Below, piece after piece: positions 1-64,000 of a stretch of 64,000 bases of DNA (the stretch's first letter is position 1; each line of letters starts with the position of its first letter). The notes beneath the pieces were generated by a model. That model had not been told where the DNA came from. It worked only from the letters and a program-made list of their open reading frames with translations, and searched no databases. Made by a program: the position numbers and the translations under genes. Source of the DNA: Geosiphon pyriformis uo1 (lineage: Eukaryota > Fungi > Glomeromycota); the NCBI GenBank assembly GCA_016748015.1, contig JAAOMT010000003.1, positions 438,373 through 502,372 on the forward strand, given 5' to 3'.

Positions 1-3000
1 ATTCTAATGTGCAGCTGTTAATTGGTTCTTCCTCTTCTGGGATCATGTAGATTATGCGTGGTAGTGAATTGTAGATAAAATCACACTTATTACAATACTT
101 AAAGTCACTGAGGATTAAACAATGGTGATACAGTCTTGTATTTAATTGTTCTAGCCATTGTTTTTGCCCTTCCTTAGTGGGAGCTAATTCTTGGTAGTGT
201 TCATGGAATTGTTCTGGATCTAAAAGATTTATAACTGGTTCTGAGTCCCAATCAAGTTCTATGAGTTCTGGTGAGTTGTTTTTAACTGTCCTGATTTCTT
301 CTAGCGATGTGCCTTCAATTTTGGCAAGTGCCATTTGCCATATTTTGTTGTTATCATGTGGACAACTGTCTAATCGATGCACAGTCTTTCTCCAAGCAGC
401 TTCGATTGGTGTCTCTTTCCTAATCCAGTCACTAATGAGAATTGTGTATTGGCACAATTCATCACATGTTTTCTCTCTCCTAGGAATGTCATTCCACATT
501 TCTTTGTTGAAGAGAGTTTCTCCATAAGCTAAACATGGTGTATTATCTCATTTTCCCACTCATTTTGGTCTTCCAAAGTGTTTAACGAAGCATGCATGGC
601 AATAGAACTTAGTTGCCATCTGGTATTCCTCATTGTTGCCACAGCATGCACCCATTGATGACAATTTCTTGTTACAATCAGCACATATTAGCTTTGGACA
701 ATGATAGGTGGATCATTGTGGTATAGTGTAAGCATAGGGGTTATAAGTGGTGGTGGTTACTTCTTTTTCCTTTTCTTTTTCTTTTCTCTTTGTGTTCCCT
801 TTCTCCCATACCCAGCTTGTTATTGGTTTGCTTTTATTGTGGTCAGTCCAGGTCAGATCATCTGTCTCTCAGATAGGTTCTTTTCTTTGTTTACCCTTTC
901 TGTTATTATCCTATGAGAGTATTGGCGGCAGCTCATTGTGTTCTTCATTGGCCCACAAGATTTGATACACTTTCCAGATAGGTTTTGGTTTTTTTTCTTC
1001 GAAGTCAATTAGTAGTGCTATGGTGTTGGTAGCCTTGAAGTGACCACACATTCCTGGTATTCGTGTGTGTCGACCATTTTGGCTCAGCTAAAGTTCTTGT
1101 ATGTTCCAATCTAGTGTTATATTAGTCTTGAACAGCCAGTCATTCCTAATGAGTGCTTGGTATTGAGTGGCTTCTATCACCAGAACTTTGATGAGTACTA
1201 CAATGCCATTGACTTCAATTGAGAAGTCATTGATTTTGCCAATTGGGGTTTTGGTGGCTCCATCCATAGTGATAATCCTGGCACTGGCAGTGCAATCAAT
1301 TCAGTAACCTAATTGATTTATGAGTTGTCATGTAATGATGCTGCCTGCTGAACCACTGTCAAGGATTAATTTGATGAAGTAGCCATTAACTTTGGCATTA
1401 GTATACATGGCAGTAATTAGTTTCTCTTCAAGTACAGCTCTACTGAATAATGGTGTATTTGACAGTTCTTTGAATTTGAATAAGAAGATGGCATCCAAAA
1501 ATTCATTTTTGGTAATTGTAGTAAGTAGAATATTATTGGTATGTGGTTGTTGTTGTTCAATTCCTGGATTGCTAGATGTGGCGTCTTCTGGAGTTACCAG
1601 AAGGCTTAAATAGGGTTGGGAATTCAGGTTTTGGGTGGAACTGGTGTCCAAATTCTGCTGACAAGATTCTGATTGTTGGTGGAAAGAGCTGGGGATTGGT
1701 TGATATACAACCATCGCCGATCTCTAGTTTTGGGTGATCCTCAATCTTGGGTTCCCTGATGTTATTTGAGCTGGGTTTGCTGGTAATGTTTGAATGGTGG
1801 GTGTTTGATAAATTGCTGGTGGCTGTGGTTGATATATTACTTGTGACTACACCTGATAAATTGCTTGTGGTAGCGGTTAATAAACTGGAGTTTGATAAAC
1901 TGGTGGTTGATAAATTGGTTGGTGTGTCATAGGCAGGTAAGTGGGTTGGTATTGGTCTTGATTTGGGTGATAGTTTGGAGTCTGGAACCAGCAATCAGGG
2001 TTTCTATATTGATTTCTCAATCGTGGATTGCTATAAGTATGGCAGTTGGCTCTGATGTGCTCTTGTTTACCACAGTTGTGGCAGATGCACATCTCTGGCT
2101 GTTATGACTGATTGGATAATGACAATAAACATGACTGATTTTGGATACGATTCACATTTCCCTGATTGTTACGCTGTTGAGGAGGTTGATAAATTGTGCA
2201 ATTGTCAGCTAAGTATCCCTCTAATTTCTGATTAATTGAATCACTGAATTGCTTCAATTTGGAATCCAATTCAGATAATTCATTCATTGCTAGATTCACA
2301 GCTTGAGCATGATTAGCTTCTAGTTCAGCTGCTTCAAAATCTCTGGCATAGGTAACTGTGATTAGAAGGTTCACTGGATGCATTGGATGTACTCGTTGTA
2401 GGATGCTACTGCACAATTCTCTAATAAATTGATTTAAAATCTGTGGCGCTATGAAATAGTTAGCTTGGATGGCTTGTATTTGGCATAGATTTCTATGGAA
2501 GTGTCCCAAGTAGGTAGTGACTGCTTCAGTGTCCCCTTGTCTGATAGTGGTAAAGGTATTGGCTAATTTGTTAATACTATTATTGTTGCTAAAGTACTGC
2601 AAGAATTCAGTTTTGAATTCATTAAAATTTTGGGGTTTGACAGTGAGACTTTGATACTATACATCAGCAATATCCTGGAGAAAATAAGGGATCACTTGCA
2701 TCACTCTAGCATCATCTTAATTATTGACTGTAATGACTTTGGCCACATTATTTAACCAGACTTGGGCATTATCTTTTTTACCATTGAATTTGTTGAGTTT
2801 CGCGATGGGTACATAAGCCATTTGTTGTTGCTGTGATAATAGAAGTTGTTGTTGTTGTTGGGGTAATACTAGTGGCAGTTGTTGATTTTGTTGGTTTGGT
2901 GGTTAGATAGACTGGCCAATTGGTTCAATGGGTGATTGATCGATGATAATAACTGGAGATAAGTGTTGATTAATTACTTCGGGATTTGGATTGTTCTGAT

Positions 3001-3784
3001 TTGGTGGGGTTTGAATATTTGGAGTGTCATTTTCCAAATTGTCTAAATTGGGCTGGGTTTGAGAGTTCGGGGTTTTAATTTCCAGGTTTTCTAGGATCGG
3101 GTTTTGGTAAGTAAATTCTTGATCCTCAGATTCTTCTTCCTCTTCTATGTAATTTCCCAAAGACTCACAATTCCGAAATTCAGATAAGGTGGTAGTAATC
3201 AAAATCCTGATGGCATTGGTAATCAAGATTTAAATCTTTCAAAATACTTGCCATATAGTCCTAGTAGATCCTCTTTCCTTTGTTTACTTTGAAATGAGAA
3301 ACATCCAAATGCTGATGTTGCATTTGATGTGGACGCATCTATTGATGATATATTGATGGTACTTCCAGGGATATAGGTTGTTTGGGGACTCAATTTTAGT
3401 TTTCTTCCAAATGGGTGGTTGTATCTTTTGAGGTGTTACTGCTGGTGTTTGTAGTTTTCTTTTGCCTTTACTTGTGTAAGTAATTGGGTATCTTTGCTGT
3501 GTGTGGTGTTCAATTTCTTTGTTGATCTCAGTGATGATGGATGCAAAATTGTGATTTATTGGCAGGTTGGTATTTTGAATTAATTTACTGTAAAAAGTTT
3601 CTCTTGCTGATTTAATATTCACGGATGTTCTTAACAGATAGGCAATTCTTTCATTGATGTAGAAATTGAAAGTTGATTCTGCTGATATGTGATTATGGGT
3701 TAATCCCAAATGTTGACAGTAATGTTGAAATAAGGATTTTGTGAATCCTAGATGGTTTGCTCCAATGTTTTCTGATTCTGCCAC
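1..3784 (-). pseudogene. Element A Gag-protease-Cys-rich polyprotein (stops/frameshifts, partial)
   Basis: ORF pieces 3284-3844, 2903-3226, 2102-2602, 1877-2092, 1328-1714; capsid Met at 2821 (MAYVPIAKLNKF). Confidence 0.85.
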
Positions 3785-3827
3785 TTTTGGATGGGGTTGT
3801 TGGTGCTGGTTCTCTGTAGGATTATAC

Positions 3828-3843
3828 CTCACAGGAAGCACCA
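3828..3843 (-). promoter_or_regulatory. Primer-binding site of element A
   Basis: Minus strand TAACA-TT-TGGTGCTTCCTGTGAG, complementary to a tRNA 3' end ...CTCACAGGAAGCACCA. Confidence 0.85.
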
Positions 3844-3845
3844 AA

Positions 3846-4681
3846 TGTTACAGGTGACTACTTCTGGTGTTGGATTAGATAACAAACTTGTAACTTGGTG
3901 CTAAAAGTTATTCGCATTAATGTTATTAATCTGAAGGTTTTTGATTTGAGTTCTTTATATAATGGACAAAGATTCAATAGTTGTTTTATCTGTAGCTTCT
4001 CAGAATTGCAATTCTGTCAATTTTTCTCTTGGCATAATGGCCGGCAATCCTCTGGTAAGTATTTCGTATCTTCTGTACATGTTCTACCCTCTCGCAGGGG
4101 TTATTTACTAGGCAATTCTTGACGTCAGTAATCTAGCACTTTATTTAACCAATTAGTGCACAACAATAAAATCAAAATAAAATAAAATAAAGAAAAGAAA
4201 TAAAAGAAAATCATAAATAAGCCAAAGTGATTTTGCAAGTCAGTATCCCATCAATAGTCATGATCAAGAGCTATTGTTCCAGTGTGTTTAAGTATCAATT
4301 ACTATCAACATGGAGTGTTGATAGTGAAATTAGATTTGAGATACCAAATAGTTATTTATTGTGTTTGAAAGATTGTCTAAATGAAATCTAAACTTGGAGG
4401 TCTGTCTTTTTTAGCTTCTTATACTACTGCTATATATACATAATTGAGATTTCTCAATTCCTCAATTCTTCACAACAGGAATCCTGGAATTCCTGGAATC
4501 TTGCAATTCCTTTGAGAAGAATTCTAGAATTCTGGAATTCTGCGATTCCTTATAAGAATCCTGTAATTTCTGGAATCCTGCAATTCCTAAAAAGAATTCT
4601 GGAATTCCATATTTACTACGTCTACTTCTGATTGGCTAATAACTATGCTAATATATATTCCCTATATTTCTATGAGTAACA
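3846..4681 (-). repeat. 5' LTR of element A
   Basis: TGTTA at 3846, TAACA at 4677-4681; TATATA at ~4431; GGAATTCC-type repeat array ~4445-4610. Confidence 0.85.
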
Positions 4682-5299
4682 CCAGTGTTTTTTCTGGTAA
4701 GCTAATTTCAATCGAGTGTTTTACTCTTATTTCTGGATTTTTTACTAGTGCTATATCCTGATGTCAGTACTCCACGCGTTAATCCTTAATAGAGTTAGTA
4801 ATAACAACAATTAAGACAAAAAAATAAAAGAAATAACATAAAAAAATAAGCCAAGACAATGAACAAGTTAGTATCCTGTTAATAGCTGTGATCAAGAGCT
4901 ATTATTCCAGTGTAGTTAAGTATCAATTATTATCAACATGAAGTGTTGATAGTGGAGAGTGGATTTAGATGGTGAATGATTTATTTATTTAATATTTGTG
5001 AATGGAAGATTTCTAACTAAAAGATTCTGCTTTTTCTACTTCTAACACTACCACTATATATACATAATTGATGTTCTATGAGATCATTCACATTTTCAAG
5101 CAATGTGCTATGATTTCTTGAGCAATGCTCATATTGTTGAGTGATGTGCTCTAATTTTCTAATATCACTCCACATTGCTAAGCAATGTGCCATGATTTTT
5201 GATATTGCTCTATATTGCTGAGCAATGTGCTCACATGCTAAATACTATTTTTTCATTGGTCTGCTATTTTCTATATCTGTTTTCTTTTTATGAATAACA
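4682..5299 (-). repeat. LTR remnant (A-related family A2) interrupted by element A, itself inserted in LINE RT
   Basis: Colinear similarity to 4045-4681; ends ATGAATAACA at 5299; LINE RT (MTDFGLSDG) resumes at 5300. Confidence 0.8.
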
Positions 5300-7406
5300 C
5301 CATCTGATAAACCAAAATCTGTCATAATGTAATTGGTACGACCTTTGTGAATACCATTGAAAAAATGAATGAACTTGCTATATATCTTAATCCTAACTAA
5401 ATTCTTTTCAAGATGCTCCCAGCCAACTGAATCATATGTCTTCCTCATATCCTGTAAAACCATCCAAAGTTTTTGATTCTTTTCCAAAGCATTCTCAATA
5501 ACTAAGCCAATAGCAAAAATGGAAGACTAAGTTGTTATATCTTTCAGAACCAAAAAATTGTTCCCACAAAGAATGTCAAAAGTGCTGCATGCCAAAGAAA
5601 TCCTATCAGAGAGAATTTTGGAAAGAATTTTACAAGCTGTCTTGATTAAAGCAATAGGTCAAGTATTCATAAGAACATCCTCCCAATTATATGGTTTGAG
5701 AATTATTGAGACCCAAGCTTTTTTCTAAGAACCAGACACAAATTCACCAGACAAACAAGAGTTCAAAAACACCAAAAGCATATCCAGAACTGTTCTATCA
5801 CAATGTTTCCAAAGCTCATTCAATATACCTGAGAGACCAGCAGCTTTGCCATTAGGCAGAAAAAAAATCACTTCAAACAATTCATTAAACTCAATTGAAC
5901 ACATAACATTAGAAAAGACTTTATTAAAAACATACTCCAAAGGTTGATATTAATGACACCAATCACCAGAAACATTATCAACCACATAATGCTTTCTAGT
6001 CCAACCCTCCATGATAATGTTCACCTTAGATTTAACCAAATTCGGTTCCAGGATAAGTTTATTATCAACAACCAGATGATCAAAAACCACTTTGCAAAAT
6101 GGGTGTTTCAGCACACTTCTGATTGTATGACTCTTATTTATCTTAAAGCTCTCTATTCTCTTATCTATAGCAGCTTTAATGGTTGCCTTCTTAGCCCTCA
6201 AAGATTCAGCAAGTTTGAATGTGCGATAAGTCTTTCTAACACCACAAAGAGCAGAACAAACATGACCAGAGCTTATACTAGAATCCACAACATCTTGAAT
6301 GACTAAAGCCTTAACATTGTTCAAAAAAACCCAGCACTTCATAAGAGAATCAAAATTCACAACATTCTCCTCACATGAAGTCTTAACAATTTTAGAAACC
6401 AAACGTTCCAATTTGTGATATCTTAAAAATTTCCTGGTAAAAACATCATCGAAGCTCTTAAATTACCTCTTCTTAAACACCTCATTAGCTGAAAAAACTA
6501 ATATCTTGCAAACAACATCCCACATCACATTTAGATCCGAAAACCTCACAGCTACAACAAACTCATCTGAGAACATCAATGCATTGGCCAATATAGCATT
6601 ACCAAAATTTTTTCATTTAGCTTTATCAGCACCCTTGAAATTAAACTTCTAACGATCTCTATTTGCTTACTTGTAAAGAGAGTTTAGCCACATATCCAAA
6701 AGTCCACCCAAACCCACAGACATAGACACAGTCTAATGGTCAGTATCAAAAAATTCCCCAACATTAAACACTTTTTGACCTGCCATAGCATTGATCAAGT
6801 TTGAAAAGATAAACAAAAAATTGATCATCTTAGCCACATCACGAGAGTTAATACACATTGGCATTTTCACATGAAAACATCCACTTAAGGAATTAACCAA
6901 ACCAAGATCCAGACACTTTTTGAAACTGGCACACTTATAAGAGCCATCTTCATTGAAGTCGCCATTTAGAATTACAAAAGAGGACTCATTTATGGTTTTA
7001 GCAATCATAGAATTAATATCACCAGCTTGAAAGAACTGAGCCACCAAAGAAGCACCAGCATAAAGCCCAAAATTGAAACAGAAAGTTTATTTTTGAAGAG
7101 TAACTTAAGAGAGATGAACTGACCAGGAACCTCAGAAACTTTACACATGTGTTTTGCCAAAGAAATGTTCATGATAATTGCAACACCAGAACCCAAATAG
7201 CCAGAATTCAGACCAGAAGTAAAAACCTGAATACCATTAAACTTATTCATGATCCATGAGTGAATTTTACTCTTTAACTTAGTCTCAGTAACAACAGTAA
7301 TTAAATTGTTCTGTTCCTTATACTAATAAATTATATCATCCTGTTTCACAGGATTGTTTATGTCCCTAACATTGCACATGACAACCTTCTAAACCAACAC
7401 ATTCAT
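5300..7406 (-). pseudogene. LINE 1 ORF2 (AP endonuclease + partial RT)
   Basis: ATG at 7406 overlapping the ORF1 TGA; ORF pieces 7005-7250, 6733-7047, 5950-6411, 5725-5940, 5245-5487. Confidence 0.85.
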
Positions 7407-8421
7407 TGAGAAGTAGAAAAAGCTGACGTACTCAAATTTGAACACAAATAGTCCAATTTATTCAAAATAGACTCAACCAAAACTTTTAAAGCCATCATCT
7501 TGGATTCCAAACCACCAACCTTGGTGGTCAAAATCTTAGAACTGCTCAAACTCAAGCCAGTAGTTGTATCATTGATGACCTGAGAAGGAGGGGCAGAAAT
7601 CACTGAAGCACCATCCAAAACTATATCCATATCTAAACTAGAGACCACAAACACAGAAACCACTAAAGGAAAAACAACAAGTGCAATCACTGAGAGCACC
7701 AATTCTATAAAACCCAATTTCTTCAAAATACCAAAGACCTGGTCAGCCAAAAGTTCAAGAGAGCATTTCAAAGATGCTAGATAACCATACAAACTATGGT
7801 CACTAAGGGGAGCAGAAGCAAATATAAATGTTCCAGCAACAAGGGACAAACTAAGACTTAAAGGAACCAAGAGGGCCACATGAAAAGAAAAACCACCAGC
7901 TACTTAAGCCCAAGTTTTGCCACCAAAAAAAACTAGACGGGTAATAGAAATCTGTTTTTTCTTATAAATACCAGCCAAGCAGACCCGATCTTGATCAATT
8001 ACTACTTGCTTCCCATGAACACTAGAATTTCTACTAACTGAACACACATTAGAGATATGACCAAATTGTTTACATTTGGTGCAACAAGCCAGAGAAAGAC
8101 CAGCCCATCACAAATTCACATCCTTAAAAACCAGAACAGAACCAATAGCAGCCAACTTGAATGCTTCATCAGCAAAACAAACCACAACACATCTGTCATG
8201 TTGTTACGGAATGGTTTTCTTGTTATATTTAATTGCTGATATCCCGCTTTAATTGCAATCAGTCTTTCGTGAATTCCTCAATTCTATTTGTGTGATAATG
8301 TCACTGTTACACTGAAAGCTTTCTTTTTACTGTTGCAATGTAAATTATTCTTTAATTCTTGATTGTTGTGTGTGTTTATGTACTCCTTCTCAGAGGCTGA
8401 ACTGAAATCTACCCGCTGTCT

Positions 8422-8440
8422 AGATGTGTATAAGAGACAG
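8422..8440 (+). other. Nextera/Tn5 mosaic-end adapter (assembly artefact)
   Basis: Exact 19-mer AGATGTGTATAAGAGACAG preceded by CTGTCT, exactly where the 3' LTR breaks off. Confidence 0.95.
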
Positions 8441-9046
8441 GTTCAATACTGTGTTATTAATTTGTTGTTGTAATTCTTAAAATTGCAAGTTGGTAAGTTG
8501 TCCAATACTGTTAATTATTATTATGTTCATGGTTGGGTCCAACAATAATTTGTGACAGTTTTCAAATGCTTTGAAAATTCTGTAAACTGTTTTTGAATGG
8601 AATGTAGTGTTGGTTTTTCCAATGAAAGGTTCTAATAGTTGGATAGTTGTTTTGTCAAACACTCTAGTTGAGTCTTTTGAGTATAATATTTGTATGTTCA
8701 AGTGCTTTCCTAGTTGATAATAACAGTAATTAATTGGGAATTTCGTTTTCAAGTTGCTAAATGTGTCTGGTGTTAATTCACTTATTTCTATTTCTTCCAT
8801 TATTAATGTATTGCCCAATGCTATCTCTAATTTTTCAATAACTTTGCTAATAAATTTGTTGTTATATTTGGCAATATTATATGGTTCGAAATTATGTTCT
8901 TTTCTTGTTTTTGGATTTTCTATTGTTCTTTTGATGTATGTTATTTTGGAGCTATTAACTGTGATTTTTAGATCGGATTTTAATTGTTGTAAGCTTTCAA
9001 CTAATTGTTGAGTTATATTGTTGATGTTTTCTGGAATAAGTATCAT
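8441..9046 (-). pseudogene. Element B ORF3, conserved protein of unknown function
   Basis: ORF 8477-9046 (MILIPENINNITQQL...YYQLGKHL...YRIFKAF...IGQLTNLQF), homologous to ORF3 of C and D; the TAA at 8477 is probably a mutated CAA. Confidence 0.75.
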
Positions 9047-9130
9047 TGTTTTAATTTTGACTGTTATTTTGGAATCTTTTGCATGCGTTTTTATGGTTGT
9101 TAAATCATTTTTGCTGTGATCTAATATTAA

Positions 9131-10510
9131 TTATCTTTTCGAATAATGTTCAATTAAAACTATTGGTTCTAAATCTCGTGGAATTTGTTCTGGTAGAATT
9201 AAAGGTAATTGTGTTCCAATTCTGGGTGTTTTTGTTGTTATTACTGGTTTACTGTAATAAAATTTCAGCCAGTTATCATGTGCTGCTTTTCTTAATATTT
9301 TATCATCTAGTCTTAGCTTGTATGCTCCATTTCCAAGTATTTCGTGAATATAAAATGGTCCATCCCACTTGTGATCAAATTTTCCACTCCACTGTTTTTC
9401 CATTTTTGTACAATGCAACAATACTTTATCTCCAATTTTGTAGTTAATTATATTATCTGGTAACTGGTTATCATGTCTCACTTTTTGTTGTTCTTGTGAT
9501 TGTTCAATATTTTGTGCTGCTTTTCTTTTTTTTTTTTCTAAAGTTCCCATTAATTCGTATGTTCTTCTAAGTAGTGTTTCCTGGAATGTTGCTTCCATGA
9601 TAGTGTCACTCAGATAAGTTGGAATAGTAAGTTCAACGGGTAATGTGGCTTTTCTTCCATAAACTAGTTCGAACAGTGTGAATTGTGTAGTATCTTGTTT
9701 TACTGTTCTATATGCTAGTAGTACTGCTGGTATAAACAAATCCCATTCTTTTTCATGTTCATTACTAATTTTCGCCAGTGATTTGCATAATGTGCGATTA
9801 AATCTTTCAACTAATCCATTTGTTTGAGGGTGGTATGGTGATGACAGTGGTCGCTTGATTCCAAATTTTTGGCTAAGTTCTTTTAAGGTGCTGTTTACGA
9901 AGTGTATGCCTTGATCTGATAGCAATTCTTGTGGACATCCATGTCGGCAAATTAAGTCTTCATGTATGAATTGAGCTACGGAAATAGCATCAGCTGTTTT
10001 AATAGCTCTAGCTTCTGGCCATTTGGTGAGATAGTCCATGGCTACTGCAATATAATGGTTGTTTCTTGTTGTTATTGGTAAGGGTCCAACTAAATCAATT
10101 CCGATTCTTTCAAATGGCTGTCCAATTTTTATTGGTCTTAATAATTCCGTTGTTTTTGCTCCTCCTCTTCATTGGCATGGGTCACAATTTCTTATGTATT
10201 GGATTATGTCTGAGCTCATTTTTGGCCAATAGTAATGGCTAGTTGCACGTTGGATGGTTGCTGTTTTTCCAAAGTGGCCTGAATGAATATCTGAGTGCAT
10301 GTTAAATAAGATAGTTTCTTTTTCATCCGTGGTTATAACTCTTAATGGATTATCTGGATTTTGTCGATTCCGGTAATAAAGTATGTGATTTTGGATGAAA
10401 TAGTGTTTTGCTAATTTTTGGAGCTTAATTAGCTCTTTTACTGGCATTTCTTCGTCTATTTGTAGTGTTTCCAAGTATTGGCTGAGGTTTTTGTAAAGGT
10501 GGTTGTTCAT
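9131..10510 (-). pseudogene. Element B integrase (separate cistron, one in-frame stop)
   Basis: HHCC (HSDIHSGHFG...CDPCQ), DDE core (SDQG, PYHPQTNGLVER), GPY/F (WDGPFYI); own ATG at 10510. Confidence 0.93.
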
Positions 10511-10539
10511 TGTTGTTATGGTGGGTGGGTTGGTGATTT

Positions 10540-13500
10540 TTATGTGTGTCTCATTCTTGACAAACAGTCAGCATTAGCATTTTTGGTACCTTCTTTGTAT
10601 TTGATAATATAATCGTATGGTGCTAACGTTTGTGACCATCTGGCGTATTTTCCTTTTAGCGCTTTCTTGTTATTTAACCAGACCAGACCTCTATGATCTG
10701 TTGTAATCTCAAAGGGTTGGTACCATAAATATGTGTCAAAGTGAACACAACTCCAGACTACTGCTAAGCATTCAAGTTTATGTGCTGTGTAGTTTTGTTT
10801 TGCCATACTGAGACTTCTGCTGGCATAAGCAATTACACGTTCTCTTCCATTATCATCTTTTTGTGACAGAATGGCTCCAAGTCCAGTTCCAGAGGCATCT
10901 GTGGCCAAAATGAATTTCTTGTTGAAATTCGGATAGATCATTATTGGTGATTCAATGAGCTTTTGTCTAAGGTACTCAAAAGCTTTTTGTTGTGCTTCAG
11001 TCCATTCAAACTTCATATTTTTAGATAGTAGGTAATTAAGGGGTTTGGCGATGTTTGAAAAGTTTTCTACAAAGCGGCGGTAATAAGATGCGAGTCCTAA
11101 AAAGCTTCTAACTTCTGAGACGTTTTGAGGTACTGGAAAATTTTTCACTTTGTCTATTTTTGATAGATCTGGTTTTATTCCATCTTTTCCAACTACGTGT
11201 CCTAAAAATGCTAGCTCATTTTTCCCAAAGAAACATTTTTCTAGATTTAGTTTAAGTCCAGTGTGTCTCAATCTCTCAAAAACTTGTTGTAAATGTTGGA
11301 GATGATCTGTGAATTTTGACGAGAAAACATTTGTATCATCCAAGTAGACAACAACGGATTGCCACAGGATTCTAGAGTAAATTACATCCATTAGTCTTTG
11401 GAATGTCGCGAGAGCGTTTGTTAATCCAAATGGCATTACATTAAACTCATAATTGCCATTTTGTGTTGTGAATGCTGTTTTATGCCTGTCCTTTGGGTCC
11501 ATTTCCACTTGCCAGTACCCACTGGTCAAGTCCAGTGTAGAAAACCATTTTGCTCCTCCAAAAACATCGAAGATTTCGTCAATTAACGGTATTGGGTATG
11601 AGTCTTTGGTTGTTTTGCTGTTTAGTTTGTGATAGTCAATGCAAAATCTAATTTTTCCGTTCTTTTTCCTTATTAAAACAACTGGTAAGAACCATGGGCT
11701 CATTGATGGTTGTATTATTCCTTTTTCCAACATGCTTTGGACTTCTTCTCTGATAAAATTATGCTCCATTGGTGGAACACGGTAAGCGCGTTGTTTTTCA
11801 GGTCTGGCGTCTCCAGTGGGGATTTGGTGTTGAACCAAATTGGTTCTTCCAAATTCACCATTTCTTGAAAATATATCAGAGTATTTTAAAATTAATGCTT
11901 TTAATTGTTGCTGTTGGTCAGGATCCATTGTTCCAATGTTTAATTTGGCCAATTCTTCTGGCGTAAATTGATAGCATTCTACTGGTTGTTGCCAATTTAT
12001 TGAAGTGAGTTCACAGTAGAGGGCGATTTCTGGGAAATTTAGAATTTCTTGTGGTGTTGACGCATTTTCTAGCTCCATTCCGAGGTATCCAATGATGGTA
12101 TCTTCCGGAATGTAGACGGGTTCTTCTATGGTGTTTGCGATAGGAATTTTTATCCATTGAGCTTTATCAGCTGGAATAAAAAGGTTAGTAAGTCTTATGA
12201 GAAACTGTTGGCAAGTTTCTGGGTAGGGCTTAAATATTAGGTCTTTTTCTTTAATTGTCCTTTTTATTCTTATTTCTGATTTTCCATATGGTAGGAGCAT
12301 AATAGACCACTCATTTTTAATTACTTCGCCTTTTTCCTCTATTGTTTCAGCAAAATTCGCTTCAATTCCTTTTCCTGTCGATCCGAAACCAAAAGTTCCT
12401 CTCGTTGTTTATGACAATTCCTCACAATTTTCCACTGGCACGAATTTCCCAATTTTTACCAATGGTAGGAAAATTGCTTGTGCAATCTTTTCCTTAGATT
12501 CAATGGTATAAGGCTTTTCTGAATTGTTCTGTAGCAAAACCATCAAATTTCCAGTGTATCCGGAGTCAATTACTCCTCCTTAAACACTTATTCCTAAGTG
12601 CCCGTTGTCGAAGTATTGGATGTCGGTCACCTGTTCTAGGTCGGTATAGGCTACAAATTTTTCTGACTCAGGACCATCAGGTAAGTCTTGTTGATTTATT
12701 GATTGATTTTGAGACTGCTGATTCTCAATTTCCATTTTTCTTTCTAAGTCCCTTTCGTCTTGACACTCTTCACAGCACTGACTTTGGCACGGGATGAGAC
12801 AGTTTTCGCAGAGATAAGTGTTGATTTGGGCAAGGTATTGTTCTTGCTTTTGTCGAGTGGGGCATAGTTGTTGGTAGTAGTCCTGGAATTCGTCCACTGG
12901 GTCGAACATGTTGTAGCTGGCGACTTTGTCAGCTACTTCGGCTGACTCTTTCCAACATCGTATTTCTTTGGCGGTTCCTCCTCTTACTTTGGCTTGTGCG
13001 GTGTTGTACAACTCATCCTTGTCGTGTGGGTAGTGCTGTAGTCTTTTTAACACTCTGTTGAACACTGCTTCGAACGGCGTTCCTCCTCTTACCCAGTCAC
13101 AGATGAGGATCATGTATTGGCAAGTTGCGTCACACGTTCCTCCTCTGCCTGGTAAGTTGTTCCAGTCGCACCCTCTTGGTAACAGTTCTCCACAAGCGAG
13201 ACATGGTTCCTCGTCCCATTTTCCGTGTCTTTCTAGGTAACCATATTTTTCTTTGTTACAATGGTTACAATAGTAGTGGGTGGGGTTTCTTGGGTCTTCG
13301 TCCGGTGCGCTGCATGCAGTTATAGATGAGAGTTTCTTCTTGCAAACCGAGCATTCTAGCTTTGGTCTGCGTCGCTGGTGGTTTCTTCGTGAACTTACCT
13401 GGTTCCATTCAGATCTTTCTTCGCTGGTCCACGTTGGTATGGCTGGTAGTCCTGTTTTTTGGTCATCAGCCCAAGAGAGCTGATAGGTTTCGATGGCTGG

Positions 13501-15990
13501 TAGTACTGGATTTTCCTCAAATTCGAAGGTAGGTCTTTGGTTGGCGCTGGGTTTTTGGAAGTGGCCACAGGTGGCTGGAATTTTGGCCTGGTGGCCATTA
13601 TAATTGATCAGAAGCTCTTGGGTGGTCCAGTCTAGAGTGGCGTTGGCTTTTGTTAGCCAGTCATTCTCTACTAATGCTTGATATTGTGTAGCGTCCATTA
13701 CTAATACTTTTGTAGGTATTACTATGCCGTTAATTTCGAAAGGGAATGAGTCGATTTCGCCATAAGGCAGCTTTGTACTTCCATCGGCTGTTATGATTTG
13801 GGACATCGTGGCACGATTAACTTTGAAACCCAGTTGGTTTACTAGTTGAAGCGTTATGATGCTTCCAGCGGATCCGCTGTCTAAGATAAGTTTGATTGGG
13901 GTATTGTTTATAGTGGCTTCCGTATACATAGCAGTGATTGGGCGTTTTTCGTCCAATGCTGCTCCACTGAACATAGCCTCGTTTTCCTCTAATTCAAAAG
14001 GAAAAATAGCTGCAAGGCTGCTATCTTCGGTGGCAACTGCTGGTGGTATTGTCTGGCTCAATTTGGAGGAATTCTTGGTTCTGTTTATGTTTCTACCGTC
14101 ATTGTTTCCGATGATCAGGTTTTCCAGTATATTAAGGTAAGTTTGTTGATAATTTTGGTAGTTTGGATTGGTTTGCTGATTGGTTCTGGCATGGTTTGGA
14201 TTCCTCTGGACCAATGCGTTCTGGTTCTACATGGGCTGATTTCGGGCCTCGGGATGCCAATTCGGATTGGCTATTATGGGCTGTTGCTGGTAAGCTCCTT
14301 GATTTTGATATGTGGTGGGATATTGGCATGGTATTGGCGTGTACTGGTTTCTGGGCATTTGGGGTGGCACGTAGTAATTATTTTCGCATGCTTTCTGCAT
14401 CATTCGCATTCGACATTGACTAATCAAATGTCCTACGCGTTTGCAAAAATGGCAGGCATGTGTTTCTGTTCTGAATTCCTGGCGCGACAGGCAATTATTT
14501 CGACTGTTGCTGACTTCCTGGCTGTGTCTTTGGGGTGGTTGGTATGTATTTTTTCTCGGATTCGGGATGAGGTAACTTTCTATTTTCTTAGAGAGTTCCT
14601 CCCCTAATCGCGTTACTCTTTTCTCTAATGTTTCTGTCTTATTTTCCTCCATTACCATGTTAACCATTTGACTATGGTTAGCTTCTTTCTCAGCCAATTC
14701 AAGGGCTCTGGCGAGCGTAACGGCTTTTGGTAAGGAATTAGGGTGGGCAGGGCGTACTCTTCCTAAAATGCTGCTTTTTAATCCTCTAATAAACTGATTT
14801 AAAACCTGAGGATCAGTGTAGTATCCTTGTTCAATCGCTTCAATCTGATGGCGAATTCGATTGAATCAAGCAAGGTATTGGGTGACAGTTTCACCGGTAT
14901 TTTGCTTGATAGTATTGAATTTGTTCTGTAGTTGGATTACGGCATTTGGGTCGCTAAAATACTCCAGGAGTGCATTTTTAAATTCGGCAAAGCTTGTGGG
15001 TTTTGTTTCCAGGCTTTGATACCATGAGTCGGCTGTGCCTTTCAGGAAGAAAGGTAATGTTTGAATTGCTCTTTGGTTGTTCCAGTTATTTGCCTGGATG
15101 GCTTTTTGTGCTTCTCTGAGCCATGTGTGCACATCCGTTTCTTTTTCCTCTCCTGAGAAATCTGTTAGTCTTGCAATGTATGGTGTGGTCATTTCGTTGC
15201 CGTTTTCTGCTGGTGGGTTTATTGGTCTAAGAGGAGGTGGGATGATATTTCCTTGAGCGTTCCTAAAGGTGGCTTCCCTTATATCCGGTTCTTCCTCTTG
15301 ATCACGAGTTTCTTGGTTTCTGGACTGGCTGCTTGTTCCAGTGACTGGTCTTGTGATTGTTTTTTCACTGGTCTCTTTTTCGGATTCTGATTCAGACTCC
15401 TCTTCACGGTTTTCAAACCCTGTTCTAAATTTTGGCTGAAAAAGAGAGTTTTGGAATAGTGATGAATATCCTCCTGTAATTGGTATGTCTCTCCAGTTAC
15501 GTTGTTTAATTTTATCAATATAACTAGGAGTTTTTGGCGTTTGTGGAGTTGATGTTGATGATGATGCAGCTCCTAATGGAATTTGTATCTTATTTTCTGG
15601 TGAAAAATGGTATGATTTATCTTCTGGTGAATAAATACGTTGTTTCTTTATTGATTGAGTGACAGTTTTCTTTGGCGTTTGAGCTGGTGTTTCTAGTTTT
15701 TGCTGGTTACTTTCCTGATTAGTTTCTAAATTTTTTTTGGTTTTGNNNNNNNNNNNNNNNNNNNNNNNNTCTCTATACAATCCAAGTTTTGCATCGTGTG
15801 GTTCTTCTTCCTTTCCTATATGATAATTTATTCTGGCATTGATATAATAAGTGAGGGCAGATTCTGCTGGACAACACCCTTCTGGTAATCCAAGATCACT
15901 TTGATTTTGTGTGTAAATAGCACGGCAGAATTCAAGAACAGTAAGATTAGGGGTTTTTTTTGTTTCTTTTGTCTTTTCCTTTTTAGCAAT
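10540..15990 (-). pseudogene. Element B polyprotein Gag-PR-Cys-rich-dUTPase(deleted)-RT-RNase H
   Basis: ORFs 14866-15780, 14227-14697, 12580-14214, 10540-12300 are all in one frame; CHFCKRVGHLISQC, LILDSGSAGS, YLDD, ATDAS, ends NADCLSRMRHT*. Confidence 0.93.
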
Positions 15991-16048
15991 GAATTATTGC
16001 TAATTATTATTTCCTTTTTGATTTTTTTTCCTCGTAGGGTTCACCAAA

Positions 16049-17023
16049 TGTTACGGAATGGTTTTCTTGTTATATTTAATTGCTGATATTCCGCTTTAAT
16101 TGCAATCAGTCTTTCATGAGTTCCTCAATTCTATTTGTGTGATAATGTCACTGTTACACTGAAGGCTTTCTTTTTACTGTTGCAATGTAAGTTATTCTTT
16201 AATTCTTGATTGTTGTGTGTGTTTATGTACTCCTTCTCAGAGGCTGAACTGAAATCTACCCACTGTTTGGGGTCTTCTCTGAGGCTATCCTTGCAATTGT
16301 CTGATGTGTTTCTCTAATCTAGAAACACAGAATGTTAATGGTCTTTAGCGCTTTTCTAATTCTCACAATAAAGCTTTTATCAATTAGNNNNNNNNNNNNN
16401 NNNNNNNNNNNNNNNNNNNNNNNNNNNNNNNNNNNNNNNNNNNNNNNNNNNNNNNNNNNNNNNNNNNNNNNNNNNNNNNNNNNNNNNNNNNNNNNNNNNN
16501 NNNNNNNNNNNNNNNAATAATCTTGATCAAGGATTATTCTTCCAAGGGTTTCAGTTGATGAATGATAGTTTCATTCAATAAATAATACAAGTAAGTTTCT
16601 TAATACTTTGGGTTGTGATAGTTCAGTTTTAAATATTTCTTTTTGATTTTTAAAGGTTTCTTGGGATATTTAATTTGAAAGTATGATTTAAAGTGGAGTT
16701 TGTTGGATAAAATTGGATCTATTGCTTGATAAGTTATGATTTTTATTACTTGATTGATTCTTTCCCAATATTAAAACTACTGTATATATACATGTTTGTA
16801 GTTCTACAAGAAAATACTTTCTTTTTGATATTTCAATCTGGTGCTTGCTGCTATCACCAGTTGGTGTTGGCTGCTATTGTGAACTGGTGCTTGCCACTAT
16901 CACGAGATGGTGTTTGCTACTATGTTAATTATTACCTTTCTAAGATTATTACTGTGCTATATTATGATTGAATAGTTTGTATTATTTTTATGATTCTTTT
17001 TGCTAAATTCTTAAACCGTAACA
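16049..17023 (-). repeat. 5' LTR of element B
   Basis: First ~218 bp match 8202-8419; ends TAACA at 17023; contains an N gap at ~16388-16515. Confidence 0.9.
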
Positions 17024-18754
17024 ATGTACATAGAAATTAGGATTATGGCCAATGAAACAGGTTTTTCTATCATATGAATCCAATAAACCAGACAAATCAT
17101 GAACAGTAGTGCCAACTGGCAAAGTATAGAGCAAAGCCCTATGCCAATCTTTTGAAACCCATGATTGTTTATCACCAATAGCTTTTGCTATCTGAACAGA
17201 ATTCTTTCTCATAGAGACAGACCAATTAGCTGCGACCAACTTAGCAATTTTAGATGATTCATATTCAATCAAAGCTTTTTGCCACAGATCAATCAATTGC
17301 ATCTTGATTGACACAATTTTTCCAAACTTAGAAAACACAGATTCCACAGCCAATTTGGAAAAATCAACTGAAATCTCTTTGATGATCACTTCCCAATCCG
17401 AATGACTGTTTACTTTCCTTATCTCATCATTAACCAGAATTTTCTTACTAACAGCCAATTTTTTTGCTTTTTTTAAATTAGATTCTGAAGTAAAAGATGA
17501 CCTAATAATACCTGAAAATTTTGAGAGAGTAGAGGCTCTCCCAAAACCATCCACACAATAAAAAAATTTTTTCACACAAATTAACTTATCACCAATTGTC
17601 TTACCAGGCACAGCTAAAAGTTCAATGTCAAGTGCAAAAAATTTCAATGAATTGAAGCTCTATTTCTTTAGGGCATGTGATTCGAGCGGCAGCAGCTTAT
17701 TGAACTCCAAAACCACACAAGGAGGAAGTACTTGTTCACTATTGTCATTACTTATACAGTTAAATGAGAGCTGCTTTGGTAGGTTTCTCAACATGTATGT
17801 ATGAGTGCAAGTTTTTTTTGATGTAGTCTCATCCATATCATTGTTCTCATCTGATTCTGCATAGCTGGTTTCTTCAGCTACTGTGTTGGCCATATTTTTA
17901 ACATCTGAGAGTTTGCTTACACTGCCAGTAACATTGCCAACTTCACTGCCCCAAGACACCACAGGCTTAATGCCAATACCACCAATATCTCCCAAGCTCA
18001 GAGGGCTTACAAATGAGTCAACCATGTCATCAGCTATAGTTTTTTTCATTTTCTTGTATAACATACCACAAAAGTAGATAGTATCTAAGCAATTCTTTTT
18101 AGCATTCAAGTGGGTTCCCAAACCAGCCAAAACCAAGCCAGAACCACCAGCGGATGAGCCTACTGGTTTCATTACAATGAAAGAGATTGTGTTAAAAAAA
18201 ATGACTTTAATGTACTAAGGGAAAAAAAATAAAGTAAAGCAATTTCTCTTATAAATTTTTTTGCTCTTATAGTGGTCAGGGGATTGACAAGAAAAAGATT
18301 TTATTTATCAAACTTTTGTTGTAAATTTAATAACTATTTTTAACAATAATATAATTAAAAAAAACAGCAAAAAAAAATTTTTATAAAAATTAATTAAACT
18401 AAATTAAACCAAATTTTCAAAGTAAGTTTAAATTATGTTTGAAATTAAATTTTTTTAACAAGTTTAAGTTCAGTTTAAATCTGATTCAAAATTTATAAAC
18501 TTGTTTAAATTCAATAAAATTAAAAAATATATATTTTGTATTATTTATTTATTAATTATTACTTTGAATAAAATAAAAAAATTATAACTTATTTATTTAT
18601 TTAAATAATTTTATTTTGCAATTTTTACATAATAAATAAAATTTTAAAATGCATATTCTTTTTGAAATAAAATATATATTGATTATTATACTCATATTAA
18701 ATAATAGTTTTTTGTTAAATAGTAATTTTAATAAATTTATAATATTATGCTTTC

Positions 18755-20420
18755 ATGGAATAGCTTCTCTGTAAGAATGGTTTTGTTTTTAATTGGAAAA
18801 CTTTCAAGTGTTGGAAAAAATTAAATCTATATAACCCTGTTCTTAAATAGTTTGGGCATTCTATTAGCTTCTTTAATGATGTAGCTTCTCTTTTTACTTG
18901 CTTGGCTTCTTTGGGTGTTTCTGAACCTTTGAATGTTTTGAAAACTGGTGAATTTAGGCTGGAATAGAATCATTTATTGGATGTTACAGCTGACAGTCTT
19001 TCTGTATATACTGATGGATCTCTTAAAAATTTGAGAAGTATGAGTGTAAGAACTGGCATGGTGGTATATTTTGAGAATATTGACCTGAGTTTAAGAGTTG
19101 GTATTTTGGGCCTAATGTTTTCTACTCTGACAGAATTACAGACTATTGTACTGGCCCTTAAATGTGTTTCATTTCTTTGCTCTGTTAGCCTTTTTACAGA
19201 CAGTCAGGCTGCTTTGAATGCATGTAAATTGGAATTGGGTCTTATGTATCTGGATTTTCAAAATCAATGTTGGGTAGAGCATTAGCACATAATGAACATT
19301 GTTTGGAAGAAGAAATTGAATGTTAATTGGCATAAAGTGAAAGAGCATTTGGATGTGTCAAGTAATGTGCATGCTGATGTGCTTGCTAATACAACTTTTT
19401 TTTCTTCATGGCATTTTCTTTCTCAAATAAATAAATATTACATTGTAATTGAAGATGGTATTGTTTCTGGCAATTTTAGACATTTTGCTCATGGAACCTT
19501 TCAGTTTATTTATTATGTATGTTGAAAAGTCAATTCTGGTTCTAGGGTTTTGAATAGTAATTTGCTGTCAGATGTTGATTGATCTAGCTTATCTTTGGTG
19601 TGGCATCCAAATTTGCATATAGTTGTTGGTTTTACTAGTAAGTCAATTGCTGGTGTTTGTACTTATTTTATAAAAGTCTTACACCATCAGCTATTGGTTA
19701 CTGTTCGAAAACTTCTGTATAACAAGTGTTACTCCAGCATGTTATGTCTGTATTGTGGTAATATTGAGGTCTCAGATCATGTTTTTTCTTACATGATTGA
19801 TGATTCCATTTGATATTGATTGTTAGATGACCATGCAATTGCTTAGGGTGTGCTTTTGGGTCTTTTTTGCTCCTCTTCATGTATGTCTCAGTTGTTGTCC
19901 TTTTGTGTTTTAAATATGTCAGTGTGTATGGCTTTTTGCAAAGATTTCATTTTTAATGATTGGCTGCGGAAGGCTGTGTTCATCTTTGGTAATTCAAAGA
20001 TTGCAGGTTAGAAGATTGTAAACTTTGTGTGTGGATTCTGCTTTGCTTTTAGAAATGAGATCTGAATTGTTCATGCTAAGTATTATGTATTTATGAAAAA
20101 AAATAGACTGATACTATGTGATGATTTGGCTCCAGTCACAGTCTTTGGATTGTTCTTGGTGCTTTCTGTTGATGTGATTAGATTGCTTAGTATTGCTAAG
20201 ACTTTTGATTTTAGCTTTGGATTTCATAAGTCTCACTTGTTTTTTTCGGGTATTGAGAATTCTATTTTTGTTTATATAAGTGCTTAGCATTGTTCTGATT
20301 GGCTTAAGTGGCTGGTTATGTGTAGAAAATACATAATTCATGCTTAGTTTAGATCAATTATTTGATGTATTGTACTAAATAGTGTTTGAATTTTGCTTGT
20401 TAAATATTAAAAAAAAAAAA
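18755..20420 (+). mobile_element. LINE 2, 5'-truncated (RNase H, Cys motif, 3' UTR, poly-A)
   Basis: VYTDGSLK, TELQTI, FTDSQAA, CLYCGNIEVSDHVFS; stop at 20287; A-tail ~20409-20420. Confidence 0.88.
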
Positions 20421-22119
20421 CATTAATTATATAATTTATATTAAAGACAAAATTTGATAATAATAATAATAAAAATTTTAATAAAATTAATTATTATATT
20501 TTTAAAAAAGTAGTTAATAAAAAAATAAATATAATAGCATAATAGAAAATATATTGCAAAAAATATTTATATAATAAAAAAACCATCTTTTTAAACAAGT
20601 TTTTAATTAATACTAATAAATTTTTAAACATAAAAATTAACTTAGATAGAAAACAAATATTTTATTAATTAATAATAATTACAAAGCAAATAATAAAAGT
20701 TAAGTTTATTTTAACTCTAAAATAAATATATTTAAAATAAATAACTTTTTAATTAGTTTTATTAATTATAATATAAAAATAAAGATAATATTTTTTTTTG
20801 TTATATTATTATCTTAAATAAAATATAAATTAATTTAAAAATTGGCAAAAAAAATAAAAGTATTTATTAAAATTTTTTTAATAATAAAAAAACTATTACT
20901 TTTTTAAAATTTATTAAAATTATTAGATTTATTTTTATTTTTAAAAAAAACATGATTTTTTTTTATGGCTTTATAAGTGTGACTCAATTATTATCTAAAG
21001 ATATACAATATATATAAGTTATAAATTAAACACAATTTATGCATTTGCTACATGTAACCAATCATTCAGACTAAATAAGACTATATTACATATTAATTAT
21101 TATTATCTATTTATCACCCAAATCTGAAAAGAATAAACAACCACAATACAAACCAGAATACATGCTTTGAACCTCATTAATACTAAATAGTATAATTACT
21201 TTATTATTTAAATAGTCTATACTGCTAATGTTAACAGAAAAAATACTACCATCAGCAAATATCAAATTTTTTGTTTTATGTTTAGATTTGTGACATCATA
21301 TTTTAAATCTGTAAGTTAATACCAATCTTCTCACAAATATTACAATTTGGGCATTAATTAGGTTTGAATTACTAAAAACCACTATAGATTCATGATATCA
21401 ATTAATAGGCACTAAACTCTTAACTAAAATAGAATATAAACCAATATTCTTCTTACAACAAAACAGATCCCAAATAATACTAAAAAATAACTTAACAATA
21501 ATAAGTATAGACACTTACCTCTGTTTAAACTCAAATAAGATACTACTATAAGCAATGTTATCATAAATACACCCAAAAGCATAGTCAAAAGTATTAATCT
21601 TATCACAAACTACACACTTTATACTTAAATATAAAACACTATACAAGCATTTATGGATAGCCACTAGTAAATACACATATATGGCTTTCATAAAATAAGT
21701 TTACAGAAAAGCTAAAATACAGTTTATAGAACCAGATGTCATGTTCTTATTAGAATGCCAAACTTTGGCAGTTTTCATTCAATTTATATTAAGAATATCA
21801 TAATTATTTTACATCCTAAAACTTGATCTATTTTCTCATTTTGTATGATACAAAGTTTTATAAAAATCTTTAACATAGTAATAAATATTACAAGATAGTA
21901 CTAAATTGTCTAACAGTATATAAAACTCATATACAATTATAGAAAAAACTGAATTAGAAAAGCAAGCAGCAGAGATGAAAGTGTTAGCACATTTATTTCT
22001 TGTAATACTAGTGTAATCTTTGATCTTAACTCAAGACACTATAAGTCTTTTTACACTAATTAAATTTACTATTTAATGATGTTTCATTTACAAACACTTT
22101 CTGAAATCTGACAAGACCA

Positions 22120-23716
22120 TTCTCAATTATGAATGTTTATCCTTATTTCTGGGTCTTTTACTAGTGCTATATCTTAATGTCAGTATCTTCACATATTAAT
22201 CAATTAATAAACAACAAAGAAACAAAACTAAAGAAAAAAAAAATAAAGAAAAAATAAAGAAATTAAGCCAAAGCAATTTGTATTAATATCCCATCAATAG
22301 CTGTAATCAAGAGCTATTATTCTAATATGATTAAGTATCAGATACTATTAACATTGTTACCAATAGAATTTTAGCTATTAATTAGCATGAAATTACCCTT
22401 ATAATTCCTATAATTCATTAGTATATTAATATCATTTCAAATTATCATTTATTATTTAATCAATTATCACATATTACGATTCAATTAAAATAATCTAATT
22501 AGTATAACAGAAAATAGGATGATCAAATTACACAATACCCTGAACTTTGTAACATTTAAAAATTTGCCGAAATTTACAGAAATTCGCCGAAATTATAAAT
22601 AGTTCACCCAAATTAATCAATAGTTCAGCAAAATAACTTGTAGTTCATCAAAATATATCTTTAGTTTGCCGAAATTTGAGCAAAGAGAAAAAGTGCAAGT
22701 TCATAGACTAGTACTACAACAAGTTGTATAAAAGAAGAGCTTTTCTCTTCTGAAAAATGTATCTTACTTTAGATTTATCTCTTAAAACCATTCCTATATA
22801 CACAAAAAGAAATAAATATCAAATAATTCAAAAAACCAAATTCTTTAATTATTGTACTTGGAAAAACCCCCAAAACCCAACTAACATTTTGAAATTGATT
22901 AGCTACCAATTTCAGTAAACTGTTAGTGACTCCAGGCCTGGATAGAAAACGTTTCCCTTGATAAAAACTTATTTCTTTTACATTTCTTTTATTTTTCTTT
23001 TCTTTTCTTATTACAATTATTAGGGTAGCTTATAGATGAGATTCCTGTAGAAGAGTTGACTTTCACAGCAAAGTAACTACATATTTTTAGTGAGCTTCCA
23101 GACGAGCAATTCCTGGGAAAGTGTTGACGTTTACTACAATGTAACTACATAAAGTAACTGGCAAGGAATTGGCCATTCCACTTATAAGCCCAGCAGTTTA
23201 AATTATAGGAGATAATTTGAAAATAAATTCAGTTATTGGAGGTTCAACCACATCCAGAAAATGTGAATTCACAACAAACAGGCATTAACAACAATTAAGA
23301 AAGAGACCAAAAAACCTCCAGTAACTACATAAAGTATTAATAGTGGGAAAAGTAATTTAGATGGTAAATAATTATTTATTGATATTGATAATTCTAATTA
23401 AGATGTTGTTAAATTGAGAGATCTAGTATCTATTCTTCTTTTTTCTGCTTTTAATGCTCTTACTATATATACATAATTTGGGTTCTATAAAATTGCTCAC
23501 ATTTCTGAGCAATGTGCTATAATTTTTAAGTAATATTCACATTGCTGAGCAATATATCATAATTTTCTGACATTGTTCTACATTGCTAAACAATGTGTTA
23601 TAATTTTTGACAATGTTTCACATTGCTAAGCAATATGTTCATGTGTTAGTTACTATTTTTTTATGAGTTTATCTGTTTTTCCTACTATTTTTTTGTATGT
23701 TTTTCTATGAGTAATA
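22120..23716 (-). repeat. A2-family LTR remnant (left end lost), containing a nested solo LTR
   Basis: Colinear with 4705-5299 once 22355-23326 is removed; ends ATGAGTAATA at 23716. Confidence 0.78.
22355..23326 (+). repeat. Solo LTR of the C family, opposite orientation to element C
   Basis: Reverse complement of 39554-40534; TGTTA...TAACT; 4-bp TSD ACAT. Confidence 0.85.
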
Positions 23717-26700
23717 ATGCATATAGTACTTATTAGTAAGCCCAAAGTCTGTTATAATCCAGTTTATTCTATTATTGTAAATACTTCTGAAAAATTTAAT
23801 GAAACATTTACACATTTTAATTCGAACCAAGCTGCTTTTTAAGTGGTGCCAGCCTACAGAATTATAGGTTTTTTTCATATTTTACAAAACCAGCCAAAGC
23901 TTATAATCTTTTTTTAAAGCATCTTTAATTACTAAGCCCACTACAAAAATAAGAGACTAAATAATAGTACTTTTCAACACAAAAAAATTGTTACTATACA
24001 AAACATCACACTTGTTATATGCCAATAAAATTTTATTAAAAAGTATTTTAAAAAAAAATTTTTGAACAGTCTTAATCAAAGCAATTAGTTTAATATTAAT
24101 CAAAATTCTCTCTCATTTATAAGGCTTAAAAATCATCAATACCCAAGCTTTTTTTCAAGAACAAAGCATTAATTTACATACCAAACATAATTACTTTCAG
24201 AGTTCATTAGTAATGCTAAATAAACCAACAGCTTTTTTATCAGACAAATTCTTGATTACTCACAGCAATTTATTAAAAGTAATAGCATTTATAACATTAA
24301 AGAAAGCAGTATTATCAACATAAATTAGTGGTAAATACTAACTACTCTATTGGTTAGAAACTTTATCTATTACCAGTTTTTTTTTTGTTCAATTCTTTAT
24401 TATTGATAGCAAAACTTTTTATATACTTATTAATAGCCAATCTAATTTGTGATTTTTCAGCTTTCAGAAATTTAACAAGCTTAAAAACTTGATATAATTT
24501 CCTTACACCAAAAAAAGCAGACCTAATACAATTAAAATTAGCATCAAAGTTCAGTAAAACTCTAACTTTAGAGACTTTTTTATCATCCATTGATGTCCAA
24601 TAGTGCATCAAAGATACAAACTCATTATTGGGCCTCATATATAAAGACTTAAAAATCTTAGAAACCAGAACTTTCAATTTGTGATATTTTGATAATTTCT
24701 TAGTAAAGACATTATTAAAGTCCTTGAACCATTTTTTTTTAAACATCCTATCAGTTAATAAATACATAACTTTATAAACAATATCTTATATTGCATTCAG
24801 ATTCAAAAATTTTTTATGTGTAATAAATACATCTGAAACAATAGCTGTATTAGTCATTATAGCTTCCTCAAATCTGGCCCATTTGATATTATCAGTATTT
24901 TTAAAATTAAACTTCCAGTGGTCCCTATTTGCTTATTTATAAAGAAAGTTTAAACATATATCCAAAAGTTTACTTAAATCTACTAATACAAGCATTGCTT
25001 GGTAATTAATATTAAAATAGTTACTAATACTCAGAACATTACAATTTACCACAGCATTAATCAGATTTGAAAAAACAAACATGTAATTAATTGTTCTTTT
25101 AACACCTTTTGAATTTTCCCAAGTTGGATTGCTAGCAACCAAACTTCTTGACAGAGAGTTGACCAGACTCAAATTAAGCCACTTTTTAAAACTAGCATAT
25201 TTACAAGAACCATTTTCATTGAAATCACTATCTACAATCACAAAAGAAGATTCATTTACAGCCTTTGCAATTATTGAATTTATCTCACCAGTCTAAGCAA
25301 AGTGCATTATCAAAGCAGCACCAGCATACAATTCCAAAATTAAAACAAAGAGCTTATTTTTAAAGAGAAGCTTGATAAACAACAACTGACTAGTAATCTT
25401 AAAAATCTTGTACACATATTATGTCAATATAATATTTATTACAATAGCAATGTCAGAATCTAAGTAACTAGTGTTCAAACCAAAAGTAAACACTTAAATC
25501 TTATTGAACTTGTTAATAATCCATGGATGAATCTTCTCTTTTAGTTTTGTTTCAATAACAATAGAAACCAAATTGTTCATTTTTTTATATTAATAAATAA
25601 TATCCTCTTGTTTAGCAGAATTGTTTATATCTTTAATATTATACGTGGCAATTTTTCAAATTAGATTAATTATTGATAAAAAGAGGTATTAGGTTTCAAT
25701 CCAATTTTGTCTATTTTGGCCATCAGGCTATTTACTAAATCAGACAGATTTTTCAAAGTTACTTCCAACTTAACAATATTTGGAAGAAGTGGAAGAATCT
25801 CACAAGTCACAGTTTTGTCACTAGTGATCACATCCAAACTCTTACTCATTGTTATATTTATTTCTTAATTTTGCAATAAAGAAGTCACTAATGGCTAACA
25901 TTCAAGGCAAAGCTAAAAAACCATTGGCCTAAATGTGTTCAATCTCTTTGTTAACTTGCTAATTTGTTCTATAAAACTATTAAGACTGCATTCCAGAACT
26001 GCAAATCTTTTATTAACATTCAACATAACCAGCAGAGAAGACTTTATTGAATTATTTTGCACTAAAAAAAAGAAGAAAAAAGACTTATTAACAATTTTTA
26101 CTCAAAATACACCACCAAAAAAAACAGGACAAGTTATAAGAGCTAATTATTTAGCATAAATAGTGACCAGTCTGCTTTTATTGGCCTTTAAAAAAACTTT
26201 GCATGACAAGTTACTAGAAGAAACTTTTTCATCAACAATGCACTTTAATAATATATGACCAGATTTCTCACATATAACACATTTGGCAGAAACAAAGCAT
26301 GACCAACACAAATTGGTGTTCCTTAAAACTGACATGGTTCTCATAATAGCATTTAGTGACTTGGCAGAATTAAAACAGACAACTATACACTTAGCTTTTA
26401 TATATATAACTGGATGATAATTAATAATACACATTTCTCTATCAACTAAATCAATAAAACTCTAAATATTATAAACATTTATTTTTATAGACAATATATA
26501 GAGCAGTGTTTTATAACTGTTTTTAGTATCCTAAGATTTTTTGTCTCTATTGGCCCTTGTAATATGCACAGCATCTTTTCCAATTAGAATAGACCACTTA
26601 GCCATAATCAAATTAGCATAATCTATTTGCTTAAATTTTACAACAGTCTTTTGTCAAAGTCCTATTAATTGTATCTTAATTGACTTAATCATCCCATATT

Positions 26701-27599
26701 CAGACAATACAACATGTACAGCTTCAGCTGAAGTTTCAATTAGAATTTTTTTTATCATCACAGCCCAAATCTGAATGCCCAGCAGATTTTTTAAGATCAG
26801 TATTTACTAAGATCTTCACTAACTTTGTTATTTAAAAAGCTTGAGCCAAGCTTAATTCAGAAGTGAATATTGTTCTAATGATTTCAGCAAATTTTAAGAG
26901 GATAGAGACCTTTCTAAAACCATTGATTTTTGAAAAAAATTTTCTGACCACCACTAGTTTTTTCTGAAAAAATTTTCCACCAATTTTATTCAGCCCAATG
27001 TTCATAGCAAAAAAATTTTTAATAGATATATTAACCAAGTTTTTTAGAGGAGGAGAAAGTATTGAAGAAACATCCAACAAAATATTATTATTATTATTGC
27101 TTAAAAATTCAATTTTTTTCAATGGCTTTCTTAATGTCTTTATAGTCCATATCTGTAAACCTTTAGGTATTTGATTAAAATTTCTTCTAACAAAAGCATT
27201 ACTTTTATTATAGTTAAAGCTAGTTTTCTCAACCAGATACTTTTTTTCCATATTAATACTGTCAGATTTAGTAGTGTTACCAGTCTCAAAACTTCATAAA
27301 CTGTTACCCAATTTCTTAATAGAAATATCTTTATTACTAACACCATTTTCCAAAGCACCTTCTTTTCTTTTTTTTTAGATAAAGCAGACTTAATACCAAT
27401 ACCAAAGCTAAAATTCTTAAGAGCTTTTTTCATAACAGCATACTAGGACCAACAGTAGCCTTAAAATCAAGCAAAAACAGTTTGAATTTATTGTATTAAA
27501 TGGTAAAAAACTTCTCTCAAAAAACTTTTTTGACTCTTTTTCTGAGAATTTAAGACAAAAGAGAGAAAAAAGCTGTTAATTTTTTTTTAGCTGTTATAT

Positions 27600-30310
27600 T
27601 CTATTGAGATTATGTCTTTCTTTGTATTTATCAAAGTTATTAGCAGCAATATGGTGGCAAATAATATATTTTTGAATCTTTTTTAAATTTTTTTATTGAT
27701 ATTATTGATCTTAAACTTTTATTTATCTTTAGTAGTTTGTTTGCATACCAAGTTAATCTAAAAACTAAGGAAGTTTTTCAAGTTAATGTTCATTAAAACA
27801 ACTAAGTAATCAGTATTAAAAAACACATCTGAACAGTAAACTTGATAATTAAAATTAGATTATGTAAAAAACTTGTGTAATAAAAAATTATTAAAAAAAT
27901 TAAATAAACTTATATTCAAGAACTTTCTAAAACTTGCATTGCAACCAGAATTATTCTTATTGAAATTACCTCCTAAAACCACAAATATACTGTTATTTAA
28001 AATATTAACTACTATTGAATTAACATTACAGAACTGAGCCAGTCTTTTTTTCAAAGTGGCACCAGTATATACACTCAAAATTAAGACTAAAAAGTAATTT
28101 TTGAATAGCAGCTGTATTAACAAAAACTGGCCAGCTATTTTTGTTATCTTATGTATATGCTTAACAATATTATTATTATTAATTATTATAGCAACACTAA
28201 AATCTAGATAATTGAAATTAATACTAGAAATAAAAACTCTAATCTTGTCAAATTTGTTTATGATTTATGAACAAATCTTATTTTTTAGTTTAATCTCTGT
28301 AATAATAAACACAGAATTGTTTTTGTTTTTATCCTAGTGAATAATATCTTCTTGTTTAGCAAGATTATTTATTTTCTTAATATTATATATAGTAATTTTT
28401 TAAATTAGATTGGTTATTAAGATTAATAAGATCTTAAACCCAAAATAAAATTGTCTATTTTGGTTAAAAGGCCTAAAACCATATTTAAAAAACTTATTAT
28501 ATTGTTTTCTAACTTAAAAACTACTAAAAAATCCAAAGATTCCATTTTTGCAACAATTCTATTACTAGTGGCTATATTTAAACTCTTATTTATTACTATA
28601 TTTGCTCTTTAATTCTGTAATAAAAAAATTATTAGTGGCTGATATCCAGAGCTAAACTGAAAAATTACTGGTTTAAGTATGTTTAATTTCTTAGCCAACA
28701 CATCAAATTGTTTTATAAAACTAGTAAAACTATGCTTAAAAACAGCAAATCTATTATTCAATTCTTTTGATATAAGCAGAAAAAACTTCATCTTTAAAGA
28801 CAAGCCAAAATTTACTAAATTATTTTATACAGAAAAAAGAAAGAAAAAAAATCTACCAACAATCTTAGCTTATAAAACACTACAAAAAAAAACAGAGTAA
28901 GCAACAAGTATCAAATATTTAGTATAAATGATAGTCAATCTGCTTTTATCTGCATCTAACAAAACTCTTTAAAATAAGTTACCAGAAAAAACTTTTTCAC
29001 TTATAGTACAGCTTAATAATATATAAACTAAATTCTTATATTTCATGTATTTAACAAAGCTCAGATGAAACTAGTATAAATTGGTATTCTTTAGCATTAA
29101 TATAGTTTTTATAACAGTATTTAGTAACTCAGCTAATTCAAAACAAATAACTGTATATCTGGTCTGAGCATATATAACTGGATAATAATTAATAATACAT
29201 ATTTTCTTACCAATTGATTCAATAAAATCTCAAATATCATAAGTATTTGTTTCTATGTCTTATTACTGTCTTTTATATTTCATAATTTTTTGTTTTTATC
29301 AGTCTTAGCAACTTGTACAGTATTTTTTCTAATTAAGATAGATTATTTTACCATGGTTAAATTGTCATAATTAAATTATTTAAATTCAATAATAGCTTTT
29401 TGCCACAATCCTACTAGTTGTATCTTAATTAATTTAATTATTTTAAATTTGGAAAGCACAGTATATACAGCTTTTACAGAAATTCCTATAAAAATTTTTT
29501 AATTATTACAGTCCAATTTAAACACACTGCAGATTTTTTAAGATTAGTGTTTACTAAAATATTTTTAGTCTTTGCCAAATTCATTGCCTATACTATGCTA
29601 GATTTAGAAATAAATGTAGTTTTAATAATACCAGCAAATTTTGAAAAAGTATATGTTTTTTCAAAACCATTGATTTTCAAAAACAATTTTTTAATTATAG
29701 TAAGTTTATCTTAAGAAAATTTCTTATTAATTTTGTTTAAACCAATGTTTAAAATAAAAAACTTCTTAATAGACACATTAATCAGATTCTTTAAAAAAAG
29801 AAAAAAGACTAAAAAAGTATCTAATAAGACATTATTATTACTATTACTTAAAAAATTAATCTTTTTTAAAAATGTTCTAAAATCTTTTTAATATATATTT
29901 GCAGATCTTTCAGTATTTGATTGGAATCTTCTACATCATATATATTTTTTTTATTATAGTTTATATTGGTTTCTTCTATTAAAAACTCTTTTTTTATATT
30001 AATACTATTAAACTTAGTAGTATTATTGGTTTTAAATCCCCAAAAACAGCCAATTAATTTTTTAGTAAATATGTTTTTATTAATAATACTATTTTCTAAA
30101 ACATTATTCTTCTTTTTTTTTCTTAATAAAGTAGATTTATTATTAATATTAGAGCCAGAACTTTTAACAGACTTTTTTATGATAACAATATTAGAGCCAA
30201 TAATAGTTTTATAATTAAGCAAAAAAGATTTAAATTTATTATACTAAATAATTAAAAAAACTTTTTTTTTATTTTTTGATAAATTTTTAATATAAAAGAA
30301 AAAAAAATTG
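27600..30310 (-). mobile_element. LINE 4 fragment (ORF1 + endonuclease), extremely decayed
   Basis: Colinear with LINE 3 ORF1/APE; SVYTGA...VVLGGNFN at 27860-28123. Confidence 0.78.
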
Positions 30311-30312
30311 TT

Positions 30313-30318
<6 letters not shown>

Positions 30319-30344
<26 letters not shown>

Positions 30345-30480
30345 TTAAAAAATAATGCAAAATTATAAAAAAATATATAATTTAAAATAAATAAATAATA
30401 AATATTAATATAAAATAATACATAATAATATAAAATAATACATAATAATATAAAATAATATATAATAATATAAAATAATT
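30319..30480. repeat. (TA)n microsatellite and ~20-bp AT tandem repeat
   Basis: (AT)n at ~30319-30343; TAAAATAATACATAATAATA units at ~30411-30480. Confidence 0.8.
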
Positions 30481-31629
30481 AATAATATTAAATTTCTCTA
30501 AGTGAGCTGAGTACTCTTGGTATGAAAACTAGTACTACTATTTTTTTTGAGTACATTGATTTGAGTTTGGATGTGGGAGTGTCTAGATTGATTTTTTCTA
30601 TTATGGCAGAGTTGCAGGCCATTGCTCTGGCTCTTGAGTGTGTTTTTTCTTCTCATTCAGTTAACTTGTTTTTGGACAGTATTACTGGAGGTTTTTGGTC
30701 TCCTTTCTTGAATGTTGTTGATGCCTGTTTGCTGTAAATTCACGTTTCCAGAAAGTAGTTGGACCTCCAGTAACTGAATTTATCTTCAAATTATCTCCTA
30801 TAATTTGAACTTGCTGGGCTTATAAGTGGAATGGCCAATTCTGTGCCAGTTGCTTTATGTAGTTACATTGTAATAAATATCAACTCTTTTCCAGGAATTG
30901 CTTGTCTGGAAGCTTACTAAAAATGTGTAGTTACTTTACTGTAAAAATTAATTCTTCTACAGGAATCTTGTCTGTAGGCTATTTTAATAATTGTAATAAG
31001 AAAAGAAAAGAAAAATAAAAGAAATGTAAAAGAAATAGAATTTTATCAAGAGAAACGTTTTTCTATCCAGGCCTGGAGTCACTAACAGTTTACTGAAATT
31101 GGTAGCTAATCAATTTCAAAATGTTAGTTGGGTTTTGGTTTTTCAAATTATTTGATATTTATTTTTTTTTGTGTACATAGAAATGGTTTTAAGTGATAAA
31201 TCTAAAGTAAGATACATTTTCTCAAAGAGAGATGCTCTTCTTTTATATAACTTGTTGTAACACTATTCTATAAACTTGAACTTTGCTATTTTCTACAATT
31301 TTGCTGAACTAAAGATACATTTTGGCAAACTACAAGTTATTTCTGCGAACTATTAAATATTTCGGTGAACTATCAATTATTTTGGCAAATTTCTACAAAT
31401 TTCGGCAAACTTTTGAATATTACATAGTTCGGTATTGCATGATTGATCATCGCAATTAGGTTACATTTGTGTTGTGTACAAATTGGGTTATTAATTTAAA
31501 TGATAATTTTGGATATTTTGCTAATATAATAAGTGATAATTTGAAATGATAATATATGTTAATTAATAATAGGATTTATAAGATAATTTCATGCTAAATA
31601 ATATCTCTAATTTTGTCTGGTAATATAAC

Positions 31630-32313
31630 CTCCTCCTCAAGACTGAGCTCTGTCAAAGTCCAAGTACTGTCTGTAATTTTCAGATAGTAATCCAAAATTA
31701 TTGAAGAAATTTGGTCTGAAAATTGTTAAAATTTCAGTTCTGTGAGCTTTCCAATATATTGAATCTTCAAAGATCGTAAAATTGGGTTTTGTAGGACATT
31801 TTCAAAGGTGTGGAATAGGTCATAAAGTCTAAGAGCAGCTCTGAGCTTGTAGCAACTGTTTGTTGGTCCAGCTGTTGTCTTGAATTCATTGTGAAGTTGT
31901 TTCTGAATAGCTTTTTTTGTAAGGTTTGCTGTTGTAAGTTCCAGTTTCCATTCGTAGAGTGTTTTTCCAATGTGGAAATATCTATAGATTGGAGGATATT
32001 CAGTGTTTTTCTCATTGAGACACAGTTGAAGTCTTTGTTGAATTGTAGCATTTGGTGGAATACTAATTGGAATGAGTATTAAGTTTTCTCTTAAAACAAG
32101 CTTTAAAAGTTCTGGCAGATGAATTCCAGAATAACTTCTTGTGTTCTTCTTATATGAATAATATTTTCGTGAATTTGGGGCTAAATTTGTAACTACTTCT
32201 GTTTGGGTATAATTAATGTGGTTTCTAGTAACAGTAATGAATAATTTGGGTATTGTTTTTAAAGCTAACATTAGTTTTTGGGATAATTGTTGAATGTTTT
32301 GAGGAATAATCAT
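31630..32313 (-). pseudogene. Element C ORF3, unknown function
   Basis: ORF 31726-32313 (MIIPQNIQQLSQKL...YFHIGKTL...ALRLYDLF...IGKLTELKF); homology continues toward the PPT. Confidence 0.75.
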
Positions 32314-32451
32314 TATAAGAGATTTTGAAATAAAAGAAAATTATTTTTGGTGTATGGGTTTTTATGTTATTATTATTATTATTATTATTATTTTGTTTTG
32401 TTTTTAGTGAGATTGTTTCTAAATTATAAAGGAATAACTAGTAAAATTAAA

Positions 32452-33837
32452 TTAAGTGTTCAGGTTGGAAGGTTGTTCAATGACAACTATTGGTTTTAAG
32501 TTTCAGGAAATATCTTCGGGATTGACTAAAAGGGAATGTGTACCAATTTGTGGAATTAATGGTTCAGGATTGTTTCTGGAATGATAGTGTTTCAAACGAT
32601 CTCCATGTGCAACTTTTGCTAAGATTTTGTCATCAAGTCTTAGCTTATATGATCCGTTGCCTAAGACTTCATGGATAAAAAATAGTCTATCTCATTTATT
32701 TTCAAATTTTCCACTCCATTGTTTTTTAGCTTTAGTTCTGTGTAAGAGAACTTTGTTTCCGATTTTAAATTCATTGGTGACTGGAGGCAATTTGTTATCA
32801 TGCCATTCTTTTTGTCGAGCTTGGGAGTGTTCAATATGGGTGGCTGCTATTCGTCGTTTTTCTTTCAATGTGCTAAGCAGAGTGTAGGCTTTTCACTAAA
32901 GCGTTTCTTGGAAATTGTTTTCATTGATTGGTTGTGCTGGGTATATTTCCACTGTGAAACTAATTGGTAATATTGCTGTCCTTCTATAAGTTAAATCAAA
33001 TGGTGTGTGTTTTGTGGTATCTTGTTTTAGTGTTCTGTATGCTAGCAACACTGATAGAATAAAGATATCCTACTCTTACTCAAAATCAGTTAAGACTTTG
33101 GCTAATGACTCACACAATGTTCTGTTAAAACGTTCCACAAGTCTGTTTGTTTGTGGATGGTAGGGCAAAGACAGAGGTCTTTTGACATTGAATTGTTCGC
33201 AAATTTTTTGTATCAGGTTGTTCACAAAGTGTGTCTCCTGATTGGATAAAAATTCAATTGGACATCCGTGTCTACAAATGATGTCTTCATAGATGAAATT
33301 TGCTACTGATTTCGCATCTGCTCATTGAATGGCTCTGGCTTCGGGCCATTTAGTAAGATAGTCTACAGCTACTGCAATATAATGGTTTCCTTGAGTGGTA
33401 ATAGATAATGGTCTGACTAAATTGATACCAACTCAGTCAAAGGGTTGTCCAACTTTGATTGGATTTAATAGTTCAGTAGGGCATGTTCTTTCTCTTTTTT
33501 GACAACTATCACAAGATTCGACATATTCGTGAATGTTTTTTCTTATTTGAGGCCAAAAATAGTATTCTAGTGTTCTTTGGATGGTGCTATCTTTTCCGAA
33601 GTGTGCTGATGAAGAATCTGAATGCATGTTGTATAATATGGTCTTTTTTTTCTGTTCTTGTATTAATCTGAGTGGTTTGTTTGGGTTTTTGAAATTTCAA
33701 TGATAAATAATGTTGTTATGTAGAAAATATTGTTTGGTTTGTTGTTGTAGTCGATGTTTTTCATCTGAAAACCAATCTGTTGGGATTGTTAATGTTTCCA
33801 AATATTGTTTGAGATTGTTGTAGTTTTCTGAATTCAT
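32452..33837 (-). pseudogene. Element C integrase (separate cistron)
   Basis: Starts MNSENYNNLKQYLETL; HSDSSSAHFG...CDSCQ; PYHPQTN; C-terminal PIVVIE. Confidence 0.9.
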
Positions 33838-33888
33838 TGTTTATTGGCTCTTTTGGTTGGTTAAGTTGAGTGTTGGTTTTTGTGTTTT

Positions 33889-36800
33889 CTAATCTTGTCT
33901 TATTCTGGAAAGACAGTCAACATTGGTGTAGAGTTTTTCTGGTTTGTGATGTACTATGTATCAATAGTTTGCTAGAAATCCTGTCCATCGGGTTTGTTTT
34001 GCATTCAGCTGAGTATTTTTGTTTTGAAGCCATTTGAGTCCAATATTATCAGTAATAATATCAAATTTTTTAGGCCTGAGATAAAGATTGAAGTGGTGTA
34101 GGGCCCAAATTACGGTTGTTGTTTCTAGTTCTGTGGCAGAGTAGTTTTTCTCAGCTGGTTTTAATGTTTTGCTAGCATAAGCAATTACTTGCTCATTTCC
34201 ATTGTCATTTAGTTGTGATAAGATGGCACCAAAGACAGTATATGAAGCATCTGTAACTAGTCAAAATCAGTTGCTGAAATCCAGGTAGATGAGGATTGGA
34301 GCTGTTGTCAGTTTTTTCTTGAGAATTCCAAAAGCTTTTTGGTGTTTGGTAGTCTATTTGTATTTAACGTTTTTGGTGGTGAGCTGGTTGAGGGGTTTTG
34401 CAATTTCCAAGAATCCTTTAATAAACTTCTGATAGTAGGATGCTAATCCTATGAATCCTCTTAGTTTTGTAGTGTTTCGAGGAGTTTTGAAGTTTTTGAC
34501 AATGCTGATTTTTCCAGGGTCCAGTTTGATTCCATCTTTACTAACAATATGCCCAAGGAAGGCCAAGCTTGTTTTTCCAAAGTAGCATTTTTTGATGTTG
34601 AGTTTTAGTCCTGCTTTTTGTAATCATTGAAAAACTTCTCACAGGTGTTTTAAGTGTAATTCGAACAATGGAAAATAAACATCAGTATTGTCAAGATAAA
34701 CGACTACTGACTTCCAAAAAAGTCCTTAGTATACAACATCCATTAATCTCTAAAATGTTGCTGGTGTATTGCATAATCTGAAAAGCATTACGTTGAACTC
34801 ATAATTTCCGCCTTGGGTGGTGAATGCTGTCTTGGGGCAATCTTTGGAATTCATAGCAACTTGCCAGTAACTGCTTTCTAAATCTAGTGTTGAAAAGTAT
34901 TTGGATTTTCCAAGGGCATCTAACATGTCATCAATCCAAAGAAGGGGGTAGGCATCTCCAATTGTAACACTGTTGAGTTGTCGATAGTTAACACAAAATT
35001 GGATCTTTCCATTTTTCTTTTTAACTAGCACTACAGATAAAGCTTAAGAACTCATGGAGGGTTGGATGAGCCCATTGTTAAGCATTTGTTGTACTTCTTC
35101 TCGAATGAATTGGTGGCTTTCTGGAGCAACTCAATATGCTTGTTGTCTTCTTGGTTTGGCATTTTCTGTATAAATTTGGTGTTGGGCCAAATTGGTTCTT
35201 TCTAAGTCATTGTTGTTTTCAGCAAAAATATCGGCAAATTCTGCAATTAGCTCTTTGAACTGGGTCTGTTGTTGTGATTCAAGTTGTCCCATGTTGATTC
35301 GAAATAGTTTTTCCATGACAACATGGTAGTTTTCAGAGCTGGGGTTTGGGTTGATTTTTGGTAGTAAATGTCCAATAATTTCAGAGAAATCGGGAACTGT
35401 TTGGGGTAATTCTTGTTGAAATATATTACTGTGAATAACTCCAATTTCTAAATTATTTAATAAGATTATGGGGTAATTATTGGGGTTGTAAAAAGTAACT
35501 CAGACTTTCTTTGTTCCTTCTGAAATATAAATGTTTGGAATTGAAATATTATGTTCCAAGCAGATTTGTTTATTGGACTCAAAAATTTGTTGTGTGGTTG
35601 TTGGCTTTGGGCAGGTGTAGATTTCCAGATGTTCTCCAAAGGGTGAGATGGTAATTAGTTGTGGAAGTCTGAGAATCTGGTGGGATTCGTTCTGTGTGTT
35701 AAGAGCTATATTAACTGGAACTGTGAATCGTCCAATTGAACCAAAACCTTGGGTTCCTCTATTGCTTTTTCTTAATTGTTCTCTTTGATTGACTAGTTGC
35801 AAACCCAAAATGTTGATTAGGAGTAGGTAAATAGCTTGGGCAATTTTTTTAGCATGTTCAATCTTGAATGATTTGTCAGTTTCATTTTGAAGCATTACTG
35901 TAATGTCTTCAGTATATCCAGCATCAATTATTCCTCCTCTGACATTGATTCTTTTACTTGCCAGAGAAAACCGGGAGGTAATTTGAACCATTGCTCTTGG
36001 CAGAATTTTGAGTGCAATTTTGAGATTGATTTTTGTGAGAGATTTGGGTTTGAGAACAAGAGTATCCTTGCCTGGATATCTTAGGTCATATCCAGCATCA
36101 ATTTCATGTGCTTTTTCGGATTTTATTCCTTGTCTATTGTTGTTGAAGTATTTAAGTTGTAAGGCAGGCTGATTTTCAATAAGGTAGATGGGTGTTGTTT
36201 CAATTTTTTCCATTGCTTTAGGTTCTCCAAATTCAATTTTGTTCTCATCATTTTTGCTGGGCAAGGGGATACTAAGAGCATAGCATTTAGAACACTACTG
36301 TTCATCACAAGGCATAATGCATTCTTCACATAGCCTAATGTTTATTTGCTCTAATTGTTGAATTTAAGCTTCTTGGGTTGGATAGATGTGACTTGCAATT
36401 TGGTAGTAGACTTTTACTTTGTCTTTATAATCGAATCCAGCTAATTCCATAGTGTATTTAATGTATTCTGCTTCCTTTATTTGACAAACATCTTCTTTGG
36501 TAGCTCTATTAATTAATGCCATTGCTAGGTCAAAAATCATTTCGGCATCATGGGAGTAGTGATAAAGTTTGTTGAAAGCACTGTTATATGCCATATTAAA
36601 AGGTGTTTCTCTTTTTACTTTTTCTGAAATTAATAAAGCATATTGGCAGATCTGATTGCAGACTTCTCCTCTCATGGCTACATTAATCCAATTGCATTTT
36701 TCCGATAGCATATCTCCACAAGTCAAACAAGGGGTGTTATCCCATTTTCTGCTTCTTTTTATTAGATGGCCCTATCATTCTCTGTGGCAAGCCTTGCAGT

Positions 36801-39507
36801 AATAACAAGTATGATTTTCATATTCTTCTTCAGGTAAAATGCAGGCTCCCATTGATGATAGTTTCTTGTGGCAGTCTTTATATTTAAGGGGAATATAGGG
36901 GCATTGTTTCCTTGGTTTGGGTTTTGAGTAAGGGATATTCCATCCAGAGGTTTTGGGTTCAGAGTGTGGGGTAAAATGTTCTTGTTCTGTTTCATCAGCC
37001 CAGTTGGACATTGATTCAAAAACCATGAATGTTTCAATGAGGGGTTTTTCCTCTTCCAGTTCGAATTCAAAAGCTGGGGCTTTTTCAAAGCGTTTGTTAA
37101 ATGTACCACAAGTGGCAGATACCTAGGCATGTTGTCCTTGATAGGAGATTGTTAACCCTTGTGTTTCTCAATTCAGATTAGCATTGGCTTTTTGAAGCCA
37201 ATCATTTCTGACAAGAGCTTGGTACTGGGGTGCGTCCATTACAAGAACTTTGACTGAAATGGTGATTCCATCAAGAGTAAATGAAAAATTGTCAATTTCT
37301 CCTATTGGGGTCTTTTTCATGCCATTGGCAATGACAATTACTGTTTGAGCTGGTTGGTTGACATTTTTTTTCAACTGTTGCATTAACTGGTAGGTGATAA
37401 TGCTTCCGGCGGATCTACTTTCTAAGATCAAGCAAATTGTCTTTCCTTTAATTTCTGCTTCAGTGTACATAGCCATGATTGCTTTTTGTTCATTGGCAGC
37501 TGCATTGCTAAGCAGGAATGGTGACTTATTTGCTTCGAACTCAAAAGAGAATATATCTAAAAGGTTAGTGTTTTCAGCAATTCTGGCTGGTGGAATTGTG
37601 GTGGGAGTATAAGAAAAGTTTTGTTGTTGTGCTGCAGCTCTACTTTCTGAGAGTGCAGTATGGTAAAAATCCTGTTCTTCTGGCATTGTTAAATAACTGG
37701 GTTGAGTATAATAGTGGTTGGGTCTTGGTTGAATGGAATTTTGGGGAATTAATTGGTTGTTTGAACTGATTCTATTGTTGTTTACTTGGTATCAGTTTTG
37801 TGGTGTGAATTGATTTTGTGTAATCAGTCTTCGAGCAGGTACTTGATAATGTTGTGTGGGTAGTTGTTGGTATTGCTGTTGGATTGGTTGTGGGGCAGGC
37901 TGATAATAGTTATTTTAGTATTGGGGTCTTGGTGAATAGTAAGCTGGTGGTGGTGGTTGATAATAAGATTGCTGTAGTGGAGGGTAACATTAATTACTCC
38001 TATTTTGTTGGTCTCATTGTAGCTTTCTGCAATCTTTTTTCCAGTGGTCAGAGATTCCACAGTAATGGCAATTCTGAGGCTGGTTATTGGAAAGTGGTGC
38101 AAAGTTATTTTGATTTTGTCTTTGGGATGGTTGATATCTTTGGGGTTGCTGTTGTTGTTGATTAGTGAAATAGTTTTCAACCTTCTTTATGAGTTGGTCA
38201 ATTTTTTTCTCAGCTGCTGAGCTGGTTTCTCTAATTGCCAAATTTACAAGTTTTGTGCAATTGGTCTCTTCCATGGCTATTTTGTATCTTTTCGCATGCT
38301 GTATGACAGAGTTTAAATCTTCTAGCACATGTGGGTGAACCTTTTTAATTAGTTTATTTTTTAGACCAGTGATAAATTGATCCAAGATTTGAGCATCAGA
38401 ATAATAATTGTTTGTTTTGAGTTGGCAAATTTGTCTGAAAAGTTTGTTGAATTTTCCAATATAAGTCATAACAGATTCGGAGGGTTCTTGTTTGATATTT
38501 CGAAAACGATTGTGAAGGATGATGGAGGTATTATTGTCGGTAAACTGTTCAAGAAAGACTGCTTTGAAAGCATTCTAATCATTGAATGGGACAGCCAAGT
38601 TTTCAAACCATTCTCCTGCTGTTTCTTTAAGAAAGTAGGGAATTGTTCTTAACATTCTGGCAGCATTCCATCCATTTGTATCTCCAGCTTTAGTAACTTG
38701 GTCGAGCCATTCTTGGGGACTAGTCTCAATGTCTTCTCTATTAAATTCAGGAATTTTTGTGATGTATGTTGTCATTTTGTCTTCTTTGTTTTCACTGTTT
38801 ATTGATTCTTCTTTAGATATTTCAGATTTGTTTTCTTCGTTTGCTGCTGTCTCAGAGTGTTCACTTTGATTTTCAGCTAGAAAGTCAAGGAGATTGGAAC
38901 TAGTTTGAAGGGGTTTTTGTTGTCTGATGGGACTTCTGAGTAATGTAAAATTTTCTGGTCTTGCAAATCAATTCAAAGGTGAATTAGGCATTTGTGCTTG
39001 TGCAAGTGAAGCTGGAAAAGGTGTGATAATAAGTGGAAGTTTTGAACTGGTTCCTTGTTCAGGTGTTTGTAAATGTTTGGCAGTTGTTTTTGGTAGTGTT
39101 GGAGTATTTGGGGTGGTTTTTGAGTATTGTTTTAATTTGTTTTTGCCTTTGTTGCTTGTTTCTGTTTCCGATTCAAAATTAATAGAGTATTGAGACTGCA
39201 CTGGATATGTTTCTTCACAGTATTTAATAATATTAAAATTAAGTTCGTGAAAGTAAGTGGCAAGTGTTTTACTGTTAAGGTCTTCAGTTCCCAACTGTAA
39301 ATAGTGTGCTAAATTATTGTAAAGGTTGCTTCTAACTTCTGAAATATTGTAATTTCCAAAAAGATAATTGTTGATGCGGTTTTCAATGTATTAGTATACT
39401 GATTTTTTGACAACTTCAATTTCGTCTGGAATGTTAAATCTTTGCTTGCAGTAGGTATAAATTGATTAGTAATACTTTAGAATTGTTGTGTCTGGTGTGG
39501 TTGCCAC
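33889..39507 (-). pseudogene. Element C polyprotein Gag-PR-Cys-rich-dUTPase-RT-RNase H
   Basis: CHYCGISDHWKKDC; degenerate PR LILESRSAGS; dUTPase in 35500-36264; RT pieces 34750-35031, 34354-34566; ends VDCLSRIRQD*. Confidence 0.9.
35731..36157 (-). pseudogene. dut: dUTPase domain of element C
   Basis: All five trimeric dUTPase motifs: AGYDL, SRFSLA, GIIDAGYT, KIAQ, RGTQGFGSIG. Confidence 0.93.
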
Positions 39508-42500
39508 TTTGAATTTTGTTGTTGCTGTGTTATTTCTGTGGGAGAGCACCAAATGTTACCGGAGGTTTTTGGTCTCCTTTCTTGAATGTTGTTGATGCCT
39601 GTTTGCTGTGAATTCACGTTTTCAGGAAGTAGTTGGATCTCCAGTAACTGAATTTATCTTCAAATTATCTCCTATAATTTGAACTTGCTGGGCTTATAAG
39701 TGGAATGGCCAATTCTGTGCCAGTTGCTTTATGTAGTTACATTGTAGTAAACATCAACTCTTTCCCAGGAATTGCTCATCTGGAAGCTCACTAAAAATGT
39801 GTAGTTACTTTGCTGTGAAAGTCAACTCTTCTACAGGAATCTCGTCTGTAGGCTACCCTAATGATTGTAATAAAAAAAGAAAAGAAAAATAAAAGAAATG
39901 TAAAAGAAATAGGATTTTATCAAGGGAAACGTTTTTCTATTCAGGCCTGGAGTTACTAACAGTTTACTGAAATTGGTAGCTAATCAATTTCAAAACGTTA
40001 GTTGGGTTTTGGGAATTTTCCAAGTGCAATAATTAAAGAATTTGGTTTTTTGAATTATTTGATATTTTTTTTTTTTTGTGTATGTAAAAATGGTTTTAAG
40101 TGATAAATCTAAAGTAAGATACATTTTCTCGAAGAGAGATGTTCTTCTTTTATACAACTTGTCATAACACTATTTTATGAACTTGAACTTTGCTATTTTC
40201 TACAATTTTATTGAACTAAAGATACATTTTGGCAAACTACAAGTTATTTCTGCGAACTATTAAATATTTCAGTGAACTATCAATTATTTCAGCAAATTTC
40301 TACAAATTTTGGCGAACTTTTGAATGTTACATAGTTCGGGGTATTGCATAATTGATTATCGCAATTAGGTTACATTTGTGTTGTGTACAAATTGGGTTAT
40401 TAATTTAAATGATAATTTCAGACATTTTGCTAATGTAATAAGTGATAATTTGAAATGATAATATATGCTAATTAATAATAGGATTTATAAGATAATTTCA
40501 TGCTAAATAATATCTCTAATTTTGTCTAGTAACAACAGCCAGACTGCTTTGGATGCATGTAAATTAGAATCCATGTTGACTCATCCAGATTTCAGAAATC
40601 AGTATTGAATTGAGCATTGCCATATTGTTAATGTTATTTATCACAAAAATTTAGATGTTAATTGGATTAAAATTAGAGGTTACTCTGGTGTCTTGGGCAA
40701 TGAACATGCTAATGTTTTCACTGGAGCTACTGCTTTTACTGAAGCTACTGCATTCTTTGATATGTGTCTTCCTCACATAATCGATGAATATTTTCTCAGA
40801 GCTGGTGGTATTGCAGTGTTTAGTAGTTCTAGGCATTTTGTTTGTGGTGTTTTCTGATTTGTTTATCATGCACACTAGGAGGTTGGTTCTGGTTACTAAG
40901 TTTTGGTGAATAACCTATATGCTGATGTTGATTGGTCTAGATCTTCTTTGGTGTGGCATCCAGACTTTTATTTGGCTGCTGGTTTCACTAGTACTCAGAT
41001 TGCTGGCTTTTGAATGTATTTTATAAAGACATTGCATTATTATCTTCCAGTTGCTGTATGTAAGTGTCTTTATAATAGGAGTTATTCCAGTGTAATATGT
41101 CTATTCTGCAGCAATGTTGAGGTCTCAGACCATGTGTTTTTTTGTCCATTTGATGCTGCTAATTATGCTCAGTTGATAGAAGTTCATGCATCTGCTTGGG
41201 AGACATGCTTGAGTTTATTTCGCTCTTCTTTATGTGTTTCATAGTTGCTTTCTACTTGTGTCTCCAATGTTGTTGTTGGTGCAGTTCTGTGTAAAAACTT
41301 TGTTTTCAAGGAGTGGTATTGTGAATTTGTTGTTGTTTTTAAAAACTATAAGGTTGCAGCTCAGTCTTTGTGCATGAGTTTTGTCTTGTGTTTCATAATA
41401 ATGTTTGGCTAGTGTGTGCTAAGCACCAGGCTGTTATGAAAAAAGGTGACATGATTCTGCATAATAATTCTGTTTCTGTTTCAATCTCTGGTCTTCTTTT
41501 GGTGCTTTTGGCCAGTGTGGTTAGATTGTTGGATATTGCAGATACATTTGGTATTAGTTTTGGGTTTTGTAAATCTTGTTTATTTTTTTCAGGTATAGAT
41601 AATATAGTTTTAGTATATATAAGTGCCTAGTGTTGTTCTAACTAGCATGAATGGCTGGTCACATGTAGAAAATGCATGATTCATACCTAGTTTAAATCAC
41701 TTGTATAATGTATTGTATTAGGCAGTGTTTGGATCTTACTCGTTAAATTGAATAAAAAAAAAATATATTAAATAATTAATAATAATATTAAATAATAGAA
41801 AATAATAAATAATAATTAACAAAAACAAAGTAATATAAAAAAATATTAAAAATATTAAAACAAAAAATAAAAATATATACAAATAGTTTTAATTTTAAAA
41901 AAATATCTTGTATATATTTAAATTATATAAGTTAATATATAAGATTTTATTAAAATATTCAAATTTAATTATTTTTTTATTTTAATAAAATTATTAAATA
42001 AATTTTTTAATTTTATTATTAAAATATTTTTACTTGTTTATAATTAATATAATATTTTAAATATTTTAATAAATTGAACCAATTTTTTTTAATTATAATT
42101 ATTAATAGAATATTAATTTTTTAATTTATTTTTTTGGTTTTTTTTAAAAAAAATTGTAATTAATTTAAAATTAATCAAATAATCGTGGAAAAAACTCTTT
42201 GTCTCCTTAATTTTATGACCACGACCAAAACAAAAAGTAAAAAAGCTATACCTGATATCTGTCCTGAGATATCTAATAAAATTTCAACCAGAGAAGCTCT
42301 CTCTGTTGTAGAAGCAACTAAGCAAAACGTTTTAGAAGCCTTTTCTTTACTCAGTAATTGTGATAAACTGTCTTTGGTGGCCACTGAAACAACTTCCTCA
42401 TCTTTGGCTAGTTTTTCACCAGTCAAAGTTCTCTTAAAGAGACACACTTGGATTAGTCCCAGTGTTGCCTTCACTTCTACTAAGAGCCCAAAAGTGTTTA

Positions 42501-44314
42501 ATAATAGACCAGTTAACAAGCTGGTTTTTCCTTCCATAGCTCTTACATTTGGTGCTGCTAGCATCTCCTCTTCAAAAAAAATGGTCAAAAAGACCAAAAG
42601 TTCAAAAAAGTGGGAGCAGTCACTTGTCTCTGCTATTATTATATCAAATCTCTTTGTGGTTTCCAATAAAATTTTAGATAAGATTTCCATAGCATTATTC
42701 AGTATATCATCCAAAATAGGCCTAGATCAACCACTGGCTGTGTTGCCAAATATGGTGTCTTCTAGTAGATTGTCACCAGTTTTAGAAACAAAACAATCTC
42801 TTCCTGTTGGGTCATCTGTTCTTGAGAACTGGACTGATTAAATGAAAACTGAATCATCTCCTCCTCTAGTTTCTGGTGCTACTTCTAGTGGTGCTTGGGA
42901 AACTATTGCTAGTTGCCAAAGGTTTGCTGGGTGGGTGGCCTCTATTCTGGTGCTTAATGCTACTTTTAAAATCAAATTGGCTTATATTAAGGCTGTTTTT
43001 CAATTAGTACATAGTTTTCTGAGTGTGAAGTCAGTATCAAAGGACAATATGAAGCTGTTTTGTGTGAAGTTTGCTTCTCAAGTGTCTTTAAAAGCTGCAT
43101 TTTTGGTTGAACTTACAAGCTCTGTATGTTTGGCTACCCTCAAAATTGCCAAGTTTTTGGTGGTTTCTGAGTTTGGCTCTTCTTCTGCTGCTGTTGTGCT
43201 GCATAATGTGCTGTTATGAGTAAACATAGTGAGTATGGGAAATGGTAATATTTGGTGCTCTCAATTATTAATGATGCATCTTCCACATAATTCTGTTGGC
43301 TTAGTTTTGATTATCAATCTCTGAAGGTTTATTTCTGGATGTGAATTTACCCATTGAGTTCTTTGGTTATAAGGCACAGAGTTTGTCTTTTGTTGATTAC
43401 AACGTTTTTCGTAAATGTAAGCTTTCTTTTCCAAGCTAATGAGCGCAGTTGTTAGGGTCTGGTGTTGTCTTTTCACCCTTCTGGTAAGCTAATAAGATAA
43501 TGTTAATATCCAAAACTTAGGGGGAGCTTCCCTCTTTTACCAGGCTATCACGAAGTTTATTTCCAGACAGTTGATTTTACTATGTTGCTGCTCCACAAAA
43601 AATAAGACAGAAAAAGAAAAAAAAAGAAAAAGAAAAAGAAAAAAAAAGAAAAGAGAGAAAAGATAAATTAGTATTGTCAATTGCTGTAATCAAAAGTGAT
43701 TGGTCCAAATCATTAATAGGTTCGAGGTGGTTATGCTAAAAGCATCTGTCCTAGAACAGAGGTATGAGACAAGGATTAATTCACATAAATTCCATGAAGT
43801 TCGAGAACATGAATTCGTAATTCTGATTTCTTTAATAATTGGTTTATTTCAGGAGATGAAATAGGGAAGATAATAAAAGATGAAGAGATATGGATATTTT
43901 AATTCTTGTTTAAAGGTTCGTATCTATCTGTCTGTCTTTTTTCACTTCTACAACTACTTGCTTTTATACATTCTTTTGGTTTTACAGGATTGCTTTCAAT
44001 TGTTTTGCTATTGCTAGCTATTGCTTTGTTGTTTCTGTTATTGCTTTGTTTTTCTATGTTATTGCTAGTTATCCTATGTTATAACACATTATCTGATGCT
44101 ATTACATGTTATTCTATGTTATCCTGCATTATAACACGTTATCCTACATTATTGCATGCTATTCTGTGTTATTCTGCATTATAACACATTATTCTATGTT
44201 ATAATACATTATTCAATATTATTGTGCATTATTCTGTGTTATGTCATGTTTTGGTCACGTTTCTTCATAACTTTGGATTGGTTTTTCTATTCGGGTAACA
44301 TTATTCCTCTCTTT

Positions 44315-45048
44315 TTAAAATTGAGCTCCTGCGAAACTGTATGTATCTGTTATTGTGGCTTTGTTTATGTAATGTTCGATTGTTGCCTCAAGTATTGCCT
44401 TTTGTAGGTCTTTGAACTGTTGATTGGTTATTTGTCCTATGTTGTTAACCGTTATGGTTTTCATAGATCCATTTAGTAGTACGTTTGGACAATGTTGAAA
44501 GGCTGTGTATAGTCGGTATGCTGCTTTGTAATGTAGGGTCAGGTTGTTTTTCCCTACAAATTTTTCTATTTGTTGTATTGCTTCTTTGTTAAACATTTTC
44601 TGGCTGAGGTCTTTGTATGGTGTTTTCAAGTCAAGCTGTTCTCTAATTTTGTAGAACCAATAAGCTGGAGGAAGTCTTTCTTTCCATTCTTGGGCATTGT
44701 TAGGTATCCACTCCCCTGTTTCGGAGAGTTCAGTCCCATGAGCTAAAGCTTCTTTTATTTTTTCAAGCTTGGAGACCAAGTATCTTCTTTTGTAACCTTT
44801 TTTTGTTCTTTGTCTCCTTCTTTTCCACCTCCTGTCTGAAGGCAATTTTTCCTTCAACATTGTCTTTCGGGTGGTGGGTAGGGGAGGGAATGTTTAGTTC
44901 TAATTGAACTTTTGTCCTCCCCTCTCCTGCTTTTATCTTTGTATTGTATCTCTTTTTTATCAATTGTTATTTCTATTTGAGATGTCAATTTTTGAATTGT
45001 TTCAAATAATTGTTTAGATAATTTTAAAATTTGATCTGAAAAGTTTAT
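44315..45048 (-). pseudogene. Element D ORF3, unknown function
   Basis: Pieces 44854-45258 (NFSDQILKLSKQL...IEITI) and 44315-44860 (WFYKIREQL...AAYRLYTAF...IGQITNQQF); probable start ATG>ATA at 45048. Confidence 0.72.
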
Positions 45049-45128
45049 GTTGAAATTTCTATCATTTTTTGCTGCTTTTCGGATGCTATATATATTTGAA
45101 TTCCCCAATTTAATTTGCTGCCCATTGT

Positions 45129-46496
45129 CTATGTTTCGATGACAATGATTGGTTCTAGATCTCGTGGTATATTTTCTGGTCTGATTAATGAAATTTGTGT
45201 TCCTAGTTGAGGTATTGATGACGATGATTCCTGTTTTACATGATAAATTTTTAACCAATTTCCATGTACTACTTTCTTTAAAATTCTGTCTTCCAATCGT
45301 AATTTGTAAGCTCCATTTCCTAATGCTTTGTGTATGTGGAATAAATTATCCCACTTTGGGTCAAACTTTCCACTCCACTGTTTTTTAGCTTTTGTATGAT
45401 GTAACAGTACTTGGTCTCCAATCCTGAATTCCATTGGTTGTTCTGATAGGTGTTTATCATGTTTTTCTTTTTGTCATTCTTGAGCATGACTAATATTGTT
45501 AGCTGCTGTTTTTTGATTGTTTTTTAACGTTTCCATTAGCTGGTACGTTTTTTGGTATAAGGTAGTCTCAAAATTCTCTTCATTGATTGTTTCTGTTGGG
45601 TATGACAGTATCACTCATTCAATTGGTAATGTAGTTTTTCTTCCATAGACTAGTTCGAATGGTGTGAACTGAGTCATATTTTGTTTCAATGTTCAGTATG
45701 CAAAGAGTACAAAAGGTATGAATAAGTCTTATTCTTGTCTGTTTTCATGACTTATTTTTGCTAGTGCTTTGTACAGTGTTTTGTTAAATTGTTCTACTAG
45801 TCCATTTGTTTGTGGGTGGTATGGTGACGATAAGAGTCTCTTTATTTTAAACCATTGGCTTAGTTCAGTCAGCATATTATTAACAAAGTGTGTTCCCTAA
45901 TCAGATAATAATTCTTTCGGACATCCATGTCGGCAAATTAGGTCTTAATGCACAAATTTGGTGACTGTTTTGGCATTAGCCACTTGGATTGCTTTGGCTT
46001 CTGGCCATTTTGTAAGATAGTCTATGGCTACAGCAATATAGCAATTTCTTTGGGATGTAATCAAAAGAGGTCCAACCAAATCAATCCTAATTCTATCAAA
46101 TAGATTTCCAACTGGAATGGGTCAAAGTAGTTCTGTTGATCTTGCTCCTTCTCTTTGCTGGCATGCATCACAATTGAGCATGTATTCGAAAATGTCTTTG
46201 TATATCATTAGCCAATAGTATAAGTTTAGTGTTCTTTCAAGGGTAGTATCTTTGTTAAAGTGTTCTGCAGTTGGATCTGAGTGCATGCTATATAGTATAG
46301 TTTCTCTTTTACTGTTTTTGATTAGTCATTGTGGATTGGAGTGGTTTCAGCATTCTCGTCGATATAGTTGGTTGTCTTGAATAAAATAATTTTGGGCTTG
46401 TTTTCATATGGTACTCTGTTCTTGTTGAGATAATATCTTCTTGAAACATAGTGTCAATAGGTACTGATGTAGTCATTAATAAGTGAGTGTGTCCAT
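45129..46496 (-). pseudogene. Element D integrase (separate cistron)
   Basis: ATG at 46496 (MDTLTY..LHQYLLTL), HHCC, PYHPQTNGLVE, C-terminal PRDLEPIIVIET*. Confidence 0.9.
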
Positions 46497-46506
46497 GGAT
46501 CTGGGA

Positions 46507-49500
46507 TTAGGTTTGTGACATCCTCGACAAACTGTTAGCATTGGTGTTCTTAGATCCTCCCTTGTAATAGATTTTGAGTGGAAATTGTTGCAGATAAGTA
46601 CTCCATCTCACATATTTTCCTTCTAGTTATGGATTGTTAAGTAACCAAATAAGTCCTTTGTGGTCAGTATATAGGTCAAATGGTTGACTGAGGTAATGTT
46701 TCCAAGTCTGTATGGCCCAATAAATGGTGAGACATTCTAGATCTGTTGTGCTGTAATTTTTTTCTGCTGGGCTAGTGCTGCAACTAGCATAGACAATTGG
46801 GTGTTCTCTATTGTCTGGTCCTATCTGTGATAAAACTGCTCCTAGAGCATTTTTCGAGGCATCCATAGTGACAATGAACTGTTTAGTAAAATCTGGATAA
46901 ATCAAGATTGGGGATGTGATCAATTGCTGCTTAAGATAGTTGAATGCTTTCTGTTGATCTTCCTTCCACAAGTACAGTACATATTTAGACAACAATTGAT
47001 GAAGTGGTTTTGTAATGTTCGAGAAACCTTTGACAAATCGATAATAATATTCTGCCAATCTTAAAAATCTTCGTAATTCTCTAAGGTTGATTGGGGCTGG
47101 AAAATCCTTGACTTTTTGTACTTTATCTGGATTGGGTTTAACTTCATCTTTGCTAATTACATGTTCTAGAAATTTTAATTTGGTTTTTCCAAAGAAGCAC
47201 TTCTTGGGATTGAGTTTCAATCCGGCACTATGAAGACATTTGAAGACTTGTTGCAGGTGGAGCAGATGGTCTTCGAATGTTTTGGAGAACACATTTGTGT
47301 CGTTTAGGTAAACTACTACTAATTTCCAAAGAATTCCTTTGTATACTACATCCATCAGGTATTGAAACATAACAGGAGCATTACAAAGTTCAAAAGACAT
47401 TACATTAAACTCAAAGTTTCCGTCTTGAGTAGTAAACACTGTTTTTTCTTTGTCTTTGGAGTCCATTTCAACTTGCCAGTAACCACTTGCTAAATCTAAT
47501 GATGAAAACTATTTCTTTTTCCCTAGATTGTCCAGAATTTCCTGGATGAGGGGAGTGGGATAACTATCTCTTCGCGTAATGCTATTTAGTTTTTGATAAT
47601 CTACGCAGAATTGCACTTTTCCGTTTTTCTTGGTAACCAAGACTACTGGAGAGAACCAAGGGCTTAATAATTCTTTGATTAAGCCATTATCAAGCATTCA
47701 TTGCACTTCTTGCTTAATTAGGTTATCACCAGATGGGGGTACGCGGTAAGTTCGTTGCTTAATCGGTCGAGTGTCTTCCATATTAATCTGATGCTTCACA
47801 ATGTCGGTGCATTCGAACTTATTTTCATTGACAAAGACATTGGCATACTAATTCAGAAGGACTTTGAGTTGCATTTGTTGCAGGGTACTTAAATTTCCTA
47901 AATTCAATTTATTGATCTCTTCTAGTGTGAACAAGTAACTTTCTTTTGGCAAATTCCATATTTGTGAAGTAATGTCACAGAATAAGAATAATTGTGCGAA
48001 ATCTAGAATGGACTGGGGTTTTTCAGGATTCTAAATATCTGCGGATATGGAACTGATGAGGGTTCCTTCGGGGATTTCAATGACATTTTCTGTCGGGTTG
48101 TAAATGGGGATTTTGAAGTGTTTATGGACTTTGGCCAGTAGGTATAGATTAGCAACATCAGCTAGGGAACAAATTTCAGAACTGGCTTTGAATAACAGGG
48201 CTTGATCTTGAATCTTTCGATTCACCTTAAGGATGTATTGTCAGTATAGGGGAATGGAGATGATGATGTCAGTGTTGATAAATTCTATCTGGTTACTGTC
48301 TTCCTCCATAAAATTAACTGGTACGTTTCCTCTTCGACTTTATCCAAACCCATTAATTCCTCGAGCAGTGAGACCTAACTCTTTTCAGGTTGTTACTGGG
48401 GTTAATTGGGGTATTTTAACTAGGGGTAGGAAGATAGCTTGGGCAATCTTTTCTTGTAATTTTATTTTGTAGGGTCTGTCCGAATTGTTTTATAGCATCA
48501 TGATAATATTTCCCATGTAACCGACATCAATGATTCCTCCTTTTACATCAATTTTTTTCTTGGCTAGACTAGATCGAGAGACAACTTGTACCATTGTACT
48601 AACAGAAATTTCTAACACTATCTTAAGATCTATTTTTACGAGGGAATGTGGGACTATAATGATGAGTGATTGTTTGGAGTATCATAGATCAAAACTGGCA
48701 TTGGTGTCATGCACTTTTTTGGGACAGATTCTTTCTTTGTTGTCACTGTACCATTTTAGCTCTAGTTTTTTGAATAGGTTGGGATACATGAGATACTGTT
48801 CTGTTTCAGTATCCTCAGTTGGATCTTGAAATGACATGTTCTTGGTGATCAATACCTCTTCTTTAGGCTCAGGTAGTTTGGTGATTGGAAACAGTATTCT
48901 TGGAGGCGGATTGAACATGAGATCACATTTGTCACAGTACTGGAAATGACAGGGGATCAAACAGTGATTGCACAGTTTGGTATTCAAATCGGCCAACCTT
49001 TGCTCTTGTTCTTCGTGAGTCAGGACCAATTTTTGATATCAGTTCTGAAATGTGTCTGGGTCATTTGTGAAGAAATCATCTTTGGAATAGTCAGGTCTAT
49101 TATATTTGGGTGTCCAAGGGTTGTTCTTGATTTCTCGTATTTTTTCAGGCATGGCGCCTTTGGCCTTGGTGCTTGCCATTCTCCAGATTTCATGGTCATT
49201 GTGTGGATAACTGTTCAGCCTGTTGAGTGCTCGTTTCCAAGCATCCTCGATAGAGGTTCCCTTTCATACCCAATTGTTGATTAATATGGTGTATTGACAA
49301 GCCTCGTCGCATGTTTTTCCTCTGCCAAGCACATTATTCCAGAGTCTTTTATCTGGCAGAATTTTGCCATATGCGAGGCACAATGTGTTGTTCCACTTGT
49401 CTTGTCATTTTGGTCATCCAAATCTTTCCAATAAACAAAGTCTGCAATAGTATTTGGTGGCAGTGGGCCATTTTTCGTTGTCCTCGATACATGCACTCAT

Positions 49501-52275
49501 AGTGAATAGTTTTTTTTCACAATCAACACATATTAGTCTTGGGAGTTGGTAAAATAAGTTTCTTTGGTCCAAGATTACGTATCCTAGTGATGATGATTGG
49601 GGTTCTTCTTTGGCTCTGCCTTTTCCTTTTTCTTCTCAGATTGGTGGTAGGAGTAGTTCAGTTCGATAATCATCCACCCATAAAACCTAATAGGTCTCAA
49701 TGGTTGGTAGCATTGATGTATTTTCAAATTCAATAAGGGGTTCCTCAGTACGTTGGGTTTTAAAGTGTTCGCACGTAGCTGGGACTTGGGCATACTGTCC
49801 GTTGAATGTGAGTTGAAGTTCTTGGATGTTCCAGTTGAGATTAGCATTGGCTTTTGACAACCAATCATTTCCTACTAGAGCTTGATATTAAGTAGCTTCT
49901 ATGATGAGTACTTTGGTAGGGATTTGGATTCTATTAATCTCGAAGAGGAAGTTGTCAATTTCTCCTATCAGGGTTTTTGTGTTTTCATTCACTGTAATGA
50001 TCTGAGTGGTAGCAGCATGGTCTACTTAGTGACCTAGTTGGTCCATAAGCTGCTTTGTGATTATGCTACCGGCTGATCTGCTCTCCAGGATTAATTTAAT
50101 GTCTATTTCTCTGACTCTGGCATCGGTGTATAGAGCTGTTATTGGTTTATCCTGATTGATGGCTGCTCCACTAAAAAGGCTATGGGTGTTCAAATTATTA
50201 ATGTCAAAAGGAAATATGGTGGCTAGGGTGGTGTCTTCAGTAATAGTGGCTAGTAGGATATTGCTTTTTGTTTGCTTGAAAGGTTGGGAGATTTGTTCTA
50301 TATCCCCCTTTTTCACAGGTGTAGATTTATCAAAACTCTGGTCTTCCATAAGACTGAAATAGGAAGCTTGATTTGGGTATCCAGTTGGTGTTGATTGAGA
50401 TTGGGCAGGACTGTGAGGAATTGGTCAAGACAGTCCACTGTTGGTTTGCACCTGATTGTTGTTGGGATTCTTCTATCCCTAATTATAGTTTATAGCTCAA
50501 GGTCTGGATGGGCTGTAAGGGGAAGTTTGATAGTGAGGGATTGCTTGTGTCATTGGTGGTGGTTGATAATAATTCTGGGATGGTGGTTGAGTGTACGGGA
50601 CTTATTGTGTGTATAGGGGTGGTTGATTCTGAGGTATAGAATATTGGAGTACCATGTTTTGCTGATATCTGAGTTGCTGGTATGGGTTTCCTTGATTTTG
50701 GTCCATGATCTTCCTTCTGCAGTCACGGGCAATATGTCCAGGTTTCTGGCAATAGTAACAGTTGCAAGGATCAAATCTCCAAGATTGTTGCTGTGGGTAT
50801 CTGCTGTTGTTGTTATTTTCTCTCCATTGGGGTGGTTGGTAAGTTTCTGTAGTTCTGGCTAAGAATCCCTCAATTTTCTGAGTTAGTTTCTCACTCAATT
50901 GGGTTATTTTTGCATCAATGTTAGAGGTTTCATTAATGGCTAAATTAACAGCTTGGGTATGGTTTGCTTCTTGTTCTGTAGACTCAAAATCGCGAGCGAG
51001 AGCAACGGCGTCTTGTAAACTGGTCGGATGGCGGGGTCTTACAGATCTTAGAATACTACTCCGCAATTTTTTAATGAATTGATTAAGAACTTGCACCATG
51101 GTGTAGTAGTCCCTTTCAATAACTAATATTTGACACAGGATTGGATTGAATTGTCCAAGATAAGTAGTTACTGCTTCGTGATCTTTTTGTTTAATTATGC
51201 TGAATTGATTCTGCAATCGGATTAACATATTGGAGTCACAGAAGTATTGCAGAAATGCGAGTTTAAACTTGGTAAAGGAGGTAGGCTTCTCTGCCAGGCT
51301 CTGGTACCACAAATTGGCAGTTCCGATCAGAAAGAACAGTAGTGCCTAAATTGTGTAGTCATTGTTCCAACTGTTAGCAGTAATTGCTTTCTCGGCATCT
51401 GTGATCCAAGAATATGTGTTATCTTCTTTACTAGAGAATTTTTCTAATTTAGTGATATCCCAGTAAGTCATGATCCAGTTAATGGGTGGGGTGTTACTGG
51501 TTATGTTTAAAGAGATTGGTGTTCGCATATTCGAGTGTTCTCTGGGTGCTAATGCTGGTTGCTTTCCTTTGTTGTTTGAATCAATAGGTTGTAAGATAGC
51601 TGTTTCTTCTGTTAGGGGAAATGTTGATTCTGTTAGGTTTTGTGCTGATGGCTGTTCTCAAGTTGATGGGTTTTCTTCTGTTTGACTGGCTACTGAGGTA
51701 AGATTTCCAAACAGCAATCCATATTCTCCTAATAATTTGGTCCAACTGTGTTGATTCCAAGGGTGTGGATTTTTAGGAGTTTGTGGTGTTTCCGACTGGG
51801 TTTCCGGGGGTGAGTTAAATACAATTCTACTTTGGGGTGTCTGATGATATGGTGGAGTTGTTGGAGAGAGGACCCTTGGTTTCTTGTTGACCGTGGACTT
51901 GGCTTGAACAGTTATGGGGTTGTTAGATTTGTTTTCATATTCCTTAGGGTCGGATTCCACTGGTTGTTGTACTTGAGGGAATCATTGTGCCACGTAATAT
52001 TTAATGTCTGTATCGATTATGCACAGAGTTTCAGTGATTGCTCGGGTAGTCATGGCTGTTGAGTATCTTAGTAAACTTTGATGGATTTGTTCTCCAAGTC
52101 TTCCTGTATCAGTTGCGCAGCCTAACAAGCAGTCGATTTTTGCATTGATATAGTTACAAAAATCACTTTCTGTATAAGTGGTTTCTGCTGGTATTCCTAG
52201 GTCTTTTTGAAAGTATTGGAATAGTGCTTTTCTGTATGAGGAGTGGTCCTTTTCTATTGTTCCAATAGTTGCCAC
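46507..52275 (-). pseudogene. Element D polyprotein Gag-PR-Cys-rich-dUTPase-RT-RNase H
   Basis: CYYCQKPGHIARDC; LILESRSAGS; dUTPase ~48337-48760 (ASFDL, SRSSLA, GIIDVGYMG, KIAQ, RGINGFG); RT/RH 46627-47697; ends ANSLSRMSQT*. Confidence 0.9.
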
Positions 52276-54829
52276 TTTTATGTATTTTTGGGGGTGCTCT
52301 GTCTCTATGGATTTATAACTTCACAGGAAGCACCAAATGTTACGGGTAAACTTGATGGGTATAGGAAATGGTAACGTTTGGTGCTCTCAATTATTGATGA
52401 TATGTCTTCCACATAATTCTGTTGGCTTAGTCTTAATTATCAGTCTCTAAAAGTCTATTCCTGAATGTGAATTTATCCATTGAGTTCTTTGGTTATAAGG
52501 CACAGAGTTTGTCTTTTATTGATTGCAATGTTTTTTGTAAATATGAGCTTTCTTTTCCGAGCTAATGAGCACAGTCATTAGGATCTGGCATTGTCTTTTC
52601 GCCCTTCTGATAAGCTAACAAGATAATGTTAATATCCAAAACTTAGGGGGAGCTTTTCTTTTTTACCAGGCTATCATGAAGTCTATTCCCAGACAGTCAA
52701 TTTTACTATGTTGCTGCTCCACAAAAAATAAGACAGAAAAAGAAAAAAAAAGAGAGAAAAGATAAATTAGTATCGTTAATTGCCGTGATCAAGAGCAATT
52801 GGTCCAAATTGTTAATAGGTTTGAGGTGGTTATGCTAAGAGCATCTGTCCTAGAATAGAGGTATGAGACAAGAATTAATTCACGTAAATTTTACAAAGTT
52901 TGAGAACATGAATTCGTGATTCTGATTTCTTTAATAATTGGTTTATTTCAGAAGATGAAATAGGGAAGATAATAAAGGATGAAGAGGTATGAATATTTTA
53001 ATTCTTGTCTAGAGGTTCATATTTATCTGTTTGTCTTTTCTCACTTCTATGACTACTTGCTTTTATACATTCTTTTGGTTTTACAGAATTGCTTTCAATT
53101 GTCTCGTTATCACTAGCTATTGCTTTGTTGTTTCTGTTATTGCTTTGTTTTTCTACGTTATTGCTAGTTATCCTATGTTATAACATGTTATCTGACGTTA
53201 TTACATGTTATTCTGTGTTATCCTGTATTATAACATGTTATCCTACGTTATTGCGCGCTATTCTGTGTTATCCTGCATTATAACATGTTATCCTACATTA
53301 TAACGTGTTATCCAATGTTATTGCGTGTTATTCTGTATTATGTCACATTTTGGTCACATTTCTTCATAACTTTGGATCGGTTTTTCTACTCAAGTAACAG
53401 TGCCTTTGGGTGTGTTAGCTGCTAATATTATGACAGCTCTTAGTGTTTTTGGTGTAATTATTTGTGTTGTACTGAAGCTTGCTGGCATTTGGCAGTATGT
53501 TGTGGTCTATTTTGAGAGTTTAATTGCTGCCACATCTGCTCTCAATTACTGGTCAGTTTTGGTGAACAAAAATAGTGTTCGGATTCTTCCCTTTGTGAAT
53601 CAACAAGAAATGATTGTGTCTCATGATAAGTTTAAAGCCAAGTTGGTTAATCTTCCTCCTAACTGTATTACCTTTGAAATTAATAATATGGTTTCTCAAG
53701 TTGGTGGTCAGACTTGTTTTATTCTTTAGTCTTTTGATTCTTGTCATTGTTTTTACTTTGCTCTGGTTACATTTGGCTCTCAAGCTGATTTAAACTTTGC
53801 TGTTGTTAAAACTGGTACACTAAAAAAGTGCCATATCTGGTGAGAAACTCCTGGTTGTCAGTATTGTTTTTAGTATCAAGAGATGGGCCACTTGGCCATG
53901 GACTGTAAAGTTGCTCTACCTTCTCTTTTTAAGGCTCTAAGATGTTTAGACTACATGTAGTTGGTTCTTTGTCTTATGCAAAAGCATTTGTTCCCTGAGT
54001 TTTCTTTTTTGGTGGCTTCAGCTCCTTCTGTTGTTGTTGATAATTCTTTGGTGTCCTCTTGGCTGGTGTCTCTAGAATCTGATTTGGCCAAGCTTTCTGT
54101 TTTGGTTGAATCTATTGTTAAGTCTATTGGCTCTATGGTCAAAATTTTTGAACAATTTGTTAATAGTGATCTGGTTTCTAGTGCTGCTCTTGGCCTTAGA
54201 GTCAATGAAGTTTTGGTTCACATGGGTTTCTTTAGCAAAGCTGTTGGTAAGTTGAAATGGAAAGTGATTGCTCTGAAATCTGAGTGTGGCTTTGAGGATA
54301 TTGACATGTCAGGTCCTCATGTAAGTTTGTCATTTTTTAATGATAATATGTTTTCTAATTTAATGTCTCTTTGAGAACATGAATCTGCTGCTGTAAAGGC
54401 TGATGTCTTTAAGACAGCTAAGTGATTAGTTGAATTGATTAATAATAGTGCTACATTATTTGAAATTGTTCAAAGAATGTCTTCTTTGAATAAGTTTTCT
54501 TCTGATGCATCAATGTAGTATAGCCTGAACTGGCTCAAATAGCTGGTTACATGTAATCAGCATGTGAATCATATTTAGCCTTGGATTACTTAGTTTGGTC
54601 CTAATTTTTAGATGGTAATTGGGCCATACTTGTTAAACTCATAATAAAAAAAAAATTTAATCAAAAATAATATATATAACAAATTAGTAATTTAACTATT
54701 GTAATAAATAATTTAATATTATAATAGCTTGATAAAAAAAATTTTTTTTTTAAGAAATTAATTTTATAATATATTATAGTTTATCAAAAAAACAAAAAAC
54801 AATATTAGATTTTATTAATTATAATTTTT

Positions 54830-57800
54830 TTATTTATTAAATGCATTTAACAAGTGAAGTTCAACCACTATCTAATACATAGAGCCATACTAAGAGGCTC
54901 AAACTAAATGTAGTTCACGTATTTGCTACATATGATTAGCCATTTGAGCCAGACAAGGCAACACTATATACTTATAATGACATACAGATTGCAATCTAAC
55001 CTAAAAAAAAAAGACAAGCCCTATAACAGCCAAAACTAACAGCAAAGGAATCAGCAATATCAAGCATCCTGATCACACTATCTGACAATACCTGCATCAC
55101 ATGATGCACCAAACCTAACACCAACCTACCATCTCTGACCAAGCCAGATTTTTCTATGTCTACTCTATGCTTGGATTTTACCAGCCAAATCTTAGAACAA
55201 TATAACTCAACAAAATACCTCACATAATCAACAACAATGTTCACAATCTCTTTTCTAGTATCAAAAACCCCAACAGTTTTCACACACTAATTCTCCATAA
55301 TAAACCCCTTATATACAATTGAGTATAAACCAACATCTAAAGAACAAAGACCAAGGAACTGCAAAACAGCAAAAGAAAATAAAGCATCAGCCCCTACCAA
55401 AGAGACCCATGTAGCAGAAGTCTCAACCAAAATCTCTTCTCAAACACCAACATCTGAAGTGCACAAAAAGACATAATCAGACAGCTCCATCTTACTGCAT
55501 AGCAAACATAGTACATTAGAATAACTTTTATTATACAATCTTTTTCTAACTATTACTGAAAGCTGTCAGTACACAGTTTTCATCAAATATGAGCATAAAG
55601 CAGAAAACTTTCGATTAGTAGACCCAGCAAGCATATGCAAGTCAGGGTGCCATACTCTTGAGATGGCTCTTCAGTCAACACTCCCACTCAATACATTCAG
55701 AATAACATCACAACCAGATTCAGTTTTCTAATGAGCATAACAAACAAATCTGTACAAATTACGAACAAAATGTTGAGCATTGTTAGATACAACCATGTTT
55801 TCAGCCACTAAAAAACATTCCTGTACCCCCACTGACAAAGAAAACTGAGAGCATGTAGCATCACCAGCCGCAGCATTTGTTTTTTCATTACCATAAATCC
55901 CAGAATAACTTCTAATTTTTATCCATTTCACATTAATATTCTTCTCATAGATCAAATTAAAAATATAACATCTTTTTATCCAAGATGGAGCATGAAAATC
56001 GGGCACAACAGAAGACATTTCAGACACACAAGCATCAATAACAGCTTGACTGTCAGTATACAACACCACTGTGCAAAAAAATGGGACACATTTCAGTGCC
56101 AAAGCAATAGCCTGTAATTCGGCCAAAGTAGAAGACAACAAACCCTAAATCTCAACCCCAAAACTAAAATCCACAGTAAAAAAGTACACAGCCACATCAC
56201 TGATGACATCAGCTGAGCCAAGATTTTTTACTAAACTATCTGTGAAAACGTTAAATAAACTAGACCAAATCTTGTGCAAACTACTCTGCACAACAGAAAA
56301 TTCCTGAAAATTCAAAATGTTTAAACCATAAAGCTGGCCAGATTTCACAATATCAGGTGACAGAATGCCACTATCACTTAGAAACTGATATGTTTGTCTG
56401 AACTAGGAAGGAACAGATCTCTTTGGATTAAATCTTTTCTACCACTGAAAAGTTTTCTAGTCCATCACACACCTCTTTTTATCCAGCAGCTTGTTACCAA
56501 ATGCAACACCAAAATGCTTCAAAAAATGCACAGAACTGAAGTAAAGAGTGTCTCCTAATACTAGTAACATAGAAAAAACACCAGAACTATAAAAGACATT
56601 AGGCAGGTTATTTACCAAAGACAGCTTATTGTACAAAAAAACTTTCATCACACCAGCCAAAAAATTGTTCACAGGATTAACATGTAACCTGACAGAAAAC
56701 TGCAAGGGATTCATAGGAGCCCAGCCTATAATCTGCAAATCCAAAAATCTATGATTGAACAAGTGCCCCAGAATGCCCAACACATTAGAAAAAGAGATCA
56801 CAGCAGCCAATTTACTCTTAGACTGAATCTGTTCAAAGATTTTTAAACCATACAACAGAAAATAATACAAAGCCACATTGAAAAAGTCATGGGAGAGGCA
56901 GGTCTTAAGTTTGAGACCCTTCCTAATTATGGCATCTTACTTGCAACAAATATTTAATGAAACAAAACTGAATTGAATCTAATAGCTGATGATAGACTGC
57001 AAGACAGCTGACACCAAATATGAGAACTGCTTATTAGTAATAGCCTTCTTTAGCATAACATTAACAAAGAAACAAACATCAGAATGAGCTTTGGCAACAC
57101 TCAGCTTGAACAGACCCTCAGTAGACCAAAAAATTCTTAGATAACAATGTGCTTTGTCCTTTTTGGCAATCAAAATTAGTTGACCACAAATACTCAAAGA
57201 AGCAATCTTAACATCTTGATTAATGGAGATAGCAACCATTTTATTATTATTGATTGAAATGTTATTAAAATCAAAGAATTCACTGAGAATGTTCAAAGCA
57301 TACTAAGTCAAAGCCTAGCAGCTCTCTACCCAAATTGTGTCATCAACAAACATACTAGTCACAAAATGAGATGTTATCTCACTGCTATTTTCAATTTTTC
57401 TTGATCTTAAAACAAACTTTGTACTAATCCAGTACCCACACAATTGTTTATATCTCTTAATCTTACACAAAAGAGGATCATAAAATATTCTCCAGAGAAG
57501 AGATGAAAAAACTTCACCCTGATCCAATCCATTAAACACCCTATAGCCATTAGACAGACCAAAATCAGTCATAACTCTATTAATCCTATCCTCATGTATA
57601 CTACCAAAAAATCTTATAAACTTGTTACACATTTTGATCTACAGCAAGCTAACCCTCAGATGATGCCAACCAACAGAATTATAAGCTTTTCACATATCTT
57701 GTAAAACCAACCAAATTTCCCTGTTCTTTTCAAGAGCATCTTTAATAACAGATTCAACAGCAAATACTGGAGATTGTGTAGAAGTGCCCTTTAGCACTGA

Positions 57801-58000
57801 AAAGTTATTACCTTGAAGGACACCAAAATTTATCACAGACAAATAAAATACAATCAGATAGAATCTTAGAAAGAATTTTCTTAGAGATTTCAATCAATAT
57901 AATAGAACAAGTGTTTGTAAAAACTCCATCTTAGTCATAGGGTTTTGGAATCATTGATACCTATGCTCTCCTTCATAGAACAGACACACCATCCACATTC
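54830..58000 (-). mobile_element. LINE 6, 5'-truncated (RT, RNase H, Cys motif, 3' tail)
   Basis: LDQGEVFSSLLWRIFYD, FVDDTIW, VFTDSLVK, AELQAI, YTDSQA; tail-to-tail with the ORF1-only element. Confidence 0.9.
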
Positions 58001-60650
58001 ATATAATTAAATATAAAATAAAACCAATTGCAAATAAAAAGTAAACAATATTATTTAAACAAAAACAATATTATTAATAATATTTATATTTAAAAAGTTC
58101 TAATATTTTTTGTTTTTTATAAAAAACTTAATAAGTAAAATAATTAATAAAAATATTACCAATTATTTTTTGTTTTAATTGTAATTATAAAAAATACAAA
58201 AGTTTTCTTAATTATTAATAAAATATTAATATAAAAAATATTTTATAATTATATTAAAGCAAAAAATAATAAAAAAGCAATTAATTAAAGTTAATTTTAA
58301 TATAATTATTATTAATATAAAAAATTTCAAAATTTTCAACAATAATCAAGTTATTATTTTTTAATTATTTCATTTAAATAGTTTAAAAAAAAAACAAATG
58401 GTTTTTTTTAAAATTACTGTAATTAATTTTTTTAAAATATTTAAAAAAAAAAATTTTCTCAATGTTTTTTAGATTATTACTTTTAATTTAAAAATTGTTT
58501 TTTATAAAAATTAAAATTAAAATTTTTTTAATATTTTAAAAACAAAAAAAATTATATCTTTAAATATAATCTTTAATAATTAATCTTTTAATTTACTTTA
58601 AAAAATAAAATAAAAACCAAACTATTTTTTTTTATTTGTTTTTTAAATATTTTATTTGAAAAACAATAATAAGTTATTAGAAATTTTTTAAGTAAACAAT
58701 TTTTATTTTAATATTTAATAAAAGTATTAAAATTAAGTTGGTTTATGTTAAAACTGTTTTTTAATCTTTAATTAATTTTATTAATATTAAAAACAATATT
58801 AAATTTTTTGTATAAAATTTATATTTCAAGTTTTTTTAAATATTATTTTTTTTAAAAATTTAAAATCTAATATAGTATTTGTTTTTGTTTTTAATATTTT
58901 GATTTTATATAATATTTTTTTAACTGTTTTTTTAATAAAATCAAAAATTTTTCAAGTATTTTAGTAAAATTTAAGTATAAAAGTAAAGTTGTTAGTTTGT
59001 AATATTATAATATTATATATTATAAGTTTTTTAAAATTACTTAAATTATATTTACTTATTAATTAATTCTAATAATAAAAAATAACATTAAATTTTTTTA
59101 TTAATCAAAAAAACTATTGTATTTTTAATTTTTTTTAATACTATAATTTTTGAAATTAGTAAAGTAATTATTTAAATTGGTAATTAAACTTGTTTTATTT
59201 TTTAATTTTGTAATATTATTATTATTATTTATTTACTATTATTATTTTTAAATTTAAAAAAATTTTTAATAAAACAATTGTAAAAATTAGTATTTTATAT
59301 AGTAAAACACTTAAATATTAATATTATTATAAATATTAAAACTTGAATTTTTTGGTTTTTGTTTATAAAGTTATATTTTTAAGTTTTTTGTTATATTTAA
59401 ATTTTTTGTAAATTAATTATTTAATTTAATGTTTTATTTTAAAGCTGTTGTTTTTTTATTGCTATTTAGTTGTTGTTTTTGGTAAATTTGTCAATAAAAA
59501 ATATAAAGCTAAATTAATTGATATAAAATTTAAGTTAAAATATTTGTTTAACATAATTAATTTTTTAATTATAAAAATTAAGTATTTAATAAATTTAGTT
59601 GTTTTGTAATTATTAAAAAAAGTTTTAATATAAATATTAAAGTTTAATTTATATTTTAAAAAATCAGATTAAATATATTTTTTATTTAATTATTAATTTG
59701 TTTAAGTATTTTAATTTAAAAATAAATACAAAAGTTTTATTAAATTTATGTTTTTTATAATTTTAATTTGATTATAATCAATTTTATTATATATAGAATT
59801 TATAAAATAATAAAATTAACTTTTATAAAAACATAATAAAAAATAAATATATATAATTATCAAAAATAAATTTTTTTTTTGGTAAAATATAGAATAATCT
59901 AAAAATTATTTTGTATTGACCAAAAAAATTATTATTAATTTATTGTTAAAAACTTAAAAACTTTTTATAATAATAATATTAAGCCAAATTTTTGTTTATT
60001 GTTTTTATTTTATATTATATTTAATATGTAAACTTTATATTATTGTAATAATATGACTTAAATTGTTTTTATTATTTAATATATATTAATTTTATATTTT
60101 TTTAAGTTAAATTATTATTTTTAAAATTTTTTAATAAAAATTTTAAATTGATTAATATTATTAAAAACTTTAATAGTATTTGTAATAATATATATTTTTT
60201 AATAAATAAAAAATTTTCATACTTAAAAAATAAAATTAATTTTTTAAATTTGATTTAATTAATACTATTATTAAAAAGCATTTTTTTGCAAAAAATCATT
60301 AACAAATTTCAAATTGAAAAAATAAAAAAAATTTGAATATTCAAAAGAAATAATAAGCAAATTTTTGAAATTGAAATTAATTTTTAATATTTTAATTAAC
60401 ATAAATATTTATAAATATACGTAAAAATTAATAATAATTATTTGATTAAATATTTATTATATATATTAATATAAACAATTAACTTATTTCATTAGTTTAT
60501 CAACCAAAACAAAAAATTGCGAAAATAATTATTAATAATTTTTATTAATAAAAACATTTTATGATAAACTTATAAAAATAAAAAATGTATAATATAACAT
60601 TTATCAAATAATTTTTTACATCATTCTTTGAGTTTAAAATTCTAAAAATT
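58000..60650. other. Extreme AT-rich desert, probably eroded TE relic
   Basis: Almost no C/G and no ORFs; faint LINE endonuclease-like ghost near 59600. Confidence 0.6.
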
Positions 60651-60861
60651 AGATGTAAAAGTTGTTTTCAATATACACAAACCAATTTATCCAAGGATTA
60701 TATTATGAATCACAATTTCGATATCACATGTCAAACTGCTTGGAAAACTCGCATCGAGTTTGAAGTTCTTAGTCTTATCAATTAGTCCTCTTACCGACTA
60801 TTGGAACTTAACAAGTCGTTTTTTTAAGTTTTGATTTCCAACAAGCTCATAGTAATTAAAC

Positions 60862-62849
60862 ATGGTACAGAATCTAAAAAGTCGATTAAACCTAAAGGGG
60901 TTTTGACTGATACTATTCTTTTTACTTGGAAAAAAATGGGTTTTGCAGGATGAAGCATATGATGTTATTGTGCTTGGTACAGGTTTAACCGAGTGTATTC
61001 TCTCTGGACTGTTGTCAATAGAAGGAAAGAAGGTTCTTCACATGGATAGAAATGACTACTATGGAGGTGAATCTGCTAGTTTGAATTTGACACAGGTGAC
61101 ATTATCTCCAAACTTTTCTGGGATTTAAAATTATCAAATCAAAAAACCTCACTCTAAATTTACGCTTTTTTACCAAAGTTATATCGTAAATTCCGGCCTG
61201 GGGTAGAGCCTCTCGATAGTTTGGGTCGTGATCGAGATTTTAACATTGATCTTATCCCAAAATTCATGATGGCTAACGGGGAATTGGTCAAGATTCTGAC
61301 ACATACCGACGTAACACGTTACGTTGATTTCAAGCAAATTTCTGGCTCGTTTGTATATCGTGATGGCAAGATCTCTAGAGTGCCGACTAGCGAAATAGAA
61401 GCCGTGCGCAGTCCATTAATGGGTTTATTTGAAAAACGGCGGGCAAAAAAGTTTTTCGAATATATACAAAATTGGCGTGAAAACGATCCAGCTACACATC
61501 AAGGTAAATAAATAAATCCGATTCATTTTTTTGTCTTTTGGCACGGTGTACAATTCTTTTAATAATTCATTCGAATTAATGCAATTTAAAGGGATTGATA
61601 TTGATACTGCAACAATGGCTGATGTTTTCAAAAAGTTCAGCCTTGAACCCGGGACCCAAGATTTTATTGGGCATGCTATGGCTTTGCATTTAGATGAAAG
61701 GTAGGTGTGTTACAAATATCATTTCGCAAAGAGCTCTACTTGGTGTGAAAAACGTTTCGATAACAAATCAATACTACTCAGCTATCTTGGCCGTCCTGCT
61801 CGCGAAAGCTACGAACGAATCATATTATATATAAGCTCCGTAGCACGTTATGGAAAGAGTCCGTATATTTACCCGTTATATGGATTGGGAGAATTGCCTC
61901 AAGGTTTCGCGCGGTATGATTGATCGATAATGTTAGACGTTTTTTTTATATACAAGCAGCATTTATCACAATACTCTTATTCATCGCAAAACAGTTTATC
62001 TGCCCTTTTCGGTGGTACGTACATGTTAGATAAAAAAGTTGACGAAATTGTCTACGATTCCAACGGCCGTGTTACCGGTGTACGTTCGGGCAAGGAGGTA
62101 ATATACTATCCGCTCTGATTTCTATTTCGGTTACAAACGTTATAAATTAGGCTGTCTTTTACATTGTCTGATTTCTGAATATGTAGACAGCGGAGACCAA
62201 GCAAGTGATCGGCGACCCGTCCTATTTCCCGAGCAAAGTTCGCAAAATTGGAAAAGTTATTCGAGCTATTTGTTTCCTTAAAAGCCCCATACCAAATACC
62301 GAAGACGCTGATTCAGTTCAGTTGATTATTCCTCAAAATCAACTTGGCAGAAAACATGGTAAATTTTAGTTTCTTCCTTTCAAATAACTATCCTTGTAAC
62401 TTCCTACATGTAAATTCATCGTGAATTCTTTATTAGACTTATACATCGCGAGTGTTTCATCCGCCCATAATGTGTGTTCCAAAGACATTGTTCTCGCAAT
62501 TGTTTCTACAATCGTCGAAACTGACGATCCAGAAGCCGAAATCCAGCCAGGATTAAATTTATTGGGTCATATTGTTGAAAAGTATGTTAAAAAATATTTT
62601 TTAAAATATTTATTTTCCTCAAGCTGACTTTCTTTTCTTTTTAGATTTGTGAGCATTAGTGATTTAGAGGAACCGATCGAGGATGGTAGAAATGACCAAA
62701 TTTTCATATCTCGTTCTTATGATGCTACATCCCATTTCGGAACTGTATGTGATGATGTCAAAGATATCTATCGACGGGTAGTTGGCGAGGAGTTGGTTCT
62801 TAAACAAAGACCGAAACAAGAGGATGAACAAAAGGAATTGGACTCATAA
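60862..62849 (+). CDS. GDI1: Rab GDP-dissociation inhibitor (9 exons)
   Basis: Exons 60862-60864, 60949-61095, 61179-61503, 61592-61700, 61782-61913, 61995-62097, 62187-62358, 62437-62581, 62645-62849, all GT-AG; [57 protein letters not shown]. Confidence 0.97.
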
Positions 62850-63119
62850 TTTATTTAGAGTCTTAAAAATAGCTTCGGTTATTATTGTTTGTATTACTTA
62901 TTGTTTGTAAAAATTATGAGCACCTTAAGATTTAAAAATATTGGCCATTTCTAACATCACATCTCAGCTAATAAAAGTGATTGAGGTATTGAATTTTGGA
63001 CAATAAAAACTAATCCATGATTCTGAGATTCTACAGCACGTGACTGATTTCGACAATATATTTTCTTCGATTTTTCAATTTTTTTACCTTCTTCACCTTT
63101 CTCCCAAACCAGCGAAAAA

Positions 63120-64000
63120 ATGTCTGATCTCACTTGGTAAGACATTAGATACTTATCGAACTTTCCTTTATCTTTGATTATTTTTATTTATCGAGTATTG
63201 TTTGAGTTTCTTCAAAGGTAGTATCTTTTTTAACAACTTTTTTTAACATTAAACATCTTAAAGGCTTCTCATAAAGAACAATAATTCATTCTTGGTGAAA
63301 CGGAACGGCGTGCAGTTTAGTGCTGAACGCGGTAACCTTACCAACCTAAATTCGCATAAATATTCGGGTCTTGCGAACAAGAAGGTACCTTGTGATAAAA
63401 TGCATCCAAATTATCTTGAACATTTCATTTTATAAATTTGTTCCCGCTTTGATGGTGATCAAACGGTCTTTTTTAGGTGATTGGAGTGACTGAGGCACCT
63501 GATAAAAAGGGAATCATAATATCCAAAAAAAAAAATAGAGCGCCATTTGGGAAAATCGCTAGTTCTACCTATGAAACCACTCATACCAAAGGAATTCGTC
63601 GTGCAGCCAGAAGTTTCACGAACGAGTACACACGAGCCGGTTATCGCCCGGATTTACGCAAGGTACATTTTTAATTTCGTGAGGGATTGGGAAAATTCAT
63701 TATTTTTAAAATGAGGGTTTCTGTAAATATTTTACGTGAAAATGCTGCAATTCGCTAGAACCTAGCAGAACTCAGTTCGAATAATGAAAGCTGGGCGTAG
63801 AATCTGATTGCTAGAATAAAAATTTCATTACAATGGTTTGTTTGCATCTGAGCTGTTGGTATGAGGATGAATAGAACCATATGAAGTGAAATATTCGAAC
63901 AAAAATATTATTATTCGTTTAGACACTGAATCTTTATTGATTTATAGGAAGCTCTTGCTCGTATTTCGGCAGTATATCAATCGCAGAAACCTGTCAAAGT
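63120..64000 (+). CDS. RPL28: 60S ribosomal protein eL28 (3' end beyond window)
   Basis: Exons 63120-63136, 63264-63384, 63477-63662, 63948->64000; [19 protein letters not shown]...[20 protein letters not shown]...[16 protein letters not shown]. Confidence 0.93.
63761..63904 (+). ncRNA. Candidate intronic box H/ACA snoRNA
   Basis: Two hairpins (CTAGCA...TGCTAG; ATTTCATT...AGTGAAAT) with internal loops, ANANNA hinge, 3' ATA/ACA; lies in the long third RPL28 intron. Confidence 0.42.

Follow-up and report, generated by a model that had tools for sequence, protein, structure and literature searches.

The stretch of Geosiphon pyriformis DNA analysed here (64,000 nucleotides, hereafter the window) holds four copies, A to D, of LTR elements, all on the minus strand. 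Three of them, B, C and D, are Ty3/Gypsy LTR retrotransposons in a state of decay: Gag-Pol stops with RNase H (RH), and integrase (IN) and a further gene, ORF3, follow as separate reading frames. We consider it probable that they belong to a Ty3/Gypsy clade with a split Gag-Pol/IN/ORF3 layout, in which IN would be made by termination and restart of translation on the full-length RNA. The integrase of LTR retrotransposons and retroviruses normally enters the particle fused to Gag-Pol and is then cut out by the protease. A clade with IN as a separate gene must solve the dosage and the delivery of the enzyme otherwise, and is a natural variant in which both questions may be approached.

Pfam searches on stop-free pieces place Gag, protease (PR), a Cys-rich domain, dUTPase, a spacer, reverse transcriptase (RT) and RH of B, C and D in a single frame, with no frameshift (Table 1). 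In each copy the RH stop lies four codons past an LSR motif. IN has an ATG of its own, which follows that stop after 29 (B), 51 (C) or 10 nt (D), in three different frames, the IN of C being in frame with RH. ORF3, which is homologous among the three, comes after IN. The common layout proposed in an earlier note on this DNA is seen in all three copies, as are the largely dissimilar LTRs, which align at just 46-49% identity between B, C and D. The other shared traits that it listed hold in part: three types of primer-binding site (PBS) are found among A-D, A having the type of D; the TGTTA...TAACA ends are kept in the 5' LTR of C, those of its 3' LTR having decayed; a 4-bp target-site duplication (TSD) flanks C, D and a solo C-type LTR, and a polypurine tract (PPT) is present in C and D; and A follows the layout as far as it is present.

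The internal stops of Gag-Pol in B, C and D number 4, 23 and 26, and a frame change lies within the ORF3 of D. The PPT, outer end and TSD of B are hidden, because 19 nt that we take to be sequencing-adapter sequence cut into its 3' LTR and a gap of Ns truncates the 5' LTR. A search of sequencing runs for B gave a single match, X1, and no RNA-listed run; the contigs of X1 diverge from the window sequence at 8440, a loose end, and leave the RH-IN junction uncovered, and are thus silent on expression. The LTRs of C are 93.9% identical, with 57 transitions and 1 transversion. As changes are nearly all transitions, the divergence of the LTRs was not taken as a clock. A spliced antisense transcript may run over B, but a coding role for it was discarded, several exons having stops in all three frames.

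Table 1. Features of the four element copies in the window (minus-strand parts within elements are mostly given in the direction of reading).
Copy	Feature	Position	Strand	Remarks
A	Element, partial	1..4681	-	LTR-PBS-Gag-PR-Cys-rich only
A	5' LTR	3846-4681	-	
A	CA	2806-2318	-	
A	PR	1417-1043	-	
A	Cys-rich	694-83	-	
B	Element	8202..16387	-	least decayed copy
B	5' LTR	from 16049	-	runs into N gap (16388-16515)
B	CA	15192-14683	-	
B	PR	13938-13564	-	
B	Cys-rich	13362-12760	-	
B	dUTPase	to 12373	-	
B	RT	11904-11188	-	
B	RH	11187-10555	-	
B	Stop	10542	-	TAA, then 29-nt spacer
B	IN	10510-9134	-	
B	ORF3	from 9046	-	
B	Presumed adapter remnant	8422..8440	+	19 nt, assembly artefact; joins ORF3 to shortened 3' LTR
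	Solo LTR, family C	22354..23326	+	opposite orientation; flanks ACAT
C	Element, full-length, decayed	30680..40534	-	TSD ACAG, both flanks
C	5' LTR	39554..40534	-	TGTTA...TAACA
C	PBS	39536..39551	-	TGG-initial
C	Gag-Pol frame without IN	33892..39390	-	23 internal stops
C	CA	38772-38266	-	
C	PR	37479-37105	-	
C	Cys-rich	36909-36280	-	
C	dUTPase	36114-35731	-	
C	RT	35256-34540	-	
C	RH	34539-33904	-	
C	Stop and spacer	33838..33891	-	TAG at 33891; spacer 51 nt, A/C-rich, ATG-free
C	IN	32452..33837	-	own ATG; 461 codons; 9 internal stops
C	ORF3	31640..32313	-	in-frame stop at 31728; 3' end approximate, reaches PPT
C	PPT	31629..31638	-	
C	3' LTR	30680..31625	-	termini decayed to TATTA...TAATA
D	Element, full-length	43212..53399	-	TSD GTGC
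D	LTRs	43212-44300 and 52338-53399	-	
D	CA	51471-50968	-	
D	PR	50142-49771	-	
D	Cys-rich	49539-48925	-	
D	dUTPase	48717-48343	-	
D	RT	47868-47152	-	
D	RH	47151-46522	-	
D	Stop	46509	-	TAA, then 10-nt spacer
D	IN	46496-45132	-	
D	ORF3	about 45125-44318	-	

With canonical Ty3/Gypsy elements such as yeast Ty3, and with the Metaviridae generally, these copies share TG...CA LTRs, a 4-bp TSD, PBS and PPT, a Gag capsid (CA) with CCHC, and the order PR-RT-RH-IN; the best solved-structure matches of RT-RH (E 9e-99) and of IN (E 4e-51) include Ty3 Gag-Pol (7q5b). The difference is that canonical IN is the last domain of the Pol polyprotein (PMC12440569, PMC3248453), whereas in this clade Pol ends at RNase H and IN and ORF3 have their own ORFs. 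Several assignments were discarded. No Chromo family is found on the IN of B or in the Pfam lists of 120 IN homologues, and the rows that bear a chromodomain sit outside the clade in the RT-RH tree, which rules out a chromovirus. Troyka elements, with CG...CG ends and a 3-bp TSD (PMC12440569), are excluded by the TGTTA...TAACA ends and the 4-bp TSD, and a Ginger1 DNA transposon by the position of IN behind RT-RH between direct LTRs. An errantivirus or other env-bearing Gypsy element is ruled out by an ORF3 with an all-helical model and neither a transmembrane stretch nor an env family match.

Could the separate integrase be what decay has left of an ordinary gag-pol, or be reached by readthrough or frameshifting? 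The copies are heavily mutated and the IN of C is in frame with RH, as such a reading would have it. The same split is found, however, in stop-free relatives: locus L006 has a 1479-aa Gag-Pol followed by IN, and consecutive Rhizophagus irregularis accessions from equal-sized contigs (CAB4418908/909, CAB4412239/238) consist of a Gag-PR-RT-RH protein and an IN of 430 aa. Among metagenome loci with an IN at least 40% identical and an RH end on the contig, all 9 are split, and 23 of 32 more distant classified loci are fused, counts that omit three loci without an H2C2 match and every locus without an RH end. Fifty-seven of 89 long homologues with a single RT have no IN, and 31 of these stop within 12 aa of the RH end. 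The start of IN is itself conserved: 119 of the 120 best homologues begin with Met, in a search confined to 252-804 aa where fused forms could not appear, and the H2C2 His follows the start after 64-72 residues in 101 of the 120, and after precisely 71, the value of B, in 73. Moreover, the spacers range from an overlap to 727 nt and use all three frames, so that no single recoding signal spans them. Comparison of these sequences has thus largely refuted the decay or recoding reading, to which we give next to no credence, in agreement with the view of the earlier note.

The split forms share one branch in a FastTree analysis of 152 rows (0.947), and form one RT-RH clade with an SH-aLRT of 96, without bootstrap, in an IQ-TREE run on 69 rows that omits the other 83 and takes its outgroups from search matches instead of reference clades. 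B, C and D fall into one sub-clade (support 100), with RTs 59-61% identical to that of B. The diverged families announced earlier are thus three families of one sub-clade, rather than independent lineages. Members of the clade come from arbuscular-mycorrhizal-type fungi and soil metagenomes. No relative of the IN of B was found in viral_contigs, where a profile search gave four distant loci.

As to how IN is expressed, we propose that ribosomes end translation at the Gag-Pol stop of the full-length RNA and resume it at the next ATG downstream. This is the likeliest route, at about even chances, because the spacers before IN lack ATG while the end of the upstream ORF does not: in the 13 spacers of 200 nt or less a single ATG is seen against 12.3 expected (Poisson P 6e-5; three long spacers are omitted), and 31 are counted, against 22 expected, in the final 90 nt of the ORFs upstream. 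Because of their shortness the spacers of B, C and D carry no weight in the test (expected 0.13). The three long spacers among the 16 (278, 365 and 727 nt) contain ATGs lying over 80 nt ahead of the IN start, a misfit with simple stop-coupled scanning. Precedents of termination-reinitiation outside LTR elements are SART1 and LINE-1, the latter with a 63-nt spacer (PMC5972666); as in these and in caliciviruses, a second long ORF begins at or shortly past the first stop. They are, however, non-LTR elements or RNA viruses, and the mechanism of the clade is deduced from its sequence. Of 15 junctions, only 2 have the caliciviral UGGGA motif within 90 nt of the ATG, and neither is from B, C or D. 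Reinitiation would yield less integrase than RT from a single-frame Gag-Pol, and an IN not carried on Gag would have to reach the particle or the cDNA in trans. Binding to element RNA or DNA would be the probable means, possibly with the help of ORF3.

The same clade and layout could instead produce IN, and ORF3, from subgenomic RNAs, through an internal promoter or splicing, as happens for env-type third ORFs; we regard this as a distinctly less probable route. The ORF3s of LTR elements are typically made from spliced messages (PMC5408684). In the long spacers the ATG-free part is confined to the last 80-150 nt, which resembles a short 5' UTR, and a purine occupies position -3 in 14 of 17 IN starts versus 64 of 107 internal ATGs. 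Within the clade, two gene models of Rhizophagus clarus also splice RH to IN, at the loss of the final RH residues; going by the models, and not by the DNA, we read these fusions as intron-bridged gene predictions. Against subgenomic RNAs, the ATG-free zone starts at the stop in 12 of the 13 short spacers, with an ATG-rich coding end upstream, the spacers of B and of loci L010 and L016 contain no AG for a splice acceptor, the spacer of D is only 10 nt long, and at locus L017 the IN ATG overlaps the upstream stop. Internal initiation on the full-length RNA, at an IRES-like or ribosome-tethering element before the ATG, seems unlikely. It would account for a 39-nt motif directly upstream of the IN ATG in the seven loci from which its model was built, which also matches locus L025, weakly matches L002 and has no match in Rfam. 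All cells of the motif are paired (100%) and 4 of 12 pairs are changed on both sides, a score biased in its favour since the structure was drawn from the same sequences. But the motif is matched neither in the window, where the spacers of B, C and D are short and G-poor, nor in most other loci of the clade, and it could serve packaging or IN binding instead.

By sequence comparison, the separate IN and ORF3 are the only clade-wide features of the layout. The full layout, previously taken as the clade's own, did not survive this comparison, since dUTPase occurs in 5 and the Cys-rich domain in none of 55 IN-less relatives; both are add-ons of a sub-lineage. The function of the dUTPase family is to limit uracil in DNA, and by analogy the element's enzyme likely does so in its cDNA. 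The Cys-rich region of the local sub-clade likely binds zinc as an accessory domain; its predicted model is of low confidence (pLDDT 54.6) and an Atlas search gave no usable match. Its identity with a Cys/His-rich tail that follows RH in another sub-clade was ruled out, there being no profile match in either direction. ORF3, in contrast to these add-ons, is clade-wide (498 clusters), and has a confident, all-helical predicted model with a core of about 140 aa. It is modelled as a soluble protein, not env-like: none of 121 members has a transmembrane stretch (19-residue hydropathy mean above 1.6), and neither Pfam nor any env family is matched, so that the label 'retrovirus-like' given earlier was too strong. 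Fold searches of PDB and BFVD gave nothing at E 0.001, which does not imply a new fold; the best VIA match (Z 5.0, rmsd 3.6, 81 aligned) is a generic helical one, and Atlas matches of 0.91 (134-138 of 256 features) were taken as chance level.

The dUTPase of B, C and D had been noted as accessory, and it is present in all three, but its place between PR and RT is already known from fungal Gypsy elements: PosPlaTy3-5 has dUTPase there in Pol, and its relatives, Phanerochaete elements and Tuber Tmt1 also carry one (PMC2864245). The bdelloid Juno, Vesta and TelKA elements likewise combine a dUTPase in Pol with non-env ORF3s, though theirs are env-like, GDSL, DEDDy or TM proteins (PMC5408684). As far as these two sources describe such dUTPase-bearing elements, their IN stays in Pol. 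Errantiviruses and other env-bearing three-ORF elements also have a third ORF before the PPT, but the ORFs of the clade are gag-pol, IN and ORF3 rather than gag, pol and env. With Ginger1 and the Gypsy elements whose integrases bear YPYY (Athila/Tat, Cer1, Gypsy-1_RO, DGLT-A), it shares a free-standing IN (about 420-460 aa) that has an extension N-terminal to H2C2, a DDE core and a GPY/F-like motif, as well as TGTNR ends and a 4-bp TSD (PMC2836005); the likeness of the YPYY region to that extension was judged by eye. Unlike Ginger1, the clade has its IN gene inside an LTR element behind RT-RH, and neither TIRs nor an OTU/Ulp1 tail.

That the clade is possibly undescribed, as first suggested, stands to the extent that a lineage emerges which is widespread and has an expression layout of its own, and that no published LTR element whose IN has a reading frame to itself turned up in a search of mainly open-access papers, Repbase, GyDB and Dfam lying outside it. 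One might speculate further that it is an undescribed Glomeromycotina-wide LTR lineage with IN freed from Pol, stop-and-restart translation of a tricistronic RNA, and an ORF3 that brings IN to the particle or cDNA. This combination is a doubtful one; if true, it would be a new design of the LTR-element life cycle and a living intermediate that links Gypsy elements with Ginger-type DNA transposons. For work on reinitiation the clade also offers a polycistronic RNA of eukaryotes whose first ORF is long, and in ORF3 a conserved protein family with no known relative. LTR elements make up 41% of the Geosiphon genome (PMC11952901), and the clade gives a handle on the genomes of AM fungi, its IN and ORF3 genes being annotated as DDE transposases or hypothetical proteins.

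Copies B, C and D, three of the decayed Ty3/Gypsy-type elements of the window, belong to a real and conserved group, apparently undescribed, which is defined by an integrase (IN) encoded as a separate ORF and by a conserved, non-env third ORF (ORF3). In all three the capsid, CCHC, protease (PR), Cys-rich region, dUTPase, spacer, reverse transcriptase (RT) and RNase H (RH) lie in a single frame (Pfam), which carries 4, 23 and 26 in-frame stops, respectively, and no frameshifts, and which ends 4 codons past the last RH motif. The IN ATG follows this stop at 29, 51 and 10 nt, in three different frames, with ORF3 3' of IN.

We searched for IN homologues restricted to 252-804 aa, so that fused forms, with IN inside Pol, could not appear; the DNA of the loci was then fetched. 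The best 120 homologues in this size range stand alone as proteins of some 390-450 aa, with an N-terminal Met in 119, exactly at B's position in 73. Among metagenome loci (L numbers), the split is seen in all nine that have at least 40% IN identity and a contig reaching the RH end, and 23 of the 32 more distant loci classified are fused; of the other nine, L028 alone carries an ATG close to the conserved position. Locus L006 encodes a stop-free Gag-PR-RT-RH of 1479 aa, then IN, then ORF3. Only one RT is present in 89 of 120 long RT-RH homologues; IN is missing from 57 of these 89, of which 31 stop no more than 12 residues past RH. In annotations of Rhizophagus irregularis, a protein of the Gag-PR-RT-RH type and an IN of 430 aa carry consecutive accessions. 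The genera named among the cluster members are Rhizophagus, Entrophospora, Paraglomus, Cetraspora, Gigaspora and Geosiphon; the bulk of the members are metagenome-derived and without host. The nine close split loci, L006 and the R. irregularis pairs rule out the separate IN as a decay artefact; the earlier note had named an ordinary gag-pol in intact copies as a refuting outcome, and stop-free relatives show a separate IN instead. A distant fused Gypsy element with a dUTPase and a chromodomain (L026:2000-7357) lies outside the split clade.

One branch of the RT-RH tree (152 rows; FastTree 0.947) unites B, C and D with eight split loci, two gene models of R. clarus and 55 of the 57 proteins that lack IN; IQ-TREE (69 rows) gives SH-aLRT values of 96 for the split branch and 100 for B+C+D. 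The R. clarus models join RH to IN with the RH end dropped, and are probably intron-bridged predictions. The RT/RH placement called for earlier gave a single branch relative to outgroups that are unnamed or auto-named matches rather than named lineages. Ty3 is among the top solved-structure matches for both RT-RH and IN.

ORF3 homology was found in 10 of 11 tested ORFs downstream of IN, and a profile built from the loci only gave as its top three window matches the ORF3 of D, B and C (E = 2e-5, 0.004 and 0.02). The family matches 498 clusters at 50% identity. The structure of one member, predicted with confidence, is helical (pLDDT 95.6), with no clear match in a fold search of PDB and BFVD. 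This helical model, the lack of a shared Pfam family and the absence of a hydrophobic segment in all 121 members rule out env. The single layout proposed for the whole clade therefore holds for the separate IN and ORF3, but not for the dUTPase, present in 5 of 55 relatives, or the Cys-rich domain, present in none of the 55; both are local additions. The Cys-rich domain keeps its cysteine pairs over A-D at about 40% identity and has no database match. A dUTPase between PR and RT, as in B, C and D, is described for fungal Gypsy elements (PMC2864245). Another sub-clade has a different Cys/His-rich domain after RH (L006:3494-4438, L003:2-541, about 20 proteins), unrelated to that of the window; one relative, P0209, has a dUTPase after RH, and another, P0216, is listed with PF00293. 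Accessory domains have been gained repeatedly by the split clade.

Readthrough or frameshifting cannot reach IN, because the distance from stop to IN ATG varies from an overlap up to 727 nt, and every frame occurs. The 13 spacers of up to 200 nt contain one ATG against 12.3 expected, ATG being their most depleted triplet after GGG, whereas the upstream ORFs contain, in their final 90 nt, 31 against 22 expected; the ATG-free zone thus begins at the stop. The spacers of B, L010 and L016 are AG-free, and in L017 the IN ATG overlaps the stop; the junction is 18 nt or less in 2 of 17 cases (D and L017). The ATG-free zone, the AG-free spacers and the L017 overlap favour termination-reinitiation, in which ribosomes would terminate at the Gag-Pol stop, scan briefly and restart at the IN ATG, and to which we give about an even chance. 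Three long spacers with upstream ATGs, the lack of a UGGGA motif at most junctions and structured RNA before the IN ATG in one sub-group count against it. IN might instead be translated from a subgenomic RNA, which we consider rather unlikely, or by internal entry on the RNA, which seems more doubtful still. The expression route may differ among sub-groups. Termination-reinitiation is shown for SART1 and proposed for LINE-1 (PMC5972666), a stop-then-restart translation akin to the short-scan reinitiation suggested for the split-clade IN.

A conserved 39-nt RNA motif, with two stems, an 11-nt purine-rich bulge and a bulged A, lies directly upstream of the IN ATG in some loci (see table); its pairs covary, it has no Rfam match, and none was found in the window.

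Positions of the elements in the window and of the 39-nt motif in metagenome loci
Feature	Position	Strand
Element A, partial	1-4681	minus
Element B	8202 to N gap at 16388	minus
Element C	30680-40534	minus
Element D	43212-53399	minus
39-nt motif	L003:585-624	
39-nt motif	L005:185-223	
39-nt motif	L006:4463-4501	
39-nt motif	L009:490-528	
39-nt motif	L014:175-213	
39-nt motif	L019:8-46	
39-nt motif	L022:492-530	
39-nt motif	L025:19-58	

Literature searches found no description of an LTR element that encodes IN in an ORF of its own (literature compared, in part: PMC2864245, PMC3248453, PMC12440569, PMC2836005, PMC5408684, PMC5972666, PMC11075540, PMC11952901, 10.1101/2021.03.30.436303 and 10.64898/2026.05.21.726589), and three papers on transposable elements of AM fungi handle Gypsy, in the parts examined, at superfamily level. 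The suggestion of a possibly undescribed clade is in line with this, but Repbase, GyDB or Dfam entries, or supplements, may hold such a layout.

The window holds decayed retroelements in a nested arrangement. The ORF3 of B is 96% identical to annotated Geosiphon pyriformis proteins, which points to this fungus or a near relative as host. The dissimilar LTRs and three PBSs reported for B, C and D were confirmed: LTR alignment identity between families is 46-49%, and there are three PBS types, that of A being of D's type. The TGTTA/TAACA ends and 4-bp TSDs were found at intact LTR termini and around C and D (TSDs also at a solo C-type LTR), but the PPT and TSD of B are hidden, its 3' end being cut at 8422-8440 by what we take to be a sequencing-adapter remnant, which truncates the ORF3 end, PPT and 3' LTR. 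A degenerate tandem array with a 10-nt unit is present in the LTRs of D (44027-44262 and 53126-53361). Transitions and transversions in the LTR pairs of the three elements B, C and D number 57:1 (for C), 117:1 and 6:0, an extreme bias, and changed versus unchanged C number 35 vs 22 in CpG, 81 vs 214 in CpA, 29 vs 81 in CpC and 29 vs 205 in CpT, which suggests methylation-driven or RIP-like repeat mutation.

In contigs of one sequencing run (X1), which mostly match B at 95% or more, eight segments bounded by GT..AG on the plus strand are missing from 12000-16040, where the window has GT-initial donors (GTAAGT and GTATGT among them) and AG acceptors; several exons of these antisense contigs have stops in every frame. 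In this one run, represented by contigs only and of a type that is a guess, the pattern resembles that of a non-coding antisense RNA, spliced several times, across family B gag-pol. One X1 contig joins 8464 to 12000, with ends other than GT..AG and 25 letters on the short side, and is possibly an internally deleted family-B copy without RT, RH, IN and ORF3.

Between the LTR elements, decayed repeats (about 4900-7900, 17000-22000, 23400-30300, 40535-42840 and 53400-58000) show a mutual likeness of 65-75%; their ORF fragments, judged by eye, are presumably pieces of non-LTR retrotransposon endonuclease, RT and RNase H. Element C is inserted within one such repeat, the solo C-type LTR interrupts, at 22136-23485, a sequence that resembles the LTR region of A, and beside A's 5' LTR lies a further A-like stretch (4720-5071). 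The segment 58000-64000, with a very AT-rich part (GC 0.09) followed by normal CpG content (o/e 1.2-1.4), probably marks where the repeat block gives way to host genes.
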